Source of the DNA: a virus | Taxonomy: Duplodnaviria > Caudoviricetes | IMG/VR virus record: IMGVR_UViG_3300034170_000057 | Direction: 5' to 3' (one strand) | DNA: 64,000 nt | Shown here: positions 1-64,000 of the stretch, one piece after another | Position numbering within the stretch: position 1 is the stretch's first letter | Layout of the letters: the number at the start of each line of letters is the position of its first letter | The notes under the pieces: generated by a model | Databases searched by the model: none | The model's input: the letters and a program-made list of their open reading frames with translations, nothing else | What the model was told of the DNA's origin: nothing | Translations under genes and position numbers: made by a program

Positions 1-2
1 CG

Positions 3-209
3 AGTAAGCGCGCGTTTCTCACGGAAGCCACGACGTTCGGTTTGGATGAAAAATGTGATAGCGGAAAAGTCAGCGCTGAAATAGCTGCAATGCTGACGCA
101 ATTCCACTTCGGACCTGCACCGAAAGCGAAGCGCGCCAAAAAGCCTGCTGCCACAAAGGTTCCCGTGAAATTGCTCAAATCAAATACTGTAAAATCTAAT
201 AAGAAGTAA
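3..209 (+). CDS. 3' end of a hypothetical protein with a Lys/Ala/Pro-rich tail (partial, runs off the left edge)
   Basis: Frame 3 is open from base 3 to TAA at 207-209: ...FGPAPKAKRAKKPAATKVPVKLLKSNTVKSNKK*. Not in the ORF track. Confidence 0.6.
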   Translation, partial: SKRAFLTEATTFGLDEKCDSGKVSAEIAAMLTQFHFGPAPKAKRAKKPAATKVPVKLLKSNTVKSNKK

Positions 210-231
210 AACATTTCTTAGGAACCGCATC

Positions 232-858
232 ATGCTTGAGGTCAGTATCTTTGATAGACCGTTTGTAAACTCGTGCCGCGCTATTGCCGATGGTTTTTGC
301 CTTCACGATAACAGTCTCTACTATTTTGAAAACGGCACCGCAATCGGCTTTAATGAAAAGCGCCCCGGCACGACGCAGACCGATCAAGGGTACTGGCGTT
401 ACACTGGTGTGCGGGCATTAGGCGCCAAGGCCGCGAAAGTGGAATTGGATAAGGTCAATGCACAAAGCAAATTGATCAACTATGTGCGCAACAATTTCGA
501 TACCTACGTTGAGTCCGTAATGATCAGCGGTGATACCAGTGATATCTGGAAAAAGGTATTGGTATTGGTTGCGAATGATCGTGTGTACGTTCAATTCCCG
601 GACGTGCGCGGGCGTATCAGCCTGAAAGATCCGATCCTGCGTTTGCATACGAAAATGCAGCCGCTACCGATTACGGTCATGCCCGAGCTGATTGAAAAGC
701 TAATGGGGATTTGTGAAGCAGCAGATTTGCCGCTCGACTTTGACCCTGTGGAAGTAATCTGCAATGCGTATCGTGGAACCTGCAATTCCGGCCAGCATAT
801 TGCGGCCCACGGGTACGCGATGGTTCTCCTACTGCAAAACAAAATTCAAGGTATGTAA
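232..858 (+). CDS. hypothetical protein, 208 aa
   Basis: ORF track; fits the + strand gene chain and follows a motif-A site at 185. Confidence 0.7.
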   Translation: MLEVSIFDRPFVNSCRAIADGFCLHDNSLYYFENGTAIGFNEKRPGTTQTDQGYWRYTGVRALGAKAAKVELDKVNAQSKLINYVRNNFDTYVESVMISGDTSDIWKKVLVLVANDRVYVQFPDVRGRISLKDPILRLHTKMQPLPITVMPELIEKLMGICEAADLPLDFDPVEVICNAYRGTCNSGQHIAAHGYAMVLLLQNKIQGM

Positions 859-861
859 AAC

Positions 862-1551
862 GTGACCTATTCCGAATCGCAAGTAAACGATTTCCTAGAG
901 CAGTTGCTGGCCCTGCGTAGTAGTGGGCCGGTCTACAATCCGCACGTGAAAAACGGCCAGCTTCGTTACCGTTCGTGCATTCCCGGCAAACATCAAATCG
1001 TCGATCATCACAACGGCACCTACAACGTCACCGCCAGCGACGACACGGTTATGGTTGGCGTGCATGTTACGACCGGCGAAACCAAACTGTTTTATCCGCA
1101 TGAACTGGGCCACCTGAATATCATCGACAAGCCTGTGCAGGAAGTCAGCCCTTCGACGATTGATACCCATTCGAAATGGCTCCAGCATTACGCAGCCACC
1201 AACGTGCTGCCGGGCCTCGGTGGTATTTATTCCCACCACACAAACCATTTCCCGTATTTGGTTTTGGGCTACGCAAACGAAAGCGCACGCGACAGCAAAC
1301 GCGACGACTACCCGATCATCGTTGTGTACGTCGGCCAGAACGGAAAAGTTTGGGCGAAAACGTTGGATAACTTCAACGCAACCATGAATCCGGGCGGCAA
1401 TTTCCAGTTCGCAAATGACGCCGGGTTTAAATACTTGGGCGTTATCGAAAACAACCAAATCGCCAATGGCTGGATGACCAAGGAATTGGAAGCCGCCGTC
1501 AAAGAAGCCACGACCTCCAAGGACTCGGACAATGACCAGCAAAACGACTGA
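862..1551 (+). CDS. hypothetical protein with a C-terminal DUF1653-like domain
   Basis: GGIYSHH...YLVLGYANE...IVVYVGQNGKVWAKTLDNF matches the DUF1653 pattern G.Y.H.K...Y.V...A...E...VVY....G.VW.R...F. Confidence 0.55.
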   Translation: MTYSESQVNDFLEQLLALRSSGPVYNPHVKNGQLRYRSCIPGKHQIVDHHNGTYNVTASDDTVMVGVHVTTGETKLFYPHELGHLNIIDKPVQEVSPSTIDTHSKWLQHYAATNVLPGLGGIYSHHTNHFPYLVLGYANESARDSKRDDYPIIVVYVGQNGKVWAKTLDNFNATMNPGGNFQFANDAGFKYLGVIENNQIANGWMTKELEAAVKEATTSKDSDNDQQND

Positions 1552-2083
1552 TGTTTTCTATTCGTACCGTTACCGTTCGTGGGACTCCAATGTCTACTAC
1601 GGCAACGGCAGCCGGGAATTCTCCGACGTTCAAATACAAAGCGGCTGGGGCGAGTGGGAAACCATCGACGAAAAGAAATATAACGAAATCCTGACGTACC
1701 TCGAAGGTAAACATCCTTCGCATTATCAGGTACAGCGTCTCCAGTGCGAAATCCACGACAATGCCGCATTCGATCCGCGCCAGTGGATTGCAAAACAGTA
1801 TGCCGATCAGGATCGCGACCGTAAGCACTTGAAGGGGCAATCGCGTACACCGGTTTATCTGGTCAAGCGTCCGGAACCAGACGGCGGCGTTAGCCCGTGG
1901 CTGATGCTCACTGCAAAGGAATACGAAAACATTTCGCATCACAATTATAAAGATGCGAACGTGATCGAAACCCTTGTGGGCCAAGCGCACTACGGCACGA
2001 TCAGTGAATACCAGTACAACGGCACAACGCAAGCTGCGTTTGAATTCCACCCTGATTTCGCACACATGGAACCGAAGTCATGA
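1532..2083 (+). CDS. hypothetical protein, 183 aa
   Basis: ORF track; overlaps its neighbours in the co-directional chain. Confidence 0.65.
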   Translation: MTSKTTDVFYSYRYRSWDSNVYYGNGSREFSDVQIQSGWGEWETIDEKKYNEILTYLEGKHPSHYQVQRLQCEIHDNAAFDPRQWIAKQYADQDRDRKHLKGQSRTPVYLVKRPEPDGGVSPWLMLTAKEYENISHHNYKDANVIETLVGQAHYGTISEYQYNGTTQAAFEFHPDFAHMEPKS

Positions 2084-2403
2084 GTAAACCACTGCCACCC
2101 CTGAAAGTCTGGCGCAATTCGTATCAGGCACCCGGCAAAGAACCAACGTTTAGCGGTGGTTGGGTCATGGGCGACGATTGGCGCAAAAAGAAATGGTCTG
2201 GCCGGGATACGGTTATCGAATGCCGCACAATTCCCGGCACGGCATTTCACAGCGCCTCGTTTGCAGGCGGTGACGTGTATTTGGAATCGCACAAATTGTC
2301 CACGCGGAAATCCTACGAAAGCGCACAGTTCTTTTATGCCCTGACGCAGGAACCGTATGACGGCCCGGTCAATTACAAAGAGCAGCCACGCGATGACGAC
2401 TAA
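2080..2403 (+). CDS. hypothetical protein, 107 aa
   Basis: ATGA overlap with the upstream gene. Confidence 0.65.
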   Translation: MSKPLPPLKVWRNSYQAPGKEPTFSGGWVMGDDWRKKKWSGRDTVIECRTIPGTAFHSASFAGGDVYLESHKLSTRKSYESAQFFYALTQEPYDGPVNYKEQPRDDD

Positions 2404-2692
2404 TACTCTGATCAAATTGCTCGACGCGGATTCTGGCGTACTGACGCAGTATGGTTTTAAGTCCGTAGCGGTCTACACCGATTCGAAAGACATTGAATTT
2501 ATGTTCAAGCATAAAGACTTGAAACCTTTCGATTTGGTGCCGACGCACAACGAAGTTTTGAGTAGTGACCAGTTCGGCCACCGTCTCACTATCACCGATA
2601 TGGCAGACGGCTCGCAGCTGTTTTCTATCAGTGAAGAGCGCGACGAAAAGTGGTTCAATATTCACAAGGCAAAGCACTGGTTAATGCCATGA
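2393..2692 (+). CDS. hypothetical protein (start re-called to ATG 2393)
   Basis: In-frame ATG near the upstream stop. Confidence 0.6.
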   Translation: MTTNTLIKLLDADSGVLTQYGFKSVAVYTDSKDIEFMFKHKDLKPFDLVPTHNEVLSSDQFGHRLTITDMADGSQLFSISEERDEKWFNIHKAKHWLMP

Positions 2693-2901
2693 CAGAAATT
2701 CTACAACCTGCGCACCCGGATATTGTTCGGTTGCTGGATAAAACGCGTGGCAAAATGCCGACTCACGTCAACCTGATCGACAGTGAGTTTTACGGCTTCC
2801 CAATTATTTTAAAAGACGTGCAAGGCACCAGTGTTTACGCTATCGGTGAATCGGTAGATATGCAGTGGGTTATGCACCAACAGGAGACAGTAAATGTCTG
2901 A
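2689..2901 (+). CDS. hypothetical protein (start re-called to ATG 2689)
   Basis: ATGA overlap with the upstream stop at 2690-2692. Confidence 0.6.
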   Translation: MTEILQPAHPDIVRLLDKTRGKMPTHVNLIDSEFYGFPIILKDVQGTSVYAIGESVDMQWVMHQQETVNV

Positions 2902-4141
2902 TGACATGAAGAAAAAGAAAAAGAAAGTTGCTACGGAAGACGTGGCACCGAAAAAGAAAAAGAAAAAAGTAGTGGCCGAGGAAGAAACGACCACGAAAAA
3001 GAAAAAGAAAAAGGGTTTGGTAGCAAGCAAGGGCCTCGACCTCAAGCCGAAGAAAAAAGTCATGAAAGACTTGGGCCGTGATGTGTCGGGTACGCTCGCT
3101 GGCGACGACAAGCCGAAGAAAAAGAAAAAGGAAGTGGCGGCCCCTGAAATCACCCGCGTGCAACTTCCGGTCGAACAGGACGATTACATCATTGTCCAAG
3201 TCGGCAAGAAAAATAAACTGGTGTTCGCGCATAGCCCGAAACGCAACACAGGCTATCTGGAAGAGTCGCTGAATACCGATGAGCCCGTAGCCATTGAGTA
3301 CGACGGCAATACCCTGATCGCCAACCTCGGCAAAGATCCAAAGCCGGGTAAAGTTTTCGGCGTGGAAATCATGCCGCACCTCGGTGAAATCGACACGCCG
3401 ATTGGCCCTATGCACTTCTACCGTAAAGTGACCGACGCCGAGAAAGAAGCGCTCCGTATCGGTATCAAAAAAGCGCACAAGAAAATCGCTGATATTGATT
3501 TGGAAAAAGTCTTCCCGATCAGCCGTATCGAAGTACACAACCCGAAAGGTAAGTGGGCAGGCACCTACAGCGTCAACTTCAAGTCGGGCGAAGCGGTTGA
3601 CCTGATCAAACTCTTCCCGAAAATTCTGGAAGATCAAATCTACAACCAATACGTCATGGTTCACGAAATCGGCCACGGCATTTGGTATCGCTTCGTGCCT
3701 GAAAAGATCCGTGCGTTGTGGCTGGAACAGTACAACACAATGACCAAAGTCTCCAAGGCGAAAAAAGCCGATATGGAATCGTTGTGTCAGTCGCTGGTCA
3801 ATTCTCAAATGAGCATTCGCGAATTCCAACGCGACCTCGAAGAGGATGAACTGGCCCTGTTCAAAGAGGCGCTTTCGTACCTGAAGAAAGTTCACAAAAT
3901 GTCGCCAGAAGACGCGAACGTTCTGTTGAACCAAAACAGCAAAGTGCTGGCTGAAATCTGGCCGACTACCGCTTCGTTCTCCAACACGGATTCCGTGACG
4001 GCGCTCATGGGCGAATACGCGGGCACCAACGTACAGGAAATGTTCGCTGAAGCCTTCGCGCTTTCGCTGACCGGGAAACAAATCCCGAAAACTGTTCAGA
4101 AACTTCTGGATAAAACTCTCAAGGCGGCAATTGCCGAATAA
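2894..4141 (+). CDS. zincin-like metallopeptidase (HExxH) with a poly-Lys N-terminal extension
   Basis: VMVHEIGHGIW zinc motif plus downstream EYAGTNVQEMFAEAFA (third-ligand region typical of lethal-factor-like zincins). The first ~75 aa carry four K5-K8 runs. Confidence 0.7.
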   Translation: MSDDMKKKKKKVATEDVAPKKKKKKVVAEEETTTKKKKKKGLVASKGLDLKPKKKVMKDLGRDVSGTLAGDDKPKKKKKEVAAPEITRVQLPVEQDDYIIVQVGKKNKLVFAHSPKRNTGYLEESLNTDEPVAIEYDGNTLIANLGKDPKPGKVFGVEIMPHLGEIDTPIGPMHFYRKVTDAEKEALRIGIKKAHKKIADIDLEKVFPISRIEVHNPKGKWAGTYSVNFKSGEAVDLIKLFPKILEDQIYNQYVMVHEIGHGIWYRFVPEKIRALWLEQYNTMTKVSKAKKADMESLCQSLVNSQMSIREFQRDLEEDELALFKEALSYLKKVHKMSPEDANVLLNQNSKVLAEIWPTTASFSNTDSVTALMGEYAGTNVQEMFAEAFALSLTGKQIPKTVQKLLDKTLKAAIAE

Positions 4142-4150
4142 GGTTGAGAA

Positions 4151-4405
4151 ATGGATACCGAAAACGCGATGTTTTTCGGTGGGCCAGCGGACGGCGAGTG
4201 GCGGGAAGTTTTGAGTGAGGCGCCGCAGGTATTGGTGCGCAATGAATTCACAGCTGACCCCGATCCACTCGCCCAAAACGCGTGGGTCTACAAACGGCAC
4301 TTGCTGAAAGGGCCTAATGGTCGGGATTATCCGATCTACTGCACAGGCGCAATTGATCCGATCTACGCGATGTTTAAATCCTATCCTGTAGGTAAAAATA
4401 AATGA
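4151..4405 (+). CDS. hypothetical protein with an N-terminal FGGPADG motif
   Basis: ORF track; upstream GAGA; GGPxDG is common in small phage proteins. Confidence 0.6.
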   Translation: MDTENAMFFGGPADGEWREVLSEAPQVLVRNEFTADPDPLAQNAWVYKRHLLKGPNGRDYPIYCTGAIDPIYAMFKSYPVGKNK

Positions 4406-4656
4406 CGGCCTACCAATGGTTTGAAGTTCTTTACCAGCCGGTGGCTGCTGTACTTTTGTTCTTCGCGTTTACGACGGTTATCTACTGGCCTTCGCCACCA
4501 CCAAGGCAAACAAAGACGGCCAAGAAAAAGAAGAGCCGACGCCAGCGTAAAATGGAGCGTGAGATTTTCCGTCGTGCGATTGATGCGGGGGCATCGGACC
4601 ACGAAGCACGGAAAGCCGTTAGCCTGTACGTGGCACGCAGGCCCAAGATACTGTAA
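4402..4656 (+). CDS. small membrane protein with a basic C-terminal part
   Basis: Hydrophobic VAAVLLFFAFTTVIYW followed by KKKKSRRQRK; ATGA overlap. Confidence 0.6.
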   Translation: MTAYQWFEVLYQPVAAVLLFFAFTTVIYWPSPPPRQTKTAKKKKSRRQRKMEREIFRRAIDAGASDHEARKAVSLYVARRPKIL

Positions 4657-4659
4657 ATA
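4649..4659 (+). promoter_or_regulatory. motif A TACTGTAAATA upstream of the clamp loader
   Basis: One of five exact copies; ends 31 nt before the ATG. Confidence 0.6.
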
Positions 4660-4690
4660 TAACCTATACCCTCTGACTAAAGGCCGTGAC

Positions 4691-5878
4691 ATGGCAACCG
4701 ATAAAGTGAAGAAAAAGAAAACATTCAAATCCGATACCGAAGAGAATGTGAAAAAGGCCAAGAAGAAAACCAGCGAAAAGTCTGGTGAAAAGCTGACGCT
4801 GGAAACTTCGCAATTGGCGAACCTGTACCGCCCGCACAAGCTGGAAGACGTGGTGGGCCAAGACCACGTGCTGTCTGCAATCGAGGGCATGTTCAAACGT
4901 CAAAAGGTTCCGTCGTCGCTGATGTTTAGCGGCCAATACGGTTGCGGTAAAACAACGTTCGCTCTGATTTTCAGTCGGCAAGTGAACTGCGAAAAACTGA
5001 ACCTGTGTGGCAAGTGCTTTAGCTGCAAATTCAGCAAGCACCCGGACGTTTCCTATTACGATTGCGCGGTCGATGGTTCGATTGCCAGTATCCGGAATTT
5101 GATTTCGGCTGCGAACAATGCCCCGGCTACCCGTAAGCGCGTTCTGATCCTCGACGAAGTACACGCCCTGCGCGGCCCGTCTGAAAAGGCGCTGCTGACC
5201 GCAACTGAAAACCCATCACCGAATACAATCTGGATTTTGTGTACCACGAATCCGGAAGCTGTCCACAAAACGTTGGTCAGCCGTTGCACGCATTTTCGTC
5301 TCAAGCAAATCGACATTCCGACGCTGGTTGATCGGATGAAAGTGATCGCTGAAGCGGAAGGCCAGAAGATCAAAAAGGACGCTGTAAAAGCGTTGACCAC
5401 AATTGCAGAATCCAGTAACGGCTCTATGCGTGAAGCAGTGTCGAAGCTGGATATTTTTCTTTCTATCCTCGCTTCGGGCAAGAAATATAATCCAGACGAC
5501 CTTAGTTCGTTCGTGGATATCGAAGCAGATTTGGACGAAACCTCTGCGCACTTCTTGGCTGCTGTATTCCAGCGCGATTACGTCAAGATGGTGCAGGCTG
5601 CCAAGGTGTGTGGTGGCGTGCGTGGCCTGCTGAATAAAACCCGCTGGCTGATCGAATACCGCATTGGCATTCACACCGGCATGAACAAGTACGCGCCGTA
5701 TAACGGCAAGCTGTTCGACGCACTGGCAAAGCAGCACAAAATCAAAACCGGTATCAAGGGTTTGGTTCAACTGCAAAATTTGCTGTGTGAAATCGAACTT
5801 AAACTGAACACCGCGACCCTTGATGAAACGGTTGTGTTCTATTCCGGCGTTGGTGCATTTTTATCCGAGAATGAGTGA
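4691..5878 (+). CDS. dnaX: clamp loader AAA+ subunit, DNA polymerase III gamma/tau (DnaX)-like; start re-called to 4691 (395 aa)
   Basis: YRPHKLEDVVGQDHV, Walker A GQYGCGKTT, Cys cluster NCEKLNLCGKCFSC, Walker B ILDEVHAL, SRC motif, GSMREA sensor II. Confidence 0.9.
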   Translation: MATDKVKKKKTFKSDTEENVKKAKKKTSEKSGEKLTLETSQLANLYRPHKLEDVVGQDHVLSAIEGMFKRQKVPSSLMFSGQYGCGKTTFALIFSRQVNCEKLNLCGKCFSCKFSKHPDVSYYDCAVDGSIASIRNLISAANNAPATRKRVLILDEVHALRGPSEKALLTATENPSPNTIWILCTTNPEAVHKTLVSRCTHFRLKQIDIPTLVDRMKVIAEAEGQKIKKDAVKALTTIAESSNGSMREAVSKLDIFLSILASGKKYNPDDLSSFVDIEADLDETSAHFLAAVFQRDYVKMVQAAKVCGGVRGLLNKTRWLIEYRIGIHTGMNKYAPYNGKLFDALAKQHKIKTGIKGLVQLQNLLCEIELKLNTATLDETVVFYSGVGAFLSENE

Positions 5879-8058
5879 TGACAGACCTGTCCGCAAATGA
5901 GGTAGAACTGCTGTACGCAATCAAGAATGATCAAGGACGCACCCTGACATTTTACGGGGATGAACTGCGTAAGCACCATACCCAACTGGGGCGGGCACTT
6001 GAACGTCTGAAACTCGTAGGTTATGTGCGGGCGACTGAAAATAATCGCCTGTTCATTTCTGATGCTTTCCAACAGCGTCAAAAGGCCGAACCGGAACCGG
6101 AATCTATCGAAGAAACCGAGGAAGAACTGGCGCCGCTTGTTGACGTACCTGAAGACCAACCGGTTTTGAAAAAAGAACCGGAAACTTCACCCGTTTATGA
6201 GGCTGGTATGAAAGTCACGCCTGAAATGATCGCAGAATATATGGCCGATGGTGTTGACCGTACCGCCGCCGTAATCGCGCAGCACTTCGGCCACGCCAAA
6301 GGCACTACGCTGATCAATCCGCTGCGTAGGCTGGTTACTGACGGCACGCTGGTGAAAACTGGCACCGTTTATTCGCTTCCTGCCTCGATGATTGTCACCG
6401 TTGCGGAAGTTGAAGCTATTGCGGAAATCGCGAAAGAAGTCGAGCCCGCAGCTGAAGCCGAGGTCGAGGAAACTGACGACGAACTGGCGGCCAGACTGAT
6501 TGCGGTTCTGGAAAAGGACATACCAGCAGTTGAACCAGCTGCCGAAGAAATTCCTGCGCGGATGGTGGAATACCACAACGAAACATTGGCCGAAGACCGC
6601 GAAGCCGCCAAGGCTCATGCAGAAAAACCACGCGGCAATCTGCCTACGCTTTTCAATGGCGAACTTCAGAATCACATTCTGAAAAAGCGAGATAGTTTCA
6701 CCGCTGCTGAAGTCATGCTGGATTTCGCAGAAACGCACTACATCGACAAAGAACGCTTTATGGAAATCTTTGAAGACGTGGTAGGTAGCGGCGACCTGCT
6801 GTGCTGGGATGGCGCCGAGTTTATCGACCCTACGCTGGAATACGTGCCGGGTAGCCAGTACATTGTGTTGCGCAAAACCGATCCGACCGACGCAATCGGA
6901 ATCATGGATGAATATTGCGAAAACATCCATGAACCCTACAAACTTTTCGATATCGTAGAAACGACGCATATTCATCACGGCGATGTGCTGCGTTATTTGG
7001 CTGATTTCGATTACGACGTGACTGATCCGGAACACATCGTAAAAGGCCCGCACACGTCTGACGTTTCATACTCGCAAAAGACGGCGGTTAGCGCAGGCCC
7101 CCGCGCCGGGATGCATGCACCGAAGTCCGGAACTGGGCCGTGGCCGGTGACATTCAAATCGGATTTCCGCACAAAGGAATTTACTGCACGTCCTAAAGTG
7201 GATCGCGATGCACCGCTGATTAGCTACGCGATGATCGAAAGCCTCAAGCCTCAAGACATTACCGATTTCCTCGACGGTGGTGTGAAGCTCGAAGTTTTCA
7301 TCCGTAAATTTAATCTGCATCCAGACGACGAAGCGCATATCGTCGAAGTTTTGCTGCTGACCGGCGTTGCAGAACTTACTTCTGTTGAGGGTGTGGATTG
7401 GCTGTTTCTGAAAGGCTGCAATGCTGCACCGGCCAGCCCGAAAGAAGACCGGTTAATTACTGCGCGTGACCTCGATCCGACGTTGCCTGAAAATGGCCCG
7501 TCCGCTTTTGCGTTGCAGCAGAAAACTGGTGATATCGGTGACTTGTCCGCGCTGATGAAAGATGCTCTGCACAGCATCACCAGTTCTGAAGAGGATCGGT
7601 TGACCCGAGAGAAAATCGGCATACTGCGTAATCAAATTCTCGACGCATCTATTGGCGCACCGTCCACCATTTTCATGAGTCGCGAACTGGCGGAGGAACT
7701 GGGTGTTCCTATCACTGAATGCACTTGTGAACATCGCATTTTTGGTGATGAACTGCACGAAGACTTGTGCCCGGTTGCAGAACTGGAAAACGATTTGCTC
7801 GCTAAAGCCCCTTTGGAAAGCGGGGAACGCGGAAACACCGGTCCTACAGGCCCCGTCAACCACGATGGCCCTACAGGCCCCCAAGGGACGCCGGGTTATT
7901 ACTCTATGGGGATGTGTCACAAAGTATTCTGTAAAGATAAACAGCCGGACAAGCAATGGTCGCTGACCCTGAAAATGTTGGAAGAACGCCTGCGCTTTGA
8001 ATACCAAGGCAGCGCTGCTGACCAACTCCACGAAATCCGAAAATATCTGGAACCGTAA
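5875..8058 (+). CDS. 727-aa acidic protein with several winged-HTH-like segments and a short collagen-like Gly-X-Y stretch
   Basis: ORF track; TAAVIAQHFG...LRRLVTDGTLVKTG looks like a wHTH; GNTGPTGP...GPTGPQGTPG near the C-terminus. Confidence 0.6.
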   Translation: MMTDLSANEVELLYAIKNDQGRTLTFYGDELRKHHTQLGRALERLKLVGYVRATENNRLFISDAFQQRQKAEPEPESIEETEEELAPLVDVPEDQPVLKKEPETSPVYEAGMKVTPEMIAEYMADGVDRTAAVIAQHFGHAKGTTLINPLRRLVTDGTLVKTGTVYSLPASMIVTVAEVEAIAEIAKEVEPAAEAEVEETDDELAARLIAVLEKDIPAVEPAAEEIPARMVEYHNETLAEDREAAKAHAEKPRGNLPTLFNGELQNHILKKRDSFTAAEVMLDFAETHYIDKERFMEIFEDVVGSGDLLCWDGAEFIDPTLEYVPGSQYIVLRKTDPTDAIGIMDEYCENIHEPYKLFDIVETTHIHHGDVLRYLADFDYDVTDPEHIVKGPHTSDVSYSQKTAVSAGPRAGMHAPKSGTGPWPVTFKSDFRTKEFTARPKVDRDAPLISYAMIESLKPQDITDFLDGGVKLEVFIRKFNLHPDDEAHIVEVLLLTGVAELTSVEGVDWLFLKGCNAAPASPKEDRLITARDLDPTLPENGPSAFALQQKTGDIGDLSALMKDALHSITSSEEDRLTREKIGILRNQILDASIGAPSTIFMSRELAEELGVPITECTCEHRIFGDELHEDLCPVAELENDLLAKAPLESGERGNTGPTGPVNHDGPTGPQGTPGYYSMGMCHKVFCKDKQPDKQWSLTLKMLEERLRFEYQGSAADQLHEIRKYLEP

Positions 8059-10364
8059 TGATCGAGATTACCGGTAGCCGTTTTGGCGGTATCGTTTCGT
8101 ACAAAAAGGGTGAATTCGATTTCACTAACAACTGTGGCCTGACCACGGTTAGCGGGCACAACCGCGACTCGCAAATCTCCAAAGACCAAAACAACGGCGC
8201 CGGTAAATCTCTGCTGTTTTCTATGCTGCCTAACGTGCGTTTTGAACAGATGCCGTTGGCAGATACGAAAAAGAAAAACCGCATCCATTCGAAAGGCTCG
8301 TTCATCGAGTTCGACGTTAACAACCTCGGACATAAGTGGACGATCCGCCAGCAGGCCGGTGGCTATCAAATCTGGCGCGACGGCGAAGACCTGAAAGTTC
8401 GGGGCCAATCTAGTCAGCGTGCGCAAATTGAAGAAATCATTCCGATTACCCAAGACGAATGGTATTCCTATGTGCATCTGCAATCGCAAAAGAGATTGGA
8501 ATTCCTGTACGGCACACCACGTGCGCGAATGACCTATATCAGTGAGGTGTGGCGCCTCGATCAGTTCGACGTGCTGCGTCGGTTCTTTGAAAAGAAGATC
8601 GACGAAGTAAAAGTCGCACAGAACAAGTCGGATGCATTCAGCCACCAGCTGATGAATATCAACGATGCGCTGAATAAAAACGGCTGGAATAAGCAGCTGG
8701 AAAAGGAACTTAACGAAGCCAACGAAATCGTTAAAACCCAATCCAAGAAAGTCACGAAGTTGCAGACGCAGCGGCAGGAACTGAAAAGCCTGTCGAAGCA
8801 GGTCGAGTTCTATACGACCACGCGTGACAAGCTGAAAAAGTTGCAGGGTAAAATCCGATTCGATAAACCTACGCTGAAAGAGCAGTATCAACTGCACGAA
8901 GCGCTGGAGAAATTCGAAGAGGATAACGCCGAGTATGATCGCCGCTGTAAAAAGCTGGTGAAGAAACTCGACGAACTGGGCGACGGCGGTGATAGTAAAA
9001 CGCTGAAGAAACGTATCAAGGAAATCCGGAAAGAACTGGAAGGCCTCGAAACGGAAGACAAGCGTCTTGAGAAAGTCCGCGACAAGCACGACGCAGCTGT
9101 ACGCGAACTGGAAAACTTGGACGATCACGTCGATCCGGATTTGCGTAAATACTTGACGCAATGCAACAAAGAAAAAGTCGATCCAATGGAGGCGCTGAAA
9201 GAGGAATACAGCACCGCCAAAACGACGATGAAACTGGCTGACCTGCTACACGATCACGACGACGGCGCATGCCCGACGTGTATGCAGAAAATCAACCTGA
9301 AGGATTTGGAAAAGACCATTGCGAACGCCAAGAAGCGCAAAGGTAAAGCACACTCGATGATCCACGCGCTGGAACTGCGAATCACAAAGCAGGACAACAC
9401 GGATATCATCAAGGCCCTGAAGTTCGACGAACGTTCGTTCTACGCGGCTCGCAAGAAAATCAAGGCGCTCCGGGCTGAACTGGAAAAGCTCGAAGACCAA
9501 ATCGAAAACTCTGTGCGCTTCGATGAAATCACCGGGCAAATGGCTGACCTGAAAAAGCCTAAGCGGCCTAAGCAGGAACCGATTATCTCGGTTGAGAAAA
9601 TCGAACAGCAAGTGGAAATGATCGACGAAGCACGTCGCCTGAAAGCGCGGCTGTCTGAATTCGACGAAGCACCAGAAGACGACAATATCCTCAAGCGTCT
9701 GGCCGAAGTCGAAGCCAAGCTGGAAAAGGTCGAGAAAAAGTATTCCAAAGCTCACAAAGTAACCGTGCGCTATAGCTCGCTGCGTGCCGAATGGAAACTG
9801 CTGAAGAAACAGCGCGAAGAGGCCAGCGTCAAGGTCGAGGAATTTAAACCTCTGATCAAGAAAATGCAGCGCTTCAAAGTTCTGGTGAAAGCCTACAGCA
9901 ACAAAGGGCTGAAGCTGCACGCCATGCACGAAATCGTCTATGGCCTAGAGCAGAACTACAACAAATATGCACAGCTGATTTTCGCAGAGAATTTCAAGTT
10001 CAAAGTGGAAGCCAAAGAAGACGGCGTGCATATCATCGTAGACCGGGGCCAAGGCAACGTCAGCGATGTACGTTCGTTGTCCGGGGCCGAGTCCGATAGT
10101 TTCCGTCTGCTGCATTTCCTTGCGTGTGTGATCATGGCTAAGGACGCACGCCGGGTAAACTTGGCAATCCTCGACGAACCGGATGCACACATGGATGACG
10201 CGACTACCAGCCTATTCGTGGAGCGTTACATTCCGTTCCTGCGCAAGCTGGTGCCACAAGTGTTTATCATCACGCAAAAAGGTAAGCACCTGCACCCGAA
10301 TTGTTCTTACGTCACCGTTGAAAAACATAAGGGGGTTTCGAATGTCCGTTATGACGCGGCCTAG
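8058..10364 (+). CDS. SbcC/Rad50/T4 gp46-like recombination endonuclease ATPase subunit
   Basis: Walker A GHN(RDSQISKDQN)NGAGKS, Q-loop HLQSQ, long coiled coil with CPTC zinc hook, signature LSGAES, Walker B/D-loop ILDEPDAHMD, H-loop-position ITQ. Confidence 0.9.
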   Translation: MIEITGSRFGGIVSYKKGEFDFTNNCGLTTVSGHNRDSQISKDQNNGAGKSLLFSMLPNVRFEQMPLADTKKKNRIHSKGSFIEFDVNNLGHKWTIRQQAGGYQIWRDGEDLKVRGQSSQRAQIEEIIPITQDEWYSYVHLQSQKRLEFLYGTPRARMTYISEVWRLDQFDVLRRFFEKKIDEVKVAQNKSDAFSHQLMNINDALNKNGWNKQLEKELNEANEIVKTQSKKVTKLQTQRQELKSLSKQVEFYTTTRDKLKKLQGKIRFDKPTLKEQYQLHEALEKFEEDNAEYDRRCKKLVKKLDELGDGGDSKTLKKRIKEIRKELEGLETEDKRLEKVRDKHDAAVRELENLDDHVDPDLRKYLTQCNKEKVDPMEALKEEYSTAKTTMKLADLLHDHDDGACPTCMQKINLKDLEKTIANAKKRKGKAHSMIHALELRITKQDNTDIIKALKFDERSFYAARKKIKALRAELEKLEDQIENSVRFDEITGQMADLKKPKRPKQEPIISVEKIEQQVEMIDEARRLKARLSEFDEAPEDDNILKRLAEVEAKLEKVEKKYSKAHKVTVRYSSLRAEWKLLKKQREEASVKVEEFKPLIKKMQRFKVLVKAYSNKGLKLHAMHEIVYGLEQNYNKYAQLIFAENFKFKVEAKEDGVHIIVDRGQGNVSDVRSLSGAESDSFRLLHFLACVIMAKDARRVNLAILDEPDAHMDDATTSLFVERYIPFLRKLVPQVFIITQKGKHLHPNCSYVTVEKHKGVSNVRYDAA

Positions 10365-10638
10365 TCAGAAAACGCATTGGATGTGCATTCCGCATCCGAC
10401 GCACTGGTGGATTCAAGCGTTGCAAATGGTTCACGGTTTCCACGTTCGTTGTGAAGTGGATTTGCCCAAGCAAGAATACTCGATGGCGATGCTGCCTACC
10501 ATTATCCGTCAAATGACCGAAGCCGTGGAAGTGGAAAAAGCACGCGTAATGCAACTGATCGAAGAGAATCACAAAGATGCACTCGAAGAAACCGAAACTG
10601 AAGTCGAGAAAAGCGGAGAAGTTCCAACGCGGCATTGA
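10342..10638 (+). CDS. hypothetical protein (start re-called to ATG 10342, 98 aa)
   Basis: GGGGGT SD-like sequence upstream; the longer upstream part of the track ORF overlaps sbcC. Confidence 0.55.
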   Translation: MSVMTRPSQKTHWMCIPHPTHWWIQALQMVHGFHVRCEVDLPKQEYSMAMLPTIIRQMTEAVEVEKARVMQLIEENHKDALEETETEVEKSGEVPTRH

Positions 10639-10642
10639 GCGT

Positions 10643-10744
10643 ATGGAACGATACGCCGAAGCAACACGGGAACAGTTTGCACAGGCACTCGCACTGGGCA
10701 AAACCTTTGATCATACTGGGCCAATGGCCGGGAGAAACAAATGA
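10643..10744 (+). CDS. small ORF, 33 aa (MERYAEATREQFAQALALGKTFDHTGPMAGRNK)
   Basis: Starts 4 nt after the upstream stop and ends in an ATGA overlap with the next small ORF; below the track cut-off. Confidence 0.5.
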   Translation: MERYAEATREQFAQALALGKTFDHTGPMAGRNK

Positions 10745-10878
10745 ACAACAACGACCTGCGTATTCTGAAATTCCAGAACACCCTGACCTTTCATGCGGCC
10801 GCCGCGAACTTCCATTCCAAGGCCAACGGCATGACCAACTCCCTGAAAAAACAATTGAACAAAAAGCTCGGAAAATGA
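10741..10878 (+). CDS. small basic ORF, 45 aa (MNNNDLRILKFQNTLTFHAAAANFHSKANGMTNSLKKQLNKKLGK)
   Basis: GGAGA SD 5 nt upstream; ATGA overlaps at both ends. Confidence 0.65.
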   Translation: MNNNDLRILKFQNTLTFHAAAANFHSKANGMTNSLKKQLNKKLGK

Positions 10879-11600
10879 TCGTCTACGGCTTCGCGCATAC
10901 AGCGCCGGATAAAGTTTTGGTGCATCTTCGTGGACTCGGAGTGCCCCGCGCACAAATCGCGATGCTAGGTCACGATTTCGAAGCTCGTAAGCACCTGATT
11001 TTTATTGATGCTGCGAGTTTCGAAGCCGGTCGCGATCTTGCTGAAGTAGCGAACTGCATTTGCTACGTGTGCGACGATCCAATTTCCCTTGCGCCCTACG
11101 ATTTAATTCCTGCTGATTACAAGGCGGCTGAAGACTTTCACGTGGACGGCTACACGCTCACGGAATTTAAAACGCTGCCGGTATTCAAACAGGTCACGGG
11201 CGCCCGGAAGAAATTCGATATGATTCAGGTAGCCAAGAAGCACGCTTCTAGCCAGCTAACATTCTTCACAAATTTCATGACGTTTATCTACAGCATGCCG
11301 ATGCAAACGCACCAACTCCCGGTGCGACAACTCGCGTGTAAATGGTTGGCCTCTACCGAGACTTATCGGCAACTCACAAACCGAATCGAGAAGCTGCGCA
11401 AAGGCGTTTTCCTGACTGACAAACAGGTCGAACGTTTGGTGGCTCTGCTTAGTTCGGATGTTGTCGCGATTTATCGTGAAGGTCTGCAAATGGAAGGCGA
11501 CGAAGACGAAGTGGCGATGAAATTGAAAATCAGCGCCTACGAAATGCGTTACATCCGTGCAATCAATCGGGGCGCTGCTGAAGCGTTGATAGACCCATGA
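10875..11600 (+). CDS. hypothetical protein, 241 aa (start re-called from TTG 10635 to ATG 10875)
   Basis: ATGA overlap with the 45-aa ORF explains the upstream sequence better than the TTG extension. Confidence 0.65.
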   Translation: MIVYGFAHTAPDKVLVHLRGLGVPRAQIAMLGHDFEARKHLIFIDAASFEAGRDLAEVANCICYVCDDPISLAPYDLIPADYKAAEDFHVDGYTLTEFKTLPVFKQVTGARKKFDMIQVAKKHASSQLTFFTNFMTFIYSMPMQTHQLPVRQLACKWLASTETYRQLTNRIEKLRKGVFLTDKQVERLVALLSSDVVAIYREGLQMEGDEDEVAMKLKISAYEMRYIRAINRGAAEALIDP

Positions 11601-11749
11601 AAAACGTTGACGCCGAGAAACAAAAATTCAAGTTGCTGTGCCTGATAAAACACCGCTGGGCCAATTCGTCCGACCGTTGCAAGTGGGCGTGCTGGCGGTG
11701 TAAGCGCTGCAATAAAATCATTCACGTATTGGGAAGCGCACCGGAATGA
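11597..11749 (+). CDS. small Cys/His-rich protein, DUF1660-like, 50 aa
   Basis: MKNVDAEKQKFKLLCLIKHRWANSSDRCKWACWRCKRCNKIIHVLGSAPE; LC...H.W...CxRC pattern; ATGA overlaps at both ends. Confidence 0.6.
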   Translation: MKNVDAEKQKFKLLCLIKHRWANSSDRCKWACWRCKRCNKIIHVLGSAPE

Positions 11750-12264
11750 CCGATCAAAAATTCAATGTTGAAATCGAACGTGAACCTGAAACGGATTACG
11801 TTGGCGAAGCTCGGTGGTCGCCGTGTGCTGGTTTGGAACGCGGAACAATCGAAAATATTGGTTATGTCAAAGTGGATGATAGCGAGGCTCCGACTACCGA
11901 CGACTGGGAACGTATCACGAAACTCAAAATGGAAGCGATGGGAATTTCTGAAGAATTCCTGACGGGTGACGTACAGCTTATTCCTTTCTTTGATGGGGGT
12001 TTTGATAACCGTGTCACCGTATCACCAGCACGCAAGACATTCATAGACGAAACATTCCGCCGTGTAGTCAAGCGTACTATGCGCCCCAGCACGCACTGTA
12101 TCGCGACCCGCAACGGCGTCATGGCGTTAGGTAAGCGTTTCCGTTCTCTGCGACTGGCCCGCGTGTGGTACAAAAACATGATGGGCAATATCGAAATCAA
12201 ATTCGCGGATAAACCCGTGGTGCCTGATGAATCTTGGGTGCCGTTGGCAGAATATGGGAAATAA
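11746..12264 (+). CDS. hypothetical protein, 172 aa (carries FRSLRLA motif)
   Basis: ORF track; ATGA overlap. Confidence 0.65.
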   Translation: MTDQKFNVEIEREPETDYVGEARWSPCAGLERGTIENIGYVKVDDSEAPTTDDWERITKLKMEAMGISEEFLTGDVQLIPFFDGGFDNRVTVSPARKTFIDETFRRVVKRTMRPSTHCIATRNGVMALGKRFRSLRLARVWYKNMMGNIEIKFADKPVVPDESWVPLAEYGK

Positions 12265-12754
12265 ACTCGACACACGAGGTTGGGCTATGGTCGATCTTTC
12301 CGACAAGATCCTTTCGATTTCCACGCCACGTAAAGAAACACCGTGTCCGTTCGGCGGGCTTCTACCGAAGGTTAACCGGCGTTGGACAATGTGGAGTTTT
12401 CCGCCCACGTACCCGATGGATTTGCCGCAGCGGAAATGTGTGAAAGTTTCGGACGGTGAAGAAGAAATCATCGAGAAACAGCCGGTCGATGTGAGCGGGC
12501 TGGCAATCACCGGGCGAATCGGTTACATGACCGGGATGGTAATCCACTGTGATGCGTTCAGCGAACCTACGCCGCAATCCAAATACTATTTCATGCACAA
12601 GCACACGCCGAAGGGCGTTGAAGTGATCGTGTTTGAACGTGGTGTGGATAATGTGCATCACATGTACGAGTACCGAAGCGCCCGCGCCGCACGCGTCGAA
12701 ATGAAACGCTGCCGCATTCCTGAATACGCTTTCTATCGGACAAAAAGAAAATGA
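12254..12754 (+). CDS. hypothetical protein (start re-called to ATG 12254)
   Basis: In-frame ATG close to the upstream stop. Confidence 0.6.
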   Translation: MGNKLDTRGWAMVDLSDKILSISTPRKETPCPFGGLLPKVNRRWTMWSFPPTYPMDLPQRKCVKVSDGEEEIIEKQPVDVSGLAITGRIGYMTGMVIHCDAFSEPTPQSKYYFMHKHTPKGVEVIVFERGVDNVHHMYEYRSARAARVEMKRCRIPEYAFYRTKRK

Positions 12755-13143
12755 AACGGCACGAATACATTACCATCTGCGACGAAACGAATAACCCGCC
12801 GCAAATGGTCGAAGAAAACAATCTGGCACTCGACTTTGTGATCACTACGCCGGAACCAGAACGTGCCCGCTATGAGTGCGTGTGTGACGCGATTTGCGAT
12901 AACCCGGACGAGGCACTCGCCATGCGTATTCGTTCTTACCTGTTGCGCGCACTCGGTCGCGAAATCAAACGCCTCGGACAAAATCCCGAAGTGATTTGCC
13001 AGCAGCTGAATATTTCGAACAATCGCCTTGACGATATTTTGCAGGGCCGCATAGAACGTCTGAGCCGCGACCAGTTGACCGGCATGTGCAAACGTATCGG
13101 CCTGAGCGTTGATCGCCTCATGATGGAGGTGATGGAAAAATGA
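12751..13143 (+). CDS. XRE-family HTH protein (HigA2/HTH_37-like C-terminal domain)
   Basis: EIKRLGQNPEVICQQLNISNNRLDDILQGRIERLSRDQL resembles the HTH_37 pattern (...ISxxRVSxLxxGKIxxFSxDxL). Confidence 0.6.
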   Translation: MKRHEYITICDETNNPPQMVEENNLALDFVITTPEPERARYECVCDAICDNPDEALAMRIRSYLLRALGREIKRLGQNPEVICQQLNISNNRLDDILQGRIERLSRDQLTGMCKRIGLSVDRLMMEVMEK

Positions 13144-13556
13144 TCGGAAATATCGCACCGGAAGGCCTGCACAAATGGCAGCTGAAATTCGAGAATGTTC
13201 CGGCAGGACTCGACCTTCCTGAAATGGAAGTGCTAGCGAATGGTGCGCCGGGTATGCAGGGTATTTGTATCCAGATGAACCCACCGAACGACTGGCCGCG
13301 CACCACACAAAAAACAATCATGTCCATTACAGAAAGCAGTGTGCCGGTCGGTGCATTTCTTTCGCGCTGGCATGCGGCTGTCAAAGCCTCACACGAGGCA
13401 CCTTATCGGATCTACTCCACACGTCGTGGGGCATTCGTGGAATATCGTTACCCTTCCTTCCGATTACAATTCCGTTCGTTGCGGCTAGCTCAAGTGTTTG
13501 CGAAAAGCCACGCCATCGACTGGAACATCGAAACACTTGAGTATAAAAATGACTGA
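13140..13556 (+). CDS. hypothetical protein, 138 aa (carries FRSLRLA motif)
   Basis: ORF track; ATGA overlap. Confidence 0.65.
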   Translation: MIGNIAPEGLHKWQLKFENVPAGLDLPEMEVLANGAPGMQGICIQMNPPNDWPRTTQKTIMSITESSVPVGAFLSRWHAAVKASHEAPYRIYSTRRGAFVEYRYPSFRLQFRSLRLAQVFAKSHAIDWNIETLEYKND

Positions 13557-13926
13557 GCAAACTTACAGCAAAATGTACATTGCCGTTCTCGACGAAGCGC
13601 CTGATTACATGGTGCCTACGTTGGTTGCGCATTCCGTCCTGACCGCGCACGTCAAATTCGCAGAACCTAAACGCCTCGAATTTGGGCAACCCTCGAACAA
13701 GGAAATATATCTCGACTGGATGCAACACTCTTTTCGCAAGGTAACGTTGCGTGTGAACCGGCGTGAATTCGACAAAATCCGTGAGACGCTGACCTGTCAC
13801 CAAGGCCACGAAAACACCATCTGCAACGGCGAACCTTCGTGCCTTGTGGTGCTGCCTGTCCGAAGCGACAACGTGCCGAATGTTTTGAAATACGCAAAAC
13901 TTTGGAAACCAATCACCGGGGAATAA
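13549..13926 (+). CDS. peptidyl-tRNA hydrolase 2 (PTH2)-like protein (start re-called to 13549)
   Basis: KMYIAVLDEAPDYMVPTLVAHS, W....FRKVTLRVNRREF, LVVLP, LKYAKLW follow the PTH2 motif layout. Confidence 0.6.
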   Translation: MTEQTYSKMYIAVLDEAPDYMVPTLVAHSVLTAHVKFAEPKRLEFGQPSNKEIYLDWMQHSFRKVTLRVNRREFDKIRETLTCHQGHENTICNGEPSCLVVLPVRSDNVPNVLKYAKLWKPITGE

Positions 13927-13927
13927 C

Positions 13928-14173
13928 ATGGCCCGCAAAGATGTGACCGATCGTATGGTAGTTGACGCTTACGTGTGGTGCAGCGAATTGCAGTTGCGCC
14001 CGCTGGAGTACCTGACTATCACGACTGGCGAGCCTGAAAAGGTTTGCTGGCGCGCAATGGAACGCTCTTACGACCACGGCTACATCGAGTGCGGCGTCGG
14101 CCTTAACAGTGGTTGGGCTACCGAAAAAGGTATGGGATTACTCAAGCGAGAAAAACATAATGTCGATGCATGA
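13928..14173 (+). CDS. hypothetical protein, 81 aa
   Basis: ORF track; starts 1 nt after the upstream stop. Confidence 0.6.
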   Translation: MARKDVTDRMVVDAYVWCSELQLRPLEYLTITTGEPEKVCWRAMERSYDHGYIECGVGLNSGWATEKGMGLLKREKHNVDA

Positions 14174-14513
14174 ACTGTTGAAGCTGAAAATATCGTTTGA
14201 AGAAATCCGTATTCGTGGGCAGGAACCTATGGTCTACGTGGTCCGTGCCGAAGAGGATTCCGCGTGGATATTCGTCACCGAAATGATTGAGGGTGAATCA
14301 TGGGACGAAATCACACAGAAATATCCGACACTGATTGACCTACTGGCCTCTTTCTTCGTGTGTGAAGTTTGGGAAGCCGGGAGTCGCGGTGGTAATCGCA
14401 CTATCACTATTTCCAGCATTGAAGGTCACGAAGGTCTGTACGAATTCGATCCGGAAAATCCCCCGTCTTTGGATTGGGAAGCCACCCACAATCTTTCCGA
14501 GGTTTCAGCATGA
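14160..14513 (+). CDS. hypothetical protein (start re-called to 14160)
   Basis: In-frame ATG near the upstream stop. Confidence 0.6.
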   Translation: MSMHELLKLKISFEEIRIRGQEPMVYVVRAEEDSAWIFVTEMIEGESWDEITQKYPTLIDLLASFFVCEVWEAGSRGGNRTITISSIEGHEGLYEFDPENPPSLDWEATHNLSEVSA

Positions 14514-14821
14514 ATGCAGTTGTCGAAATGGACCGTGACGAACAAATCGAAATGCTGGCCGACCGCCTGAATCCACTGGATGTTCCGATGTTCCGGAAGC
14601 GTAGCGTGTACACCCCGCCCGCTGAAGCCTTCGACGAAATTCAGTACGAACGGAATCTCGGTGATGATTTCAATATTTACCACATCAAAACAAACGATAC
14701 GCTGGCAGAGATTGCCCCGCGTTTTGGTGTGGATGTTGATCGGCTCGCATTTATCAATAATATCGCTGATCCGAAAATCATTTACTTCGGTTCGTGTCTG
14801 CGCCTGAGACACAAATCATGA
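14510..14821 (+). CDS. LysM-domain protein (start re-called to 14510)
   Basis: YHIKTNDTLAEIAPRFGVDVDRLAFINNIADPKIIYFGSCLRL is a canonical LysM. Confidence 0.85.
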   Translation: MNAVVEMDRDEQIEMLADRLNPLDVPMFRKRSVYTPPAEAFDEIQYERNLGDDFNIYHIKTNDTLAEIAPRFGVDVDRLAFINNIADPKIIYFGSCLRLRHKS

Positions 14822-15204
14822 CTTCACTCGAAAACATGAACGCGCGCCACCTACTGGGGCAAATTCAGAAGCATATTGAAGCCGTCATTTCAGCACCACG
14901 TGACGTAAAGCTGGAACGTGAAGAATTCGGCAAGAGCGTTGACGAATATATGGAAGACCTCAAGGATCGCCGTGTTATCCACGATCCTTTTACGGCGCAG
15001 GTTGTGACCTACACAATCCACGATATTAAAAATCGCTGCGTTGTACGCCTCAACGATGCAGACGGCAGAAAGATAAAAGACCTCACGTTGTATGGGCGCC
15101 GTCGCGCACACTGGGTTGGGCGCCAGCAACTCGGCAACGTCTACACGGAATTTCAGATGTGTATGCCTTCTAAGCGCATTCAGTTCACAATCAGGCTGGA
15201 TTAA
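14818..15204 (+). CDS. hypothetical protein (start re-called to 14818)
   Basis: ATGA overlap with the LysM gene. Confidence 0.6.
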   Translation: MTSLENMNARHLLGQIQKHIEAVISAPRDVKLEREEFGKSVDEYMEDLKDRRVIHDPFTAQVVTYTIHDIKNRCVVRLNDADGRKIKDLTLYGRRRAHWVGRQQLGNVYTEFQMCMPSKRIQFTIRLD

Positions 15205-15210
15205 TCGACC

Positions 15211-15516
15211 ATGCACCATACTGTAAATAAGATGAAACGCGAACTGTGCGCAATTATTCTCAACGAATTAGAGCGTCAGGCACGGCCCATGCTGAAGGGT
15301 ATTCCACACTACCAGAAGCAGGCACGCATTCAATTATTTGTGCAGGGTCAATACCTGCGCATGGGCGGCCCGCTTAATCGCGAACTCACTCCATATTTCC
15401 ACGAATCAGTACCAGCCAACGAATGCGAAAAGCTGGTTGATGCAGACCTCGACGTGCTGATTGCCATCGCGGCTAAACTCGGCTACGCGCTGGAACTGAC
15501 GTGGCAACGCAAATAG
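15211..15516 (+). CDS. hypothetical protein with a possible HTH-like C-terminus (true start may be 15232)
   Basis: LDVLIAIAAKLGYALELTW resembles the end of XRE HTH domains. Confidence 0.5.
   Translation: MHHTVNKMKRELCAIILNELERQARPMLKGIPHYQKQARIQLFVQGQYLRMGGPLNRELTPYFHESVPANECEKLVDADLDVLIAIAAKLGYALELTWQRK
15219..15229 (+). promoter_or_regulatory. motif A TACTGTAAATA, ~300 nt upstream of the SbcD-like gene
   Basis: Exact copy. Confidence 0.5.
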
Positions 15517-15525
15517 GAACCCACC

Positions 15526-16575
15526 GTGGCAAACCCTTCGTTCGAAGCAGTATTCACCAGCGACTGGCATTTGACCGGCCTGAATAAACATTTCTCGGAT
15601 GGCGATGATCGCATTCTGGCCGAGGGTGAAAAGATCCTGCAATACGCGCTGAATAACGGTATTAAATACGTGATTATTCCGGGTGATATTTCTGATCACC
15701 CGAACCTGCCATTCGACACATACACCAAACTGTTTAACCTGCTCTACAAATACGACAAGCTGCTGACCATCATTTACGTGGCAGGCAATCACGACTTCGA
15801 AAACGTCGAGAAAATGTCGATGAATTTCATGTACCGTTTGAGCAAGACGCGTGCATTCAAAAACCTCAAAATCGTATTGAAACCGGAACGCGTGGAAATC
15901 GAAGGCGTGCCGGTAAACCTGTTGCCGTACCCGTGCCTGAAAACCCTGTCGAAAAAACAAGGTGCATTGAACGTCGCGCACGTGGAATACACCGGGGCAG
16001 TTGGTGACAATGGTCGCACGCTGAAAACAAAGCATGAATTGAAATCACATAAAAACGATTTCACAGTTAGCGGGCATATCCACCAATACCAGTACATGAA
16101 AGCGAAGCGCGCTCTGTATTGCGGGAATCCATTCCAAAAGAACTTTGGTGAGGCATTGCCTAAAGGGTTCGTGCATTTGCGTGCCACGTTGAACGGCGAC
16201 CGGATGGATGTGGAGCATAAATTCGTGGAGAATAAACCGGGGTTTACCCTGATTAATCTCCCTATTAATGACCTCAACGACCTGAAGAAACTGAAGCACG
16301 ATTCGAATATTCGTTACAAGCTGCATTTCGATCCTGAAGTGCCAATGCCTGCGGATCTAATGCTGCAATACCCGAACATTACCGGTGGTATTCATTGGTC
16401 TGGCGGTAAAGCAATTGATAGCTCGGAAATAGAAACAATTAAAATTGAACGGGCAGATATTGATCCTGAATTCGGATTGGAAGCATTCCTCGGTGCGGAA
16501 GGTTTGGATTTAAAAGAAATCAAATGGACGATGAAAGAGGTTAAGGCAGCCAAAAATGTCCTTGGGTTTTCCTGA
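15526..16575 (+). CDS. SbcD/Mre11/T4 gp47-like metallophosphoesterase nuclease subunit
   Basis: Motifs FTSDWHL, PGDISD, AGNHD, VAH, SGHIH; GTG start after AGGAA. Confidence 0.9.
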   Translation: MANPSFEAVFTSDWHLTGLNKHFSDGDDRILAEGEKILQYALNNGIKYVIIPGDISDHPNLPFDTYTKLFNLLYKYDKLLTIIYVAGNHDFENVEKMSMNFMYRLSKTRAFKNLKIVLKPERVEIEGVPVNLLPYPCLKTLSKKQGALNVAHVEYTGAVGDNGRTLKTKHELKSHKNDFTVSGHIHQYQYMKAKRALYCGNPFQKNFGEALPKGFVHLRATLNGDRMDVEHKFVENKPGFTLINLPINDLNDLKKLKHDSNIRYKLHFDPEVPMPADLMLQYPNITGGIHWSGGKAIDSSEIETIKIERADIDPEFGLEAFLGAEGLDLKEIKWTMKEVKAAKNVLGFS

Positions 16576-16609
16576 CCTGTACCGGAACTTTTAATTAATT
16601 CGGATAATA

Positions 16610-16625
16610 CTAATTTATTATTAGT
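16610..16625 (+). promoter_or_regulatory. motif B CTAATTTATTATTAGT upstream of the histone-like gene
   Basis: Intergenic; near-identical copy at 58491. Confidence 0.55.
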
Positions 16626-16687
16626 TGGTACGCATCGTGGCGCTACGATTAAGCCAACTACACACACCTTAATCGAGGAATGCAACG

Positions 16688-18133
16688 ATGGTAATGAAAG
16701 CCGTCCAAAAGAAAAAGGGCGCGGTGGCCATTAAAGAGGCCAAAAAAGGTAAAGTTTACCGCCGCAAAAACAAATCCAAGCTGAATAAGCTGGCCAAGCA
16801 GCGCTACAAGACCATGACCCCAGCTGAAAAGCTGAAGTTTCATGCGCGTCAGGTATTCACCAAGGCCATGCGCCACGGTGCTACCGAAGCTGAAGCGAAA
16901 AAAGTCGTAATGGCTTGGAAAAAACGCCGCAAGCACCGCGCCGCTGGTACTCATGCTGCTGGTCAAAAGCGTGAAGTGACTGCTGCACAGCGTCAAATCC
17001 GTGAACAAATCCGGAAAAAATCGCTGGGCCTGCAAAGCGCCCACCAGAAAGCACTGAGCAAAATTCGTTCTGCCAAAGTGCCGCCTGCAAAACGCGCCGC
17101 GATGCGTCAAGCCGAAAAAGCCAGCTACGCCAACGCACGTAAAACCCTCGCGGGCGAACGTACCAAGGCCGCTGCCAGCCACCGTCAGGCCATGAAGAAA
17201 ATCAAACCGAAGGGTAAATTCTCCCTGAAGTCCCTGATCAGTAACTACAAGGCCAAGCCGATCAGCACCCAAGGTAAACGTCTGGTTGATATCGGCGCGA
17301 AAGCGGCGAAAGACGGCGTTGCACGAATCGCTGCAAAGCATTTCGGTAATGCAAAACCAGCAGCCAAAAAAGCAGCTGGCGGCGTTACCAAAAAAGCGCC
17401 TAAAAGCGCTGCTGCCTCACCGGCTGCTGCACCGAAGAAAGTAGGCCGTCCGAAAAACGTCGGCACTACCCTTGGCGAAGGTGAAAAACCAACCCGCCGC
17501 GCACTCGGTAGCCCTACCAAAGCAAAACCAGCCGCCGCTGCTCCAGCAGCTGAAAAGCGTAAACCGGGCCGTCCGAAGAAAGTAGCCGCCGCTCCGGCTG
17601 CCGCTGCTGAAGCGAAACCGAAACGCAAATACACCAAGAAAGCCGTAGCCGCTCCAGCCGCTGCCCCAGCAGCTGAGAAACGCAAACCGGGCCGTCCGAA
17701 GAAAGTAGCTGCTGCCGCTCCGGCTGCCGCACCTGCCGCCGAAAAACGCAAACCGGGTCGTCCGAAAAAAGTCGCCGCTGAAGCTGCAAAACCTGCTGCT
17801 AAAGCTCCGGCCAAAAAGCCGACTAAATCCGCTGCTGCCAAGAAACCTGCCGCTGCCGCCCCAGCCGCTGAAAAGCGTAAACCGGGCCGTCCGAAAAAGG
17901 TAACTGAAGCCGCTGCCCCAGCAGCTGAGAAACGCAAACCGGGCCGTCCGAAGAAAGTAGCCGCTGCCGCTCCGGCTGCAAAGCCAGCAGCAAAAGCCAA
18001 AGCCAAGGAAAAAGCAGCAGCCAAAGCTCCGGCCAAAAAGCCGACTAAAGCCGCTGCCGCTAAACCGGCTGCCAAAGCAGCACCTGCCAAGAAAAAAGTT
18101 GGTGGCGCCGTTCCAAAAGCTAAATTCGGTTAA
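16688..18133 (+). CDS. histone-H1/HMGA-like basic DNA-binding protein with repeated AT-hook-like motifs (481 aa)
   Basis: Extremely K/A/P/R-rich; five EKRKPGRPKKV, one KVGRPK and one KRKYTKK; GAGGA SD; own promoter-like site and terminator. Confidence 0.8.
   Translation: MVMKAVQKKKGAVAIKEAKKGKVYRRKNKSKLNKLAKQRYKTMTPAEKLKFHARQVFTKAMRHGATEAEAKKVVMAWKKRRKHRAAGTHAAGQKREVTAAQRQIREQIRKKSLGLQSAHQKALSKIRSAKVPPAKRAAMRQAEKASYANARKTLAGERTKAAASHRQAMKKIKPKGKFSLKSLISNYKAKPISTQGKRLVDIGAKAAKDGVARIAAKHFGNAKPAAKKAAGGVTKKAPKSAAASPAAAPKKVGRPKNVGTTLGEGEKPTRRALGSPTKAKPAAAAPAAEKRKPGRPKKVAAAPAAAAEAKPKRKYTKKAVAAPAAAPAAEKRKPGRPKKVAAAAPAAAPAAEKRKPGRPKKVAAEAAKPAAKAPAKKPTKSAAAKKPAAAAPAAEKRKPGRPKKVTEAAAPAAEKRKPGRPKKVAAAAPAAKPAAKAKAKEKAAAKAPAKKPTKAAAAKPAAKAAPAKKKVGGAVPKAKFG
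17552..17959 (+). repeat. coding tandem repeat: five copies of gaaaagcgtaaaccgggccgtccgaagaaagt-like units with Ala/Pro spacers
   Basis: Copies differ mostly at synonymous positions, consistent with selection at the protein level. Confidence 0.85.
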
Positions 18134-18158
18134 TAGCTGAATAGGCTTTGATTCAAAC

Positions 18159-18198
18159 AAAAAACCCGTCTCTCTGTAAAAGGAGTGGCGGGTTTTTT
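18159..18198 (+). terminator. intrinsic terminator, possibly bidirectional
   Basis: AAAAAACCCGTC...GGCGGGTTTTTT. Confidence 0.8.
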
Positions 18199-18211
18199 GC
18201 TATCTAGACCA

Positions 18212-18219
18212 TAATTTAA
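18212..18219 (+). promoter_or_regulatory. motif B TAATTTAA
   Basis: Directly after a terminator, before the structural block at 18251. Confidence 0.55.
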
Positions 18220-18250
18220 TTGTATATCCACACATTCGGGTGTACGTGCA

Positions 18251-19249
18251 TTGCAAATACAATCAAAATACATTGATGATAATCCAAATATCATTGATTT
18301 GAAAAATGCCCGAAACGCAAACGAAGTCGTAACGGTATTAACCCGGATCAACACGGCTACCAGCGTTTTGGTTTCGAAATTCAACCAAAAGAAGCTGTCA
18401 TTTCTCAAAGTATCCGATGGTGTGGAAGCTCTGACATTCTGCGTCGATTCATTGGTAGAACTCCGTTGTGCGCGTGCTGCTGCGCAAGAGTTTAGCGATT
18501 CGAAACGTGATCGCTGTTTCCAAATGATTGCCGCACAAATGCAGACCATTCGCGCTTTCCAGAAAACTCTTATGGATTTGATTGACAGTGTTTGTTCTCC
18601 GCGAATGGACGAACACCTGAACTACCTTTCGGAAATTGTTTATAGTTTCCTATCAAAGATCAGCCACACCACGCAGCTGCATATTCGTTTACCGGGCTAT
18701 CAAATGATTTGCTTCCGAACCGATAGCGGCATACAGGATAAAAACGGATTCGTTAGCGGGCCAGTCACCGTCAAAGTGACGTTGTACGGCGGGCAGTACC
18801 GCATTGCAATCCCGGATACCCCGTTTGTATTGTCCGAAGAAACCGCCGTCGATACGGCAACGGATGTGCAGACGTATATCAAGGGCAACCTTTCCGATTT
18901 CGAATACATCGACAAACCGGTGCCGAAAGACGACAAATTGCTCGCTTCCAAACTGGTGAAAAGCGTCGATGTAACTGACGACCGTCTTAACGTTGTGTTG
19001 AAACCGTTTGTGAAGCCGGAAGATATCAATAAGTTTCTGACGCAGGTTCTGCCGTATCTCAAGCGTGCGGTAGATTTGCCGAATACTGATATCATCCATC
19101 GCGTGTCGCAGTACGGAAACAATTTCATGATTTCCTTTATCGTAGGTAAGCGGAAAATCTACGATGTGCGATCCCTGAACAAGCTGACGAAACTGCTGAA
19201 CGTCGGCAAAACAGAAAAAGACAAACTCAACACAATCATGGAATCCTAA
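18251..19249 (+). CDS. putative virion structural protein, 332 aa (TTG start)
   Basis: ORF track; TAATTTAA site upstream; first gene of a co-directional block. Confidence 0.55.
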   Translation: MQIQSKYIDDNPNIIDLKNARNANEVVTVLTRINTATSVLVSKFNQKKLSFLKVSDGVEALTFCVDSLVELRCARAAAQEFSDSKRDRCFQMIAAQMQTIRAFQKTLMDLIDSVCSPRMDEHLNYLSEIVYSFLSKISHTTQLHIRLPGYQMICFRTDSGIQDKNGFVSGPVTVKVTLYGGQYRIAIPDTPFVLSEETAVDTATDVQTYIKGNLSDFEYIDKPVPKDDKLLASKLVKSVDVTDDRLNVVLKPFVKPEDINKFLTQVLPYLKRAVDLPNTDIIHRVSQYGNNFMISFIVGKRKIYDVRSLNKLTKLLNVGKTEKDKLNTIMES

Positions 19250-20434
19250 ATGAAACAAGACCTGAGTTTCATCCAGCGTATGACGCCGGAACAGGCTGCG
19301 AAATACTACAACAAACGGAAAAGTTCGTACCGCCGTCTGCTGTCGAAATTTACCAGCCTGTTGCGCATTTTCTTCGGCAAGTCTTCCCGTTCGAATATCG
19401 CCACTGCATCCTCGGTTAAAGTCCGTGAAGTGCGCGGCGGTGCGGATAGCAAAGGCGGTGCCGGTGGCTTTGGGCTGTCCGTTCAAAAGGTCAAGATGCC
19501 CGGCCCGCGCCAACTGCAAAAGAGCCTCGACGCATTGGAAATGCGCGAATCCATTGACGAACTCGACGCCATTATCGACAAGTGCAATGCCACCGAAAAT
19601 GAGGGCATGAAAGCACTGGTCAAAGACATGATCAAAAACCGCAATGCTCTGGTGGAAGTTTACACCGAAGCGCTGCACGCCATGTCCGAAATGTCCGATA
19701 GTGCAATCCCTGACGAAGTGGGCGACCTGTTCAAACGCATTCAAAAGTATTTCGATGGTGTGGAAAAAACCCACATCGCGGGACGCAAGAAAGAGCATGC
19801 GGAAGCGGTGAAAGCTGCTAAAGACGCGGGCCTGTCGGAACCCACGGAACCCGATGAGGATGAACTCGCGTACTACCTCAACATCGGCACCAAAGACGGC
19901 GGCGTTGATTTCGTATTGAACTGCGACGTAACGCACTGGCGCAATTTCAGCGAAGGTTTCCACAAGGCGCTGACCGTCGTGGTCACTGCGCGTCTGGAGC
20001 CAACCGAAACCGCGTTCGCCATTCGCACCTACGTGAACATTCTTGATCGTGTGGCGCTGCCGTATCTGTACAACCTCGGCACCGAAATCAAAGGCGAAAA
20101 CACGGCGGCAATCGCGAAAAACTTCGTGAGTAATATCGACCGTGAAATTGCCCGTCATGACGTGGTGATGTTCGCTGCAAAAGCCGACCTCGCTGGTCTG
20201 GACGCAACCGAAGTCACAACCCGCCTGTCTGCAATCAAAGGCGTGTCCGGCGTCACCGTCGAAGCGAACGAAGTTATTCTGGAATTCCCGGATAATGATC
20301 GCAATGTTCAAGAAGCAGTTTTGAGCGTTTTCCGTGGCTTGCCAGTAATCAAAGCGCTGATCAAGAAAGGTTATACGCAGGCTCTGACCACTATTGATCA
20401 GAACGTTCATTCCTACAGCCTGACGCTGAAGTAA
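19250..20434 (+). CDS. putative virion (head) protein, 394 aa
   Basis: ORF track; contains IATASS motif shared with head proteins. Confidence 0.55.
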   Translation: MKQDLSFIQRMTPEQAAKYYNKRKSSYRRLLSKFTSLLRIFFGKSSRSNIATASSVKVREVRGGADSKGGAGGFGLSVQKVKMPGPRQLQKSLDALEMRESIDELDAIIDKCNATENEGMKALVKDMIKNRNALVEVYTEALHAMSEMSDSAIPDEVGDLFKRIQKYFDGVEKTHIAGRKKEHAEAVKAAKDAGLSEPTEPDEDELAYYLNIGTKDGGVDFVLNCDVTHWRNFSEGFHKALTVVVTARLEPTETAFAIRTYVNILDRVALPYLYNLGTEIKGENTAAIAKNFVSNIDREIARHDVVMFAAKADLAGLDATEVTTRLSAIKGVSGVTVEANEVILEFPDNDRNVQEAVLSVFRGLPVIKALIKKGYTQALTTIDQNVHSYSLTLK

Positions 20435-21340
20435 TTGCACTACTTCATTTCCAAGCCGTTAGATTTTCGTCTTTCGGCTTGGCCCCGTGGCGGCGATAAC
20501 TACATCACCACCTATAACACCGACCGTTATTTGATCGACATTAAAATGGTTCTCGATTATGTCGAAGAATCATTGAAGAAAACGCCGATGGCGTTCATCT
20601 TTAAAACCACGTTTACGCTGGTGAACATCTGGTCGATGTACAACAACATGAGCGTGGGGCTTGTCGATATGCCCCCGAAAGAAGTCCGGCGCACAGGCCT
20701 TGTGTTTACGTTCGCCCGGACGCTACGGAATAATGCTGACGTTCCAACCGTCAAGCACCAAACGTGGATGCGTGGCTATACCGCCATATGGGGAACAGCC
20801 GATAATCAGTCCGCAGATTTCATTAGCATTTCGATTCCGTTGAACATTCTGACACGTGCGCGCATGCAGCAAATGATGGAACGTGATCAGCGGTATTTGT
20901 ACGACATTGCAGGCGGATACACGAAAGCGATTATCCGGCAAAAGATCGGTTACACCGGTGGCGTTGAATCCACTGCTGGAAAACTCCTTTACCAGAATAT
21001 CCCAAGAGCCATGTTCTATACGGCCATGGATGATTGGAAATATGTTCTGGATTTCTGGAAGCGTATGCCCGATTTGTTGCATGTAGAATGGACGCCGAAA
21101 TTCATTGAATATTACGTCCGCTTTATTGCACCGAATCTGCCAATGCGCCGACGCAGTAAGTATTATGCACAGTACGAAGGTGAAGCGCAGGACAGCATTC
21201 GCGAATTCATTCTGCGTTTTGTGCAAAACCAAATCGAACCCGAGGAAGCTGGCCTAGCCGCGCTGCTGCCTTTGGAAGAATCCGCATTGCAAGATATTGA
21301 GACGCTAGTTGTTCAACTGTCTCAAGGGGTTGTGGAATGA
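20435..21340 (+). CDS. hypothetical protein, 301 aa (TTG start directly after the upstream stop)
   Basis: ORF track. Confidence 0.55.
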   Translation: MHYFISKPLDFRLSAWPRGGDNYITTYNTDRYLIDIKMVLDYVEESLKKTPMAFIFKTTFTLVNIWSMYNNMSVGLVDMPPKEVRRTGLVFTFARTLRNNADVPTVKHQTWMRGYTAIWGTADNQSADFISISIPLNILTRARMQQMMERDQRYLYDIAGGYTKAIIRQKIGYTGGVESTAGKLLYQNIPRAMFYTAMDDWKYVLDFWKRMPDLLHVEWTPKFIEYYVRFIAPNLPMRRRSKYYAQYEGEAQDSIREFILRFVQNQIEPEEAGLAALLPLEESALQDIETLVVQLSQGVVE

Positions 21341-22554
21341 CCACCGTTCACGAAGGCGCAACCTGTACAATTATCGAAGAGTTTTTCGACGACTTCGACG
21401 ATCCGGTAATCCCGACGGAAAATAGTCCGGCGCCGCTTGTTCGTTTGTTCGACACTGACAAATCGGTAATTGCCGAGGTTTACGCAAAGCCGTATCAAAG
21501 CCAGCCCGGTCACTGGATTGCAGATTTACCGATCCCGAATATGAACCTGCGTGACGCCGTTGATTTGGTTGCACGCTGGACGTTTTCTAGTGACGTTGGG
21601 CAGTATCAGGCACGTTCAATTATCACCGTGGAACCGGCGAGCGTTGGGCGTGAATCTGACGTGGTTATTATTTGCGGACGTGACACGCGCATGCAGTTGA
21701 GTGTGCCCGTCACGTACAAGCCGCCAGTAGCCGCGAAGAAAGCCGACATGGCCGCTGGCACCACCGCGAAGAAAGCAAAGGAGGGTGATCTATTAACGGT
21801 TTCTCTCTACTACAACAACAAAACGGTTTTCGCTGATTGGGACGTGGAAGACAAAGCAATTAAAGTCGAACGTCAAAAGAATCGTACCGTTATCGACATG
21901 CCTGCAATTATCGGTAATCCGCAAATGTTCCCTCTAACGATGCTGGTGGATCACACCCCAGCGCGTAAGATTGCCAAAACTACGATGACTTACAAAGTGT
22001 GGGCAATTACCCCGCAAATCCTGACGGCCAGCCGCCAGCTTGAGGATTACATTAACCGTGCGCGGATCGCGAACATTATTCCTGAATTGGAATACACGCA
22101 ATCCGATATCATGGAATATCTCTCGCGTGGGTTGAGTTTCTTCAACGGATTGCAGCCGAACATTACGAACTTTACCGGCACCAACATGCAAGGGCCTTTG
22201 CTCGATGCATGGCTGACTTGTTCGTGTATCTACGCGCTCGGTTCGCAGAACTTGGCCGAGGGTAGTTTGGCATTTGATTTCGGTGGGCAAACAGTCAGCT
22301 TGAACGTTGACCGAACCCCTGCAATCGAAAGCGCATTGGGCCGTATTGATGCGCAAATTGAAAGCCAAGTAAAACCGCTGAAAAAATTGTTAGGTCGTGC
22401 TGGTGCTTTGGGCGGCGATGGCAGTGTGGGCGGTGGCTTCATTGATTCAAGTCGTGCGTTCGGTATCCTTGGGATTTCGAATACTGCGATGACGCGTATA
22501 CCGGGTTATCCGGGACGTGGATCGACTGGCGGATTCTTCCGCAATTTCTTTTAA
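21337..22554 (+). CDS. putative virion protein, possibly head-tail adaptor/neck-like
   Basis: Helical C-terminal ~130 aa ending in a Gly-rich tail, reminiscent of neck/adaptor proteins; function is inference. Confidence 0.4.
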   Translation: MTTVHEGATCTIIEEFFDDFDDPVIPTENSPAPLVRLFDTDKSVIAEVYAKPYQSQPGHWIADLPIPNMNLRDAVDLVARWTFSSDVGQYQARSIITVEPASVGRESDVVIICGRDTRMQLSVPVTYKPPVAAKKADMAAGTTAKKAKEGDLLTVSLYYNNKTVFADWDVEDKAIKVERQKNRTVIDMPAIIGNPQMFPLTMLVDHTPARKIAKTTMTYKVWAITPQILTASRQLEDYINRARIANIIPELEYTQSDIMEYLSRGLSFFNGLQPNITNFTGTNMQGPLLDAWLTCSCIYALGSQNLAEGSLAFDFGGQTVSLNVDRTPAIESALGRIDAQIESQVKPLKKLLGRAGALGGDGSVGGGFIDSSRAFGILGISNTAMTRIPGYPGRGSTGGFFRNFF

Positions 22555-22573
22555 CGTGACGTGGGGCATAAAG

Positions 22574-22960
22574 ATGACCGAACAACCGATGACCGAACAG
22601 CAACTCAAAGATAAATATGATGTAGAAAATTGCACGTATTTGCAGCGTCTTCCGGAAGCCCTAGAAAAGGGCGTCATTGTTGACGATACCATTTTCCAAA
22701 ACATGGAAGAGGCGGCCACGCTTCTTAGCAAATCTAAATACGCGCTGCTTCACAATAAACCGTGGTCTGACATTATCGGTTCCAATGCGTGTGCGGCTGT
22801 ATTTGATCCGCTTACGAAATACTCATTGGTAATGGATGGAAGCCTCGGTCAAATGCTCGGTTGTCAGTTGTATACCGATGGTTTCATGGCTCCGCATTTG
22901 AAAGATAAAAGCCCGGAAACAATGGGCAAGGTTATCTTCGTGCCCCGCGACACTGAATAA
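22574..22960 (+). CDS. stand-alone paralog of part of the major capsid protein (128 aa; start re-called to 22574)
   Basis: 50-aa ungapped alignment to the MCP at 61820-62920 with 28 identities (WSDIIGSN...DP.TKY.L...G.LG...G.QL.TDGF.AP). Confidence 0.8.
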   Translation: MTEQPMTEQQLKDKYDVENCTYLQRLPEALEKGVIVDDTIFQNMEEAATLLSKSKYALLHNKPWSDIIGSNACAAVFDPLTKYSLVMDGSLGQMLGCQLYTDGFMAPHLKDKSPETMGKVIFVPRDTE

Positions 22961-22963
22961 ACG

Positions 22964-22971
22964 TAATTTAA
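22964..22971 (+). promoter_or_regulatory. motif B TAATTTAA
   Basis: Intergenic, before 22999. Confidence 0.55.
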
Positions 22972-22998
22972 TCATACATCCTCTGGAGATTCACCAAC

Positions 22999-23847
22999 AT
23001 GACTTTTAATGCCGCCAAAGCCCGTGATGCTCTGGTTACTTCCGGTAAGACCGCAGTAACCAAAGTCGAAATTCGCGAAGCATTCCCAATCGACGACCGT
23101 TTCATGCGTATCGTTGCCGTTGCCTCTGCTGGCGCCAGCGCCGAACAGGTTTACGCTGGTATCAAATCGCAATTCAAGGGCGTTACCCCGATTCACGGTA
23201 CGTTCGTTTCGCTCGCCGCTGAACCGACCCTGCACCACTTCGAAGGTATCGTCGGCGTCGTTTCCGAACGCGTTGTCGTGAACGAAGAAACTAAGGCCGC
23301 TAATTACAAAGCTGTCGCCGCCAACATGTACATGGACGCAGACGAAAATCTGTGGACTCTGCGCAAAACCCAAACCGGCGAAGTAATGGTTAAATCCATC
23401 TGCGCCGACGACGCTCTGGTAATGCAGCAACTGCTGGCCGTTGCCAAAACCGACCTGAACGATTTCAACAACAAAAATCTGCACATGCAATCTGCACAAG
23501 ATCGTGCAATGGTGCAGGGCGGTGATTTGATCACCTACGTTTCGCAACAGTCGGCTGACCTGCAAATGGCAATCGCCTGCGCCGCAATCGACAACGAAGA
23601 CGGTTCGCCTACTCCGGAAATTTTCGTTGTGCGTCCGAACGGTCAAACCGAAACCGTCCACCGCGAAATGATCGTTGTTACTGCTGGCGCTGTGCAGCTG
23701 GAAGCGGAAGAGGCGCAAGATTCCATCGCCGTTGCCTCGGCTGCCGACGTTGATCGCTTCGCGGCCTTCTACAGCCGCGTGTATGCCCGCCGTCCTGCGT
23801 TCTTTGAAGAATTCATGACCCGCGTTCGCGCTCACGTGTTCTTCTAA
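22999..23847 (+). CDS. putative abundant virion/head protein, 282 aa
   Basis: Own TAATTTAA site, GGAGA SD and terminator; codon usage like the MCP; several AVAS motifs. Confidence 0.6.
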   Translation: MTFNAAKARDALVTSGKTAVTKVEIREAFPIDDRFMRIVAVASAGASAEQVYAGIKSQFKGVTPIHGTFVSLAAEPTLHHFEGIVGVVSERVVVNEETKAANYKAVAANMYMDADENLWTLRKTQTGEVMVKSICADDALVMQQLLAVAKTDLNDFNNKNLHMQSAQDRAMVQGGDLITYVSQQSADLQMAIACAAIDNEDGSPTPEIFVVRPNGQTETVHREMIVVTAGAVQLEAEEAQDSIAVASAADVDRFAAFYSRVYARRPAFFEEFMTRVRAHVFF

Positions 23848-23865
23848 CAAAAAGCGGGAAATTCA

Positions 23866-23890
23866 GAAGGGGGCCATGCGCCCCCTTTTG
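23866..23890 (+). terminator. intrinsic terminator
   Basis: GAAGGGGGC-CATGC-GCCCCCTTTTG. Confidence 0.75.
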
Positions 23891-23926
23891 TCGGTTTGTG
23901 GTGCAATTTGCGGTTAGGGGGAATGT

Positions 23927-24715
23927 ATGGCTAAGGTGAAAAGTTCCGGTGTGAAAGTACGCACCGTGCGCGGGGGCGATGACGACGACGTTCGTGTTGA
24001 TGATCGCGGCAAACTTCGCAATAAACACCTTGACGACGGTCGTGGCCCATCCGTTAAGAAAAAGAAAAAGGTTAAAGTCGAAAAACACGAAGCAATCGTG
24101 ATCGAGGATAACACTTTCAAAGTTGGGCAAGATCCAATCAAGAAAAAGAAAAAGAAAGCGCTGGAAGGGGAATTGCTTCCCGGCTCCAAATCTCTGCGCA
24201 CAGAACTCATGTTGCCAGCTGGCGGCGTAGCTCTGAAAAAGAAAGCGAAAGGCAAAGCCACCACGATTGCAGCGGTGGAAGAATACGTACACCTACCGGC
24301 CCCGGTCGATGAATACGATGCGGAAACTCGCCGTATTTTTGAGCAATTGATTCAGACTGCTCAACGTCTCGAAGAACAGATGGAAGATCGCATTTACAAC
24401 AAAGACGTTTATGCGCTGAATACCATCTATTCGCAGATTCGCGAAGTGATTGCCGACCTGCGTGCAACCCGCGATATTTCTGCACAGGTTTCCGAACTGG
24501 AAGCGATTGTGATGCGTCCGTATCAGCAACTGATCGCACAAGGTTTTACCGATATTTACTTCCACATGATGGGCGCGATTTCCAAGTTTATCAAAGACGA
24601 AGACGAACGCGCAGAAGTACACAAAAAACTGAAAGATACTTTGGGTGAAGTTGCGGCCTCCGTGACTGAAGAATATCCAAAGGCATTGGATCGCATGAGG
24701 AAGGTATTGCTATGA
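23927..24715 (+). CDS. hypothetical protein with a poly-Lys N-terminal half and helical C-terminal half (terminase small subunit is one possibility)
   Basis: KKKKKVK and KKKKKKAL runs; directly upstream of an HNH gene. The TerS idea rests on context only. Confidence 0.55.
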   Translation: MAKVKSSGVKVRTVRGGDDDDVRVDDRGKLRNKHLDDGRGPSVKKKKKVKVEKHEAIVIEDNTFKVGQDPIKKKKKKALEGELLPGSKSLRTELMLPAGGVALKKKAKGKATTIAAVEEYVHLPAPVDEYDAETRRIFEQLIQTAQRLEEQMEDRIYNKDVYALNTIYSQIREVIADLRATRDISAQVSELEAIVMRPYQQLIAQGFTDIYFHMMGAISKFIKDEDERAEVHKKLKDTLGEVAASVTEEYPKALDRMRKVLL

Positions 24716-25065
24716 GGCCGACGCGTGTTGCCCCTAAACGGGTTAAGAGTGTTGCAAGCGGGCCGAAGAAAGCAAAAGTGGTGGCTAAAGTACGCCGCGC
24801 CTCTTCCGTTGTTTACGGCGACCGCTCCGAGTGGATGGCAATTCGTGCGAAGGTAATTGCACGCGACGGAAACAAATGCACGAAATGTCCGAACACCACT
24901 TATTTGCAGGTCGATCACATTCGCCCCGCCAGTGCTGGTGGACAGACCGTAATGCACAACCTGCGTACCCTTTGCGCCGACTGCCACGCCGCACAACACA
25001 GCAGCCGACATTCCAAACATCTAATCCTAGCGAAGAAGAAAAAAGATGCTAAAGATGCCACCTGA
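24712..25065 (+). CDS. HNH endonuclease
   Basis: W..IR..V..RDG.KCTKC....LQVDHIRPASAGGQTVMHNLRTLCADCHAAQH. Confidence 0.9.
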   Translation: MRPTRVAPKRVKSVASGPKKAKVVAKVRRASSVVYGDRSEWMAIRAKVIARDGNKCTKCPNTTYLQVDHIRPASAGGQTVMHNLRTLCADCHAAQHSSRHSKHLILAKKKKDAKDAT

Positions 25066-25729
25066 CATTGAGCCGGAATTCGCCGGTTCGTGGGAAGCGT
25101 TTTTAGAATTACCCGATGTAAAAAAACTTGAACCAAAAGTATTGAAAGAGTGTTTTCGAATCCTTTTGGGACAGGCTGGGGTAAAGGTCAAAACGCTCCA
25201 CACACTGAAGGATTTCTTTACTGTAAATAAACTGTATGGCGCATTCAATTCAGCGCTTACAGCCAAGTTTCTTTTGTATCATCTGAAACCCGTTAAGCAC
25301 ACGTTTGAAGTCGTGCTGGATGCTGACGACCTGACCAACGTTGTGTACGGTTTCAAGATCGTGGGCAAAGTTAAAATGAAAGCCCAACGGTTTAGCTTGG
25401 ATTATTTGCTGAATCGTTTGGTGCAGGTCAAGGTTCTAAAGGAATTGCCAGACACATTGCAGCTTGATCGACGCACCATCATGCGCGGCGGCGAAAAAAC
25501 TACAATCGTAGCTGATCGCTGCCCCGGAACAATCCGCCAAGTAAAACCTTGGCAGGAAAATGTGGTGGTTGTAAACCAAGCCATGAAAATCAGTATTGCG
25601 CGACTGAAAGGTGATCACCTCTATTTGCATTATGAGGTTTTCTTCCATACAGAAATGCCGCACTACCCGCTATTAGAAAAAGAACTCTTAGCCGTCTGGC
25701 GAAGGGCCTCAATTGGAGACTTACGATGA
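25046..25729 (+). CDS. hypothetical protein, 227 aa
   Basis: ORF track. Confidence 0.6.
   Translation: MLKMPPDIEPEFAGSWEAFLELPDVKKLEPKVLKECFRILLGQAGVKVKTLHTLKDFFTVNKLYGAFNSALTAKFLLYHLKPVKHTFEVVLDADDLTNVVYGFKIVGKVKMKAQRFSLDYLLNRLVQVKVLKELPDTLQLDRRTIMRGGEKTTIVADRCPGTIRQVKPWQENVVVVNQAMKISIARLKGDHLYLHYEVFFHTEMPHYPLLEKELLAVWRRASIGDLR
25219..25229 (+). promoter_or_regulatory. motif A TACTGTAAATA, intragenic, upstream of the SNF2-like helicase block
   Basis: Exact copy. Confidence 0.45.
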
Positions 25730-26142
25730 GCCTTAGTACCGCTCTGGATGGGATCGAAAGCATCCTGACCATTATCAAGAAGGGCGATGCGCCGCCTGAG
25801 AAAAAACTCGAAGCAATTAAAGACTTGGGCGAGATTTTGCGCAACGATATTCAGGATTTGGCCGACGCTGTTTACTCGGACTACGTACCTGAATTGCCGC
25901 CGATTTCATTCGACATGGAACTGGCGGTAAAGGATCTTCTCGAAGCCTTCCGTAAACAGGTATACAACAACCTCTACTGCTACTACGATTTGTCGCCATT
26001 CAGAGACGAACCCGATCCATACGTGCGTGTCGCAATTGCAACTGCGCTTGTGAAATATGCGCAGGAACAAAAACGCGAACCGAACTCGACGTGGGCCGCG
26101 ATCATCCAAACTGAAGGCGTGATTTCCGAGGGTGACGAATGA
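25726..26142 (+). CDS. hypothetical protein, 138 aa
   Basis: ATGA overlaps at both ends. Confidence 0.65.
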   Translation: MSLSTALDGIESILTIIKKGDAPPEKKLEAIKDLGEILRNDIQDLADAVYSDYVPELPPISFDMELAVKDLLEAFRKQVYNNLYCYYDLSPFRDEPDPYVRVAIATALVKYAQEQKREPNSTWAAIIQTEGVISEGDE

Positions 26143-29100
26143 ACCGTGCAATGTGGAAACAGAATCCAATCGCAGACGTGCTGCGTAAAAAACGTCTGGA
26201 ACTGCAACAGCAGGACGAACTGGCCGAACAGCTTGCCGCCTACGCCCGCGCCAATGGCGAAGACGATGACGAAAATGATGATGAAAACGATGACGGCGAT
26301 GACAGTTCCGAATTCGTAAAATCTATTCGTACCATTTCGCTCGAACCTGCGCGCAACATGGAATACGAATCCTTTTTCTATCCGAAAAAAGAACGTAACT
26401 TCTTGGTTCCTATTCTGGAATCGTTGAGCGACGTTACCGCAAATATCAACTTGTTTTTCCGGTTCATGCGTCTGTGCATGCAGAGCGCCAACCAGCTGTC
26501 GCAGTACAGTGAAGAGCAAGTCGAAGCGCGAATCTCTTCGATTTTTGTGCAGATTTTCCAATCGAAACGTACCTCCAGTTCTGTCGAACAGGACGTGGTG
26601 GCTTTCCTGCGTGCATCGCGCCGGACAGCGCATTCGTTTCACAACGTTTACCGTTCGAAGCGCTACAACGAAGGCCTCGATATCGTTTTGATGGGTGCAG
26701 GTGCTGACCCTGAGAAAGAAGGTCTGCCCGCGCCTTACTTCGGTGTGGAAGACTTCAAACTCGGTCGCAGCGAATATCTGGAAAGCAACAACACGCACCC
26801 GATGACGGATTTTGCCCGCCGTGGCAAATGGCAGTCTCCAATCGGTGAACGCATTATCGCCGCCGCTCGTGAAATCCACATGTTTTTGTGGGGCACCGTT
26901 GCCAGCAGCGAACGCATGATCCACCGTGGCATTCCGTTGAATACCAAATTCAGCGATATTGAACGCATTTGGGTGAAGAACACTGGCCTGAAATTGCCGA
27001 CCGCTGGTGAACTCATTACCGACATGGTAGTGAGCAACCCGTTTGCCGAACAGTTCCTGCAAATCGAAGTAATCAAGCAGCCAAGTCAGGCTGTGAAAAC
27101 CTTCACTGAAAAAGTTCGTAATACACGGCCAGCATTCAACGAACAGCAGTTGTCGCCCACCGCGATCAATTCGAAAATCGAAGACGCGTTGAACGGTGCT
27201 AATCCGAAAATCAGTCCTGAATCGGAATTGCTGAACGTTACGCTGCGTGCCTCGATCCGCTTCACGTTGGAATCCGACGTGGCGCATTTCGTTTCGCAGA
27301 CTCCGGAAAGCGCACGCCCTTCGCTGACCCGCACAAACTCGTGGTTCTCCCTGTACATCGCGCAGGTTCTGCGTGCCAAAGTATCCGGCACCGGTAAGGC
27401 GTACAAAGTCACGAACACTTCCGCAATTCGTATGGAACACATTCCGCGTTATGCCACCAGTGCATCCACGCTGAAACGAGTCCCTGCGCTGCGCGAACAG
27501 TTTGGCTACGTCGTCGAAAAAACCAAAGGCAACGCGGAAAACATGTTCATCACGCCGCAAGGCACGATGGCCGTTCGCCCAAGTATCGACGCACTGCAAA
27601 AAACTACGCTGGCTGAAGACTTCGAGAAAACTTCCGAAGAACTTCTGGAATTGCTGAGCCGCAATGAAATTCCACTGGCTGCTTTCCAAGACGACTACCG
27701 CGCCGAGAAATGGCCGTGGGTTGACGCGCAAGATTTGGAACGCATGCAGGAACTGGTAAAAGCACTGGATAACTTCGCAGGTTGCTCGCTCGGTTTCGAT
27801 TGGGATTTCGGGATCAACATTCAGGCAACTTCCACACCGGGCCGTACCATTACTTCGACTTCGGTCGGATCGGTAACGCCGGATTCTTTGGCTATCGCTG
27901 ACTGGCTTGGTTTTAACCTTGCCAACGAAGGCGAGAAACCAATGAAGCGTTCGTTTTCGCAGTCCATGTACACCCTGAGTCACGGTGAACATACTGCGTG
28001 GGCGTACAAGCGCGCAGAGGAACTTTACGGCGCAGCTGACGATCACCTGAAGTTTGCAAAAAGTGGCCTCGTTACGAATCTGGTCAATCTCTACATGCGG
28101 ATTGCCTACGTCGATAACAAAGCGCCACAACTTCCGGAATTGTTGGCCGGTGCAATGCGTGCCCTCAACTACCAGAAATTGCCGACCGAACAAGGTTTCG
28201 ATTTCAGTCAGGATTACACCAAATATCTGACGCAAGAAGGCACGTTGATCGACCGCCACAAGGGCAACGTTCGCGGGATTATTCTCGGCCTGCTGGAAAC
28301 AGCAATGGACATGGCGAGCGGCGCACAAGGCACGCACCTGTGGAATGAAACTTTCGAGAATTTGCGCAACGGTGATAAAACTCCGCGTGCATCGGAAGTC
28401 TCGCTAGAACTGGAAAACCATCCGGACTATTTCAACAGCACGATTTCGACCGCTGCTGAATTTGCCCGTCTGTATCGCTATTTCGGCGGCCAAGTTTTCA
28501 AGCAGATTCTGGACGCAATTAACAGCGTTGAAATCGAACACTTTGCAAACGCCAAGGGCGGCGAGCAAATTGTCGAACTGGGTGAAATGCCAGACAGCCC
28601 CGGTCGTCAGTATTCGATCAGCCTCACATTGCAGCCGAACGCCACGCTGTACAAAGACGTTCTGCCATTCGCTGTAATGCTTGGGAAATACGCGCCGAAC
28701 TCGGAAACGATTTTCGCGGAAGCAGCAGAGCAAGTTGAGTCGATTAAACCTGATCCGTCGTTTAGTTCCGACGATATCAAGTTCCCCGGCATGATTGGCG
28801 AAGACCGTGCGATTTTCCCGCACCAAGAAGACGTGCAAAGTTCGCTGCGTAAAAAGAATCCGCCAAACTTCGCGATTCTGGCACTGGCTCCCGGCGGTGG
28901 TAAAACCGGCCAAGGCATTATCGACATTGCTTGCCTCATGGCAGACATGAAAGAAGCGGGCCTCGTTGTACGTCCGCTGGTGATTTGCCCGAATGGTCTG
29001 ATCAACACGTGGTGCGAGGAAATGAAATATTTCCAAGGCGCCAATTGGAACGCTTTCCCGATCAGTTCCGACGTGCTGTCGCGCTGGACTGCCAAGAATG

Positions 29101-32100
29101 CACCGGGTGAAAAATTCCTGAGTGATCTTGCGGTTAACGCGCCACCGAACACGATTTTTATCAGTTCGATGACTTTCATTCAGGGCCGGAACACTCGCGT
29201 TTGTATCGGTAATGCGCAGGTTAACTTCTCGCAAAACCTTGAGCTGGTCCGTCGCCTCGGTTGCAACTATGTGGCAATCGACGAATCGCACAACCTGAAA
29301 TCTTTCAAATCTGCGCGTCACCGTGCGGTAAAAATTCTGACCTCCTCGACCACCGTCAAATGGCTGCGCCTGCTGACTGGTACGATCATGCCAGACCGTG
29401 CGAAAGATATCGAAGGGCAAATCGCGTTGAAAGCACCGCACGTTTTCCGTGCTGGTGATATCGCGAATATCAAGCCCGATCAGGAAGCGGAAAAAGACAG
29501 CGGCCAAGTGAAAATTGGTGATCGCATCATTACCACTTTTACACCGTTGAACGGTAAACGTGCGGTCGATAAACTCGGTCACTATATTTCGTTTATCGTG
29601 AAAGAGAAAAAAGACTGGGCCTACATGCTGCCGTCCGCAATCGAACGTTTTCACCCGGTTCCAATGGTGGACTATGAGGGTTCCGACGGTACGAGCGCGG
29701 TAGAAATCGAACAGCAAAAACTGCACGAACAGCTTTATCGTTTGGTACTCGACCGCACGTTGGAAGAAATGGAACCTTTGCTGCGCCAGAAAGCGAAAGC
29801 TGAAAAGCTCGCAGATAAAGGCGACGGCGACGACGAAGAGGACGAAGACGATAGCGACGGTAAAGGGCCGGATACCACCGATAACGACGCTGACTTTGCT
29901 GGCGACAAAATCAAACAGAAATTGTGGGAGAAAAACATCGCGCGTTTTGAACGCCTGATTATCTGCCCGCAGGAAGACGAAGCCTACGACGAAGTTTTCG
30001 GCTCGATGGGTGAAGGTTTTGTTTCGCGAAAAGCGAAGTACATCGCGAACCTGACTGCGCAACACTTTAACCCGCAGAAATGGAAACGTGGCGAGCGTTA
30101 TATCGAACTCGACCTCGTTGATTTCGAAGGTCAGCTGTACGTCGCACGAAAATATAATCCGGGCGAAACTCGTGTTGCAATTCCGGATGGTGCGAAGGGC
30201 AAAACCCCAGTCGAGGCTCCAGATTATTGGAAGCCGGAACCAAAGGGCAAGCTGATCATTATCACGCGTTACAACGCAAGCGCACGCGCAATTTACGAAG
30301 CGCTGCCGTCGAACTACCAGTCGATGGCTGTGAAATTCACCGGTGATGAACCGGATCGCGTGAAGGCTTTCAACGATTTCAAAACTGATGATCGCGTACA
30401 AATTCTGATCGCGAACGAACAAGGCATGTCCGAAGGCCATAACCTTCAATTGGCAAGCCGGATGATTCGTGCGGAAGCCCCGTGGGGGCCGGGTGCATTG
30501 GCTCAAACTGCTGCGCGTGTATGGCGTCCTGATGCGAAGGGTGCAATTGCAGCGGCGAAGGGTGAAGGCGGTCTGACCCGTGACGTGGTTTATCTGGATT
30601 GGGTACTCGCTGACAACACTATGGAAGTGCCGAAATTGGCGCGTGTTATTTCCAAGACTTTTGGTGTTGCACGAATCACCGAAGCATCGAATCCGTTGTA
30701 TCAGGAATTGTTGGCTTCCGTGGTTGTTCCAACGGAAAAAGAAGACGCACGTTTGTCGCTTAGCGTGGATATGCTCGCTTCCACTGCTGGCCTCGACGAC
30801 GAACCTTTTAACGAAATGGAAGACGCGTATCGTCGCCTCAACGCCGTCGAATCGAAAGAGTTCGCAGAAATGCGCAACACGATGAAAGCGGATATGTTGC
30901 CGATTGAAGGCGCTCCAAATCTGGAAGGCTCGGCGCGTATGGAACTTGTTCCTTTCGTTGCGAACCAGCCAATCCCCGACCAAAACAATTGGGGCCTGTT
31001 GAACGTCGAAGTTCTGATGCGTGACGCGGAACTGTTGAAAAACTATCGCGAAACTCTTCGCACTAAACCGGTTGTTACGGAATGGGGCACAGGGCGTATC
31101 GTTGGGTTCAACACTCGTGGCGGTAAGCTGTCGAGTTTGATTGTGAACTTGAAAAACCCACCATCCGGTATGGCTGGGCGTATCACCATTCAAACGAACA
31201 TGGCCTACATTGCACAACGCAATATCACGCCTGAGCAAGAAGCACGTTTCTTTGAAGTGTCGCTCGCTGGTACGGATACCGAAGAAAAACGCACAGCCTC
31301 TCGCCAAAAACGTTTGGAGGATCAGCAGAAGAAACAAGCTGAAGCCGAAGACCGTGAAGCACGGATCAAGAAAAGTCAGGAAACCGACAAGATCCGCGTT
31401 ATCAAGAAAGAGGCGAAAGACGGCGCGGTTCGCGAAGACAACGAGAAAAAAGGTCGCCCAATCAACGAGGGTATTTACGATACTGGCGGTACGGTGAAAA
31501 TCGGCGGGGGCAAGAAACTCAAAGCCACCGACAACCCGAAAGTCGGCGTCGTTGTGGAACAGGAAGAATTCCCGGAAGAGGCAGCAGAGGTTCCGGAAGT
31601 TTCGCTGTATCCTGCCTACTACCACGGGTTCGCAACACTGGAAGCAATTCCAGAAGGTGGCGATCCGCAGTTGAAGAAAGCTGGCTTCCAATTTACTCCG
31701 GCCTTCGCGTATATCAACGTTTCGAACAAGAAGAAATTCCACGCGATCTACGATTGGGTTTACGAAAACTTCGAAGTGAACGACAAATTGAACGACTTGT
31801 TTATGTCGATCAACAACGCGTTCGACGAAGGTCAGAAAAATACCCACAAGTTGTGGTATCGCTTGGAACTGGCACCGGTTTCTGAATTGCCAGCGTTCTT
31901 CAGCGTGCAGAAACGCATGAGCAGTAATCGTCGGGCCATTCGCGTGTTCCCGATCTTTACCGAAGAACACGTGATGTTGTGCGTGGACTTGCGGACTAAC
32001 CCCGGCATCATCAAGCACATCGGCAAAGCTATTCCGAATGCTGGCGCCAAGTGGATGAAATCTGACGGTGAATGGATGTACTTCGGGAAGAATAAAACCG

Positions 32101-32210
32101 ACCTGAAATCCAAGATTGCCGAAGTCGTGCGCAGCGGCATTAGCGTTTCGAACAAAGATCAGGCTCTGAAAGAGTTGTCCGAACTGACCTTCAAATATAA
32201 AACCCGCTAA
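26139..32210 (+). CDS. giant SF2 (SNF2-like) helicase/translocase, 2023 aa
   Basis: Q-motif FPHQE, Walker A LAPGGGKT, Walker B VAIDESH, motif III LTGT, motifs V-VI SEGHNLQ...W.P....QTAARVWR. Confidence 0.85.
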   Translation: MNRAMWKQNPIADVLRKKRLELQQQDELAEQLAAYARANGEDDDENDDENDDGDDSSEFVKSIRTISLEPARNMEYESFFYPKKERNFLVPILESLSDVTANINLFFRFMRLCMQSANQLSQYSEEQVEARISSIFVQIFQSKRTSSSVEQDVVAFLRASRRTAHSFHNVYRSKRYNEGLDIVLMGAGADPEKEGLPAPYFGVEDFKLGRSEYLESNNTHPMTDFARRGKWQSPIGERIIAAAREIHMFLWGTVASSERMIHRGIPLNTKFSDIERIWVKNTGLKLPTAGELITDMVVSNPFAEQFLQIEVIKQPSQAVKTFTEKVRNTRPAFNEQQLSPTAINSKIEDALNGANPKISPESELLNVTLRASIRFTLESDVAHFVSQTPESARPSLTRTNSWFSLYIAQVLRAKVSGTGKAYKVTNTSAIRMEHIPRYATSASTLKRVPALREQFGYVVEKTKGNAENMFITPQGTMAVRPSIDALQKTTLAEDFEKTSEELLELLSRNEIPLAAFQDDYRAEKWPWVDAQDLERMQELVKALDNFAGCSLGFDWDFGINIQATSTPGRTITSTSVGSVTPDSLAIADWLGFNLANEGEKPMKRSFSQSMYTLSHGEHTAWAYKRAEELYGAADDHLKFAKSGLVTNLVNLYMRIAYVDNKAPQLPELLAGAMRALNYQKLPTEQGFDFSQDYTKYLTQEGTLIDRHKGNVRGIILGLLETAMDMASGAQGTHLWNETFENLRNGDKTPRASEVSLELENHPDYFNSTISTAAEFARLYRYFGGQVFKQILDAINSVEIEHFANAKGGEQIVELGEMPDSPGRQYSISLTLQPNATLYKDVLPFAVMLGKYAPNSETIFAEAAEQVESIKPDPSFSSDDIKFPGMIGEDRAIFPHQEDVQSSLRKKNPPNFAILALAPGGGKTGQGIIDIACLMADMKEAGLVVRPLVICPNGLINTWCEEMKYFQGANWNAFPISSDVLSRWTAKNAPGEKFLSDLAVNAPPNTIFISSMTFIQGRNTRVCIGNAQVNFSQNLELVRRLGCNYVAIDESHNLKSFKSARHRAVKILTSSTTVKWLRLLTGTIMPDRAKDIEGQIALKAPHVFRAGDIANIKPDQEAEKDSGQVKIGDRIITTFTPLNGKRAVDKLGHYISFIVKEKKDWAYMLPSAIERFHPVPMVDYEGSDGTSAVEIEQQKLHEQLYRLVLDRTLEEMEPLLRQKAKAEKLADKGDGDDEEDEDDSDGKGPDTTDNDADFAGDKIKQKLWEKNIARFERLIICPQEDEAYDEVFGSMGEGFVSRKAKYIANLTAQHFNPQKWKRGERYIELDLVDFEGQLYVARKYNPGETRVAIPDGAKGKTPVEAPDYWKPEPKGKLIIITRYNASARAIYEALPSNYQSMAVKFTGDEPDRVKAFNDFKTDDRVQILIANEQGMSEGHNLQLASRMIRAEAPWGPGALAQTAARVWRPDAKGAIAAAKGEGGLTRDVVYLDWVLADNTMEVPKLARVISKTFGVARITEASNPLYQELLASVVVPTEKEDARLSLSVDMLASTAGLDDEPFNEMEDAYRRLNAVESKEFAEMRNTMKADMLPIEGAPNLEGSARMELVPFVANQPIPDQNNWGLLNVEVLMRDAELLKNYRETLRTKPVVTEWGTGRIVGFNTRGGKLSSLIVNLKNPPSGMAGRITIQTNMAYIAQRNITPEQEARFFEVSLAGTDTEEKRTASRQKRLEDQQKKQAEAEDREARIKKSQETDKIRVIKKEAKDGAVREDNEKKGRPINEGIYDTGGTVKIGGGKKLKATDNPKVGVVVEQEEFPEEAAEVPEVSLYPAYYHGFATLEAIPEGGDPQLKKAGFQFTPAFAYINVSNKKKFHAIYDWVYENFEVNDKLNDLFMSINNAFDEGQKNTHKLWYRLELAPVSELPAFFSVQKRMSSNRRAIRVFPIFTEEHVMLCVDLRTNPGIIKHIGKAIPNAGAKWMKSDGEWMYFGKNKTDLKSKIAEVVRSGISVSNKDQALKELSELTFKYKTR

Positions 32211-32255
32211 TGGGAAAAGGGCCAAGGAAGGCCCAATTAGCGACGGGAGAAAATA

Positions 32256-32642
32256 ATGCAAACTGGTAAAGTTGAACTGATGGCACAGCAGGTTGTTCTG
32301 GCGTTCCTCGGTTTTTACACCGGGGCAATCGACGGCATTTGGAGTGACGCTACGATCCGTGCTAAGCGCGCTTTCGAATACGACGATTCGTATGTGCCGG
32401 GTATTCCACACAATGGTCTGCCGTTCGCACTGAATGAGAAACTGCCGAAGGGCCTGTACTGGGAGAAAAAGGTGCTGAATCATCGCAACCTTACCCCGGA
32501 AAAAATGCAGGAAATCATCAAGTCTCGTTCGCGCACTACGCCGACCGTAACACCAATCAATCCGCAGAAAAATCAGGGCCAGCAAAAGCCTGTCACGCCT
32601 GTGGAAGAATCGGAGAATTCCGATGACGATGCACAAGAGTGA
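32256..32642 (+). CDS. peptidoglycan-binding-domain (PG_binding_1-like) protein
   Basis: QQVVLAFLGFYTGAIDGIWSDATIRAKRAFE matches LQ..L..LGY..G.IDG.FG..T..AV..FQ; GGGAGA SD. Confidence 0.7.
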   Translation: MQTGKVELMAQQVVLAFLGFYTGAIDGIWSDATIRAKRAFEYDDSYVPGIPHNGLPFALNEKLPKGLYWEKKVLNHRNLTPEKMQEIIKSRSRTTPTVTPINPQKNQGQQKPVTPVEESENSDDDAQE

Positions 32643-33108
32643 AATAGCGTTACATTACGCTTACATCAAGTCCGGTGGAAAACACTATCGGATTCTGGCC
32701 TCGAACTTTCCCCAGTTGATTGCAGGCCATGAGACCTCGGATATTTTCGGTTTCTTTGGTTTGGGTTCTGGTGAATTTTGGGGACCGCGAATTGAAGGGC
32801 TGGAAGAGGGTGTGTCGGTTGTCGAGATTCCCAACACCGAAGGCGCTTTGATGTTGTGGCGGGAAAGTCCGCGCTTTATCGGATTCATTGATGCAGAGCC
32901 GCACCATCGGCCAATGGTTATTTTGAAAGGTGGTGACAAAAGCGTTTATGAACTTCCGATCAATTGGGAAGTGTACACACAGTTGGGCGACAAGCTGCTA
33001 GCCACTGATATGCTGCGCACGCTTAGCCGCCGCTGGTGCTGCTACCCAACGCCAGAAGAGTACGACAGTCGCCTATCGGATATTCTTCGATTGGTTAACC
33101 TGTTTTGA
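32623..33108 (+). CDS. hypothetical protein, 161 aa
   Basis: ORF track. Confidence 0.6.
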   Translation: MTMHKSEIALHYAYIKSGGKHYRILASNFPQLIAGHETSDIFGFFGLGSGEFWGPRIEGLEEGVSVVEIPNTEGALMLWRESPRFIGFIDAEPHHRPMVILKGGDKSVYELPINWEVYTQLGDKLLATDMLRTLSRRWCCYPTPEEYDSRLSDILRLVNLF

Positions 33109-33162
33109 AGCACCCGGCCCTCGTTTCCTATTGGATTCGGGGGCTTCTTCGTTGTTGGAGAA

Positions 33163-33173
33163 AACTGTAAATA
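33163..33173 (+). promoter_or_regulatory. motif A variant AACTGTAAATA upstream of the DNA polymerase
   Basis: Intergenic; ends 33 nt before the ATG. Confidence 0.6.
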
Positions 33174-33206
33174 TACCGTAGGCCTAATCCCCTAACGGGT
33201 ATCTCT

Positions 33207-36170
33207 ATGAAGTATGAATATGTAGAGTTTTCCCACAAGTATGGCAAGGTGCTGAAGCAGTACGACATTACCGGATTCGATAACGTTGAACTAGCCAAGC
33301 ACGTAACCAAAAAAGCTCGTGGCAAAATTCTGTTTGTGTTGGACTACATGCCGGGCGAGGCGTTGCGCAAGCGGCGTATTCTCGATGGGGCGACCGGCGA
33401 TCTTATGCAGAACCTTTTTTGGGCTGCCGAAGAGTATTACAAAGCGCCGAACAAGTTGGACGATTACAACTGGTTGTGCATGAGTTATCACAGCTTCAAA
33501 ACCGTCGGCGGTGCGCCGGGGTTTATGGAGATTGCACAGCAAGAATTCAAGAAGCGTTTGGAATACATTATCTCGGTTTACAAACCGGATACGGTTGTGA
33601 CGTTCGGGTCTGATCCGACCAAAGCAATCAGCGGCGATTTTATCGCGCAGCACAAAAGCGAACGTGGTGTTTTGTGGCAACACTTCTACGGGGTGCCGAT
33701 CAAAGCCAGCGTTACGGTGAAGGGCGACACTCACAAATTCAATCACGTATCTACCCTGTCATTGCGCTCATTGCAGAAATCCGATGACTCGATGGCAGCA
33801 GCCGGTTACGTGGCGCGGAACCTGACGACCTGTCTTAATGACGGCGAGTTGATGTACAAGATTCCGAAGTTGGATTATAAGATCGTGATGGTTGATACGA
33901 TCAAGAAATTCGACAAGATGTTGAAAGACATTACCAACGCAGAATACGTGGCAATCGACACGGAAACGCGAAATCTAAAACGGAGGAAAAACTACACGGT
34001 GACGTGGCAGTTCGCGACGGATGCGGGGAAGGCGTATATCTTGCCTTTCCTGCATAAGGACACGCCATTCCTCCCGAAAGAAATTCAGTACATCAAAGAG
34101 AAGTTGCGTGACTACTTCGAATATAAATCGAAGAACAAATACAACCTCTACGCAAACGCCGCGTTCGACCTGATCGCTGCACGTCGTGACCTTGGTGTTC
34201 GTTTCTTCAAATGCAAACTGTGGTGTGTTATCTCGGCGGAATTCGCCAAGGATGAAAACCACAAAGCGATTCAAGGTATCAGCGGGCGGAACTATTATTC
34301 GCTGCTGAATATCACCATGCAATATGGTTGTCGTGCTTACTACGAATCCGATTTCGGTAAGGAACAGCGCGCATTCATTGCGGACATGGATCTAGAAGGG
34401 CCTGTGCTTACGTACATGGCCCTCGACGTTATTGTGCTGCTACACATCCAGAAATTGCAGCTGAAGCAGGCCAAGAAAATTGGCTATAAGAAATATGAAT
34501 CGCTCGTTACTGAGCAGCTGAGTGACCAGATTCACACGCTCTCCAATCTTGAATACAACGGCTCCTATGTCGATATCGACTGGTTGTTCAAACTCAAGTC
34601 GAAAGATTCACATATTGTGCGGGAGAAAAACCGCGTAATTAAAGCGCTGTACGAATCGGAAGGTGTGGCGAAAGCGAACAAGCTGCTGGCGAAGAAAACC
34701 GGCGTGCCTGCCATGGGCCTGTTCGGTCGAACGAAAACGAAGCTGTTCAAGATCAATAAGGACGAACACAAGCAGCTGCTGTTCTTCGAAGTGCTGAAAC
34801 TCAAGCCGCTGACGATGAACAAAAAGGGTCAGGGCAAGATCGACAAAGACTTCCAAAAGAAATACGAAGACGTACCGGAAGTTAAGCTGTTTACCGAACT
34901 GACCAAGATCGAAAAACTCTACAACGCATACGTGAAGAGCTTCATTAAAAAATGGGGCGAAGACGAAGACTTCCGATTCGACCGCTGCATGCGTCCTCGA
35001 TTCGGTTATCTCGATGTGGTTACGGGTCGAACATCGGCACGCGATCCAACGTTGCAGACAATTCCGTCGCGTAGTGAAATGGGTAAACTGATTAAACGAT
35101 TGTTCATTGCACCGAACGGTCGAATAATTATCAAGGTGGACTACTCGGCGCACGAAGTACGATGCTGGTCGCTGATTTCCGGCGATGGCGCGGTAGCCGA
35201 TGCATTCCGGATTGGTTTGAAATTGCGTGAGAAATTCAAGCGCAAACCAACCCTCGACCTTGCCCAAGAAATTGACCTGAAAGGTGACGTACACAAAATC
35301 AACGCCGCGTTCTTCTTCCGTAAGAAAATTCAGGAAGTTGACAAGGTGATGCGTCAAGCGGTTAAGCAGGTAATTTTCGGTCTGATTTACCAGCAAGGCG
35401 CGAAGGGTACAGCGAAGTCGATTAATGCCACGGTCGAAATGGTTGAAGAGCTGACGACACAGTTCTTTAAACGCTTCCCTGTTGGCGGTAAGTGGTTTGA
35501 GAAGGCCAAGGCACACGCACGTAAGCACCTGTACGTGGAATCGCCTGTGGGCCGTCGTCGTAACCTGTGGGCGTTGATCACGCCGCAATCGCATGAGGAC
35601 TCCGGCAACATCCTGTCGCGTTCCGAACGGCAATCTGTAAATAGCCCAGTACAGGGCATGGGTTCTGATTTCATGATGACGGGTGCCCGCTGCATTGAAC
35701 GTCGCCGGTTTGAGCATTTCCAGAAGACCGGTCACTATCCTGATTTCATTCAGGCAAATAGCGTACACGACTCCCTTGAATTCTCGTGTGCATACGAAGA
35801 CATTTGGCTGGCAATTCAGATGATCGAAGAGGGCCTGACCAACGACGTAGAACGCGAAATGATCGCACGTCACGATTTCAAGTTTGATATCCAATTGGAA
35901 ATCGACTTCGAATTCGGTCACTCGCTCGATAAGTGCGAAGGTTGGAATTACGCTTTGACTGGTGATTTCAAGACGAAAGATAAATACGCATTCAACGAAG
36001 TAATCATGAAAACTCTTCGGGGTCAGCGCGACGATCTAGGTTTCGATCTTGATCCAAACGCCACGTTCAAACAAATCATGGCGCGCATGAAAGAGGACGC
36101 ACCGGAATGGGCCTTGAAACAGAAAAACTTTTGGACGAAACAGGGTGTGAAGATCAAGGCTACGGCGTAG
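33207..36170 (+). CDS. polA: family-A DNA polymerase with a 3'-5' exonuclease and an N-terminal UDG-like domain
   Basis: Exo I DTET, Exo II NAAFD, Exo III YMALDV; TGRTSARDPTLQTIP; motif A DYSAHEVR; motif B RQAVKQVIFGLIY; motif C VHDS. The ~210-aa N-terminus has a UDG-like layout (KILFVLD...I..YKPDTVVTFG). Confidence 0.92.
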   Translation: MKYEYVEFSHKYGKVLKQYDITGFDNVELAKHVTKKARGKILFVLDYMPGEALRKRRILDGATGDLMQNLFWAAEEYYKAPNKLDDYNWLCMSYHSFKTVGGAPGFMEIAQQEFKKRLEYIISVYKPDTVVTFGSDPTKAISGDFIAQHKSERGVLWQHFYGVPIKASVTVKGDTHKFNHVSTLSLRSLQKSDDSMAAAGYVARNLTTCLNDGELMYKIPKLDYKIVMVDTIKKFDKMLKDITNAEYVAIDTETRNLKRRKNYTVTWQFATDAGKAYILPFLHKDTPFLPKEIQYIKEKLRDYFEYKSKNKYNLYANAAFDLIAARRDLGVRFFKCKLWCVISAEFAKDENHKAIQGISGRNYYSLLNITMQYGCRAYYESDFGKEQRAFIADMDLEGPVLTYMALDVIVLLHIQKLQLKQAKKIGYKKYESLVTEQLSDQIHTLSNLEYNGSYVDIDWLFKLKSKDSHIVREKNRVIKALYESEGVAKANKLLAKKTGVPAMGLFGRTKTKLFKINKDEHKQLLFFEVLKLKPLTMNKKGQGKIDKDFQKKYEDVPEVKLFTELTKIEKLYNAYVKSFIKKWGEDEDFRFDRCMRPRFGYLDVVTGRTSARDPTLQTIPSRSEMGKLIKRLFIAPNGRIIIKVDYSAHEVRCWSLISGDGAVADAFRIGLKLREKFKRKPTLDLAQEIDLKGDVHKINAAFFFRKKIQEVDKVMRQAVKQVIFGLIYQQGAKGTAKSINATVEMVEELTTQFFKRFPVGGKWFEKAKAHARKHLYVESPVGRRRNLWALITPQSHEDSGNILSRSERQSVNSPVQGMGSDFMMTGARCIERRRFEHFQKTGHYPDFIQANSVHDSLEFSCAYEDIWLAIQMIEEGLTNDVEREMIARHDFKFDIQLEIDFEFGHSLDKCEGWNYALTGDFKTKDKYAFNEVIMKTLRGQRDDLGFDLDPNATFKQIMARMKEDAPEWALKQKNFWTKQGVKIKATA

Positions 36171-36496
36171 ACGTAAGCGGCATGCGCATAACGGAATTTT
36201 CAGCCTCGGTGCATGGTGCGGATATCAACGATCCGCGCCTAGCTGACCTCTGCACATTCCTGCAAGCGCTGGTGTTTCGTTTGCAGGCCGTCGATACCGA
36301 TATGCCGGTCTACGCAACACAGGAATCCGTGGATGAGCTTCTGGATATTCTAGAGGCTCAAGTGGTCACGAAATTCAAATTGGTATTCGCGTGGGATGGT
36401 GTGATCGCCGTATGTGAGGAAACAGAAACCCTGAGCATGCTGATTCGAATGATCGGCTACGACCACGCAAACATTTTCGGATATACCCTACAATGA
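36107..36496 (+). CDS. hypothetical protein (start may be 36182)
   Basis: ORF track; ATGA overlap with the clamp gene. Confidence 0.5.
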   Translation: MGLETEKLLDETGCEDQGYGVDVSGMRITEFSASVHGADINDPRLADLCTFLQALVFRLQAVDTDMPVYATQESVDELLDILEAQVVTKFKLVFAWDGVIAVCEETETLSMLIRMIGYDHANIFGYTLQ

Positions 36497-37635
36497 AATT
36501 GATCGAAGGTAACGAACTAGAATTCGAGTGTAACGGTAAGGAATTTGCCTCAACACTTTCCAACATTATCAACGTGACGATGTACATCAAAGCGGACGAT
36601 GCCAAGTTTATTTTGGCGACACAAAAAGGCAAAGGTATTTTCCTGATTGGTTCGTCCACTGATGCACTGGCCTGTGCAAAGATCGGTGGTACTGCCACCA
36701 AATCGGGCACTGTGAAAATCGACGCGCCAACCCTGATCGGCCTGTTGAAATCTCGTGGTGACTGCCTGTTCAAAACGGGCGGCGGTCAAATCGCTTTCAA
36801 GGAAAAGAAAGGCAACTTCAAAGCGACGATCAACGTTACGGAATTCGACGCTGACGATATCCAGATGTTGGAACACCAATTGGTCGGCAAGAAAACCGAT
36901 CCAATGCCAAAGGATGTTGTGACGAAGTTGCGCGATGCTGTGAAGCGTGTGCGTCTTCAGGATTTCTATGGATCGTCGGAACTCCCGATCATCTTTGAAA
37001 TCGGCACAAAAGTCATGCGCGTGTACTGCCACGACGAACACCACGTGGCACTGTTCAAAACGAAAGTGAAGAACAACGCCCCGCTGAAAACTGCACTGCC
37101 TGCCAAAGCGTTTTCCGTGATCGAAAAGTTCATCCAATCCGACAAGATTAGTTTCTCGGTGGACTCCGGTCGGTTCCGTGCAACTGGTGCTGATTTCACC
37201 GTGTCGATTCCCGAAGGCCAGTTGCTTTATGGCGAAGTCGGGCAGGCGGTGATTTACAACAAAGCACTAGATGAAATGAAAGTTATGAGCGCCATGACCT
37301 TCGACACGAAAGCTGTCGATGTGGTTTCGAACATGGCGGTTCTGACTGACGGCGAAACGAAAATGGCGCTCGCTCTGGAAGAGGGCCACGTGAAAATGAG
37401 CGTGCAGGGCAAAGGCGGTCGTGTATCCGATGAATTCGAAGCCAACGTAACCGGGAAGGCCATGGATATTCGTGTTGACCCACGGATTTTTATGGATCTT
37501 TTTAATAAAGTATCCGGTATCGAAATCGACATGAACTTCTACAAGGTGCCCGGTGCAATGTCGGCCTATCGCCTTGTGACAAAAGTCGATGGCGGCACCC
37601 TGACTCTGGTCGGCACATATGATGAAGCGAAGTAG
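36493..37635 (+). CDS. dnaN: sliding clamp, DNA polymerase III beta (DnaN)-like
   Basis: 380 aa with a three-domain beta-alpha rhythm, C-terminal IRVDPRIFMDLF like DnaN I.FN..YL.D; next to the polymerase, with a DnaX-like loader in the window. Confidence 0.7.
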   Translation: MKLIEGNELEFECNGKEFASTLSNIINVTMYIKADDAKFILATQKGKGIFLIGSSTDALACAKIGGTATKSGTVKIDAPTLIGLLKSRGDCLFKTGGGQIAFKEKKGNFKATINVTEFDADDIQMLEHQLVGKKTDPMPKDVVTKLRDAVKRVRLQDFYGSSELPIIFEIGTKVMRVYCHDEHHVALFKTKVKNNAPLKTALPAKAFSVIEKFIQSDKISFSVDSGRFRATGADFTVSIPEGQLLYGEVGQAVIYNKALDEMKVMSAMTFDTKAVDVVSNMAVLTDGETKMALALEEGHVKMSVQGKGGRVSDEFEANVTGKAMDIRVDPRIFMDLFNKVSGIEIDMNFYKVPGAMSAYRLVTKVDGGTLTLVGTYDEAK

Positions 37636-38065
37636 CATTAGCCCGATATTTAGTCTGGCTGACACGTTCACCCACACCGTGCAGCAGATTGAAACTTTCG
37701 AAGATTTTGGATCGGCCCATGACGGCCACCATATCGGGCTGTTCTTCCGGAAACTAGTTGATCAACCAATGATGATCGACTATGAAAATCCTGAGCCGCT
37801 GAATCGCTTTTGCAAGATGTACAATTTCGTGAATAAGCGCCGTTCTGTCTACGGGCATTTGTTTGTAATCTCGGATGTTTCCAAGGTGGAACTGGCGCCT
37901 CACAAGATGGTGATTTCCTGTAACAAAAAGGAACGCTACGATTCGTCGCAGCACCCGATCACGACCTACCGACAAAAACTGTTAATATTCAAGAGCAGCA
38001 CAGGTTCCGTGCTGGCCCTGAGTGGCAACGCAGTATCTCCTTACCTTGTGACTGAGGCTGTTTAA
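37619..38065 (+). CDS. hypothetical protein, 148 aa
   Basis: ORF track. Confidence 0.55.
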   Translation: MMKRSSISPIFSLADTFTHTVQQIETFEDFGSAHDGHHIGLFFRKLVDQPMMIDYENPEPLNRFCKMYNFVNKRRSVYGHLFVISDVSKVELAPHKMVISCNKKERYDSSQHPITTYRQKLLIFKSSTGSVLALSGNAVSPYLVTEAV

Positions 38066-38449
38066 ATGCGCTACTTCGAAGAAACCGAACACGGCGAATT
38101 GCTGTGTGCGATGATCTACACGTTTGCCAAGGTCTGCGGGGTTTTGCATTACCCGCATTGGGAACAGCAAGCCACGGCTGACCGCCTGCGCTATTCCGAG
38201 GCGTTGCAGGAATTGGGGGAAATGATTCACGACCACCAATCGCAATTCAAAGAAGACGAACAGATGGCACCGTTCGACGCGAGTATCTGGTATCGCGCCA
38301 ACTGGCGGATCTTTCCATGGTGCGATCCCGAGTATTCCAACCTGACCGAAATCAATCAAGAATTCGTGTTGAGTACAGCGGAATTCAGTATCGCAATGGC
38401 TGGGCATTACGGCACCCAACTTGAGCCGGAAGAGGACGTAAATGAGTAG
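38066..38449 (+). CDS. hypothetical protein, 127 aa
   Basis: TAAATG stop-start junction; GAGG upstream. Confidence 0.65.
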   Translation: MRYFEETEHGELLCAMIYTFAKVCGVLHYPHWEQQATADRLRYSEALQELGEMIHDHQSQFKEDEQMAPFDASIWYRANWRIFPWCDPEYSNLTEINQEFVLSTAEFSIAMAGHYGTQLEPEEDVNE

Positions 38450-38987
38450 TCGTGAAGAATGGAAGGCGATCCGGCGCATACTGAAAAAGAACCCGCGCTA
38501 TCAGCAGTTCCTCGAAAACTTTCGGGGCAACCCGGCATACAATATTGATTTCGAGGAATTCCACCAAGAATTACAACGCCTTCACACCACACGACTAACC
38601 CGTGAATTGAAGCGTAAGAAATCCCGCTCGTTCCCGGAAAAAGCCTTGGACGCAATGCTGCAAGATCAATCGACGCGCAGCCGCTGTGCTGAAATCCTCG
38701 GCCAATGTACCAAGATCAGCAGCGCCATGGACCGCAACCTATCCAAGCTGCGCGATTACCTGTGTTCTGAATATTCGGATTCGCTGAAACGAGTCGGTAC
38801 ACAGGTCGAACGGAAATCTTTTGTGGAAGCGCTCATGCGTGACTTCTACGATTTCTTTGACGAAGTAAAAACGCTGGAGAAATCCGCCAGCATTGTTATC
38901 GAAGATATCGACAAAGCGAACTACATGTTCAAGAACCTTGTCGAAATCATTAAAGTCCTCTCACGACCTGAGCAAGTAATCCTATGA
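38442..38987 (+). CDS. all-helical protein, possibly a UvsY-like recombination mediator
   Basis: Coiled-coil character, size and position near a UvsW-like helicase; inference only. Confidence 0.4.
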   Translation: MSSREEWKAIRRILKKNPRYQQFLENFRGNPAYNIDFEEFHQELQRLHTTRLTRELKRKKSRSFPEKALDAMLQDQSTRSRCAEILGQCTKISSAMDRNLSKLRDYLCSEYSDSLKRVGTQVERKSFVEALMRDFYDFFDEVKTLEKSASIVIEDIDKANYMFKNLVEIIKVLSRPEQVIL

Positions 38988-39298
38988 AAACGGCATTCGT
39001 GTACGCAGAAAAAGAAGTGTCCAACGACGAACTATTCGAGCGCTTCAAGGGCACTCGCATTACTCGGTGCAACAGTATCATTATGCTGGACACCGAAGGT
39101 TCGACCGATGACCTTCAACAATTTCACGACGAAATTGAAGAGTACACGAATGCATCGCATGAGCCTGTGCTGGTCGCGGTTTATACCGAAGACCTCGGCA
39201 TGCTTCGCGGTATTGTTTTCGCTCTGCTGGAACGCGGGCTGTCTGTGGTTTTTGAACTGGACGATTATCAACGGAAAATGATTGGTGAATCCAAATGA
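38984..39298 (+). CDS. hypothetical protein, 104 aa
   Basis: ATGA overlap. Confidence 0.6.
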   Translation: MKTAFVYAEKEVSNDELFERFKGTRITRCNSIIMLDTEGSTDDLQQFHDEIEEYTNASHEPVLVAVYTEDLGMLRGIVFALLERGLSVVFELDDYQRKMIGESK

Positions 39299-39618
39299 CC
39301 GAAGTGTCTACCGCTACACCGAAAAATATTCTGGTTGTCGTGCATGACCACATGACTGCGCCGGAAAATCTGCGCACGATGTTCAGCAATTGCCGCAACC
39401 GTTTCAACGAAGTGTTCCAGTCCCAACTGGATGACGTGAACGATTTGTGGCCGCTCATGCACAATACAGCGGACGCACATCCGGGTTCGTTCATCGTATT
39501 CGAATTGCAGCTGGCAAATCCCGATGTGATCCGCGCCGCACAACGCTACGTGTTTACCGAACTGCCCAGCATTACGCTAGCGCATAGTCCGCTATTGGGG
39601 CCGCTCTTAAACGACTGA
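39295..39618 (+). CDS. hypothetical protein, 107 aa
   Basis: ATGA overlap. Confidence 0.6.
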   Translation: MTEVSTATPKNILVVVHDHMTAPENLRTMFSNCRNRFNEVFQSQLDDVNDLWPLMHNTADAHPGSFIVFELQLANPDVIRAAQRYVFTELPSITLAHSPLLGPLLND

Positions 39619-39646
39619 TACATACACCTTTATCCGAAGTGAGTGC

Positions 39647-41326
39647 ATGGGAAAAATAATCGTATCGGATAAGATGTACATTCCGAAATTCGACCTCAAG
39701 GAAAGGCTAGTCACGAAGGAATATTCACATGACTTCTTTTCTGATATGGGTTGTCGAAGTTGCGAGCTACGGCCAGAGCGTCCGGTAGCAGCCTGTAAGG
39801 GTTGTGAGAACTTTAACGGTTCATACCGGCTGGCCCGCGCTGCTGTAATCGGGAATAAAGAGTACATCGGCCTACCACTAGGCGACCGGCAAAACATCGA
39901 AGAAAAAATGCGCATTGATTTCGACGACTACAAAATCGTCGATAAGCGCACACGTGCCCCCTTCGATTACAAAGTCAAAATCGACTTAGGCGAAGACCGC
40001 GATTGGTTTAGCTATCAGCTCAAAACCGTTAAGCGAATGAAAGAGGCCAAGTACGGCCTTTTCGTGCTTCCGCCCCGTTCCGGTAAATCGCTTACTGCAT
40101 TAAAACTGGCAATCGAACTAGGACATAAAGTTCTGTTGATGGCCGACCAATACGACTTCCTGAATCAATTCATCGGGGATATCGAAGAGTCCACCAACCT
40201 GCCAAGATTGCAGGAACGGACGGGCAAAAAGCTGTACGGATTTATCAAGTGCGTCGAAGACCTCGAAGACATTCAAATCGGGATCATCACCTACCAAAGT
40301 TTCCTGAGCAAGAATGGTAAAAAGCTGCTGAAAGCGTGCAACAAAACTTTCGGCACCGTGGTAGTGGACGAAGTGCAGGCAACGGGCGCGCCCGAGTTTG
40401 CGAACGTCATGAACAATCTGAAAATGCGTTACCGCTTCGGCTGTACCGGTACTGAGAAACGCAAGGACGGCAAAGACAAAATCACCACGTTGGTAATCGG
40501 TGAAGTTAAGTCCAAGATCCTGCGTGCGCAGCTGGTTGCAAAAATGCTGGCGGTTGATACCGGCATGAAATCGAAAGGTGTGTTCAAAGGCAAACCGGGT
40601 TTTGTGAAGCTGGGCAAATCGCTGGCGAATCACAAGAAGCGAAACGAATTCATTATCCAGTGGATTCTGAAAGACCTTGAGGCCGGACACAGCATCGTAA
40701 TTCCCTGCCATTTCAAACAACACATTTTCGATATCGTGAAGCGCGTTAATACGCTGGTCGGTTACGAAGTGGCGGCTGCCTTTGTTGGTGGCGGTGGCAA
40801 GAAAAACAAGTTGGAACGTGACCACATTAAAAAGATGGCGAACGAACGGAAAATTCGTGTTGTTGTCGGTATCCGTCGCCTGTTGCAGCGCGGTATCAAC
40901 ATCAAGCCATGGTCATGCCTGTACTACATCATGCCGATGAACAACGAACCAAACTGGAAACAGGAAAGTTCGCGTATTTTGACGCCTGATCCTGACAAGC
41001 GACAACCCATAATTCGTTTCTTCGTGGACACGGGCGCGCAAGCCTCATTGAAGTATTGTGCGAACACGTGGAAACAGGCATTGGAATTTAAACACCAGCC
41101 GACCGAAGTTGCTGAAGAGCGTATGAAATTGTGGTTACGAAATGTGAAGCGTGATATTGGGGAAGACTACGAACCTGACGAACAGGTCGAAGTTTCCAAG
41201 GTCGCGCACAATGACGGCGCAAGTATGTTCGGTGGTATGTTCGCCAAGTTGGGCGCGGGCATTCGCAAACAGAAGAACGAAAACAAGGCTGAGAGAAAAT
41301 CGAAATGGGCGAAGAAAAACAAGTAG
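39647..41326 (+). CDS. UvsW/XPB-like SF2 DNA helicase with an N-terminal Cys4 motif
   Basis: YQ Q-motif, Walker A PPRSGKS, DEVQ, GCTGTEKRKDG, RGINIK..., QESSRILTP; CRSC...CKGC zinc site. Confidence 0.8.
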   Translation: MGKIIVSDKMYIPKFDLKERLVTKEYSHDFFSDMGCRSCELRPERPVAACKGCENFNGSYRLARAAVIGNKEYIGLPLGDRQNIEEKMRIDFDDYKIVDKRTRAPFDYKVKIDLGEDRDWFSYQLKTVKRMKEAKYGLFVLPPRSGKSLTALKLAIELGHKVLLMADQYDFLNQFIGDIEESTNLPRLQERTGKKLYGFIKCVEDLEDIQIGIITYQSFLSKNGKKLLKACNKTFGTVVVDEVQATGAPEFANVMNNLKMRYRFGCTGTEKRKDGKDKITTLVIGEVKSKILRAQLVAKMLAVDTGMKSKGVFKGKPGFVKLGKSLANHKKRNEFIIQWILKDLEAGHSIVIPCHFKQHIFDIVKRVNTLVGYEVAAAFVGGGGKKNKLERDHIKKMANERKIRVVVGIRRLLQRGINIKPWSCLYYIMPMNNEPNWKQESSRILTPDPDKRQPIIRFFVDTGAQASLKYCANTWKQALEFKHQPTEVAEERMKLWLRNVKRDIGEDYEPDEQVEVSKVAHNDGASMFGGMFAKLGAGIRKQKNENKAERKSKWAKKNK

Positions 41327-41547
41327 TTCTGACCGACCGTCAAATCGCAGAAATGTCGAAAGAGCAGCAGAAAGAATTGCTGATGACTAACCTGCGCCAG
41401 CTTATGCTCACTGATCGGAAAGCAGGGGAGAAATTCCTCAAGATGTTGAACCCGGATCTTGAACCGGTCAACACCAACGAACTGTTTCAGCGCGGACGTA
41501 AGCTCAATCGTGCGGAACGTCGGGCACAGAAACACCGAGGTAAATAA
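41305..41547 (+). CDS. hypothetical protein, 80 aa
   Basis: ORF track. Confidence 0.55.
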   Translation: MGEEKQVVLTDRQIAEMSKEQQKELLMTNLRQLMLTDRKAGEKFLKMLNPDLEPVNTNELFQRGRKLNRAERRAQKHRGK

Positions 41548-41549
41548 TC

Positions 41550-41882
41550 ATGTTTTCACGTGCGCAACGATTGCGTTTCTACAAGTGGCTCAAAGGTTGG
41601 GCCGCTAGAAAAGAACGTAAAGCGGATATGGAACGCCGCTTTAGCACCCTGTGCTGTCCGCACTGCAACACGTGGGATTCCAATATGCCTAACCGTCGCT
41701 GGGAAGGCATGAATCCAAATACACCAACGCCGCAACACGACCAGTTTAAATGCGGGCAGTGTGGGCAATGGACAACTTGGCTGGATACCGGGATGGGCAG
41801 AGCCCTCGACGATCCGGCATTCCCTGATAACCGACCGCAATGGGTCGAAGTGAAACCGAAAAATGAAGGATCTGATACGTAA
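41550..41882 (+). CDS. zinc-ribbon protein
   Basis: CPHCNTW...FKCGQCGQWTTW. Confidence 0.65.
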   Translation: MFSRAQRLRFYKWLKGWAARKERKADMERRFSTLCCPHCNTWDSNMPNRRWEGMNPNTPTPQHDQFKCGQCGQWTTWLDTGMGRALDDPAFPDNRPQWVEVKPKNEGSDT

Positions 41883-42147
41883 ACTTTTTGGTATCCGCAA
41901 TTACGAAGAGGACTTCGACGCGGGTGTTAAATATGTAAAATCTGAATTGCGCAAATACGGCAAAAACAATCTGATGGAAAATAGTCGGTTGTGGGCTGAG
42001 TGTGATTCGAGTGGTTTTGACCCTACGGGCTATGACGCGGGTATGCGACAGGCTCTGAAAACTTACGATATTCCACACCCTTTTGATCAGGTGAATTATG
42101 GAACACGAATCGCCGCTACCGATGCTGACTGTGGTTGTAAACGGTAA
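41863..42147 (+). CDS. hypothetical protein, ~94 aa
   Basis: ORF track; F..G......F..G-type pattern. Confidence 0.55.
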   Translation: MKDLIRKLFGIRNYEEDFDAGVKYVKSELRKYGKNNLMENSRLWAECDSSGFDPTGYDAGMRQALKTYDIPHPFDQVNYGTRIAATDADCGCKR

Positions 42148-42439
42148 GTCCGAACAGCGGCCCCTTGAATGCATCCAGACAATGAGGGACGGGCGAACTC
42201 GCACGGTTCCTCGGCTACGGGTTGGTGAAGAGGCGCATTACACCGTGGATGGTGGGATTGTGATTACGACGTACCCGATTCCACCTTCTGATTACGTGAC
42301 CGAAATTCGTTTCGAACCGGGTAGCGGCGAGTACCCTAAATACATCGTCACTTATGCGGACGGTCACGAACGGGAAGTATCAAAAGAATATGCAGAATCC
42401 CTGCACAAAGAAATGGAGGAACGTCATGCAAAGTTTTAA
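42098..42439 (+). CDS. hypothetical protein (start may be 42122)
   Basis: ORF track. Confidence 0.55.
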   Translation: MEHESPLPMLTVVVNGKSEQRPLECIQTMRDGRTRTVPRLRVGEEAHYTVDGGIVITTYPIPPSDYVTEIRFEPGSGEYPKYIVTYADGHEREVSKEYAESLHKEMEERHAKF

Positions 42440-42580
42440 TCGCGGGTGCAGTATTCCACCGAACGGCTGGCCGCAACGCCAGCTGGAAGAAATGGAAATT
42501 TACCTTGCTCGGATGGCAATCGAGGGCAGTGCCCTTGCCGTTTCTGCGCACGTTCCTACAGGCCTTACAGCGGCTCGAAA

Positions 42581-42591
42581 TACTGTAAATA
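42581..42591 (+). promoter_or_regulatory. motif A TACTGTAAATA upstream of the DnaC-like gene
   Basis: Exact copy; ends 36 nt before the ATG. Confidence 0.55.
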
Positions 42592-42627
42592 AACCATATC
42601 CATCCACTTACACTACGGGGCACTCTG

Positions 42628-43503
42628 ATGGCAAGGGAACTCAAGCCAGCCAAGAAGCGCACACTGTCCTCGGAACTGAAAATGTCCAAGGAGGACAAAC
42701 CGCTCAAGAAACTTAAATTCGAGCGGGAGGAAGAAGAGGCCAGTAAAGAACGGGAAGAAAAAACCAGTTCTATCCAACCGCGCCGCCGTGCCGTAGTGGA
42801 GAAAGTAAACAGCATAAGAAAGCCGAAGGGAAAGGTTAGCGCACCATCGCGCATGCCTGCACCATCCCTGAAATTCCGTTTTGATTCGGATCGCGTGAAA
42901 CTGCTGAAGTCGCAAGGTGTGGACGGTACTGCATTGCAAGTAATGCGTAGCCCGTTTCTGCTGGATGACGCGCTTGTCTCCATTACTCCGATGGTGCCGA
43001 AATGGTTGCCCGAGGATTACCAGATTGCAAAAACCAGTGTGAAGCGACAGATTGAAACCTGTTATCGCATGCTGACAAATCCGTTGCATGGTTCGCCAAT
43101 TATTGGCATTGGTTCCATGGCAACAGACGAACGTGCAAAGTTTATGGCAATGAGCATTATGGATGCAGCCATTGATCAGCAGCGTTCGGGTTCACACAAA
43201 GGTAAACTGCTTCCGGTGTGGCACCGGGTATTTGGCGGATACCAAGACGAATTGCGTGATGAAAAACAACGTCGAAACATTTCGATGGTTATCATTGCAA
43301 ATGTGGGACCAGACTCGACGCCGCATAAGCTGGAAAAGGTGCGGGACTTGCTGGAGAAGTACGACAATATTCCGCGAATCGTTGTAGTGAACGGGTGCGA
43401 CCCGGTTACTTTCTTTGCGGAGAAAATGCGAATGCCGATGCAGTTTGCTTTGATGCTCAATAGCAAGCGCAGTGATAAAGCCGACTTGATGGACATTTTA
43501 TGA
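42628..43503 (+). CDS. degenerate DnaC/IstB-like P-loop protein with a basic N-terminus
   Basis: MVIIANVGPDSTPHKLEKVRDLLEKYDNIPRIVVVNG parallels DnaC LLIIDDLG.E..T....E.L..LL......PTIVTTN, but both Walker motifs are altered. Confidence 0.45.
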   Translation: MARELKPAKKRTLSSELKMSKEDKPLKKLKFEREEEEASKEREEKTSSIQPRRRAVVEKVNSIRKPKGKVSAPSRMPAPSLKFRFDSDRVKLLKSQGVDGTALQVMRSPFLLDDALVSITPMVPKWLPEDYQIAKTSVKRQIETCYRMLTNPLHGSPIIGIGSMATDERAKFMAMSIMDAAIDQQRSGSHKGKLLPVWHRVFGGYQDELRDEKQRRNISMVIIANVGPDSTPHKLEKVRDLLEKYDNIPRIVVVNGCDPVTFFAEKMRMPMQFALMLNSKRSDKADLMDIL

Positions 43504-44282
43504 TCTCACTCGATAAGTTCGAAGAAATCAAAACCGACGAAGCCAACCTACACCGATTCATTGCAATGCTGGAACACGGCTACAGCTGGCTTAGCGCCAA
43601 GTGTATGCACGCGCTCGGCGGCGTAGGTGATGGTATCTACGAAGACGAAGAAAACGAAAGCGATTTCCCGGAAGAAACCGAAGCTGATAAGAATTTGGCG
43701 CCGGACGATATGCGCCGGACAATCATTAAAGCCAAGATCGAAGCACTCGATGATTTCGATCCGCATAAATTCGAAGACCCGGATTATTTCGACGAACCAA
43801 TCGAGTTTGATGAATTCAATCCAGATGAACCGGCCCCATTCAAAGAGCCGGCCGACGAAGCCCCTGCAATTGCGGATCTATACCGGAAGATCAAACAGCT
43901 TTCGCATCCGGACAAGATCATGCGTTTCAGCGCCGCCGACAAAGTGTTAATCGTTGAGATATTCCACGAATCAACCGAATTCATGGAAGACGACAATCTG
44001 GAAGCATTGGTATTCTGTTATGCCAAGCTACTGATCATTCGTCACGAACCACACCGCATTCCGGATTACGTTGAGGAATTCATTCGCAAACGTCATACGC
44101 AAATCTTGCGGCATATGGCGTTCCTTATGGAAAAGCCTTTTACCGAGGCAATTCTCGCATGGCGCGATGGCAATGAAGCGTGGGCAATTGTCCTGTTTAA
44201 ACGTTACCTGAAAGAAGAAGCACGCAATGATGAATTGAATCGCCAGCATGCACAATCCGATGAAGAGTATTTCAAGGATTAA
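43500..44282 (+). CDS. J-domain (DnaJ-like) protein
   Basis: IADLYRKIKQLSHPDK (helix II + HPD loop) followed by a helix-III-like IFHESTE; acidic linker upstream. Confidence 0.7.
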   Translation: MISLDKFEEIKTDEANLHRFIAMLEHGYSWLSAKCMHALGGVGDGIYEDEENESDFPEETEADKNLAPDDMRRTIIKAKIEALDDFDPHKFEDPDYFDEPIEFDEFNPDEPAPFKEPADEAPAIADLYRKIKQLSHPDKIMRFSAADKVLIVEIFHESTEFMEDDNLEALVFCYAKLLIIRHEPHRIPDYVEEFIRKRHTQILRHMAFLMEKPFTEAILAWRDGNEAWAIVLFKRYLKEEARNDELNRQHAQSDEEYFKD

Positions 44283-44304
44283 TCATTACAAATGCAATAC
44301 AATG

Positions 44305-44329
44305 AGGGGGCCTATATGGCCCCTTTTTT
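44305..44329 (+). terminator. intrinsic terminator ending the replication block
   Basis: AGGGGGCC-TATAT-GGCCCCTTTTTT. Confidence 0.8.
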
Positions 44330-44351
44330 GTTGCCTGAAATCCCCTTTGCG

Positions 44352-44359
44352 TAATTTAA
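44352..44359 (+). promoter_or_regulatory. motif B TAATTTAA
   Basis: Between a terminator and the tail sheath gene. Confidence 0.6.
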
Positions 44360-44425
44360 ATACAGGAAATGCGTTTATTCGCGATTCTTATTTCCCGTAT
44401 TCCAACCATATAAGGGGTTTCATCC

Positions 44426-46066
44426 ATGGCTTTTACTAACTCCAGTGCTGGGGTTTATGATCAGGATCGCGATGTAAGCGGACGCGGTTCACCGGTCATT
44501 AGTTCTATCGCAGCAGCTGTAATCGAGGCCGGTCGCGGCTCCACGTCGGAATGGATTTACGTTACCGACAAACAAGATTTGCAGGAAAAGTTCGGTGTTA
44601 AGGACTATTCCAAATACGGTTACGGCATGCATTGTGCTGAACACGTTTTGGCACAAACTGCAATGTGGCTCAAACGCGCAACAAACGCGGCCACCGCCCG
44701 TACCGCTGGCGCTTATTTGAGCGTTGACGATACCGCTGCATCGGAACCAGTTTTGAAGCTGGTGAATTTCGACGACGGTTCGAATAAACCCCAAGGCGTA
44801 TTGGGCAATCCGCTCGACGTACTGGGTTTCAACGTGAGTGATGCGGGCGTTAAAAACGTATTGCTTTACGTTTGTGCAAATTCGCCGGGTGAATGGGCAA
44901 CCACAATTACCGTTCGCGTGCGTCCGGGCAATCCAGAAGGCACCGAGGTTGGCGAGTACACCGACGCTACCCATTTCTATCTGGAAGTTTTCCTGAATTA
45001 TCAGGGCAGCTCCAGCCTTCCGGTTGAATCCTATCTGTGTTCGCGTAAATACGAACTGGATGGCGAAGGCAATCAGATGTTTGTCGAGTCGCGTGTAAAC
45101 TCGTTCTCGCAATACATCAAAGTGAAAAACAACACGCTTTGCCCAGCTGTTGAAATTCACACCACCACGTTCGAAAAACTCGATGGTGGTAACGATGGCG
45201 TTCGCGCTACCGAAGCCGAAGTTATTAACGCGTGGGACGGTATCGACGACACCGATCAATACGCGGTTCAAATGCTGGTTGGTTGCGGCCAAGAAAGCCC
45301 GGTTGTTCATCGTCGTCAGGATACCGTGGCTCAAACCCGTGGTGATGCGATTTCGATCATCGACCTGCCGTATGCATTCGAGGAAGTTTCGCGTGCAGTG
45401 AATTACCGTCGCAATACGCTGAACCTGAGTTCCAGCTATTCGGCAATGTACGGCCCGCGTGGTCAAATCACCGACGACATTTCGGGCAAGAAGTTTTTCT
45501 GCCCTATTTCCGGTTTGGTTGCCGCGCAATACGCGTTTACCGACCGCGTTCGTGCCTACTACTGGGCACCGGCTGGTTTGAATCGTGGTCAGGTAAAAGT
45601 CACGGATCTTTCCAAGAAATACTCGTTGCGTGAGCGTAACGCTTTGCAACAGGCGCAAATCAACTACGTGCGTCGGATTCCGGGCCGTGGTTTCGTGATC
45701 ATGGAACAGCTGACTTTGCAGAATTTCGCGTCTGGTTTCCAGAACGTGAACGTGCGTCGTCTGGTTAACGGTATCAAGGCAATGATCCGCAAAGCCTTCT
45801 TGCCGTCGGTATTTAACCCGGCTGACGATTACGAACGCAAACAGCTGAAAAACATCGTTGACGCCGAAGCAGCCTCGGTTAAACGCGGTCGTGGTTTGTA
45901 CGAATGGGAAACCGTTTGCGACAGCCGGAACAACAAACCGGCAGATATTGCGAATAACGATATCAACCTCGATTTCGTAATCGACCCAAGCATTCCGGCC
46001 AGCCGTGCTTCCCTGACCGCCGATATCCGTAACGCCGGTTCCTCTATCAACTTCCAAGAGAATTAA
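44426..46066 (+). CDS. contractile tail sheath protein
   Basis: N-terminal AGVYDQDRD, WAPAGLNRG, LQQAQINYV, QLTLQ...NVNVRRL, VCDSRNN..DI.NN.....F.I.P: gp18-like pattern. Confidence 0.9.
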   Translation: MAFTNSSAGVYDQDRDVSGRGSPVISSIAAAVIEAGRGSTSEWIYVTDKQDLQEKFGVKDYSKYGYGMHCAEHVLAQTAMWLKRATNAATARTAGAYLSVDDTAASEPVLKLVNFDDGSNKPQGVLGNPLDVLGFNVSDAGVKNVLLYVCANSPGEWATTITVRVRPGNPEGTEVGEYTDATHFYLEVFLNYQGSSSLPVESYLCSRKYELDGEGNQMFVESRVNSFSQYIKVKNNTLCPAVEIHTTTFEKLDGGNDGVRATEAEVINAWDGIDDTDQYAVQMLVGCGQESPVVHRRQDTVAQTRGDAISIIDLPYAFEEVSRAVNYRRNTLNLSSSYSAMYGPRGQITDDISGKKFFCPISGLVAAQYAFTDRVRAYYWAPAGLNRGQVKVTDLSKKYSLRERNALQQAQINYVRRIPGRGFVIMEQLTLQNFASGFQNVNVRRLVNGIKAMIRKAFLPSVFNPADDYERKQLKNIVDAEAASVKRGRGLYEWETVCDSRNNKPADIANNDINLDFVIDPSIPASRASLTADIRNAGSSINFQEN

Positions 46067-46071
46067 TTCCA

Positions 46072-46716
46072 ATGGAAAAACAACTCGTAGATATTCGCGA
46101 GTCGATGCGTGTCCTTTCGGACATTCAGAATCTCGACGAAACCAACCCGATCCCGATCCGCATCCAGAATTCGACCGTTCGCCGTGTGACCACCGTTGTG
46201 TGCGCATTGCGTGAACCGTACAACGAAATTCTGCCACTCAATGTGGTTTGGTTCGATTTCAACCCGAACCACGGCGCGTTCTACAACACCGCACGCCGTC
46301 GCGTTTCGAAAAACCCTGATGTGGCAAACGGCACAACCCATACGTGGGAAGTGATCGACACAATGGCGCAGTTTAACGCCGACCAGTTTTACGACGCGGA
46401 AGACTCTGCGATTCTGGCGCAGCATGACCCGATTCCGGGCGCGACTACGGCTGTCCTTGGTATCGCACGCCTGAGCGTTGCGCCGAAGGATGCAGCGGCC
46501 CCTATCGCTGTTGGTGAAGGTGATTCGCGTCTGACCGACGCCCGCAAACCAACCGATCACACGCACGCGGAAAAACCGGCTACGCAACTGAAAACCAAAA
46601 CTGGCGTTGTTACCATTTCCGGCAGTGCAACGCCGGTTATCGGTGCGACCCTGATTTTCAGCGGCAATAACACTGCTGGATGGCGCCAGCTGACTTCTAC
46701 CGACATTCAGAAATAA
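46072..46716 (+). CDS. virion fibre/whisker-associated protein (paralog of the N-terminal module of 46726-49053)
   Basis: Shares P.NV.W...PNH and PI.VG..D.R...R...HTH with the next gene. Confidence 0.65.
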   Translation: MEKQLVDIRESMRVLSDIQNLDETNPIPIRIQNSTVRRVTTVVCALREPYNEILPLNVVWFDFNPNHGAFYNTARRRVSKNPDVANGTTHTWEVIDTMAQFNADQFYDAEDSAILAQHDPIPGATTAVLGIARLSVAPKDAAAPIAVGEGDSRLTDARKPTDHTHAEKPATQLKTKTGVVTISGSATPVIGATLIFSGNNTAGWRQLTSTDIQK

Positions 46717-46725
46717 GGAGTCGTC

Positions 46726-49053
46726 ATGACGCTGACCGAGTTTGTTGACGAGAAAATCGCGATTGCTTTGAACTATCGCGGTCTCTCGAAATTCAACCCG
46801 GTCGAGATTATCATCGAGGGCAACGCGAAGAAATTCGTAGTCCTCGTTTCTCTTCTCGAACCGGATACCTTGACCGTTCCGTATAACGTGACGTGGATTA
46901 ACGCTGATCCAAATCACGCAGACTACAAAGTCCTGATGCGCCGTGTTGACGCAGAAAAATACGACGATAAGGATTACCGTGGTTCGTGGTCGGTTCTTTC
47001 CACCGTGGAAGAAATCTACAACGAAGAACAGTATTTCAAAAAGGAAGCTGATCCGATTCTCGGCGCAGTTCCTGATTTCCGCCCACCATTGGCGTCGGTT
47101 GACCGTTTCGGCGGTTTCAAACTTTCGCAAGGTTCGGTAATCGTTAATCCGTTGTCGCCTATCGTGGTTGGTGATAACGATCCACGCATGAGCAACCCAC
47201 GCGAAGCGCTGCCCCACACCCACGGCGATATTCCCCGCACCATGCTTTCCTGTGGTGATGGTTCGGATAATTATGTGACTGTGAATGGCACCGATCCGAG
47301 TGACGGTTCTTTGCTGTTTATCACCGAAGAAACCGAAGACGGAAACTTCATTGCCGAATGGCTTCCGCCTACCACCGAATTTGCGTACCTCGGCCCACGC
47401 CCTGTTTCGCTTTCGGTTGTTGGCCCAGCAGAGAAAGTTCCGGGTAATACCAATCACGTGTTGCGCTCTGACGTAACCATGGATGACGGCACGAAGGTTT
47501 TCAGCGTGCAGGCGACGTGGGAAGTTGTGGGCAATAGCGAACACGGCACAATCAATCCTGCTACCGGTGTTTTCCATGCTGGTTTGGTTGCGGTTGATAC
47601 GCCGGTAACTGTTCGTTCGTCGTGGAAACATCCGGAAAGTGGCGACACTGTTTTCATGGATTTCGTGATTACCATTATTGGTGATCCATCGCTGGTCCTT
47701 TTGGATCACATCGAAATCGTTGGCCCGACTGAGTTCCTGAAATCGGAAATCGGAAACTACACCGTTAAAGCCACTTACAGCGACGGCTCGTTCGCCACTG
47801 TTACGCCAAACGCGTTTGTTTCCAGCAATTCGAATGCCGGTTCTTTTGTTGGTGGTGTTTTGACTCCACGCCCGACGCAAATTCGTGACGTGACCACCAA
47901 ACTGTCGGCAACCTTCGCGAGCGCGGGTATTACTCGCACTGCAACGCTCGACGTGAATATCAAAGATCCAAACGTTTACCCTGCGTCGATTGCAATCACT
48001 GGGCCGAACACCGTTGATCAGGCCGCGACTGTTGACCTGAATGCACACGTTGTTTTCACTGATGCTTCCGAAGCCGATGTGAACGCACTGTGGACTTTGA
48101 CCAGTGGGACTTATGCGACCATTGATCAAACTGGTTTGCTGACCGCGAAACCTTTCACCGTGCCGGGTAGCAAAAACGTTGAAGTAAACGTTTCGTACAC
48201 CCAAAACGGCGTGACCGTAACTGCGAAGAAAACCATCGCAATTGCCGACACGAAAAACTGGCCTGTATCGGCTGCAATTACCGGTGTGAATTCCATCGCA
48301 CCACTGGAAACCAAACAGTACGTTTACACTGTGACGTACAGCGACGGTTCGCACGTGGATAAAATTCCGGGCGAATGGACAACCTCGGATGCAACGAAAG
48401 CCACTGTTGACGCAGAAGGCCAAGTGACCGGCGTTGCAAACGGCGTAGTTAACGTGCGTGCGACGTATAGCGAAGACGGTGTAAACCTGAACGCGACGAA
48501 AGCAATCACTGTAGAAACTGGCGTGGTAACAATTCCGCCAGCGCGTTACGGCGTAGCGATGTTCTCCAACAAGGAATTTACTGGCGGCCCGATTGTCAGC
48601 GAAATTACTCAAGAAGACCGCGACTACGGTGTGACCGATGAGACCTCCGCTAGTGGGCGTCAATACACCCATTGGACCGGCCTCGCTGACTTCGTTTCGA
48701 AAGTCATGACCAACACCGTCGATATCAAAACCGATGGCGTTGCGAAAAATATCGAAACCACAATCACGGTTGACGATTATGTTTACCTGATGTGGGATGC
48801 CCGCGCTGGCGACACGTTTATCGTGGACTTGCAGAACTCGTTCAACGTTACTTTCGACGGTATCAATTACCGCAACGATGTGATTGGTAACGAACAAGGT
48901 CTGCCGGGTTACGATGCAAACTTGCCGAAACAACTCACCGTGCAGTTTGACGATGGGACTGGCGTCCGTCCGTGGATTATCGTTCGTAGTGAGGCAACGA
49001 CTCTTCCAGAGTTTAGCCCGCGCACAAACGGTTACTCCATTAAATACGTGTAA
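46726..49053 (+). CDS. virion protein with tandem Ig-like (Big_2-type) domains
   Basis: Repeated I.GP..V...(ATYSDG|VTYSDG|VFTDA)...W..S..ATID..G..T units; AAGGAG SD. Confidence 0.8.
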   Translation: MTLTEFVDEKIAIALNYRGLSKFNPVEIIIEGNAKKFVVLVSLLEPDTLTVPYNVTWINADPNHADYKVLMRRVDAEKYDDKDYRGSWSVLSTVEEIYNEEQYFKKEADPILGAVPDFRPPLASVDRFGGFKLSQGSVIVNPLSPIVVGDNDPRMSNPREALPHTHGDIPRTMLSCGDGSDNYVTVNGTDPSDGSLLFITEETEDGNFIAEWLPPTTEFAYLGPRPVSLSVVGPAEKVPGNTNHVLRSDVTMDDGTKVFSVQATWEVVGNSEHGTINPATGVFHAGLVAVDTPVTVRSSWKHPESGDTVFMDFVITIIGDPSLVLLDHIEIVGPTEFLKSEIGNYTVKATYSDGSFATVTPNAFVSSNSNAGSFVGGVLTPRPTQIRDVTTKLSATFASAGITRTATLDVNIKDPNVYPASIAITGPNTVDQAATVDLNAHVVFTDASEADVNALWTLTSGTYATIDQTGLLTAKPFTVPGSKNVEVNVSYTQNGVTVTAKKTIAIADTKNWPVSAAITGVNSIAPLETKQYVYTVTYSDGSHVDKIPGEWTTSDATKATVDAEGQVTGVANGVVNVRATYSEDGVNLNATKAITVETGVVTIPPARYGVAMFSNKEFTGGPIVSEITQEDRDYGVTDETSASGRQYTHWTGLADFVSKVMTNTVDIKTDGVAKNIETTITVDDYVYLMWDARAGDTFIVDLQNSFNVTFDGINYRNDVIGNEQGLPGYDANLPKQLTVQFDDGTGVRPWIIVRSEATTLPEFSPRTNGYSIKYV

Positions 49054-49057
49054 CGTG

Positions 49058-49093
49058 AAAGCGGGTTGTCCAATTTCGGGCACCCCGCTTTTT
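49058..49093 (+). terminator. intrinsic terminator
   Basis: AAAGCGGG-TTGTCCAATTTCGGGCA-CCCCGCTTTTT. Confidence 0.7.
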
Positions 49094-49119
49094 CCGTTGA
49101 ATATGGAGAATATTTTCTC

Positions 49120-50787
49120 ATGGCCGATCCTAGCTTTGAGGAACTGTGGCCTGTCCAACTGGATTTGGTTGGTCCCGGTGCTCCAATAGCGGAGCGTTCG
49201 ACTTTTCAAATGCGGGCAGTCGTTACTTTTGACGACAATTCGCAACACGAAGTCGAGGCAGAATGGTCTGTTGCTTCCGAACAGTACGGCACGATTACCC
49301 TGAGTGGTTTGTTTACTGCTGGATCGGTGCAGGCTGGTACGCGCCCGGTTCAAGTTTTGTGCAGGTATTACCACGCAGGTTCGGATTCCACGCTGACGGC
49401 AACAGTTGTTATTAACGTGCGGGATATTGATACACCGCCCGCCCTGATTTCTATTTCCATCGGCGGTAAACCCGAGGTGGAGAAAAACACAATTGAACCA
49501 TACGTAATTACAGCGAATTACGACAATGGCTCAAGCGCAATCGTTGTACCGACCACTTTTGTTTCCAGTCGCCCCAGTGTCGCCACAATTGACACTACGG
49601 GTTTAGCGCATTTCCAAAAGATTCGCGGTTCTGCAATGGTTCGATTCACCGCCTCTTACGCAGAGCATGGTGTGACGCGCCAGATTTTCATGGACATTCT
49701 GGTTGTCGATTCTTCGATTTATCCGGTTAAGGCTTTTGTGATCGGGCCGACAATTGTTACGGAGCGCGGACGGGCTAGTTTTGGTCTGGATGTTCTTTTT
49801 GACAATGGCAAAAATAATGAGGTTGTTGCTAATTGGATCAGCACCAATCCATTGGCCGGTACGATTTCATGCACGGGCGTTTTCTGCGCCGACGCAGTTG
49901 AAGGTGTGGTTTCCACCACGATTATTGGCACCTTCGAATTTGATGGAATCGTCACTAGTGCGTCAATTGAATTAAGCGTCGTCGGCCTCACGGTGCGCGC
50001 TGAAGCAATTGAAATCGAAGGCCCTCCGAAAGTGCGCGAAGGCTTGGTTGTTCAATATTACACGACGTTGATTTTCAGTGACGGCACGCGTAAATCCGTA
50101 GTGGCGAAAATCCACACGGTGACGACTGTGGGCCACCTTGACGACGGCAACCAATTCTATGCGGCGCCTAAAGTTGAAGCGGAAACTCCCGTTAATCTCA
50201 TGGCGTATTACGAAAACCTTTCGGCTTATAAAACCATTGACGTTGTGCCGTCCACTACGCTGCCTGTCAGTTCGTGGATTGAATTGCGCTCGCCAATGTA
50301 CGTCGGTGAATATCAGTCGCTTAAATTCCACGTCGTTTATGCAGACGGTACAGACATTGTGCTGCCCGCTAAGTGGACGCTTTCCAATAACCATATCGCG
50401 TCGATTTCCAATGCTGGAGTTTTACACGCGGTGCAGGTAATGGAAACCGCAGAACTGACTATTTACGCTGCGCTGTCAATTAGCGGTGTTGAATTGGAAG
50501 CGAGTTTGCCCGTGACCCTTATCGACAATCGCACGTACCCAATCCATACCCGCATAGAAGGGCCGGAAACGTTACGTGCAATGGTGCCCACTATGTACAG
50601 GGCGCTAGTCGAATTCAGTGATGGTTCCGAACGCGTAGCAAGTGCTTTGTGGTTCTGCTCTGACGACAACGTTTCAGTCGTTCTCGGCGTTGTTACCGCA
50701 ACCGTTCCCGGCACTTACATGCTGCAAACTTCCTACACTCTCCAACACGAAACAGTCACCGCGACGAAAGAGATTATTGTGACATGA
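49120..50787 (+). CDS. Ig-like repeat virion protein (start re-called to ATG 49120, 555 aa)
   Basis: About six repeats of I.GP..V.E......V.F(D/S)DG....V.A.W; GGAG SD; the track's TTG start lies inside the terminator. Confidence 0.8.
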   Translation: MADPSFEELWPVQLDLVGPGAPIAERSTFQMRAVVTFDDNSQHEVEAEWSVASEQYGTITLSGLFTAGSVQAGTRPVQVLCRYYHAGSDSTLTATVVINVRDIDTPPALISISIGGKPEVEKNTIEPYVITANYDNGSSAIVVPTTFVSSRPSVATIDTTGLAHFQKIRGSAMVRFTASYAEHGVTRQIFMDILVVDSSIYPVKAFVIGPTIVTERGRASFGLDVLFDNGKNNEVVANWISTNPLAGTISCTGVFCADAVEGVVSTTIIGTFEFDGIVTSASIELSVVGLTVRAEAIEIEGPPKVREGLVVQYYTTLIFSDGTRKSVVAKIHTVTTVGHLDDGNQFYAAPKVEAETPVNLMAYYENLSAYKTIDVVPSTTLPVSSWIELRSPMYVGEYQSLKFHVVYADGTDIVLPAKWTLSNNHIASISNAGVLHAVQVMETAELTIYAALSISGVELEASLPVTLIDNRTYPIHTRIEGPETLRAMVPTMYRALVEFSDGSERVASALWFCSDDNVSVVLGVVTATVPGTYMLQTSYTLQHETVTATKEIIVT

Positions 50788-52082
50788 TTATTTCCCTTGC
50801 CGCATCACCTGCTGATTTCAAGCAGTTCGAATGGATGTACAACGCGGGTAAAAGTTTTAAATTGCGGCTGGACGATACGCCTGTCACGGTCGAGGCTGAC
50901 GATTTGGTCGGTTTCCGTAAAGCAACACGGGGGCCGACCGCTGGCGCGTATCAAGTGGTACTCGCCAAATACCCGCAAAAGATATACCGGTCGATCAAAC
51001 AGGAACAGGTCGATAAATTCATCAAGCAATTCAAAGAGTACAAGGGGATTCCGGAAGCGCCAAAAAAGGAAGGCGCACGGCACCAGTACATGCGGAAAAA
51101 CCAGTTGGAAAATGATCGTCAGGAATCACAGTTTTATGTGAGCCCGTCGAAGCCTCGTGAAGTTCACAGCTACGACCGCGACGATTACCAATGGCGAAAG
51201 GTAATGCACCCTGTGAACGTGGCAACCAAGCATCACGGGACAACCCGTGCCACTATTCGACCGGGTGACATTGTGGGCATGCGCTACCTGCGCAAATCCC
51301 ATGGTGGTTATGTGATTATGCCAAACGGCGAACGCGTGTTGATTTCGCATGAACTGTACGAAGAAATCACGAACAATACCGACATTGAACCGCGTGCCCA
51401 GCAGCAGACGGGACTTGTTGAATTTGCCGAGTTGGCAAAGTCACTTCCTATCCGCTCGCGTGCAATTAAAATCCCGCGTAAACCACGTGACGTTATGACA
51501 CGCGTTTCCCGCACGGGCGTAACCGAAACCGCGAAGCATGTGGCGCGCAATAAGCCACTGACCACCACTTTCGATTACAAAGATATCGACGAAGATTTCG
51601 CATTCGAACCAGAAGACGAAGAAAACCTGTTGAATCCACCTGAAGAACAGGAAGATTTCCCGGATGAAGGGGCGTCTAATACTGTAAATAAAGGAGAAGA
51701 ACCGGGTATTACTTCGCTTGACGACGAAGACTTCGAAGAGGAAGACGATCCAGAAATGGACTTCCACAAAGATCAGGAAACCGATGAGGATGGCGAGCCA
51801 ATCGAGGATGACACCGAAGTAATTGCACAGGAAGGACAAGTGCTGATTGCGCGGGATAATGCCGAGTGGGTAATCGTCAGCCAAGAAGAGCATAACATGT
51901 CGGAAACGCTTGTGCTTTTCAACGAGGAATCCAAAGCTCTTCGTCATTACAAAGTACCGCTCGGTGAAGACTTGCGGAATCTGAAATCTGTTACGGTCGG
52001 TCGCATTATTACTGGCCCTGAGTTGGACAAGATTTTGGAAAAGGCCGCTGACCTTGAAATGACTGCTGGGAAACGTCTATGA
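50784..52082 (+). CDS. hypothetical protein, 432 aa, with a basic N-terminal half and a long acidic linker
   Basis: ORF track; starts MIISLAAS like 58644. Confidence 0.65.
   Translation: MIISLAASPADFKQFEWMYNAGKSFKLRLDDTPVTVEADDLVGFRKATRGPTAGAYQVVLAKYPQKIYRSIKQEQVDKFIKQFKEYKGIPEAPKKEGARHQYMRKNQLENDRQESQFYVSPSKPREVHSYDRDDYQWRKVMHPVNVATKHHGTTRATIRPGDIVGMRYLRKSHGGYVIMPNGERVLISHELYEEITNNTDIEPRAQQQTGLVEFAELAKSLPIRSRAIKIPRKPRDVMTRVSRTGVTETAKHVARNKPLTTTFDYKDIDEDFAFEPEDEENLLNPPEEQEDFPDEGASNTVNKGEEPGITSLDDEDFEEEDDPEMDFHKDQETDEDGEPIEDDTEVIAQEGQVLIARDNAEWVIVSQEEHNMSETLVLFNEESKALRHYKVPLGEDLRNLKSVTVGRIITGPELDKILEKAADLEMTAGKRL
51680..51690 (+). promoter_or_regulatory. motif A TACTGTAAATA, ~390 nt upstream of the ligase
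   Basis: Exact copy. Confidence 0.5.
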
Positions 52083-54019
52083 AATTCACGCTTGAACAAA
52101 AGCGAGCAATGCGCCGCGATCCTTTAGCGTTCGCGAAAACGTACAAACTTCCGCAGCTGAGTGCGATCCTCGCAGAACTGGATGATCGTTATCAGGAAAA
52201 TGCGCCAGTTGTTACGGATGAAATCTACGATATCATGGACGATTATCGCTGGACGATTTCGAAACGTGCAAAAAGCGCAAAGGATGTTGGCGGTACTAAA
52301 AACGTCGATATCGTTCTCGAAGTTCCGATGGCAAGTCTCGATAAGTTTCACACGCTGACGGAAAGTCGCCGCCTCGCTTTTATGAAGGCAACGAGCTACA
52401 CCCTGAGCGACAAGGAAGACGGAATTTCTTTGTCGATCACCTACCAAGATGGGGCGCCGATTCTGGCTACCACACGCGGTAAGAAAGGCACGGTTGGTAA
52501 GAACGTGTCGAAGATTATTCCACACCTACGAATTCCGAAAACAATTCCGTACAAAGGGCGATTCATTGTCCGTGCGGAATTCACGATTGATAAAACCACA
52601 TTCAAGAAGTATTTCCCCGACGATAAGACTGGCCGCAATACAGCGGGCGGTTTGCTGAACCGGGACGTAGTGCATGAACATGCGAAGAAATTCCGCACCG
52701 TCTGCTACGAAATTCTTTTGGGTAAAGGTGCAGGCATTCCACTCAACGAACAATTGGCGATTCTCGAACGCTATAAATTCGATGTGGTGCCTCACATTGT
52801 GGTGAAGAAAATCACGCAAGAAGCGTTGGTGAAATATCACGATCAGCGTAAGCAGGAATCAGGCCGGGATATCGACGGCGTGGTGGTTGCGCAGAACGTG
52901 AAGTATCGGGCCGGTGAAGGCTATCCCGATCACTCCTACGCATTCAAGATCAACAGCATTGCAAACTCGGTCGTCGTGCCGGTTAAAGATGTGTTGTTTG
53001 CAGAAAGCCGCCTCGGTAAATTGAGCCAGCGAATTGAGATTGAACCCACCATTATTGGCGGCGTAGAAGTCTCGTTTTTCACTGCGCACAATTACGAATA
53101 TATCGAGAAGGGTTACAGTCGGGAACAAGTGAAGAAGAACGGCGGCAAGGCACCGTATAAACCGCGACCATTGAACAAAGGCGCGATAATTCGCTGCGTG
53201 CGTTCTGGCGATGTGATTCCGTACATCATGGAAGTGGTGGAAGGTGCGAAAAAGCCAGCAGTACCGACCATTCCTAACGAACGCAAAGGCGCGTTCCTGT
53301 ACGCGGTGCATGAGGGCAAATCCGACCTGCGCCAGATTAAAGAACTCACGTATTTTTTCACTGTGTTGGAAGTTGACGGCGTGAAGCAAGGTGTAGTTAC
53401 CAAGCTCGTTAACGCTGGTTACGATACGGTGCGTAAAATCCTCGATATGGACTTGGCCGATATCAAGAATCTGCCAGCTTACGGCGAAACATCTGCCGTC
53501 AAGTTGCATAAGGCCCTGAAGACCGTTAAATCCAAAATGACTTTCCTAAACGTTGCCCAAGGTTCCGCCGCTTTTGGCGAGGGTATCGGTGAAAAACGTT
53601 TGCAGCTTTTGTTCGACGAAATTCCGGAACTGCTCGACACACAATGGAATGACTCGCAGCTGGCACGACGTATCCGGGACGTTAAAGGTTTCGATAAACT
53701 GGCAGACCAAATTGCCGGGAACCTGAATGCTTTCGTTAAATTCTGCAAGCGTAATGGGATTAAACTTGTTGCGGCTAAAAAAGCGGAAGTAGTCGGTTCT
53801 AAAATGAAAGGTCAGTCGGTGCTGTTTACTTCTGTGCGCGATGCAGAGGCGCAGGCATGGATTGTTGCGAACGGCGGTAAGATCGCCTCCACCGTTAATC
53901 AGGCGACGTTGCTGATTACCAAGGACGCGGACGCCTCAAATAAAAAGACCGTCGAAGCAGAATCCAAAGGAATCCCCGTACAACCAATCGACACTTTTCG
54001 CAACAAACACGGAATATAA
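52079..54019 (+). CDS. ligA: NAD-dependent DNA ligase
   Basis: PMASLDK, motif I KEDG, TRG...G.NV, DIDGVV, AFK, SRLG...P...GGV...T.HN, RSGDVIP, HhH repeats, C-terminal BRCT. Confidence 0.92.
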   Translation: MKFTLEQKRAMRRDPLAFAKTYKLPQLSAILAELDDRYQENAPVVTDEIYDIMDDYRWTISKRAKSAKDVGGTKNVDIVLEVPMASLDKFHTLTESRRLAFMKATSYTLSDKEDGISLSITYQDGAPILATTRGKKGTVGKNVSKIIPHLRIPKTIPYKGRFIVRAEFTIDKTTFKKYFPDDKTGRNTAGGLLNRDVVHEHAKKFRTVCYEILLGKGAGIPLNEQLAILERYKFDVVPHIVVKKITQEALVKYHDQRKQESGRDIDGVVVAQNVKYRAGEGYPDHSYAFKINSIANSVVVPVKDVLFAESRLGKLSQRIEIEPTIIGGVEVSFFTAHNYEYIEKGYSREQVKKNGGKAPYKPRPLNKGAIIRCVRSGDVIPYIMEVVEGAKKPAVPTIPNERKGAFLYAVHEGKSDLRQIKELTYFFTVLEVDGVKQGVVTKLVNAGYDTVRKILDMDLADIKNLPAYGETSAVKLHKALKTVKSKMTFLNVAQGSAAFGEGIGEKRLQLLFDEIPELLDTQWNDSQLARRIRDVKGFDKLADQIAGNLNAFVKFCKRNGIKLVAAKKAEVVGSKMKGQSVLFTSVRDAEAQAWIVANGGKIASTVNQATLLITKDADASNKKTVEAESKGIPVQPIDTFRNKHGI

Positions 54020-54021
54020 AT

Positions 54022-54339
54022 ATGAACACCGTAGCAAGCGTCCAATCTATGCTGGCCCGTGACTACCCGTACAACGTAAAGCTAGTAGAGCATCATGAAA
54101 AACCCGATTTGCCTCCGCGCTTGAGCCTGTTGGTTTTTGGCGAGCAAAACGGTTTGGCTGTTGTGACTCTGGAACGCTCCACCGCTTGGGGCATTTCGGA
54201 TATCAAAACCAACAACCATTATCGCAACGTAATGTGGCCCAACGATCATAAACTTCCGCCTACGGCTGAAGGTGCAGAGGGCCTTGTGAAATCCATCATG
54301 GAAAGCATTTCCGCTTTCGATAAACTGCGGGTTAAGTAA
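54022..54339 (+). CDS. hypothetical protein, 105 aa
   Basis: ORF track. Confidence 0.6.
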   Translation: MNTVASVQSMLARDYPYNVKLVEHHEKPDLPPRLSLLVFGEQNGLAVVTLERSTAWGISDIKTNNHYRNVMWPNDHKLPPTAEGAEGLVKSIMESISAFDKLRVK

Positions 54340-55497
54340 ATGAAAATTGCCGTGTACGCGATTGCGAAAGATGAACAACACAACGTTGAAACTTGGCTGG
54401 AAAATGTGAAGGATGCAGACGGCATCTTTGTTCTGGACACTGGGAGCAAAGACGCCACAATAGGCCTGCTGGAAGCGGGCGGCGCTGTAGTCAACCAGAT
54501 GCACACCGGTAAAACATTCCGGTTCGACCACGCCCGTAATGAGGCAATGGCATATATTCCAAATGACTACGACGTTTGCGTTTCTCTCGATTTCGATGAA
54601 CGTTTGTCCCCCGATTGGCGGGAAGTAATCGAAACACAATTCACAGATGAAATGACTACAGCCAATTACACGTTGGTTTATTCGCACGATTCGGAAGGGA
54701 ACATTTTAATGTCCTATCCGCGCCTTGCGATTCACCGTCGCAACACATGTACATGGCAATACCCGGTGCATGAAATACTGATTGCGCATGAAGCTGGACA
54801 GAAGCCTACCCTGCCAATCGCTACAGTGCATTACGGCAATCCAAAACCGTCCGGGCATTATATCGACCTGCTTAAAATCGCATACGACGAAAACCCAAAA
54901 GACGCACGCAACGTGCAGTACCTTGCACGCGAATACTGCGGTATGGGTAATTTCTCTATGGCGATCCCGCTTTATCAGCAACACGTGGACATGGAAGAAT
55001 CTGCGCCATTCCGTGCAGAGAGCTGTATGCGCATTGCGCAAATGTCCGAAGATTTCGCGACCGTAGAATGGTGGTATCGTCACGCAATTCAACATTGCAA
55101 CAATATCCGTGAACCGTTCTGCAAACTCGCACAGTTTTATCTCAAGCACGGCAAGTACGAACACGCGATTGCGTGCGTCAAGTCTGCGCTGGAACTCGAA
55201 AAGCCAGATTACGATATGATTTTCGAGGATATGTATTACGCAGGCACGTGGTGTGATCACATGCTTATGGCCTGTTACCAACAACTCGGACATTACCGTT
55301 TCGCTACGCAGCACCGCGACAATTTGTTGCGTATGCATTTGAACGGAAATATCCCGGTAGATATTGCAAGCGACATTGTGCAATTGAACCAGACAATTCA
55401 GGAAGTCTTCTATGATTATTGCTCTAGCGTGGGCGTTCAAGGACGAATCGCACGTGAAGGAAATGGCAACGTGGCAGAAACGCCTGAGCAAGGCTGA
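54340..55497 (+). CDS. GT2-family glycosyltransferase with C-terminal TPR-like repeats
   Basis: MKIAVYAIAKDE, VLDTGSKDAT, FDHARNEA, DxD motif SLDFDE, W.YPVHE, then helical repeats (YLARE, A..WY..AI...REPF..LA). Confidence 0.85.
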   Translation: MKIAVYAIAKDEQHNVETWLENVKDADGIFVLDTGSKDATIGLLEAGGAVVNQMHTGKTFRFDHARNEAMAYIPNDYDVCVSLDFDERLSPDWREVIETQFTDEMTTANYTLVYSHDSEGNILMSYPRLAIHRRNTCTWQYPVHEILIAHEAGQKPTLPIATVHYGNPKPSGHYIDLLKIAYDENPKDARNVQYLAREYCGMGNFSMAIPLYQQHVDMEESAPFRAESCMRIAQMSEDFATVEWWYRHAIQHCNNIREPFCKLAQFYLKHGKYEHAIACVKSALELEKPDYDMIFEDMYYAGTWCDHMLMACYQQLGHYRFATQHRDNLLRMHLNGNIPVDIASDIVQLNQTIQEVFYDYCSSVGVQGRIAREGNGNVAETPEQG

Positions 55498-56740
55498 GTT
55501 TCTGAAACTCTCGAAGAGCGGGAAAGAGCGATACATTAAACTCTACCCGCATTCGAGTCACCGTTTCCTCATGACCGGTAATGTCGATCCGGATAATATC
55601 GAAAAGAAAGCACCGGCCCCCACTGGTGCTGCTCGATTCAAATCCGAGGACGAAATTCAACAGCAGCGCAAACAGCGTATTGCGACCCGCAAAGATATTT
55701 CGGACTACAACAAAACGAATGTCGCGGTAATCAATCCGCAATCTTTGCAGGCTCTCGATCAGGTAAAAGACAGCCACCTACGCGAAGCATCCGACAATAT
55801 CCAACGCAATAAGAAAGATATTGTGTCGGCTGTGCGTCAGCAGCAAAAGAAACTCCCGAACATGTACGGCAAAGGCTTGGGCGCCGTTCGGGATCTGGTA
55901 TCCGGTGAACAGCACCCGGACGATATGAGTACCACGCAAAAGCACGCAATGCAGCGCGTTTTGGGCGGCGTTGCGACCATGGCCCTTATGGGTGCTGGCA
56001 TCTTGGCGTGTGGCATGGCTGCTGCGCCGCTGGGCGTTCTTATCGGTGCAGGCCTGTTTAACGTGTGGGCCGGTTCGAAGCACGGTAAAAACCTGCGTGA
56101 CGATATCGACGAATTGCGTGCAGCACGTGAGAAGAAACGTCGTGCAGAACGTAAAGAAAACGGTTTCGACGTGGACGATGATGAGCCCCTGACTGCACGG
56201 CGTGGTTCCGCACAGAAAGATCGTGAAGAACTGGCGAAGAAAAAGAAAGAATCCGAAAAACGTTCGAAAAAGAACAACAAGGAAAGCGATTACAAAGCCG
56301 CTGCGTCTTCGGTATTTACGCCGAACACTTCCACGGAAATGACCGACGATCAAACTATCGGCCTGATTCTGGATCACGTTTCGGACGTGCTGAAATACCA
56401 ATCGGTTAAGGATTTCCAAGAGCATCGCGACGAAATGTTCGCTAATGCCAGCGCGACCCTGCCGAAAGAGGATTTCAACGAACTGCGTTATCTGCTGACC
56501 TATGCACATTGTCGCGATTACACCCCGGTCGGTGATGGCGTTTCGTTTAGCTGTGCAGGCGGTTATCCAACACTGGAAAAACTGTTTAAACGCATGGGTT
56601 ACATTGTCAGCGCTTCGGAAGTTGGCGATCAGGTTGCGTACCATTTTGATAATGGGAAAGGCCGCGCAACGTTGGGCAAATTCGACGACAATTTCTATAT
56701 TCGTTACGAAGGTGATTTCGATTACCGCACCGTTCTTTAG
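55412..56740 (+). CDS. putative virion (ejection-type) protein with a hydrophobic helical hairpin
   Basis: VLGGVATMALMGAGILACGMAAAPLGVLIGAGLFNVW inside a charged protein; AAASS and ANASA motifs. The start is uncertain (86-nt overlap). Confidence 0.55.
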   Translation: MIIALAWAFKDESHVKEMATWQKRLSKAEFLKLSKSGKERYIKLYPHSSHRFLMTGNVDPDNIEKKAPAPTGAARFKSEDEIQQQRKQRIATRKDISDYNKTNVAVINPQSLQALDQVKDSHLREASDNIQRNKKDIVSAVRQQQKKLPNMYGKGLGAVRDLVSGEQHPDDMSTTQKHAMQRVLGGVATMALMGAGILACGMAAAPLGVLIGAGLFNVWAGSKHGKNLRDDIDELRAAREKKRRAERKENGFDVDDDEPLTARRGSAQKDREELAKKKKESEKRSKKNNKESDYKAAASSVFTPNTSTEMTDDQTIGLILDHVSDVLKYQSVKDFQEHRDEMFANASATLPKEDFNELRYLLTYAHCRDYTPVGDGVSFSCAGGYPTLEKLFKRMGYIVSASEVGDQVAYHFDNGKGRATLGKFDDNFYIRYEGDFDYRTVL

Positions 56741-56748
56741 GAGGTTAC

Positions 56749-57087
56749 ATGCTCACGTTTTTGAGTGATCCTGACGAACGTCATTTGCCCATGCATGAGC
56801 GCACCACGGTTTGGGTTTGCGATGGCGATAAACGCATTGCAACCCTTGCCGCTGTGCCTGACGAAAGCGCAAACCGTTCGCAGCAAACCGCAATGTGGAC
56901 CGCAAAAATCCACCACAAACAATTCGATCCTTTCGATCATGATCAAGAATTGGACGAAGAAAATCCAAACGTTCATGTGGCACAAAGTGAGGAAGGATTA
57001 CTATCGCTGAATAATCCGAATAAGCTGGCAATTGCAGACGCCCGCCAGTGGGTGCGCGATCATTACACTGGAGGTTCCAAAAAATGA
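56749..57087 (+). CDS. hypothetical protein, 112 aa
   Basis: AGGAGG SD. Confidence 0.7.
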   Translation: MLTFLSDPDERHLPMHERTTVWVCDGDKRIATLAAVPDESANRSQQTAMWTAKIHHKQFDPFDHDQELDEENPNVHVAQSEEGLLSLNNPNKLAIADARQWVRDHYTGGSKK

Positions 57088-57905
57088 TTGTCGATCAACA
57101 CGGAAACGATATAGGCAATATGTCGCTAGCGTTCAATTTCGGTACGCCAGTTTCGACCATTGAACTCAACGGCGCTCGTTTGAACGAAGCCGGACAGCTG
57201 CCTATCAGCGCAGAGTTTTCTGGCACTGGTGAAGCGGTAACGCTGGAAGCAAACACGTGGCTGCGCCGTGCTGCTGAATATCACAATCTTTCGCGCAATA
57301 TTAACGATTACATTTTGGTGGCCGTTCCTGCAATGGTTACGCGCCTCCCCAATACCAATGGGGATTCCGTAGACCTTAAGCAATTCACCGCGTGGAATGA
57401 ACCGTGCGCACGCATGGCTTACAAAACGTGGGAAGGCCGCCCGATGTATATCGAACACCAGCACAAACCTGAATGGGTTCGTGGTCTGATTTTCGGTACG
57501 TTTATGCGCCCGACGCCGTTCAAAAACATCGAGAAATTGGTAATGCTCGCAGCCCTCGACCGCACCCGCGATCAGGTTCGTTGTGCGCGTGTTCTGAAAC
57601 GTGAATTGAACACGTATTCCATGGGCATGATGTACAGCGCTTATCAGTGTTCCGTTTGCGGGCATATTGCCGGTAAAGGAATCGGTGCGCCGTGCAGCCA
57701 TACGCGACCGGGTAAACCGACATATCGTTTGACCGATGGCCGTTTGGTTTATCGCCGTTGCATGAATATCACAGGTTTCGAATTGTCGCTGCTGGAAAAC
57801 GTTGGTGGTCGCCACGGCCAAGACGGGTACACGCAAGGCTTTGGTGATCCGTCCTATGTTTCCGCAATCGGGGATATTATTCTCGATCCGAAATCAATGC
57901 AGTAA
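57084..57905 (+). CDS. putative prohead (capsid maturation) protease with a Cys/His zinc insert (start re-called to 57084)
   Basis: PNTNGD, YIEHQH (His), YSMG (Ser), CSVCGH...CSH, GFELS...DP..VSA: layout of HK97/assemblin-fold proteases of large phages; upstream of scaffold and MCP; GGAGG SD. Confidence 0.65.
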   Translation: MIVDQHGNDIGNMSLAFNFGTPVSTIELNGARLNEAGQLPISAEFSGTGEAVTLEANTWLRRAAEYHNLSRNINDYILVAVPAMVTRLPNTNGDSVDLKQFTAWNEPCARMAYKTWEGRPMYIEHQHKPEWVRGLIFGTFMRPTPFKNIEKLVMLAALDRTRDQVRCARVLKRELNTYSMGMMYSAYQCSVCGHIAGKGIGAPCSHTRPGKPTYRLTDGRLVYRRCMNITGFELSLLENVGGRHGQDGYTQGFGDPSYVSAIGDIILDPKSMQ

Positions 57906-57916
57906 AGGGGATTTAA

Positions 57917-58060
57917 ATGGCCGAAGTATTGTGGCGAATCAAGATGCACCGTCGTGCTGAAATCACTGCGGTGTTTCTCGGCACCTATCGACCACGCGGC
58001 ATGTATGCGAGCTTTGGTGCATACGTTGTACCTCGTGAAATCGGTGTTGGTGAAGGTTGA
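57917..58060 (+). CDS. small ORF, 47 aa (MAEVLWRIKMHRRAEITAVFLGTYRPRGMYASFGAYVVPREIGVGEG)
   Basis: AAAGGGG SD; fills the gap after the protease; below the track cut-off. Confidence 0.5.
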   Translation: MAEVLWRIKMHRRAEITAVFLGTYRPRGMYASFGAYVVPREIGVGEG

Positions 58061-58205
58061 AAACCAACGAAGAATTGCCGCCCGGACATAAGCAGAAAAA
58101 CCAAGATCCTCCGAAGGATAATCACGAAGATGATTGGTCAAACGGCTGGTAAACATTCAAAGGTCTACATGCGATAGCCCATCACATTCCCGTGGTGGGC
58201 GTCGA

Positions 58206-58481
58206 ATGCAGATTAAGCGAATGTCCTACGATAAAGAACAGAAACAATTGCAGCGGTTTCATGTGGCACGCGTTATTCAACGCCGCGTTAAAGCATGGAA
58301 CCATTACCCAAATGGAACCGATACGCTCAAGCCATCTAATAAGTGGAATAAGCGCAACGCATTCAATTGCGGTCAATCGAACTGTTGGATGTGCGGCAAC
58401 CCTCGGCGTGTTAAAGGCGAAGTAACCATTCATGAATTGGTTGCAATCGAATCGTTTGAATACGCACTGAAACACATCTGA
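58206..58481 (+). CDS. small basic protein with a CxxxxCxxCGNPRR motif (start re-called to 58206)
   Basis: NCGQSNCWMCGNPRRVKGEVTIHE, a pattern common in small phage hypothetical proteins. Confidence 0.6.
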   Translation: MQIKRMSYDKEQKQLQRFHVARVIQRRVKAWNHYPNGTDTLKPSNKWNKRNAFNCGQSNCWMCGNPRRVKGEVTIHELVAIESFEYALKHI

Positions 58482-58490
58482 AAAACGTCG

Positions 58491-58506
58491 CTAATTTATT
58501 AATAGT
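58491..58506 (+). promoter_or_regulatory. motif B CTAATTTATTAATAGT
   Basis: 15/16 match to 16610; precedes the sRNA candidate. Confidence 0.5.
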
Positions 58507-58589
58507 CTACGAGGGTAGGCTTGTTGTATCTCTTTATGTCACAGCATTTTAGCCCATACAGGTTCCCCCGCCTGTGTGGGCTTTTTTTT
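58500..58589 (+). ncRNA. candidate ~90-nt small RNA
   Basis: Promoter-like CTAATTTATTAATAGT (15/16 identical to the site before the histone-like gene), 5' hairpin GTCTAC-GAGG-GTAGGC, U-rich linker, strong terminator; no credible ORF. Confidence 0.45.
58551..58589 (+). terminator. intrinsic terminator
   Basis: AGCCCATACAGG-TTCCCCCG-CCTGTGTGGGCT-TTTTTTT. Confidence 0.9.
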
Positions 58590-58610
58590 GTCCAAAATAA
58601 CTGTTTGCCC

Positions 58611-58618
58611 TAATTTAA
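58611..58618 (+). promoter_or_regulatory. motif B TAATTTAA
   Basis: Between a terminator and the head module. Confidence 0.55.
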
Positions 58619-58643
58619 ACATGTAGCATCAAGGAGTCTGCTA

Positions 58644-59006
58644 ATGGAAATGTTCATTGCGTTAGCAGCCTCGCCATTGTCTGATATGCACCAGCCCAAA
58701 ACATTTGATTTTCGTAGTCTGAAGCATCATTTGCATAACATTCAAGAAATCCGAAAGGGTTTAGTTCATTGCGAAATCAACTACGATCACGAATGTAATG
58801 GCAAGCCGCATCATAGCGCCCGCGTTGACTTCGTTTCTGATATGGGTACAGGTAGCATTCAATTCACCCTTGAAGAAACGAATTGGAAATACGAGGGTGA
58901 AACGGATATTAATGGCGAAAACACGAAATACGCAGGGTATACCGCACACAATTCTGTGCAAGCGGTTTGCCGCAAGGTTCGTGGGCTGCTGTTGAAACTA
59001 CTCTGA
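58644..59006 (+). CDS. hypothetical protein, 120 aa (head module)
   Basis: AAGGAG SD; TAATTTAA site at 58611; starts MEMFIALAAS. Confidence 0.7.
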   Translation: MEMFIALAASPLSDMHQPKTFDFRSLKHHLHNIQEIRKGLVHCEINYDHECNGKPHHSARVDFVSDMGTGSIQFTLEETNWKYEGETDINGENTKYAGYTAHNSVQAVCRKVRGLLLKLL

Positions 59007-59074
59007 AGTTTTTGAACTTTGTAATTTTTAAACGTGAGGTATAAAAACCCACAAACTCTTAAATGGAGTGAACC

Positions 59075-61030
59075 ATGTCGAATCGAAAATCGCGCCTGCG
59101 CGGCATCGTCGTTATGGCTGATAACCAAGAGCAAGCAATGGAGCTTTTCAGCGCTGTCGCTTCCGGCACCTATCGCGTTATGGAAAGTAAAAGCGGCGAT
59201 TTTGCCGTTGCTACTGCCATTTCGGATATGCAACTTCTGAACCCGATTGACGGCGAAGAAATGGTTGCAGTTGCGGATGCGGATAAGCATGAAATGGTGG
59301 CTGTAGCCTCGAATGCTGGTGAGGATATGGACGCATTCTATCAAGCCTGCTCTAGCGGTTGCGGCGCACACGTTATTACTGACAGTCTTGAACTGTTGGA
59401 TAAATGCCCAGCTTGCGCTTCCGACCTCCCAAAAATGGAAGACGCTGACTTGAAAACGAACTCTCAACCAAAAGAATTGCTGCTCGCCGTAGCAACTGAT
59501 CGCGTTTCTGCTGTTGAAGCATTCCGCGCTCTGGCCTCTGGCGAATGCGAGACTTTCGCCGCTAAATGCGACGACGTGATGGTGATTTCGAACCAACCAA
59601 TCAACTTCGATATTTACAAAAATATCCCAGCTGTTGCGGTTGCCGAATACACCCCACAACTGGCCGTGGCATCCAGCGCCACCGAAGACGGCAAATTGAA
59701 GGTGCATTACCTGACCACCGCTAGCGATAGCGGCCAAGAAATGCACATCATCGCCAGCAATCCCTCCCCGATTTTCTGCCCTGTTACCAACATGGGCCTC
59801 GTTGATCCGGAAGACGAAATGAGCGCAGAGCAAAAAGCTACTGCAAGCGCTGATTTCCTCGGCACTGCTGCCAAGTGCAAAGCCTCTGACGAAGAGGAAG
59901 AAGAGGACGAAGACGAAGACGAAGACGAAGACTTCGACGACGAAGACGAAGAGGAAGAAGACAGCGAAGAGGAAGAAGAGGAAGACGAAGACGACAACGA
60001 AGAAGAGGAAGAAGATGACGACGATCTTTCCCTCGGTCTGGCTGCCTCGAAAAAAGGCAAAAAGAAAAAAGGCGGCGTAAAGCGCAAGGTAAAACCTGAA
60101 ATGGCTACCGCAAACGCACAAACCGACGCAATCGTACCGGCTGCCGAACAGGCCCCGGCTGTTGCTGTCGCAACCGAACAAACCGAAGCAGAACAAGCCG
60201 CAGCACCAGTTGTTGCCGCTGTTGTTGAAACCACGGCTCCGGTCGAAGTTTCCGCTTCTTTCGTTTCCATCGCCAGCGCCGAAATGAAAGAAAATTCTGT
60301 TGATGTTAATTATGTAGGTAACGTCCAAGGCGAACCTACGTGGATGGCATTTCACAACGGTATTCCTTTCGCGAAAGCAATTGCTTCGGCTTCCGAAAAC
60401 CCTGCCACTTTTGCTGATCCAGCAATTGGCCGTGCTTTCAAAGCAATCGCCAGTGAACAAGGCGTGCATGCTGCGTTGGAACAACTTCGTTTCGAAGAAA
60501 TCAAACCGGTTCTGCAAATCGAACAGGTTGTTGCGGAACAAATTCAATCGCAAGTTACCGAACAAGGTAACGTGCTGGCTGAAGCAACCGCACGCGATAA
60601 ATCGGAACTCGCAACCCGCTACGAATCCGCTCTGGCGACGGCTGCACACGGTATTAACACCGGTTATTTCCGTGACATGAGCAACCCGATTGTGACCGCG
60701 CTCGCTTCCTCTTTGGAAGACGTAGGTCTGGCCGGTGCTGCTGAACTTCTGCAACGTGCTTTCATTGATCACTCGCCGGAATACCATGCCAGCATCTTGG
60801 CAAAGGCCGCTGAAATCATGCAGTACGAGCAAGTGGTTCAAAACCAGATGGCAACCGCCGTAACGCAAATCGAACCGAAAAACGTGGCTACCGCGTCCTC
60901 GCTTTCGATGGGCCGAGCGGTTCAACGTCCTGCGCAAGTGCAACAAGAAAACGTGATCGCGACCGCTTCGGCTGAGCAACCACAAAACACCGACTTCCAA
61001 AGCAAGCTGAAAGGCTTGAAACTGTTCTAA
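59075..61030 (+). CDS. putative prohead scaffold/core protein, 651 aa
   Basis: Between protease and capsid genes; Ala-rich, ~35-residue D/E block followed by KKGKKKKGG, many A[VT]AS motifs, amphipathic C-terminus FQSKLKGLKLF. Confidence 0.6.
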   Translation: MSNRKSRLRGIVVMADNQEQAMELFSAVASGTYRVMESKSGDFAVATAISDMQLLNPIDGEEMVAVADADKHEMVAVASNAGEDMDAFYQACSSGCGAHVITDSLELLDKCPACASDLPKMEDADLKTNSQPKELLLAVATDRVSAVEAFRALASGECETFAAKCDDVMVISNQPINFDIYKNIPAVAVAEYTPQLAVASSATEDGKLKVHYLTTASDSGQEMHIIASNPSPIFCPVTNMGLVDPEDEMSAEQKATASADFLGTAAKCKASDEEEEEDEDEDEDEDFDDEDEEEEDSEEEEEEDEDDNEEEEEDDDDLSLGLAASKKGKKKKGGVKRKVKPEMATANAQTDAIVPAAEQAPAVAVATEQTEAEQAAAPVVAAVVETTAPVEVSASFVSIASAEMKENSVDVNYVGNVQGEPTWMAFHNGIPFAKAIASASENPATFADPAIGRAFKAIASEQGVHAALEQLRFEEIKPVLQIEQVVAEQIQSQVTEQGNVLAEATARDKSELATRYESALATAAHGINTGYFRDMSNPIVTALASSLEDVGLAGAAELLQRAFIDHSPEYHASILAKAAEIMQYEQVVQNQMATAVTQIEPKNVATASSLSMGRAVQRPAQVQQENVIATASAEQPQNTDFQSKLKGLKLF

Positions 61031-61045
61031 TCGGAGAAATTCCCC

Positions 61046-61783
61046 ATGATCGTTGATAAATACACTCGCGCTTTCAACACCGAATTCCGCGACGTTGAAC
61101 CCGGCCTCGACCTGCGTGAAGACGGCCAAGCGCTCGTTTTCTCGAAAGTGAATGGCCGTACTTACGTGCGCCCATCGCAAGGCGTTACTGGCGAAATCTT
61201 CGCCGGTATTTCCGTGAACCGGAACACCCCGCCTTCGTTCCTGCCGAAAATCGTTTCCGGTTCCATCGTTCCGGAAAGCGGCGTTGTTGACCTCGGTCGT
61301 CTGCCACTGAATGGCCAAATGCTGGTTAAAGTCGGCGGCGACGTTCTGGAAATTTCCGCTGCTGCGCCTGTTGAAGGCAAAGTGCAAAGCGTCGGCACCA
61401 AACTGTATTTCTTCACCGGCACTCCAGCCAACGGCGGCACCCCTGCTGTTCCGGGCGATACCGGCAAAGAACTGTTTGTGCAGATGATGTACGAACCGAC
61501 CGTTTCCGAAGCCAAAACCGTGCGCGGTGATGCGCCAATCGGCGGCCTGTCGAGTTCCGAACTGGGCCGCATTGCGGTACTGACCCGTGCCGAATCCGTC
61601 GCTACCACTTTCTACGACGCCGCTGCCGATTGGTCGAACGTTCTGCGTCCGAAATTGGGCGTTGACGGTAAATTCACTTCGAGCGGTCCCGGCGAAATCG
61701 TCAACACTGTGTTGGTTCTGCAAACCCCAGTGGCTGACGCTTCTTCCTACGGCCCTCTGGTCGTCAAAATCACCAACGCTTAA
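61046..61783 (+). CDS. putative capsid decoration/minor head protein, 245 aa
   Basis: Immediately upstream of the MCP; beta-rich; GGAGA SD; highly expressed codon usage. Confidence 0.55.
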   Translation: MIVDKYTRAFNTEFRDVEPGLDLREDGQALVFSKVNGRTYVRPSQGVTGEIFAGISVNRNTPPSFLPKIVSGSIVPESGVVDLGRLPLNGQMLVKVGGDVLEISAAAPVEGKVQSVGTKLYFFTGTPANGGTPAVPGDTGKELFVQMMYEPTVSEAKTVRGDAPIGGLSSSELGRIAVLTRAESVATTFYDAAADWSNVLRPKLGVDGKFTSSGPGEIVNTVLVLQTPVADASSYGPLVVKITNA

Positions 61784-61819
61784 TCGCGGATCATTCGAAA
61801 ATCTTTGGAGATACAAAAC

Positions 61820-62920
61820 ATGTTGAACAAAATTCAAGGCGCCCGGATGGTACTGGCTGGTACTGGTGATCCGCTCGAATCCCTGCGTTATTCGAAAGGT
61901 GGTGAACTGGCCCTGTCCGCCAGCACCGGCGAATTCAACGCCAGCTCGCAAAAAGACCTCGCGCTGCAAATCGGTCGTTTGATGCAGGCTGTACAAAGCG
62001 GCGTGATCGTTCCTGAAGCTCAACAAATGGCAACCGCTTCGACTCGCGAAGATCGTCGCGATATCATGCGCGAAGCAATGGCTTCCGACGAAAACTGGAA
62101 AGCACTGGGCGCGAACATTGCGCAACAGGTTTACGAGCAATCCGAGCGCGACGGTTTCCTGCGTAAACTTTCGCAAGGTAACACCCTGCGTCAGGGCGAA
62201 GTACAACGCGTTCCAATGCCTCCGCATGATTCGATGGCAGTTGTTGCCACCGGCCCTGCTGGCGTCGGCTACCAGAACATTCGCGCACGTCAATTCCTGC
62301 CTGCCGAATTCGAAATCATCGCCAACGTTCGCGTAAACGCGCTGGACATGGAACAGGTTTCGGGCGATCTGCTGGAACACGCTTACAACGACGCGCTGCA
62401 ATCCATGATGGTGCAGGAAGACCGTCTGTGGAAAATCGCAGCTGACGCAACTGTCGGCATGATGAACCCAATCGAATACATCGCGGGCGAACTGACCACC
62501 AAAAACCTTGGTCGTCTGCGCACCGCTGTGACCGACTGGAACCTGCCCGCAACCACCGCGATCATTTCGAACGATTACTGGTCCGATATCATCGGTTCGA
62601 ACGATTTCGCAACCATGCTCGATCCGATCACCAAGTACGACTTGGCTCTGAACGGCCAGCTGGGTACGCTGGTTGGTCTGCAACTGCTGACCGATGGTTT
62701 CCGCGCACCGAACCAAAAGGTTCTGGATCGTGGCGAAATCTACGTTGTTGCCAGCCCTGAACACCACGCCGCGTACAGCACCCGTGGCGGTATCCAATCC
62801 CGTCCGGTTGACTACGCGCACGAAGGTTCGACCGCCAAAGGCTGGATGCTGTCCGAAGCGTTCTCGTTCGTTCTCGCCAACAACCGTTCCGTAGTGAAAG
62901 GTAAGCGTCTGGTTCGTTAA
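61820..62920 (+). CDS. major capsid protein (HK97 fold; start re-called to ATG 61820, 366 aa)
   Basis: Size, position after scaffold/decoration genes, strong codon bias, GGAG SD; E-loop-like LRQGEVQRVP, backbone helix LLEHAYNDALQSMMVQEDRLW, C-terminal GWMLSEAFSFVLANNRSVVKG. Confidence 0.8.
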   Translation: MLNKIQGARMVLAGTGDPLESLRYSKGGELALSASTGEFNASSQKDLALQIGRLMQAVQSGVIVPEAQQMATASTREDRRDIMREAMASDENWKALGANIAQQVYEQSERDGFLRKLSQGNTLRQGEVQRVPMPPHDSMAVVATGPAGVGYQNIRARQFLPAEFEIIANVRVNALDMEQVSGDLLEHAYNDALQSMMVQEDRLWKIAADATVGMMNPIEYIAGELTTKNLGRLRTAVTDWNLPATTAIISNDYWSDIIGSNDFATMLDPITKYDLALNGQLGTLVGLQLLTDGFRAPNQKVLDRGEIYVVASPEHHAAYSTRGGIQSRPVDYAHEGSTAKGWMLSEAFSFVLANNRSVVKGKRLVR

Positions 62921-63000
62921 TTAATCTCCGCGTCGGTTGAAGTGAAAAGGAGCGCCCCTTTAAATTTCAACCGGCGTTAGATTCTTCTGGAGATTATACG

Positions 63001-63534
63001 ATGGACATTCAGGCTCTTTTTTCACTTGCGGCATTGTGTTGCAAAAACGGAAGAGACGAATTGGCAATCCAAGTGCTTAAACAGATTTGTGATTGCGATG
63101 AATTTTCTTCGGTCCTGAACAGTTCGCTAATGCCTGCATTGAATGGTGTTTCGGCACCAGACTGTGCAACGGTTCCGATTGCTGAAAGTGGCAATGAAGG
63201 GCAAGTCGATGGACTCGATAGTTATGTCGATTACGTCGAAGAAACTTCCCCGACTGTGACCAAGTTCGGCACTGCTCCAAATTCGGAAAACTCCATCAAC
63301 CCTTCGTTGCATGGAACTGATAGCACTGCGCTTCGCCAGATTCTGTCGATTGCTTCCGCTGTCTACGTACAAAAGCAGTATCTGGAAGAGGGTGAGGTAA
63401 TTATCCTCGATCCACAATTATCGGCTTTTGCTTCTGTTGACCTCGAACCCTACGACGATGAATCGTTGGTAGTTCGCGGTAAACCGCAAGCGATGCAACC
63501 GCTTATTCCGGGCCGTATCAGGATCACGCTGTAA
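63001..63534 (+). CDS. hypothetical protein, 177 aa
   Basis: GGAGA SD; followed by a terminator. Confidence 0.65.
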   Translation: MDIQALFSLAALCCKNGRDELAIQVLKQICDCDEFSSVLNSSLMPALNGVSAPDCATVPIAESGNEGQVDGLDSYVDYVEETSPTVTKFGTAPNSENSINPSLHGTDSTALRQILSIASAVYVQKQYLEEGEVIILDPQLSAFASVDLEPYDDESLVVRGKPQAMQPLIPGRIRITL

Positions 63535-63536
63535 CG

Positions 63537-63572
63537 AAAAGGCCGCTGTGAGAAATCACGACGGCCTTTTTT
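63537..63572 (+). terminator. intrinsic terminator
   Basis: AAAAGGCCG-CTGTGAGAAATCACGA-CGGCCTTTTTT. Confidence 0.85.
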
Positions 63573-63591
63573 GTTTTTGGAGGCAGAAAAT

Positions 63592-64000
63592 ATGACTGAT
63601 ACGCCAGCCCAAGAGAAATTTCGGGATGTATTAAAAAGTCGTGACTTGCTAGGCAATCAAAGTTTTAAACAGACGCATTTGTTTACCTCGTTCGCCGCCA
63701 TCCGTGCGTCGTTCAAACGATATTTTAAACTTGAGGATTTGCCGTTCGTTCACAACAACGATGCAAAGATGGTGCAACGGTCGAAGCTGGTGCCGACGTA
63801 TCCCTATGCCTACGTGAGCGTGAACAGCATTGCAAAGACTGAGGCTCATTTGCTATCGACGACAATTCGCCGTCGTGGCTCCGGGGATGTTCTGGATGGC
63901 TCGAATAGCCAAATCACCCGGCTGCATTATTTCCCAATTACACTTCGTTATGAACTCCACTACATCACGAACGATTATTTCGATGCGATCCGTTTCATCG
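63592..64000 (+). CDS. 5' part of a putative neck/tail-terminator-like structural protein (partial)
   Basis: GGAGG SD; open to the window end: MTDTPAQEKFRDVLK...YPYAYVSV...FPITLRYELHYITNDYFDAIRFI. Confidence 0.6.
   Translation, partial: MTDTPAQEKFRDVLKSRDLLGNQSFKQTHLFTSFAAIRASFKRYFKLEDLPFVHNNDAKMVQRSKLVPTYPYAYVSVNSIAKTEAHLLSTTIRRRGSGDVLDGSNSQITRLHYFPITLRYELHYITNDYFDAIRFI

Follow-up and report, generated by a model that had tools for sequence, protein, structure and literature searches.

Whether a jumbo phage may supply a J-domain protein of its own, and in which process such a protein would engage the chaperone DnaK, is the question raised by a gene in a 64,000-nt stretch of phage DNA (the window). 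The window comes from a jumbo phage resembling Lu11, PaBG and HRDY3, of Pseudomonas type. The gene lies on the + strand, starts with ATG and encodes a protein of 260 amino acids (the target) that carries a single HPD tripeptide.

Architecture and family of the HPD protein

The translation of the target contains LYRKIKQLSHPDK, with the HPD at residues 136–138 (nt 43905–43913). In the AlphaFold2 model, a helix at residues 4–34 (pLDDT 83–93) is followed by a linker (residues 37–119) that is modelled as disordered (pLDDT <50), and residues 124–259 are all-helical. The linker consists to 35% of D and E, has a net charge of −22 together with nine aromatic and nine proline residues, contains the motifs DFP, DDFDP, DPDYFDEP and EFDEFNPDEP, and varies in length and sequence over the family. 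The HPD loop is set between two helices (124–134 and 145–163, pLDDT 84–94), and four further helices at 167–180, 189–211, 215–222 and 226–259 (pLDDT about 90) form the C-terminus. An internal motif, an acidic low-complexity region with DE(F/P) repeats and a helical C-terminus had already been described in the initial annotation, and sequence, composition and model agree with it. The positions of these parts and of the surrounding features are collected in Table 1.

Table 1. Features of the target gene and its surroundings, in positions of the window
Feature	Position	Strand	Basis
Phage promoter-type motif ACTGTAAATAA	42582..42592	+	36 nt 5' of the neighbour ATG; core as in Lu11 features
Neighbour gene, 291 aa: basic disordered N-tail and degenerate AAA+-like core	42628..43503	+	
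Target gene, J-like protein, 260 aa (stop codon counted in)	43500..44282	+	ORF list of the window; homologues
N-terminal conserved helix, residues 1–36 (...LEHGYSWLSAKCxHALGG)	43500..43607	+	AlphaFold2, alignments
Acidic disordered linker with aromatics and prolines, residues 37–119	43608..43856	+	Composition, pLDDT
J-like core: helix II 124–134, HPD loop 136–138, helix III 145–163	43866..43988	+	AlphaFold2, hhalign
C-terminal helical extension, residues 164–260, with acidic-aromatic tail (D254...F258)	43989..44279	+	AlphaFold2
Intrinsic-terminator-like hairpin with T-run	44304..44336	+	22 nt past the target stop

Homologues of the target are Lu11 gp083, PaBG gp274 and HRDY3 XDJ15220, each of them annotated as a hypothetical protein. 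The family comprises 45 representative clusters at E ≤ 1e-3 and was aligned as 46 sequences (alignment A5, mean column identity 18%), and a second alignment covers 21 sequences of the close clade (A2). It is widespread, with members at 17 viral loci and at another 61 from more distant relatives. Invariant positions of the clade alignment are E25, G27, Y28, L31, C35, A38, G40 and G41 near the N-terminus and D254 and F258 in the tail, and an N-terminal helix-like segment is seen across the whole family alignment. The N-terminal helix may have a role in binding clients or partners. For the C-terminal extension, neither Foldseek against the PDB nor VIA wide returned a specific fold match.

Longer, fused forms of the family did not turn up when looked for, which is weak evidence; two single-member queries (P0124 and P0108) returned no loci, and tblastn of member P0119 against named phages gave no match. 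The target had no match in NCBIfam or PADLOC, and PADLOC had none for the neighbouring gene product either. From gene order, the PaBG orthologues would correspond to genes 211 and 212 of PMC7412058, and in the available part of that source, the 14 virion proteins of Table 1 do not include them. The terms "DnaJ", "J-domain" and "GINS" do not occur in the same part of the paper, and a literature search found no paper joining Lu11 with a J-domain.

Resemblance to J-domains

In the family alignment, H136, P137 and D138 are the sole invariant columns (46/46, and 21/21 in the clade), and K139 is present in 43 of the 46 sequences. A bare tripeptide could be due to chance, but invariance of the HPD in all sequences at so low a mean identity is not. 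The basic face of helix II contacts DnaK in J-domains, and in the family the DnaJ-equivalent basic and aromatic positions are occupied by K/R125 (43/46), F/Y128 (36/46) and R/K129 (44/46), and K/R130 is present in 29/46; helix II of the target has a pI of 9.7 and presents a positively charged face. In helix III, F/Y155 (41/46) and Y162 (30/46) have the spacing of F47 and Y54 in DnaJ. According to the available part of one source, the HPD is needed for stimulation of the Hsp70 ATPase in every system tested, and its phrase "positioned by electrostatic" interactions bears on the contact of the helix II face with DnaK (PMC8215388).

The target protein itself had no DnaJ match in Pfam at E ≤ 1, and BLASTP against E. 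coli DnaJ was not significant (E 1.0 over the HPD stretch). Among its 46 relatives, 17 were matched by Pfam DnaJ at E ≤ 1, all below threshold, and the next family matched only three. The best scores were 26.6 and 26.4 bits, and the gathering threshold of PF00226 (27.8 bits) was reached by no member. When the DnaJ HMM was run over HRDY3, Lu11 and PaBG, the maximum was 12.9 bits, in HRDY3 and outside the target orthologue, and Lu11 had no match whatsoever.

Profile comparison gave a clearer signal. With hhalign, the family alignment matched a reference set of 11 genuine J-domains (A4; E. coli DnaJ and 10 phage ones) with a probability of 82%, an E-value of 1e-5 and a score of 36.5 over 41–42 columns, and placed target residues 116–163 on DnaJ columns 13–54. 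In the controls, 100 column-shuffled decoys scored 9.9 on average (sd 1.9, maximum 16.3) and the reversed alignment 11.1. Masking HPDK in both alignments lowered the score to 16.4 and the probability to 1.1%, which is the level of the best decoy, at an unchanged register; therefore, the HPD(K) motif supplies most of the J signal. The clade alignment against the same reference set reached a probability of 9% over 19 columns. Taken together, the J signal came solely from the 46-sequence alignment, and tests with single sequences or the close clade were negative or weak. Searched against PDB sequences, the A5 profile found J-domain proteins, as named by their molecule names, in 9 of the 14 matches listed (Sec63 six times, auxilin twice and Ydj1), which head the list and cover the same stretch, each with an E-value of at least 0.023.

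The profile of the clade alignment pointed in a different direction. Its best PDB matches were six Sld5 sequences (E 0.011–0.49, residues 141–208) and took in a stretch resembling E..RI....[FY][IL]R.R...I, as if the target were a GINS homologue (Sld5-type A-domain) and a helicase accessory factor of the archaeo-eukaryotic type. These matches vanish with the broader A5 profile, where J-domains appear instead; PF05916 has no match at E ≤ 10 in HRDY3, Lu11 and PaBG and none in the target; and the AlphaFold2 model lacks a beta-rich B domain. A GINS identity is therefore extremely improbable, and the A5 profile and the PF05916 results led us to reject this candidate.

At the level of predicted structure, Foldseek of the target model against the PDB returned no row with E < 1 and, among the rows listed, no J-domain or GINS chain. 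The top 50 matches in VIA wide likewise included neither; both searches listed only generic or designed three-helix bundles and say nothing either way. Matches of this kind over residues 123–183 imply an antiparallel packing of helices II and III in the model. In the BFVD search, the top ranks were held by the Lu11 and PaBG members, and of the 10 proteins at ranks 3–12, six are named J-domain or DnaJ proteins (predicted structures, E 2.8e-3 to 0.7). The nearest predicted folds outside the family are A0A8D9CF77 (uncultured marine phage), A0A386K5Y3 (Dickeya phage JA11) and A0A7T8EPI4 (Erwinia phage pEa_SNUABM_5), with E-values of 2.8e-3, 0.033 and 0.057. UniProt lists all three as "J domain-containing protein", an automatic label; their length (230–284 aa) is like that of the target, and their identity to it is 14–18%. 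As a side observation, the closest clusters in the Atlas are unnamed viral proteins; in one cluster further down (rank 9, score 0.87), 17% of the proteins carry DnaJ, which serves as a lead only.

The canonical J-domain (PF00226; E. coli DnaJ residues 1–70) thus shares with the target the HPD loop between two helices, a basic helix II and the equivalents of F47 and Y54 in helix III. However, the hhalign match spans only helix II, the HPD loop and helix III: nothing aligned to DnaJ columns 1–12, the Pfam matches of the members begin at model positions 7–16, and residues 88–119 ahead of helix II have a pLDDT <50. Helix I and the "LG" turn between helices I and II of the four-helix J fold were not found in the target family. 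The target lacks the L10/G11 signature that is invariant in the 11 reference J-domains as well as a helix IV signature, and its helix III is longer than the canonical one and continues into a larger helical domain.

An alternative explanation is that the target is no J-domain protein at all but another all-helical phage protein, for example a scaffold or adaptor of the replisome, which uses its HPDK turn for a different purpose; the J resemblance would then be convergent or an artefact driven by the motif. We consider this rather unlikely, as five partly independent routes led to J-domains alone (Pfam matches of members, hhalign with decoys, the PDB profile search, BFVD and the DnaJ-containing Atlas cluster), the masked alignment holds its register, and the basic residues of helix II and the F...Y spacing of helix III match. 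The J-domain of the initial annotation accordingly stands as a remote and partial homologue, on the conserved HPD, the hhalign match, the sub-threshold Pfam matches, the PDB profile and the BFVD neighbours; it does not stand as an ordinary J-domain, given the missing Pfam match of the target itself, the missing helix I and the masked score. All in all, the target is quite probably a J-domain homologue, and the alignments support the view that its family would be a very divergent addition to the phage J-domain proteins, unannotated so far.

On this reading, the target would be a phage-specific, non-virion co-chaperone of the J-domain type with an unusual build, in which an N-terminal helix and an acidic disordered linker precede an internal, truncated J-like unit without helix I and a set of C-terminal helices. 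Through its invariant HPD loop and basic helix II, the target would dock on ATP-bound host DnaK and trigger ATP hydrolysis, as every J-domain does, and the client would be chosen by the N-terminal helix, the C-terminal helices and the acidic linker. Class C/III J-domain proteins combine a J unit with unrelated client-binding parts, and the target likewise has its J unit beside unrelated parts. An Hsp70 gene (PF00012) was not found in any of the four searchable related complete phage genomes, and the partner would therefore be the DnaK of the host. That the target functionally engages DnaK appears likely. If the truncated unit is active, it would help to define the minimal J-domain and give a handle on Hsp70-dependent steps of jumbo-phage replication or assembly.

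Gene neighbourhood and candidate clients

The initial annotation had placed the target at a boundary between replication and structural genes, and the gene order bears this out, with a helicase gene, an HNH gene, the neighbour and the target on the upstream side and the sheath and tube genes on the downstream side. The helicase is of the SF2/UvsW type and not DnaB. Coupling to the adjacent gene by an ATGA had also been claimed correctly: the TGA of the neighbour overlaps the ATG of the target (TTTTATGATCT), an arrangement kept in 11 of 16 clade loci, and both genes are adjacent in 17 of 19. In two loci (L033 and L034), a gap of 944–947 nt separates them. In 18 of 20 clade loci, the target is followed directly by the sheath and tube genes; the sheath gene of L033 and L034 is found ~3.8 kb from the target, and a ribonucleotide reductase gene intervenes.

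Upstream of the neighbour, the motif ACTGTAAATAA has the same core as two Lu11 features annotated as "putative middle/late promoter". The window contains seven matches, four of them exact and three differing at one position; all lie on the + strand. Only 0.76 were expected, and seven were reached in none of 100 shuffles. Further copies lie 5' of ORF 4691 (clamp loader) and ORF 33207 (DNA polymerase), and the motif scan of the window found none before the sheath gene. Between target and sheath gene stands the terminator-like hairpin, with a stem of nine pairs (six G-C), a loop of 5 nt and a T-rich tail. In a run from a metatranscriptome library, one contig ends at 44298 and the next begins at 44395, and a contig from a DNA run spans the gap; these contigs come from one study, possibly the source sample of the window itself, and as such libraries can contain DNA, the break was not counted for transcription or termination.

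The place of the target before the sheath and tube genes, shared by most clade loci, would suit a co-chaperone that recruits DnaK for sheath, tube or other downstream structural proteins. Iyer et al. (PMC7824862, in the part available) predict that DnaJ proteins of jumbo phages enlist host Hsp70 for folding and assembly, and an Hsp20 chaperone gene recurs beside distant family members (6 of 47 loci, four of them with this gene directly upstream). However, the hairpin precedes the sheath gene, which has no ACTGTAAATAA of its own, only 1 of the 61 more distant loci has a sheath gene within 5 kb, and in L033 and L034 the sheath gene is set apart by the ribonucleotide reductase gene. A role in virion or tail assembly is thus distinctly unlikely.

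For the Lu11/PaBG clade, the client or partner of the J-like protein would most likely belong to the replication apparatus, and the first candidate would be the translationally coupled neighbour, a basic protein with a degenerate AAA+-like core of the DnaC/IstB/DnaA/RFC fold. Its counterparts are Lu11 gp084 and PaBG gp275. The N-tail (residues 1–84) of the neighbour is disordered with a net charge of +13, and its core (about residues 85–283) has the AAA+ alpha-beta-alpha architecture of the initiator/loader clade, closest to IstB, DnaC, DnaA and RFC at the fold level only. A Walker A GK[ST] is missing in 34/34 relatives (consensus GIGSxP[ST]DxRAK), and the acidic residue of Walker B is likewise missing in 34/34 (consensus SMLIIxN[VI], with Asn, Ser or His at the Asp position). 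The neighbour matched no Pfam family at E ≤ 1, its sole NCBIfam row was a chance PTS match, and its profile had no match below E 0.69 among PDB sequences. Unlike the AAA+ ATPases DnaC, IstB, DnaA, Hda and RFC, it has no Walker motifs, no family match and, in its model, no lid or collar domains, and it carries the basic tail in addition. "DnaC-like", as the neighbour had been called, can therefore be retained for the fold and not for the ATPase motifs or family membership. Predicted complexes of the neighbour (residues 80–291) with the target scored 0.43, 0.06 and 0.12 in separate runs against a mark of 0.32, which speaks neither for nor against binding.

The gene, its HPD motif with the conservation, the remote likeness to J-domains, the fold of the neighbour, the order of the genes and the promoter and terminator motifs are observed; an initiation role, the identity of the client, and binding and stimulation of DnaK by the target are what we infer. 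That the client is a replication factor involving the neighbour is a tentative proposal. A "self-contained DnaK-hijacking initiation module", as had been suggested for both genes, could exist; it is favoured by the adjacency in the clade and by a promoter motif common to replication genes, and it is disfavoured because the pairing is missing in 61/61 more distant loci, where no member of the neighbour family was found within 5 kb. The replication link of the target is clade-specific.

Comparison with known viral J-domain systems

Phage-encoded J-proteins are already known from Rki and from sporadic DnaJ genes in jumbo phages. Rki (gene 057w) of the T4-related phage RB43 was the first to be characterised, and the available part of its description (PMC3486835) presents it as non-generic and non-virion, with a J unit joined to a phage-specific part of unknown fold, all of which it has in common with the target. 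It acts through host DnaK, and the same would be proposed for the target by analogy. Whereas the J-domain of Rki is conserved and bona fide, that of the target stays below the Pfam threshold, lacks helix I and is internal (about residues 123–163 of 260), and the likeness is drawn from the description of Rki.

A protein of the Rki kind might modulate DnaK with no dedicated phage client, by diverting or titrating the host chaperone so that, for example, sigma-32 is stabilised and more heat-shock proteins are made, or host responses depending on DnaJ and DnaK are blunted. A non-generic phage protein acting on DnaK function has its precedent in Rki itself, and work cited in the available part of PMC12619734 shows that an NLR-like anti-phage system depends on host DnaJ. 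The occurrence of the J-like family in many phages beside unrelated genes, of which the most recurrent reaches at most 9 of 47 distant loci, would also fit a host-directed function. Against this, Rki is expressed early, whereas the motif here is of the middle/late type in Lu11 and common to replication genes, and the conserved N-terminal helix and C-terminal domain resemble partner-binding parts. Moreover, the translational coupling to the AAA+-like gene is conserved, which suggests stoichiometric co-production with a phage partner. Such a modulator without a phage client has a small though appreciable probability.

For a replication client, phage lambda offers a close comparison. As far as the available part of PMC8215388 goes, DnaK disassembles the O-P-DnaB complex, and DnaK-DnaJ-GrpE remodels this loader-helicase complex of P and DnaB, so that the helicase is released at ori-lambda. 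The window has a loader-fold gene coupled with a J-like gene beside a helicase gene, a parallel in gene content. However, lambda uses host DnaJ and has no J-protein of its own, and the loader-like protein here lacks ATPase motifs and lies near an SF2/UvsW-type helicase instead of DnaB. Lambda P is not known to belong to the AAA+ proteins.

Following lambda P, the catalytically dead, basic loader-fold protein might clamp or deliver a replication factor, for which the adjacent SF2 helicase, a giant helicase and the clamp are candidates. The N-terminal helix or the acidic linker would attach the acidic J-like protein to this loader-fold protein, and host DnaK would be called in to release or recycle the complex. 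If true, initiation or replisome assembly would be independent of host DnaJ, and helix II, the HPD loop and helix III would suffice to drive Hsp70 in a "mini-J" family invisible to Pfam. The joint reading, in which Lu11/PaBG-type jumbo phages run a lambda P logic of their own and a helix-I-less "mini-J" family is widespread, is speculative and in sum not very probable. Since the coupling of the target to a dead AAA+ loader-fold protein is conserved, the two provide in any case a testable pair for chaperone-driven remodelling in phage replication.

In the polyomavirus large T antigen, a J-domain is fused to the viral replicative helicase. By analogy, both viruses would supply a J-domain linked physically or genetically to the replication machinery for use with host Hsp70. 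Large T, however, belongs to a eukaryotic virus, has its J-domain at the N-terminus in a cis fusion with an SF3 helicase, and shares homology with the target in the J unit at most; the SV40 case is mentioned in the available part of PMC12619734.

J-domain similarity of the target protein

The target, a J-like protein, contains APAIADLYRKIKQLSHPDKIMRFSAADK and a single HPD at residues 136–138. The whole protein is acidic (net charge -30), and residues 37–119 are 35% Asp and Glu (net charge -22), with Phe/Tyr and Pro interspersed. In an AlphaFold2 model from a 21-sequence alignment (mean pLDDT 72.5), this stretch appears as a disordered linker (pLDDT <50) between a confident N-terminal helix (4–34) and an all-helical C-terminal half (pLDDT ~90; helices 124–134, 137–140, 145–163, 167–180, 189–211, 215–222 and 226–259). 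The HPD-containing ORF, the acidic region, the helical C-terminus and the ATGA overlap reported in the initial annotation were all recovered from the sequence. The protein ends in a conserved acidic-aromatic tail (residues 249–260) with DEEYFKD, DDEFFS and DEDYFA variants, in which D254 and F258 are invariant across the clade of Lu11/PaBG-type relatives; it resembles acidic tails that serve protein docking in replisomes.

Shallow tests spoke against a J-domain. Pfam gave no match to the target at E<=1, BLASTP against E. coli DnaJ reached E 1.0 for the HPD stretch, and the close-clade alignment (21 sequences) aligned by hhalign with the J-domain alignment over 19 columns only (9% probability). 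Over the HRDY3, Lu11 and PaBG genomes the Pfam DnaJ model scored at best 12.9 bits; two matches, that in PaBG and one in HRDY3, lay inside target orthologues, another in HRDY3, equally weak, fell outside, and Lu11 gave none. The best matches of the close-clade profile among solved structures were six GINS Sld5 sequences (E 0.011–0.49), a lead that was dropped, as the broad family profile no longer retrieves Sld5 from the PDB sequences.

Comparison of the deep family overturned this negative answer. Searched exhaustively with a profile, 1.84 billion representatives yielded 45 family proteins at E<=1e-3, all of 180–302 aa. Together with the query they form a broad alignment of 46 sequences (mean column identity 18%), in which H136, P137 and D138 alone are invariant, with K139 next to them in 43. 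Pfam DnaJ was found in 17 of the 46 members at E<=1 and any other family in at most three; the two highest-scoring (26.6 and 26.4 bits) lie slightly below the 27.8-bit cut-off, and all matches start at model positions 7–16, past helix I. Against 11 aligned reference J-domains (E. coli DnaJ and ten from phages), hhalign gave 82% probability (E 1e-5) over 41–42 columns running from helix II through HPD to AYE of helix III. The score of 36.5 compares with a mean of 9.9 (sd 1.9, maximum 16.3) for 100 column-shuffled decoys and with 11.1 for the reversed alignment.

Among the 14 PDB matches listed for the family profile, nine are J-domain proteins by name (six Sec63, E 0.023–0.024; Ydj1, 0.11; two auxilin, 0.54–0.67), none significant alone, and a tenth, 2ej7, is presumably a human DnaJ J-domain. 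Foldseek against predicted viral structures placed Lu11-type and PaBG members of the family itself on top, and six of the ten rows at ranks 3–12 are named 'J domain-containing' or 'DnaJ' (best E 2.8e-3). The helix II consensus is J-domain compatible (K/R125 in 43/46, F/Y128 in 36/46, R/K129 in 44/46), and F/Y155 (41/46) and Y162 (30/46) are spaced as F47 and Y54 of DnaJ. Remote J similarity counts as shown, as do the gene, its motif and conservation, the neighbour's fold, the synteny, and the motifs for promoter and terminator. A rival reading takes the target for a helical adaptor of non-J type.

Phage J-proteins as a kind are already known; by its sequence, the target is a new, database-invisible member, unusual in that its J unit is truncated and internal, and its partner gene is specific to the clade. 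Some of its fold neighbours are already auto-labelled as J-domain proteins in UniProt. A literature search retrieved no paper connecting Lu11 with a J-domain, and the PaBG paper (PMC7412058) nowhere mentions DnaJ, J-domain or GINS.

The neighbour gene and the genomic setting

Matches to the target by tblastn came only from the Pseudomonas jumbo phages HRDY3 (52% identity), Lu11 (38.5%) and PaBG (30.5%, C-terminal half), where all three orthologues are labelled 'hypothetical protein'. Each has on one side a gene of ~250 aa that bears the label 'DNA polymerase' and on the other the gene for the tail sheath, with a UvsW/ResIII-type helicase upstream. The window follows the same order: giant helicase, DNA polymerase, sliding clamp, SF2 helicase, HNH-like ORF, neighbour (the ORF directly upstream of the target), target, sheath and tube. 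The small ORFs behind the helicase are conserved in most clade loci.

Features of the window and of fetched viral loci (locus named where not the window)
Feature	Coordinates	Strand	Details
ACTGTAAATAA copies, promoter-type motif	4650-4660, 6034-6044, 15220-15230, 25220-25230, 33164-33174, 42582-42592, 51681-51691	+	42582-42592 lies upstream of neighbour
Giant helicase	26139-32210	+	2023 aa; helicase family, phrog_21391, E 0
DNA polymerase	33207-36170		phrog_17, 8.4e-116
Sliding clamp	36493-37635
SF2 helicase	39647-41326
Small Cys-rich, HNH-like ORF	41550-41882	+	matches HNH endonuclease PHROG (1e-10)
Two small ORFs after Cys-rich ORF	41863-42147, 42098-42439	+	conserved; mutual overlap 50 nt
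Neighbour ORF	42628-43503	+	291 aa; phrog_20094, labelled 'DNA polymerase', E 6e-104
Target ORF	43500-44282	+	ATG start; 260 aa
Acidic-aromatic tail of target	44243-44279
Terminator-like hairpin	44304-44336		9-bp G+C-rich stem and T-run, 3' of target stop codon
Sheath	44426-46066		downstream of target; tube next
DUF1353 gene	L033:3762-4160		likewise in L034; PHROG label 'tail assembly chaperone'
Ribonucleotide reductase gene	L033:6166-8178		likewise in L034; between target and sheath
Hsp20 gene, example	L053:3778-4248

The neighbour has no Pfam match, and its profile found nothing under E 0.69 among PDB sequences. Its AlphaFold2 model (34-sequence alignment, mean pLDDT 81.4) has a disordered N-tail and an alpha/beta domain confident over ~85–283. 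In Foldseek, RFC subunits led (E 1.8e-4), followed by DnaC of the DnaBC complex (5.3e-4), with DmpR, Apaf-1, MuB, IstB, Hda and T4 gp44 further down, and because of these matches the domain is taken as an AAA+ core of the initiator, loader or clamp-loader kind. Walker A GK[ST] is absent in 34 of 34 family members (consensus GIGSxP[ST]DxRAK), as is the Walker B acidic residue (consensus SMLIIxN[VI]). The proposed 'DnaC-like' character thus stands for shape but not for family membership. The modelled fold, a Walker-less AAA+-type core, shows no polymerase feature; nothing observed backs the 'DNA polymerase' label of phrog_20094, which in Lu11, PaBG, HRDY3 and PHROGs alike seems to be an annotation error. 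As a basic protein (net +16, of which +13 in the N-tail), the neighbour complements the acidic target in charge, which is no more than suggestive.

Among 20 clade loci (the three named phages and 17 from IMG/VR, some being duplicates of one phage), the target occurs in all and the neighbour in 19, the remaining locus being truncated on its 5' side. Of these 19, 17 have the two genes adjoining or overlapping. The exceptions are L033 and L034, where the neighbour lies directly beside the helicase and the target follows 944–947 nt downstream, past the DUF1353 gene and an unknown ORF, which together split the pair; judged from these two loci, the stretch from neighbour to sheath is an insertion hotspot. 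The claim of ATGA coupling was borne out: the neighbour's TGA stop overlaps the target's ATG by 4 nt in the window and in 11 of 16 non-duplicate clade loci, two more overlap by 1 nt, and PaBG has a 2-nt gap.

The motif ACTGTAAATAA is the core of two 'putative middle/late promoter' features annotated in the Lu11 record. The window carries seven copies, each on the + strand, against 0.76 expected, and none of 100 shuffles reached seven. It lies 31–33 nt ahead of the clamp-loader ORF (4691; phrog_5846, 8.9e-91) and the DNA polymerase ORF; the motif search of the window found no copy ahead of the sheath gene. Given this motif and the hairpin, the pair has the look of a bicistronic unit that is under a replication-class promoter and shielded from the tail genes. 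This arrangement tells against the rival of a tail-assembly co-chaperone, a role predicted for jumbo-phage DnaJ proteins (PMC7824862). Copies of the motif also precede several unknown ORFs, the one at 15220 being separated by just 2 nt from the long ORF that follows. RNA-library contigs identical to the window (one study, contigs only) end at 44298 and restart at 44395, bracketing the hairpin; a DNA-run contig spans the 44299–44394 gap, with small indels within the hairpin at 44312 and 44317. Given this narrow basis, the pattern is given no weight for transcription or termination.

In PaBG, where uvsW has the number 210 and the sheath is gp213 (PMC7412058), gene order would make the pair genes 211 and 212. 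The 14 virion proteins in Table 1 of that paper include neither, though gel-band MALDI has low sensitivity. A 221-kDa 'RuvB helicase-like protein' (gp202) is named there as a virion protein (PMC7412058), so a giant helicase may be packaged in the particle.

Possible mechanism and distant relatives

No Hsp70 gene (PF00012) was found in four related complete phage genomes (HRDY3, Lu11, PaBG and one from IMG/VR), so a J-protein here would need host DnaK. By analogy with DnaJ, basic helix II and the HPD loop would bind DnaK-ATP at its interdomain linker and so set off hydrolysis. DnaJ H33, P34 and D35 are described as contacting DnaK L391, P419 and R167/Q378, and HPD mutants as inactive in every system tested (PMC8215388). 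A phage client might be held by the N-helix, the C-terminal helices or the acidic linker; in the clade it would most likely be the AAA+-like neighbour or its complex with a replication factor. Such a step would parallel the disassembly of lambda O-P-DnaB by DnaK (PMC8215388), whereas here the J-protein would come from the phage itself. A bolder reading, a DnaK-driven release module for the dead loader-like protein, is judged improbable. A rival to the proposed mechanism is a modulator of host DnaK resembling Rki (PMC3486835).

Distant loci (n=61) were fetched with a separate alignment, and the broad family profile finds a member in every one. Within 5 kb, the neighbour family and the helicase occur in none of the 61 and a sheath in one. 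The J-like protein is therefore seen as a portable unit that is coupled to the dead AAA+ protein as a feature specific to the Lu11/PaBG clade. These loci speak against the DnaK-hijacking initiation module proposed initially as a general one. In the 47 distant loci whose target sequences differ, clusters of neighbours recur in nine at most. Of the recurrent clusters annotated, each from one example, guanylate kinase is found in seven and DNA primase in six. An Hsp20 small heat-shock gene (Pfam, 76 bits) adjoins the J-like gene in six, directly upstream in four. This linkage hints, as a small independent sign, at chaperone biology, and the two genes may form a small phage chaperone cassette.

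What the first reader, a model, noticed from the sequence alone, without database searches (positions are those of the whole stretch)
58491..58589. Candidate phage sRNA complementary to the major-capsid ribosome-binding site
Seen: a promoter-like 16-mer 15/16 identical to the one before the histone-like gene, a 5' hairpin (GTCTAC-GAGG-GTAGGC), a U-rich single-stranded linker, and a 12-bp terminator with U8. A new motif-B site follows at 58611, so the unit looks self-contained. The linker TTGTATCTC (58524-58532) is the exact reverse complement of GAGATACAA (61808-61816), which covers the MCP SD and spacer; one more G-U pair gives 10 contiguous pairs. Established: this layout is typical of Hfq-type trans-acting sRNAs. 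Inference: an sRNA tuning MCP translation or capsid stoichiometry, or delaying exposure of MCP to host sensors. Caveats: a 9-mer match arises by chance about 0.25 times per 64 kb and I found it post hoc; GTATCTCT also occurs just before the polymerase ATG (33199-33206), so it may instead be a protein-binding site.
Basis: partly seen in the sequence, partly recalled or inferred. Interest (0 to 1): 0.75.

Follow-up and report, generated by a model that had tools for sequence, protein, structure and literature searches.

The report
Conserved candidate late small RNA
A Lu11-like giant Pseudomonas phage carries a short, strongly conserved non-coding unit (promoter, hairpin, open C/U-rich stretch, terminator) that looks like a late small regulatory RNA, but its match to the capsid gene's ribosome-binding site is a chance, lineage-specific match.

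Summary
The window is a Lu11/HRDY3-like jumbo Pseudomonas phage.

**What supports a small RNA**
- Window 58491-58589 is a self-contained unit. It has a structural-gene promoter motif (TAATTTA-N4-TAG), a stem-loop at the predicted 5' end, a roughly 30-nt C/U-rich stretch, a UUU(U/A) tract, and a 13-bp terminator with U8. A second promoter follows for the next gene.
- The same layout occurs once per genome, at the same place, in Lu11, HRDY3 and about 12 uncultured relatives.
- It is better conserved (0.87-0.93 identity) than the flanking genes (0.63 and 0.77), and than the capsid gene (0.86).
- The terminator shows compensatory changes, and one relative has a completely different 5' stem sequence.
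- No ORF is conserved, no Rfam family matches, and neither published genome annotates it.

I read it as a candidate ~85-nt late sRNA that shares its terminator with the upstream head-protease operon (confidence about 0.55).

**What fails for the capsid target**
- The 9-10 bp pairing exists only in the window and its closest relative.
- There are no compensatory changes, and the capsid leader is the least conserved segment nearby (0.57).
- The capsid start region ranks 11th of 72 start regions.
- 38% of shuffled linkers reach a 9-nt match to some start region.

Expression is untested and the target is unknown.

The parts
58491..58506 (+). P1: structural-gene ('motif B') promoter-like site, CTAATTTA-TTAA-TAG(T). 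The predicted transcription start is at or near the TAG (58503-58505).
   Evidence: It is 15/16 identical to the site before the gene at 16688. TAATTTA occurs 6 times in the window, all on the + strand and all intergenic. TAATTTA-N3-7-TAG occurs 8 times in HRDY3 and 5 times in Lu11, against 2 and 0 for the backwards control. Of the 8 HRDY3 sites, 7 lie just upstream of co-oriented genes or this unit, several of them virion genes; one of the 7 falls inside an annotated gene start, and the eighth is inside the terminase gene. The motif is invariant in all 13 aligned units. The start site is inferred, not mapped.
58504..58521 (+). 5'-terminal stem-loop: AGUCUAC-GAGG-GUAGGCU, 7 bp.
   Evidence: It is 96.5% paired across 13 units, with U-G to C-G and C-G to U-G changes. 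L028 has a completely different 8-bp stem at the same place. Three other motif-B transcripts of the window (16611, 18212, 44352) also begin with a stem.
58522..58550 (+). Conserved, mostly unpaired linker and candidate seed region. It has a C/U-rich core AUCUCUUUAUGUC (58528-58540), optionally presented in the loop of a weak stem UGUUGU/ACAGCA. It ends in the UUUU tract (58547-58550) just before the terminator.
   Evidence: TCTCTTTATGTCACAGCATTT is identical in all 9 units of the window/HRDY3 clade. Identity is 0.86-0.97 to the four close relatives, against 0.56-0.79 for the upstream CDS. All five lineages keep a CUC(U/C) core (CAACU in L026) and TTT(T/A) before AGCCC.
58551..58589 (+). Intrinsic terminator: a 13-bp G+C-rich stem, a 6-nt loop, and a run of eight U (58582-58589). 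It also ends the upstream head-protease operon.
   Evidence: Four pairs have changes on both sides and 95.2% of cells are paired. The U run is 8-11 long in all 13 units. There is no T-run after the hairpin on the - strand.
58609..58643 (+). P2: a second motif-B promoter (CCTAATTTA-AACATG-TAG) and a short leader for the 120-aa gene and the head operon (scaffold-like 'ATPase', virion protein, MCP). The leader stem UAGCA/UGCUA encloses the SD.
   Evidence: It is conserved in all relatives. Lu11 has UAGCG/CGUUA, which preserves the pairing.
61807..61816 (+). MCP SD and spacer (GGAGATACAA), complementary to 58524-58533. This is the proposed target site, judged here to be a chance match specific to this lineage.
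58206..58481 (+). Upstream gene (91 aa from the ATG at 58206; phrog_4499, function unknown; CGQSNCWMCG motif). It is the last gene before the unit, so its mRNA would carry the unit as a 3' UTR.
   Evidence: No terminator lies between this gene and 58551.
58644..59006 (+). Downstream 120-aa gene, found only in the Lu11-like clade. It served as the anchor for finding relatives.

Best explanation
Window 58491-58589 is a conserved non-coding transcription unit of Lu11-like jumbo phages. It most likely encodes an ~85-nt small RNA made late in infection.

**Proposed mechanism (inferred)**
- RNA polymerase programmed for the phage's structural-gene promoter class (TAATTTA-N4-6-TAG) starts at about 58503-58505.
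- The first 19 nt fold into a 5'-terminal stem-loop, which would protect the RNA from 5'-end-dependent decay.
- Transcription stops at the strong terminator at 58551-58589.
- Because the same terminator ends the upstream head-protease operon, the RNA sequence also exists as that operon's 3' UTR. This is the layout of 3'-UTR-type sRNAs that have their own promoter.
- The ~30-nt conserved, largely unpaired C/U-rich segment (core AUCUCUUUAUGUC, anti-SD-like CUC(U/C)) would base-pair with one or more phage or host mRNAs near their ribosome-binding sites.
- The UUU(U/A) tract plus hairpin plus U8 tail is the arrangement that Hfq-dependent sRNAs use to bind Hfq.

**Shown:** the anatomy, its conservation, stem covariation, single copy per genome, and the absence of a conserved ORF.

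**Inferred:** promoter activity, the 5' end, a discrete RNA product, Hfq use and trans action.

The target is unknown. The MCP leader is not a conserved target.
For: 1. **Anatomy and stability.** (z -5.75). The units of HRDY3, Lu11, L008 and L028 fold the same way (z -4.9 to -7.0).
2. **Real promoter class.** P1 has the same motif as the sites in front of the Lys-rich protein gene, the connector block, the tail sheath gene and the head operon. Three other such sites are also followed directly by a stem. P2 follows the terminator, so the downstream genes do not need P1.
3. **Conservation.** The unit is present once, in the same position, in HRDY3, Lu11 and 12 uncultured relatives. Identity is 0.87-0.93, against 0.63 and 0.77 for the flanking CDS, 0.86 for the MCP CDS, and 0.57-0.69 for other intergenic DNA.
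4. **Structure is selected.** 95.7% of cells are paired. Four terminator pairs show double changes. No shuffle in 500 reaches the observed covariation score, and slid controls give 21-51% paired. L028 replaces the whole 5' stem with another sequence.
5. **Hfq-module-like 3' end.** It is conserved in all 13 units: TTT(T/A) directly before the hairpin and 8-11 U after it. That this arrangement binds Hfq rests on established knowledge of enterobacterial sRNAs, not on a test here.
6. **No conserved ORF.** One-base indels before and inside the terminator shift the only ATG-initiated frame, which also lacks an SD.
7. **Precedent.** Phage sRNAs of this size that end at operon terminators and bind Hfq are known, for example lambda LPR1/PreS.
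Against: - No experimental evidence of a discrete RNA is available. Only assembled contigs of metatranscriptomes could be laid, and these cannot show ends or levels.
- The terminator would be needed anyway to end the upstream operon, and terminators often covary.
- All compensatory double changes lie in the terminator, not in the 5' stem.
- No conserved target was found among 72 start regions of the window and their orthologues in HRDY3 and Lu11.
- No extended complementary site exists elsewhere in the HRDY3 or Lu11 genomes.
- Only four or five independent lineages exist, and most copies are close relatives.
- In L026 the predicted MFE fold uses an alternative middle hairpin instead of the 5' stem.
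Confidence: 0.55

Rival explanations
1. Cis-acting transcription module rather than a trans-acting sRNA. The terminator ends the long upstream operon. P1 with its short leader is a promoter-proximal attenuator, read through only when the polymerase is modified, as at lambda pR'-6S-tR' under Q. The short RNA would then be a by-product. The conserved leader would be a loading or pause site or a put-like RNA element.
For: - A promoter of the structural-gene class sits 60 nt before a strong terminator, directly upstream of the head operon.
- Lambda makes a 194-nt 6S RNA in exactly this way.
- The 3' arm of the 5' stem (GUAGGCU) could pair with the first bases of the terminator (AGCCCAU), 6 of 7 pairs read from the sequence. 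This gives a possible antiterminator.
Against: - A second, equally conserved promoter (P2) lies between the terminator and the first gene, so the head operon does not depend on read-through.
- The possible antiterminator is far weaker than the 13-bp terminator.
- That possible antiterminator is absent in L028, where the 5' stem has another sequence.
- No antiterminator gene was sought or found.
Confidence: 0.22
2. One reading: a trans-acting sRNA whose linker pairs with the SD and spacer of the major capsid protein mRNA and tunes MCP translation.
For: - There are 9 Watson-Crick pairs plus one G-U pair over the MCP SD and spacer in the window and in L003.
- Both would be expressed late.
- Relative to the GAGAAATAA leader of the other close relatives (L004-L006, HRDY3), the two differences in the window's leader both improve pairing. 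The direction of change is assumed, and the odds of this by chance are about 1 in 9.
Against: - The pairing is lost in every other lineage, and nowhere does a change on one side come with a compensating change on the other. Duplex energies are -6 to -7.6 kcal/mol in HRDY3, L007-L011, Lu11 and L026, against -13.7 in the window.
- The MCP start region ranks 11th of 72 in the window and below average in HRDY3 and Lu11.
- The MCP 5' UTR is the least conserved segment of the region (0.57), while the linker is among the most conserved.
- 38% of shuffled linkers give a 9-nt match to some start region.
Confidence: 0.05
3. There is no RNA function beyond termination. The block is conserved because it acts as DNA, for example as a binding site for a late transcription factor or another protein, or P1 is a conserved but idle promoter copy.
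For: - No expression data exist and no target was found.
- P1 and P2 share CTAATTTA and could have arisen by duplication.
Against: - The 5' stem is kept through a complete change of sequence in L028, and through pair-preserving changes in Lu11 and L026. This points to selection on a folded strand, not on a duplex DNA sequence.
- The supposed second copy of the site (GTATCTCT before the polymerase gene) is not conserved.
- The linker has no repeat or palindrome typical of protein operators.
Confidence: 0.13
4. A very small protein gene: ATG at 58537, 25 codons running through the terminator.
For: An ATG is present in the conserved linker, and a 30-codon TTG frame is listed at 58521-58613.
Against: - There is no SD before the ATG.
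- One-base indels in L004-L006, HRDY3 and Lu11 shift the frame.
- L026 and L028 have GTG in place of the ATG and a shorter linker.
- The frame would run through the terminator hairpin.
Confidence: 0.02

Closest known systems
Phage lambda LPR1/PreS sRNA (~88 nt, Hfq-bound, ends at terminator tL2a of the early-left operon; bioRxiv 10.1101/2024.10.31.621285)
   Same: - A phage-encoded RNA of about the same size.
- Its 3' end is the intrinsic terminator (G+C-rich hairpin plus poly-U) of an upstream operon.
- It is expressed in the lytic cycle and has an unpaired seed.
   Different: - There is no sequence or Rfam similarity.
- Lambda is temperate and uses host promoters. This phage is a jumbo phage, the unit has its own structural-gene-class promoter, and it lies in the head module.
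- Expression, Hfq binding and targets are shown for PreS (host dnaN). None of them is shown here.
3'-UTR-type sRNAs with their own promoter (type I; e.g. Salmonella DapZ, E. coli MicL); from my own knowledge
   Same: - A promoter at the end of, or just behind, the upstream coding sequence.
- The sRNA shares the mRNA's terminator.
- A conserved seed lies upstream of an Hfq-type 3' module.
   Different: Those are cellular sRNAs with mapped 5' ends and known targets. Here the promoter is a phage-specific motif and nothing has been mapped.
Lambda 6S RNA (pR' to tR', 194 nt) and Q antitermination
   Same: A late promoter is followed after a short distance by a strong terminator, just upstream of the virion genes. 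The short terminated RNA accumulates.
   Different: A second promoter (P2) follows the terminator here. The RNA is half as long. No Q-like factor or binding site has been identified.
Non-coding RNAs found by RNA-seq in other Pseudomonas phages (PA5oct ncRNA001-004, PMC7318152; PAK_P4 antisense RNAs, PMC12197685)
   Same: They are unannotated non-coding transcripts of virulent Pseudomonas phages, and their function is mostly unknown.
   Different: - The PA5oct RNAs are 236-619 nt, lie in other genome regions and lack known promoters.
- The PAK_P4 RNAs are cis-antisense.
- No homology was seen. The unit is absent even from PaBG, the next relative of Lu11.

Membership tests
Hfq-type trans-acting sRNA (functional class) | Own promoter giving a discrete primary transcript | tested here: inconclusive
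   A promoter-class motif is present, conserved and shared with five gene-proximal sites in the window. No 5'-end data exist, because only contigs could be laid.
Hfq-type trans-acting sRNA (functional class) | Rho-independent terminator with a long U tail, preceded by a U-rich single-stranded tract | tested here: met
   A 13-bp stem plus U8, with 8-11 U in all 13 units. TTT(T/A) lies directly before the stem in all 13.
Hfq-type trans-acting sRNA (functional class) | Conserved, accessible seed region | tested here: met
   A 21-nt block is identical in all 9 units of the window/HRDY3 clade, and a CUC(U/C) core is shared by all lineages (CAACU in L026). The region is unpaired or sits in the loop of a weak stem in the predicted folds.
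Hfq-type trans-acting sRNA (functional class) | A target whose complementarity is conserved or covaries | tested here: not met
   The MCP pairing is not conserved. The best in-window hit (gene 2894, -21.2 kcal/mol) is not conserved either. There is no extended complementary site in the HRDY3 or Lu11 genomes. Host mRNAs could not be searched.
Hfq-type trans-acting sRNA (functional class) | Binding to Hfq and dependence on it | not testable with these tools
   This needs co-immunoprecipitation or RIL-seq in infected Pseudomonas.
Any described RNA family (Rfam 15) | Covariance-model score at or above the family's gathering threshold | tested here: not met
   There are no hits at gathering thresholds in the whole window. 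The best sub-threshold hits score 10-24 bits against thresholds of 37-108, and are mainly to terminator-bearing sRNAs and cis-regulatory motifs.
Lambda-type late-promoter attenuator (pR'-6S-tR') | Late genes depend on read-through of the terminator, with no promoter between the terminator and the genes | tested here: not met
   A conserved second promoter motif (P2) lies at 58609-58626, between the terminator and the first gene, in all relatives.
Lambda-type late-promoter attenuator (pR'-6S-tR') | Phage-encoded antiterminator acting at the promoter-proximal region | not tested
   No search for Q-like proteins was made.

The most novel reading that the evidence does not exclude
Lu11-like jumbo phages encode a dedicated late sRNA, transcribed from their own structural-gene promoter class. 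Its anti-Shine-Dalgarno-like C/U-rich loop acts in trans on host or phage ribosome-binding sites, so that translation is reprogrammed during virion assembly. This would be the first conserved trans-acting sRNA family of a virulent Pseudomonas jumbo phage. It would come with ready comparative data: five lineages with divergent seeds.
Probability: 0.3. Interest if true: 0.65.

Novelty: new member of a known kind. Interest (0 to 1): 0.42.

Why it matters
Trans-acting sRNAs of virulent phages are barely known. Most described phage sRNAs come from temperate coliphages and prophages.

This unit is unannotated but clearly selected. It has a promoter, two stems and a conserved open segment in a cultivable phage-host pair (Lu11 with Pseudomonas putida, and HRDY3). 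It could therefore be tested directly by Northern blot, cappable-seq or RIL-seq.

The analysis also defines the structural-gene promoter class TAATTTA-N3-7-TAG of this phage group. The Lu11 record does not annotate it and lists only CTGTAAATA sites. Transcripts from this class often start with a stem.

The negative result matters too. The attractive capsid-RBS pairing is what chance delivers and should not guide experiments.

Tried and rejected
1. **Metatranscriptome data.**
   - A peat metatranscriptome (X1) holds 98% of the sampled words of 57000-63000 but only a third of the unit's words.
   - Its identical contigs end at 58544 and resume at 58636, with contig mean depths of 18.7 and 60.4. 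The terminator-to-P2 stretch is therefore uncovered.
   - This fits termination at 58589 and a new start near 58624. But these are assembled contigs from one study, and a hole proves nothing.
   - A wastewater RNA contig (X20) from a relative spans 58306-58679. No conclusion on expression was drawn.
2. **Target ranking in the window.** The best duplex was with the start of gene 2894 (peptidase, -21.2 kcal/mol). The orthologous sites give -11.2 in HRDY3 and -12.6 in Lu11, so it was rejected as chance. The best three-genome mean z was only -1.46 (gene 38442).
3. **Extended antisense sites to the linker in the whole HRDY3 and Lu11 genomes.** Only the locus itself matched, plus 3-mismatch hits at the level of the control.
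4. **GTATCTCT before the polymerase ATG as a shared protein site.** It is not conserved in HRDY3 or Lu11.
5. **Small ORF in the linker.** The frame is not conserved and has no SD.
6. **Rfam.** No family matches.
7. **Wider distribution.**
   - The 120-aa neighbour gene and the unit are confined to Lu11-like phages.
   - The PaBG head module has no TAATTTA site and no significant model hit.
8. **RsmA/CsrA- or Crc/Hfq-sponge reading.** There are no conserved GGA loops or A-rich repeats. The loop of the 5' stem varies: GAGG, UGAC, UAGG, GAAUA.
9. **Host targets.** No genome is held for this window and no host handle was available, so host mRNAs were not searched.

Full report
**Context**

The window belongs to a jumbo phage of the Lu11 group.
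- Megablast of 57500-60500 finds only Pseudomonas phages HRDY3 (78% identity) and Lu11.
- Gene order around the finding is the same in both: head maturation protease, small proteins, a ~160-nt gap, a 120-aa gene, a 650-aa 'ATPase' (scaffold-like), a virion structural protein, and the major head protein.
- PHROG matches confirm the protease, virion protein and MCP in the window.
- All genes in this part of the window are on the + strand.
- No whole genome is held for the window.

**Observation**

- CTAATTTATTAATAGT (58491-58506) is 15/16 identical to 16610-16625.
- There is a 7-bp hairpin at 58504-58521 and a linker at 58522-58550.
- There is a 13-bp terminator at 58551-58582 with eight T up to 58589.
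- A second TAATTTA lies at 58611.
- TTGTATCTC (58524-58532) is the reverse complement of GAGATACAA (61808-61816) over the MCP SD and spacer, plus one G-U pair.
- GTATCTCT occurs again at 33199.
- As RNA, 58503-58590 folds to -36.8 kcal/mol, z = -5.75.

**The promoter motif**

- TAATTTA occurs six times in the window (16611, 18212, 22964, 44352, 58492, 58611). All six are on the + strand and in the few intergenic gaps. None is on the - strand.
- At most 9% of the window is non-coding by a crude gene call, so six of six sites falling there is far from chance.
- Each site is followed 3-6 nt later by (T)AG or a similar purine-rich start. For four of the six, a stem begins within a few bases of that point.
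- The stricter pattern TAATTTA-N3-7-TAG occurs 8 times in HRDY3 and 5 times in Lu11, against 2 and 0 for the backwards control.
- In HRDY3 these sites sit just before the Lys-rich protein gene, two other genes, a site after the portal gene, and the two sites of this locus. A further site falls inside the annotated start of a gene next to a virion structural gene, and one lies inside the terminase gene.
- In the window, the motif also precedes the connector block and the tail sheath gene.
- The Lu11 RefSeq record annotates only CTGTAAATA sites as 'putative middle/late promoter', and annotates nothing in the gp069-gp068 gap.
- The Lu11/PaBG group encodes a divergent sigma-70-family factor (PMC7412058), which could read such a motif. 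That link is my inference.
- I therefore treat TAATTTA-N-TAG as the structural-gene, presumably late, promoter class. P1 at 58491 is a normal member of it except that no gene follows.

**Comparative evidence for the unit**

- Relatives were collected through the downstream 120-aa gene and through a DNA pattern: nine IMG/VR loci, one more plus Lu11 itself, and the metagenome contigs L024, L026, L027 and L028.
- All of them have the same layout: promoter motif, 5' stem, linker, TTT(T/A), terminator with 8-11 U, then a second promoter motif and the gene.
- Conservation to five relatives is 0.89 (P1), 0.93 (5' stem), 0.87 (linker) and 0.92 (terminator).
- The comparison values are 0.63 for the upstream CDS, 0.77 for the downstream CDS, 0.86 for the MCP CDS, 0.57 for the MCP 5' UTR and 0.69 for another intergenic gap.
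- The 21-mer TCTCTTTATGTCACAGCATTT is identical in all nine units of the window/HRDY3 clade.
- A covariance model built on the two stems finds exactly one copy in the window and in each locus, and one copy in each complete HRDY3 and Lu11 genome.
- On the model alignment, 95.7% of cells pair. Four terminator pairs carry changes on both sides. No shuffle in 500 reaches the observed covariation score. Sliding the 3' partners drops pairing to 21-51%.
- The 5' stem shows only one-sided changes among most copies. In L028, however, it is replaced by an unrelated 8-bp stem at the same position.
- The HRDY3, Lu11, L008 and L028 units fold into the same three-part shape (z -4.9 to -7.0). For L026 the MFE prefers an alternative middle hairpin.
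- No ORF is conserved, because one-base indels shift the only ATG frame and there is no SD.
- No Rfam family matches.
- PaBG, the next relative of Lu11, lacks the unit in its head module.

**The MCP target**

- The perfect 9-mer exists only in the window and L003.
- L004-L006 have the identical linker, but their MCP leader reads GAGAAATAA (one mismatch and one wobble).
- HRDY3 and L020 changed the sRNA to TTGTACCTC while the leader stayed GAGAAATAA (two central mismatches).
- L007-L011, Lu11 and L026 retain only the 4-5 bp contact between CUC(U/C) and GGAG.
- Nowhere does a change on one side come with a compensating change on the other.
- By duplex energy, the MCP start region is 11th of 72 in the window (z -0.8) and worse than average in HRDY3 (+1.3) and Lu11 (+1.6).
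- Shuffled linkers reach a 9-nt perfect match to some start region in 38% of trials.
- The supposed target region is the least conserved segment nearby.
- I conclude that the MCP complementarity consists of a generic anti-SD contact plus a chance extension specific to this lineage.
- The second occurrence of GTATCTCT, before the polymerase gene, is not conserved either.

**Other targets**

- The best in-window duplex (start of the peptidase gene at 2894, -21.2 kcal/mol) is not conserved.
- No gene scores well in all three genomes.
- There is no long antisense site elsewhere in HRDY3 or Lu11.
- Host mRNAs could not be searched.

What the five lineages share in the linker is shown below.

| Lineage | C/U-rich stretch |
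|---|---|
| Window | GUAUCUCUUUAUG |
| HRDY3 | GUACCUCUUUAUG |
| Lu11 | UUCAACUCCCCAUG |
| L026 | CUCCAACUGUG |
| L028 | UUAACCUCUGUG |

These stretches resemble an anti-SD sequence. In all lineages a U tract follows, directly before the terminator.

**Expression**

- A peat metatranscriptome (X1) contains this phage at 100% identity. Its contigs stop at 58544 and restart at 58636.
- This is compatible with termination at the hairpin and a new start at P2. But it comes from contigs of one study, so it is listed only under things tried.
- No raw-read RNA data were available.

**Interpretation**

The best reading is a late-expressed ~85-nt sRNA gene whose terminator doubles as the terminator of the upstream operon, with an unknown target (confidence about 0.55).

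- The main rival is a cis-acting promoter-proximal attenuator of the lambda pR'-6S-tR' kind (about 0.22). The conserved promoter P2 behind the terminator weakens it.
- A purely DNA-level role (about 0.13) is hard to reconcile with the stem replacement in L028.
- The MCP-targeting model gets about 0.05.
- The closest known things are lambda LPR1/PreS and 3'-UTR-type sRNAs with their own promoters (and my own knowledge). The unit belongs to no described family.

An earlier first-stage note of this scan (e1-5408908) described the same stretch as a candidate late small RNA. That is the same DNA read again, not independent support.

Noticed in passing
window 16611, 18212, 22964, 44352, 58492, 58611: TAATTTA-N3-6-(T)AG is a strand-specific, strictly intergenic promoter-like motif before virion gene blocks. 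Four of the six predicted transcripts begin with a stem-loop directly at the predicted start. The Lu11 RefSeq record does not annotate this class and lists only CTGTAAATA sites as middle/late promoters.
   Followed up: partly
window 58624-58643 (and the same place in all relatives): The leader of the 120-aa gene forms a short stem, UAGCA/UGCUA, that encloses the SD (AAGGAG) in its loop. Lu11 has UAGCG/CGUUA, which keeps the pairing through changes on both sides.
   Followed up: partly
L034:2706-2962 (- strand) = HRDY3 PQ015379.1 115205-115461: A second ORF-free gap lies between the portal gene and the next gene. It holds TAATTTA-GAAC-TAG and ACTGTAAATA. A ~190-nt stretch follows with a long stem (GGGATTGCGCAGCGTC ... 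GACGCTGCGCAATCTC) and a terminator before the next SD. This may be another structured non-coding RNA of this phage group.
   Followed up: no
window 58206-58481: The small gene just upstream of the unit (phrog_4499, function unknown) carries a conserved NKRNxFNCGxxxCxMCxNPRR motif. This is a zinc-knuckle-like Cys cluster, also present in the Lu11-type contig L027. Whether it binds nucleic acid is unknown.
   Followed up: no
window 59075-61030: The 651-aa 'ATPase' (phrog_20988) has no Pfam ATPase domain. It shows only a weak low-complexity match (Nop14-like) and a weak match to a head-protease PHROG. HRDY3 annotates it as two ORFs. It may be a scaffold-like head protein rather than an ATPase.
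   Followed up: no
window 2894-2915: The first codons of the peptidase gene (ATGTCTGATGACATGAAGA) are complementary to the sRNA linker over about 19 pairs with gaps (-21.2 kcal/mol). This is better than the MCP site, but the orthologous sites in HRDY3 and Lu11 are not complementary.
   Followed up: yes
window 57900-59300, run X1: A peat metatranscriptome contains this phage at 100% identity over the stretch laid (57900-59300) and holds 98% of the sampled words of 57000-63000. It may be the sample the window was assembled from, and it would be the place to look for raw-read evidence of transcript ends.
   Followed up: partly
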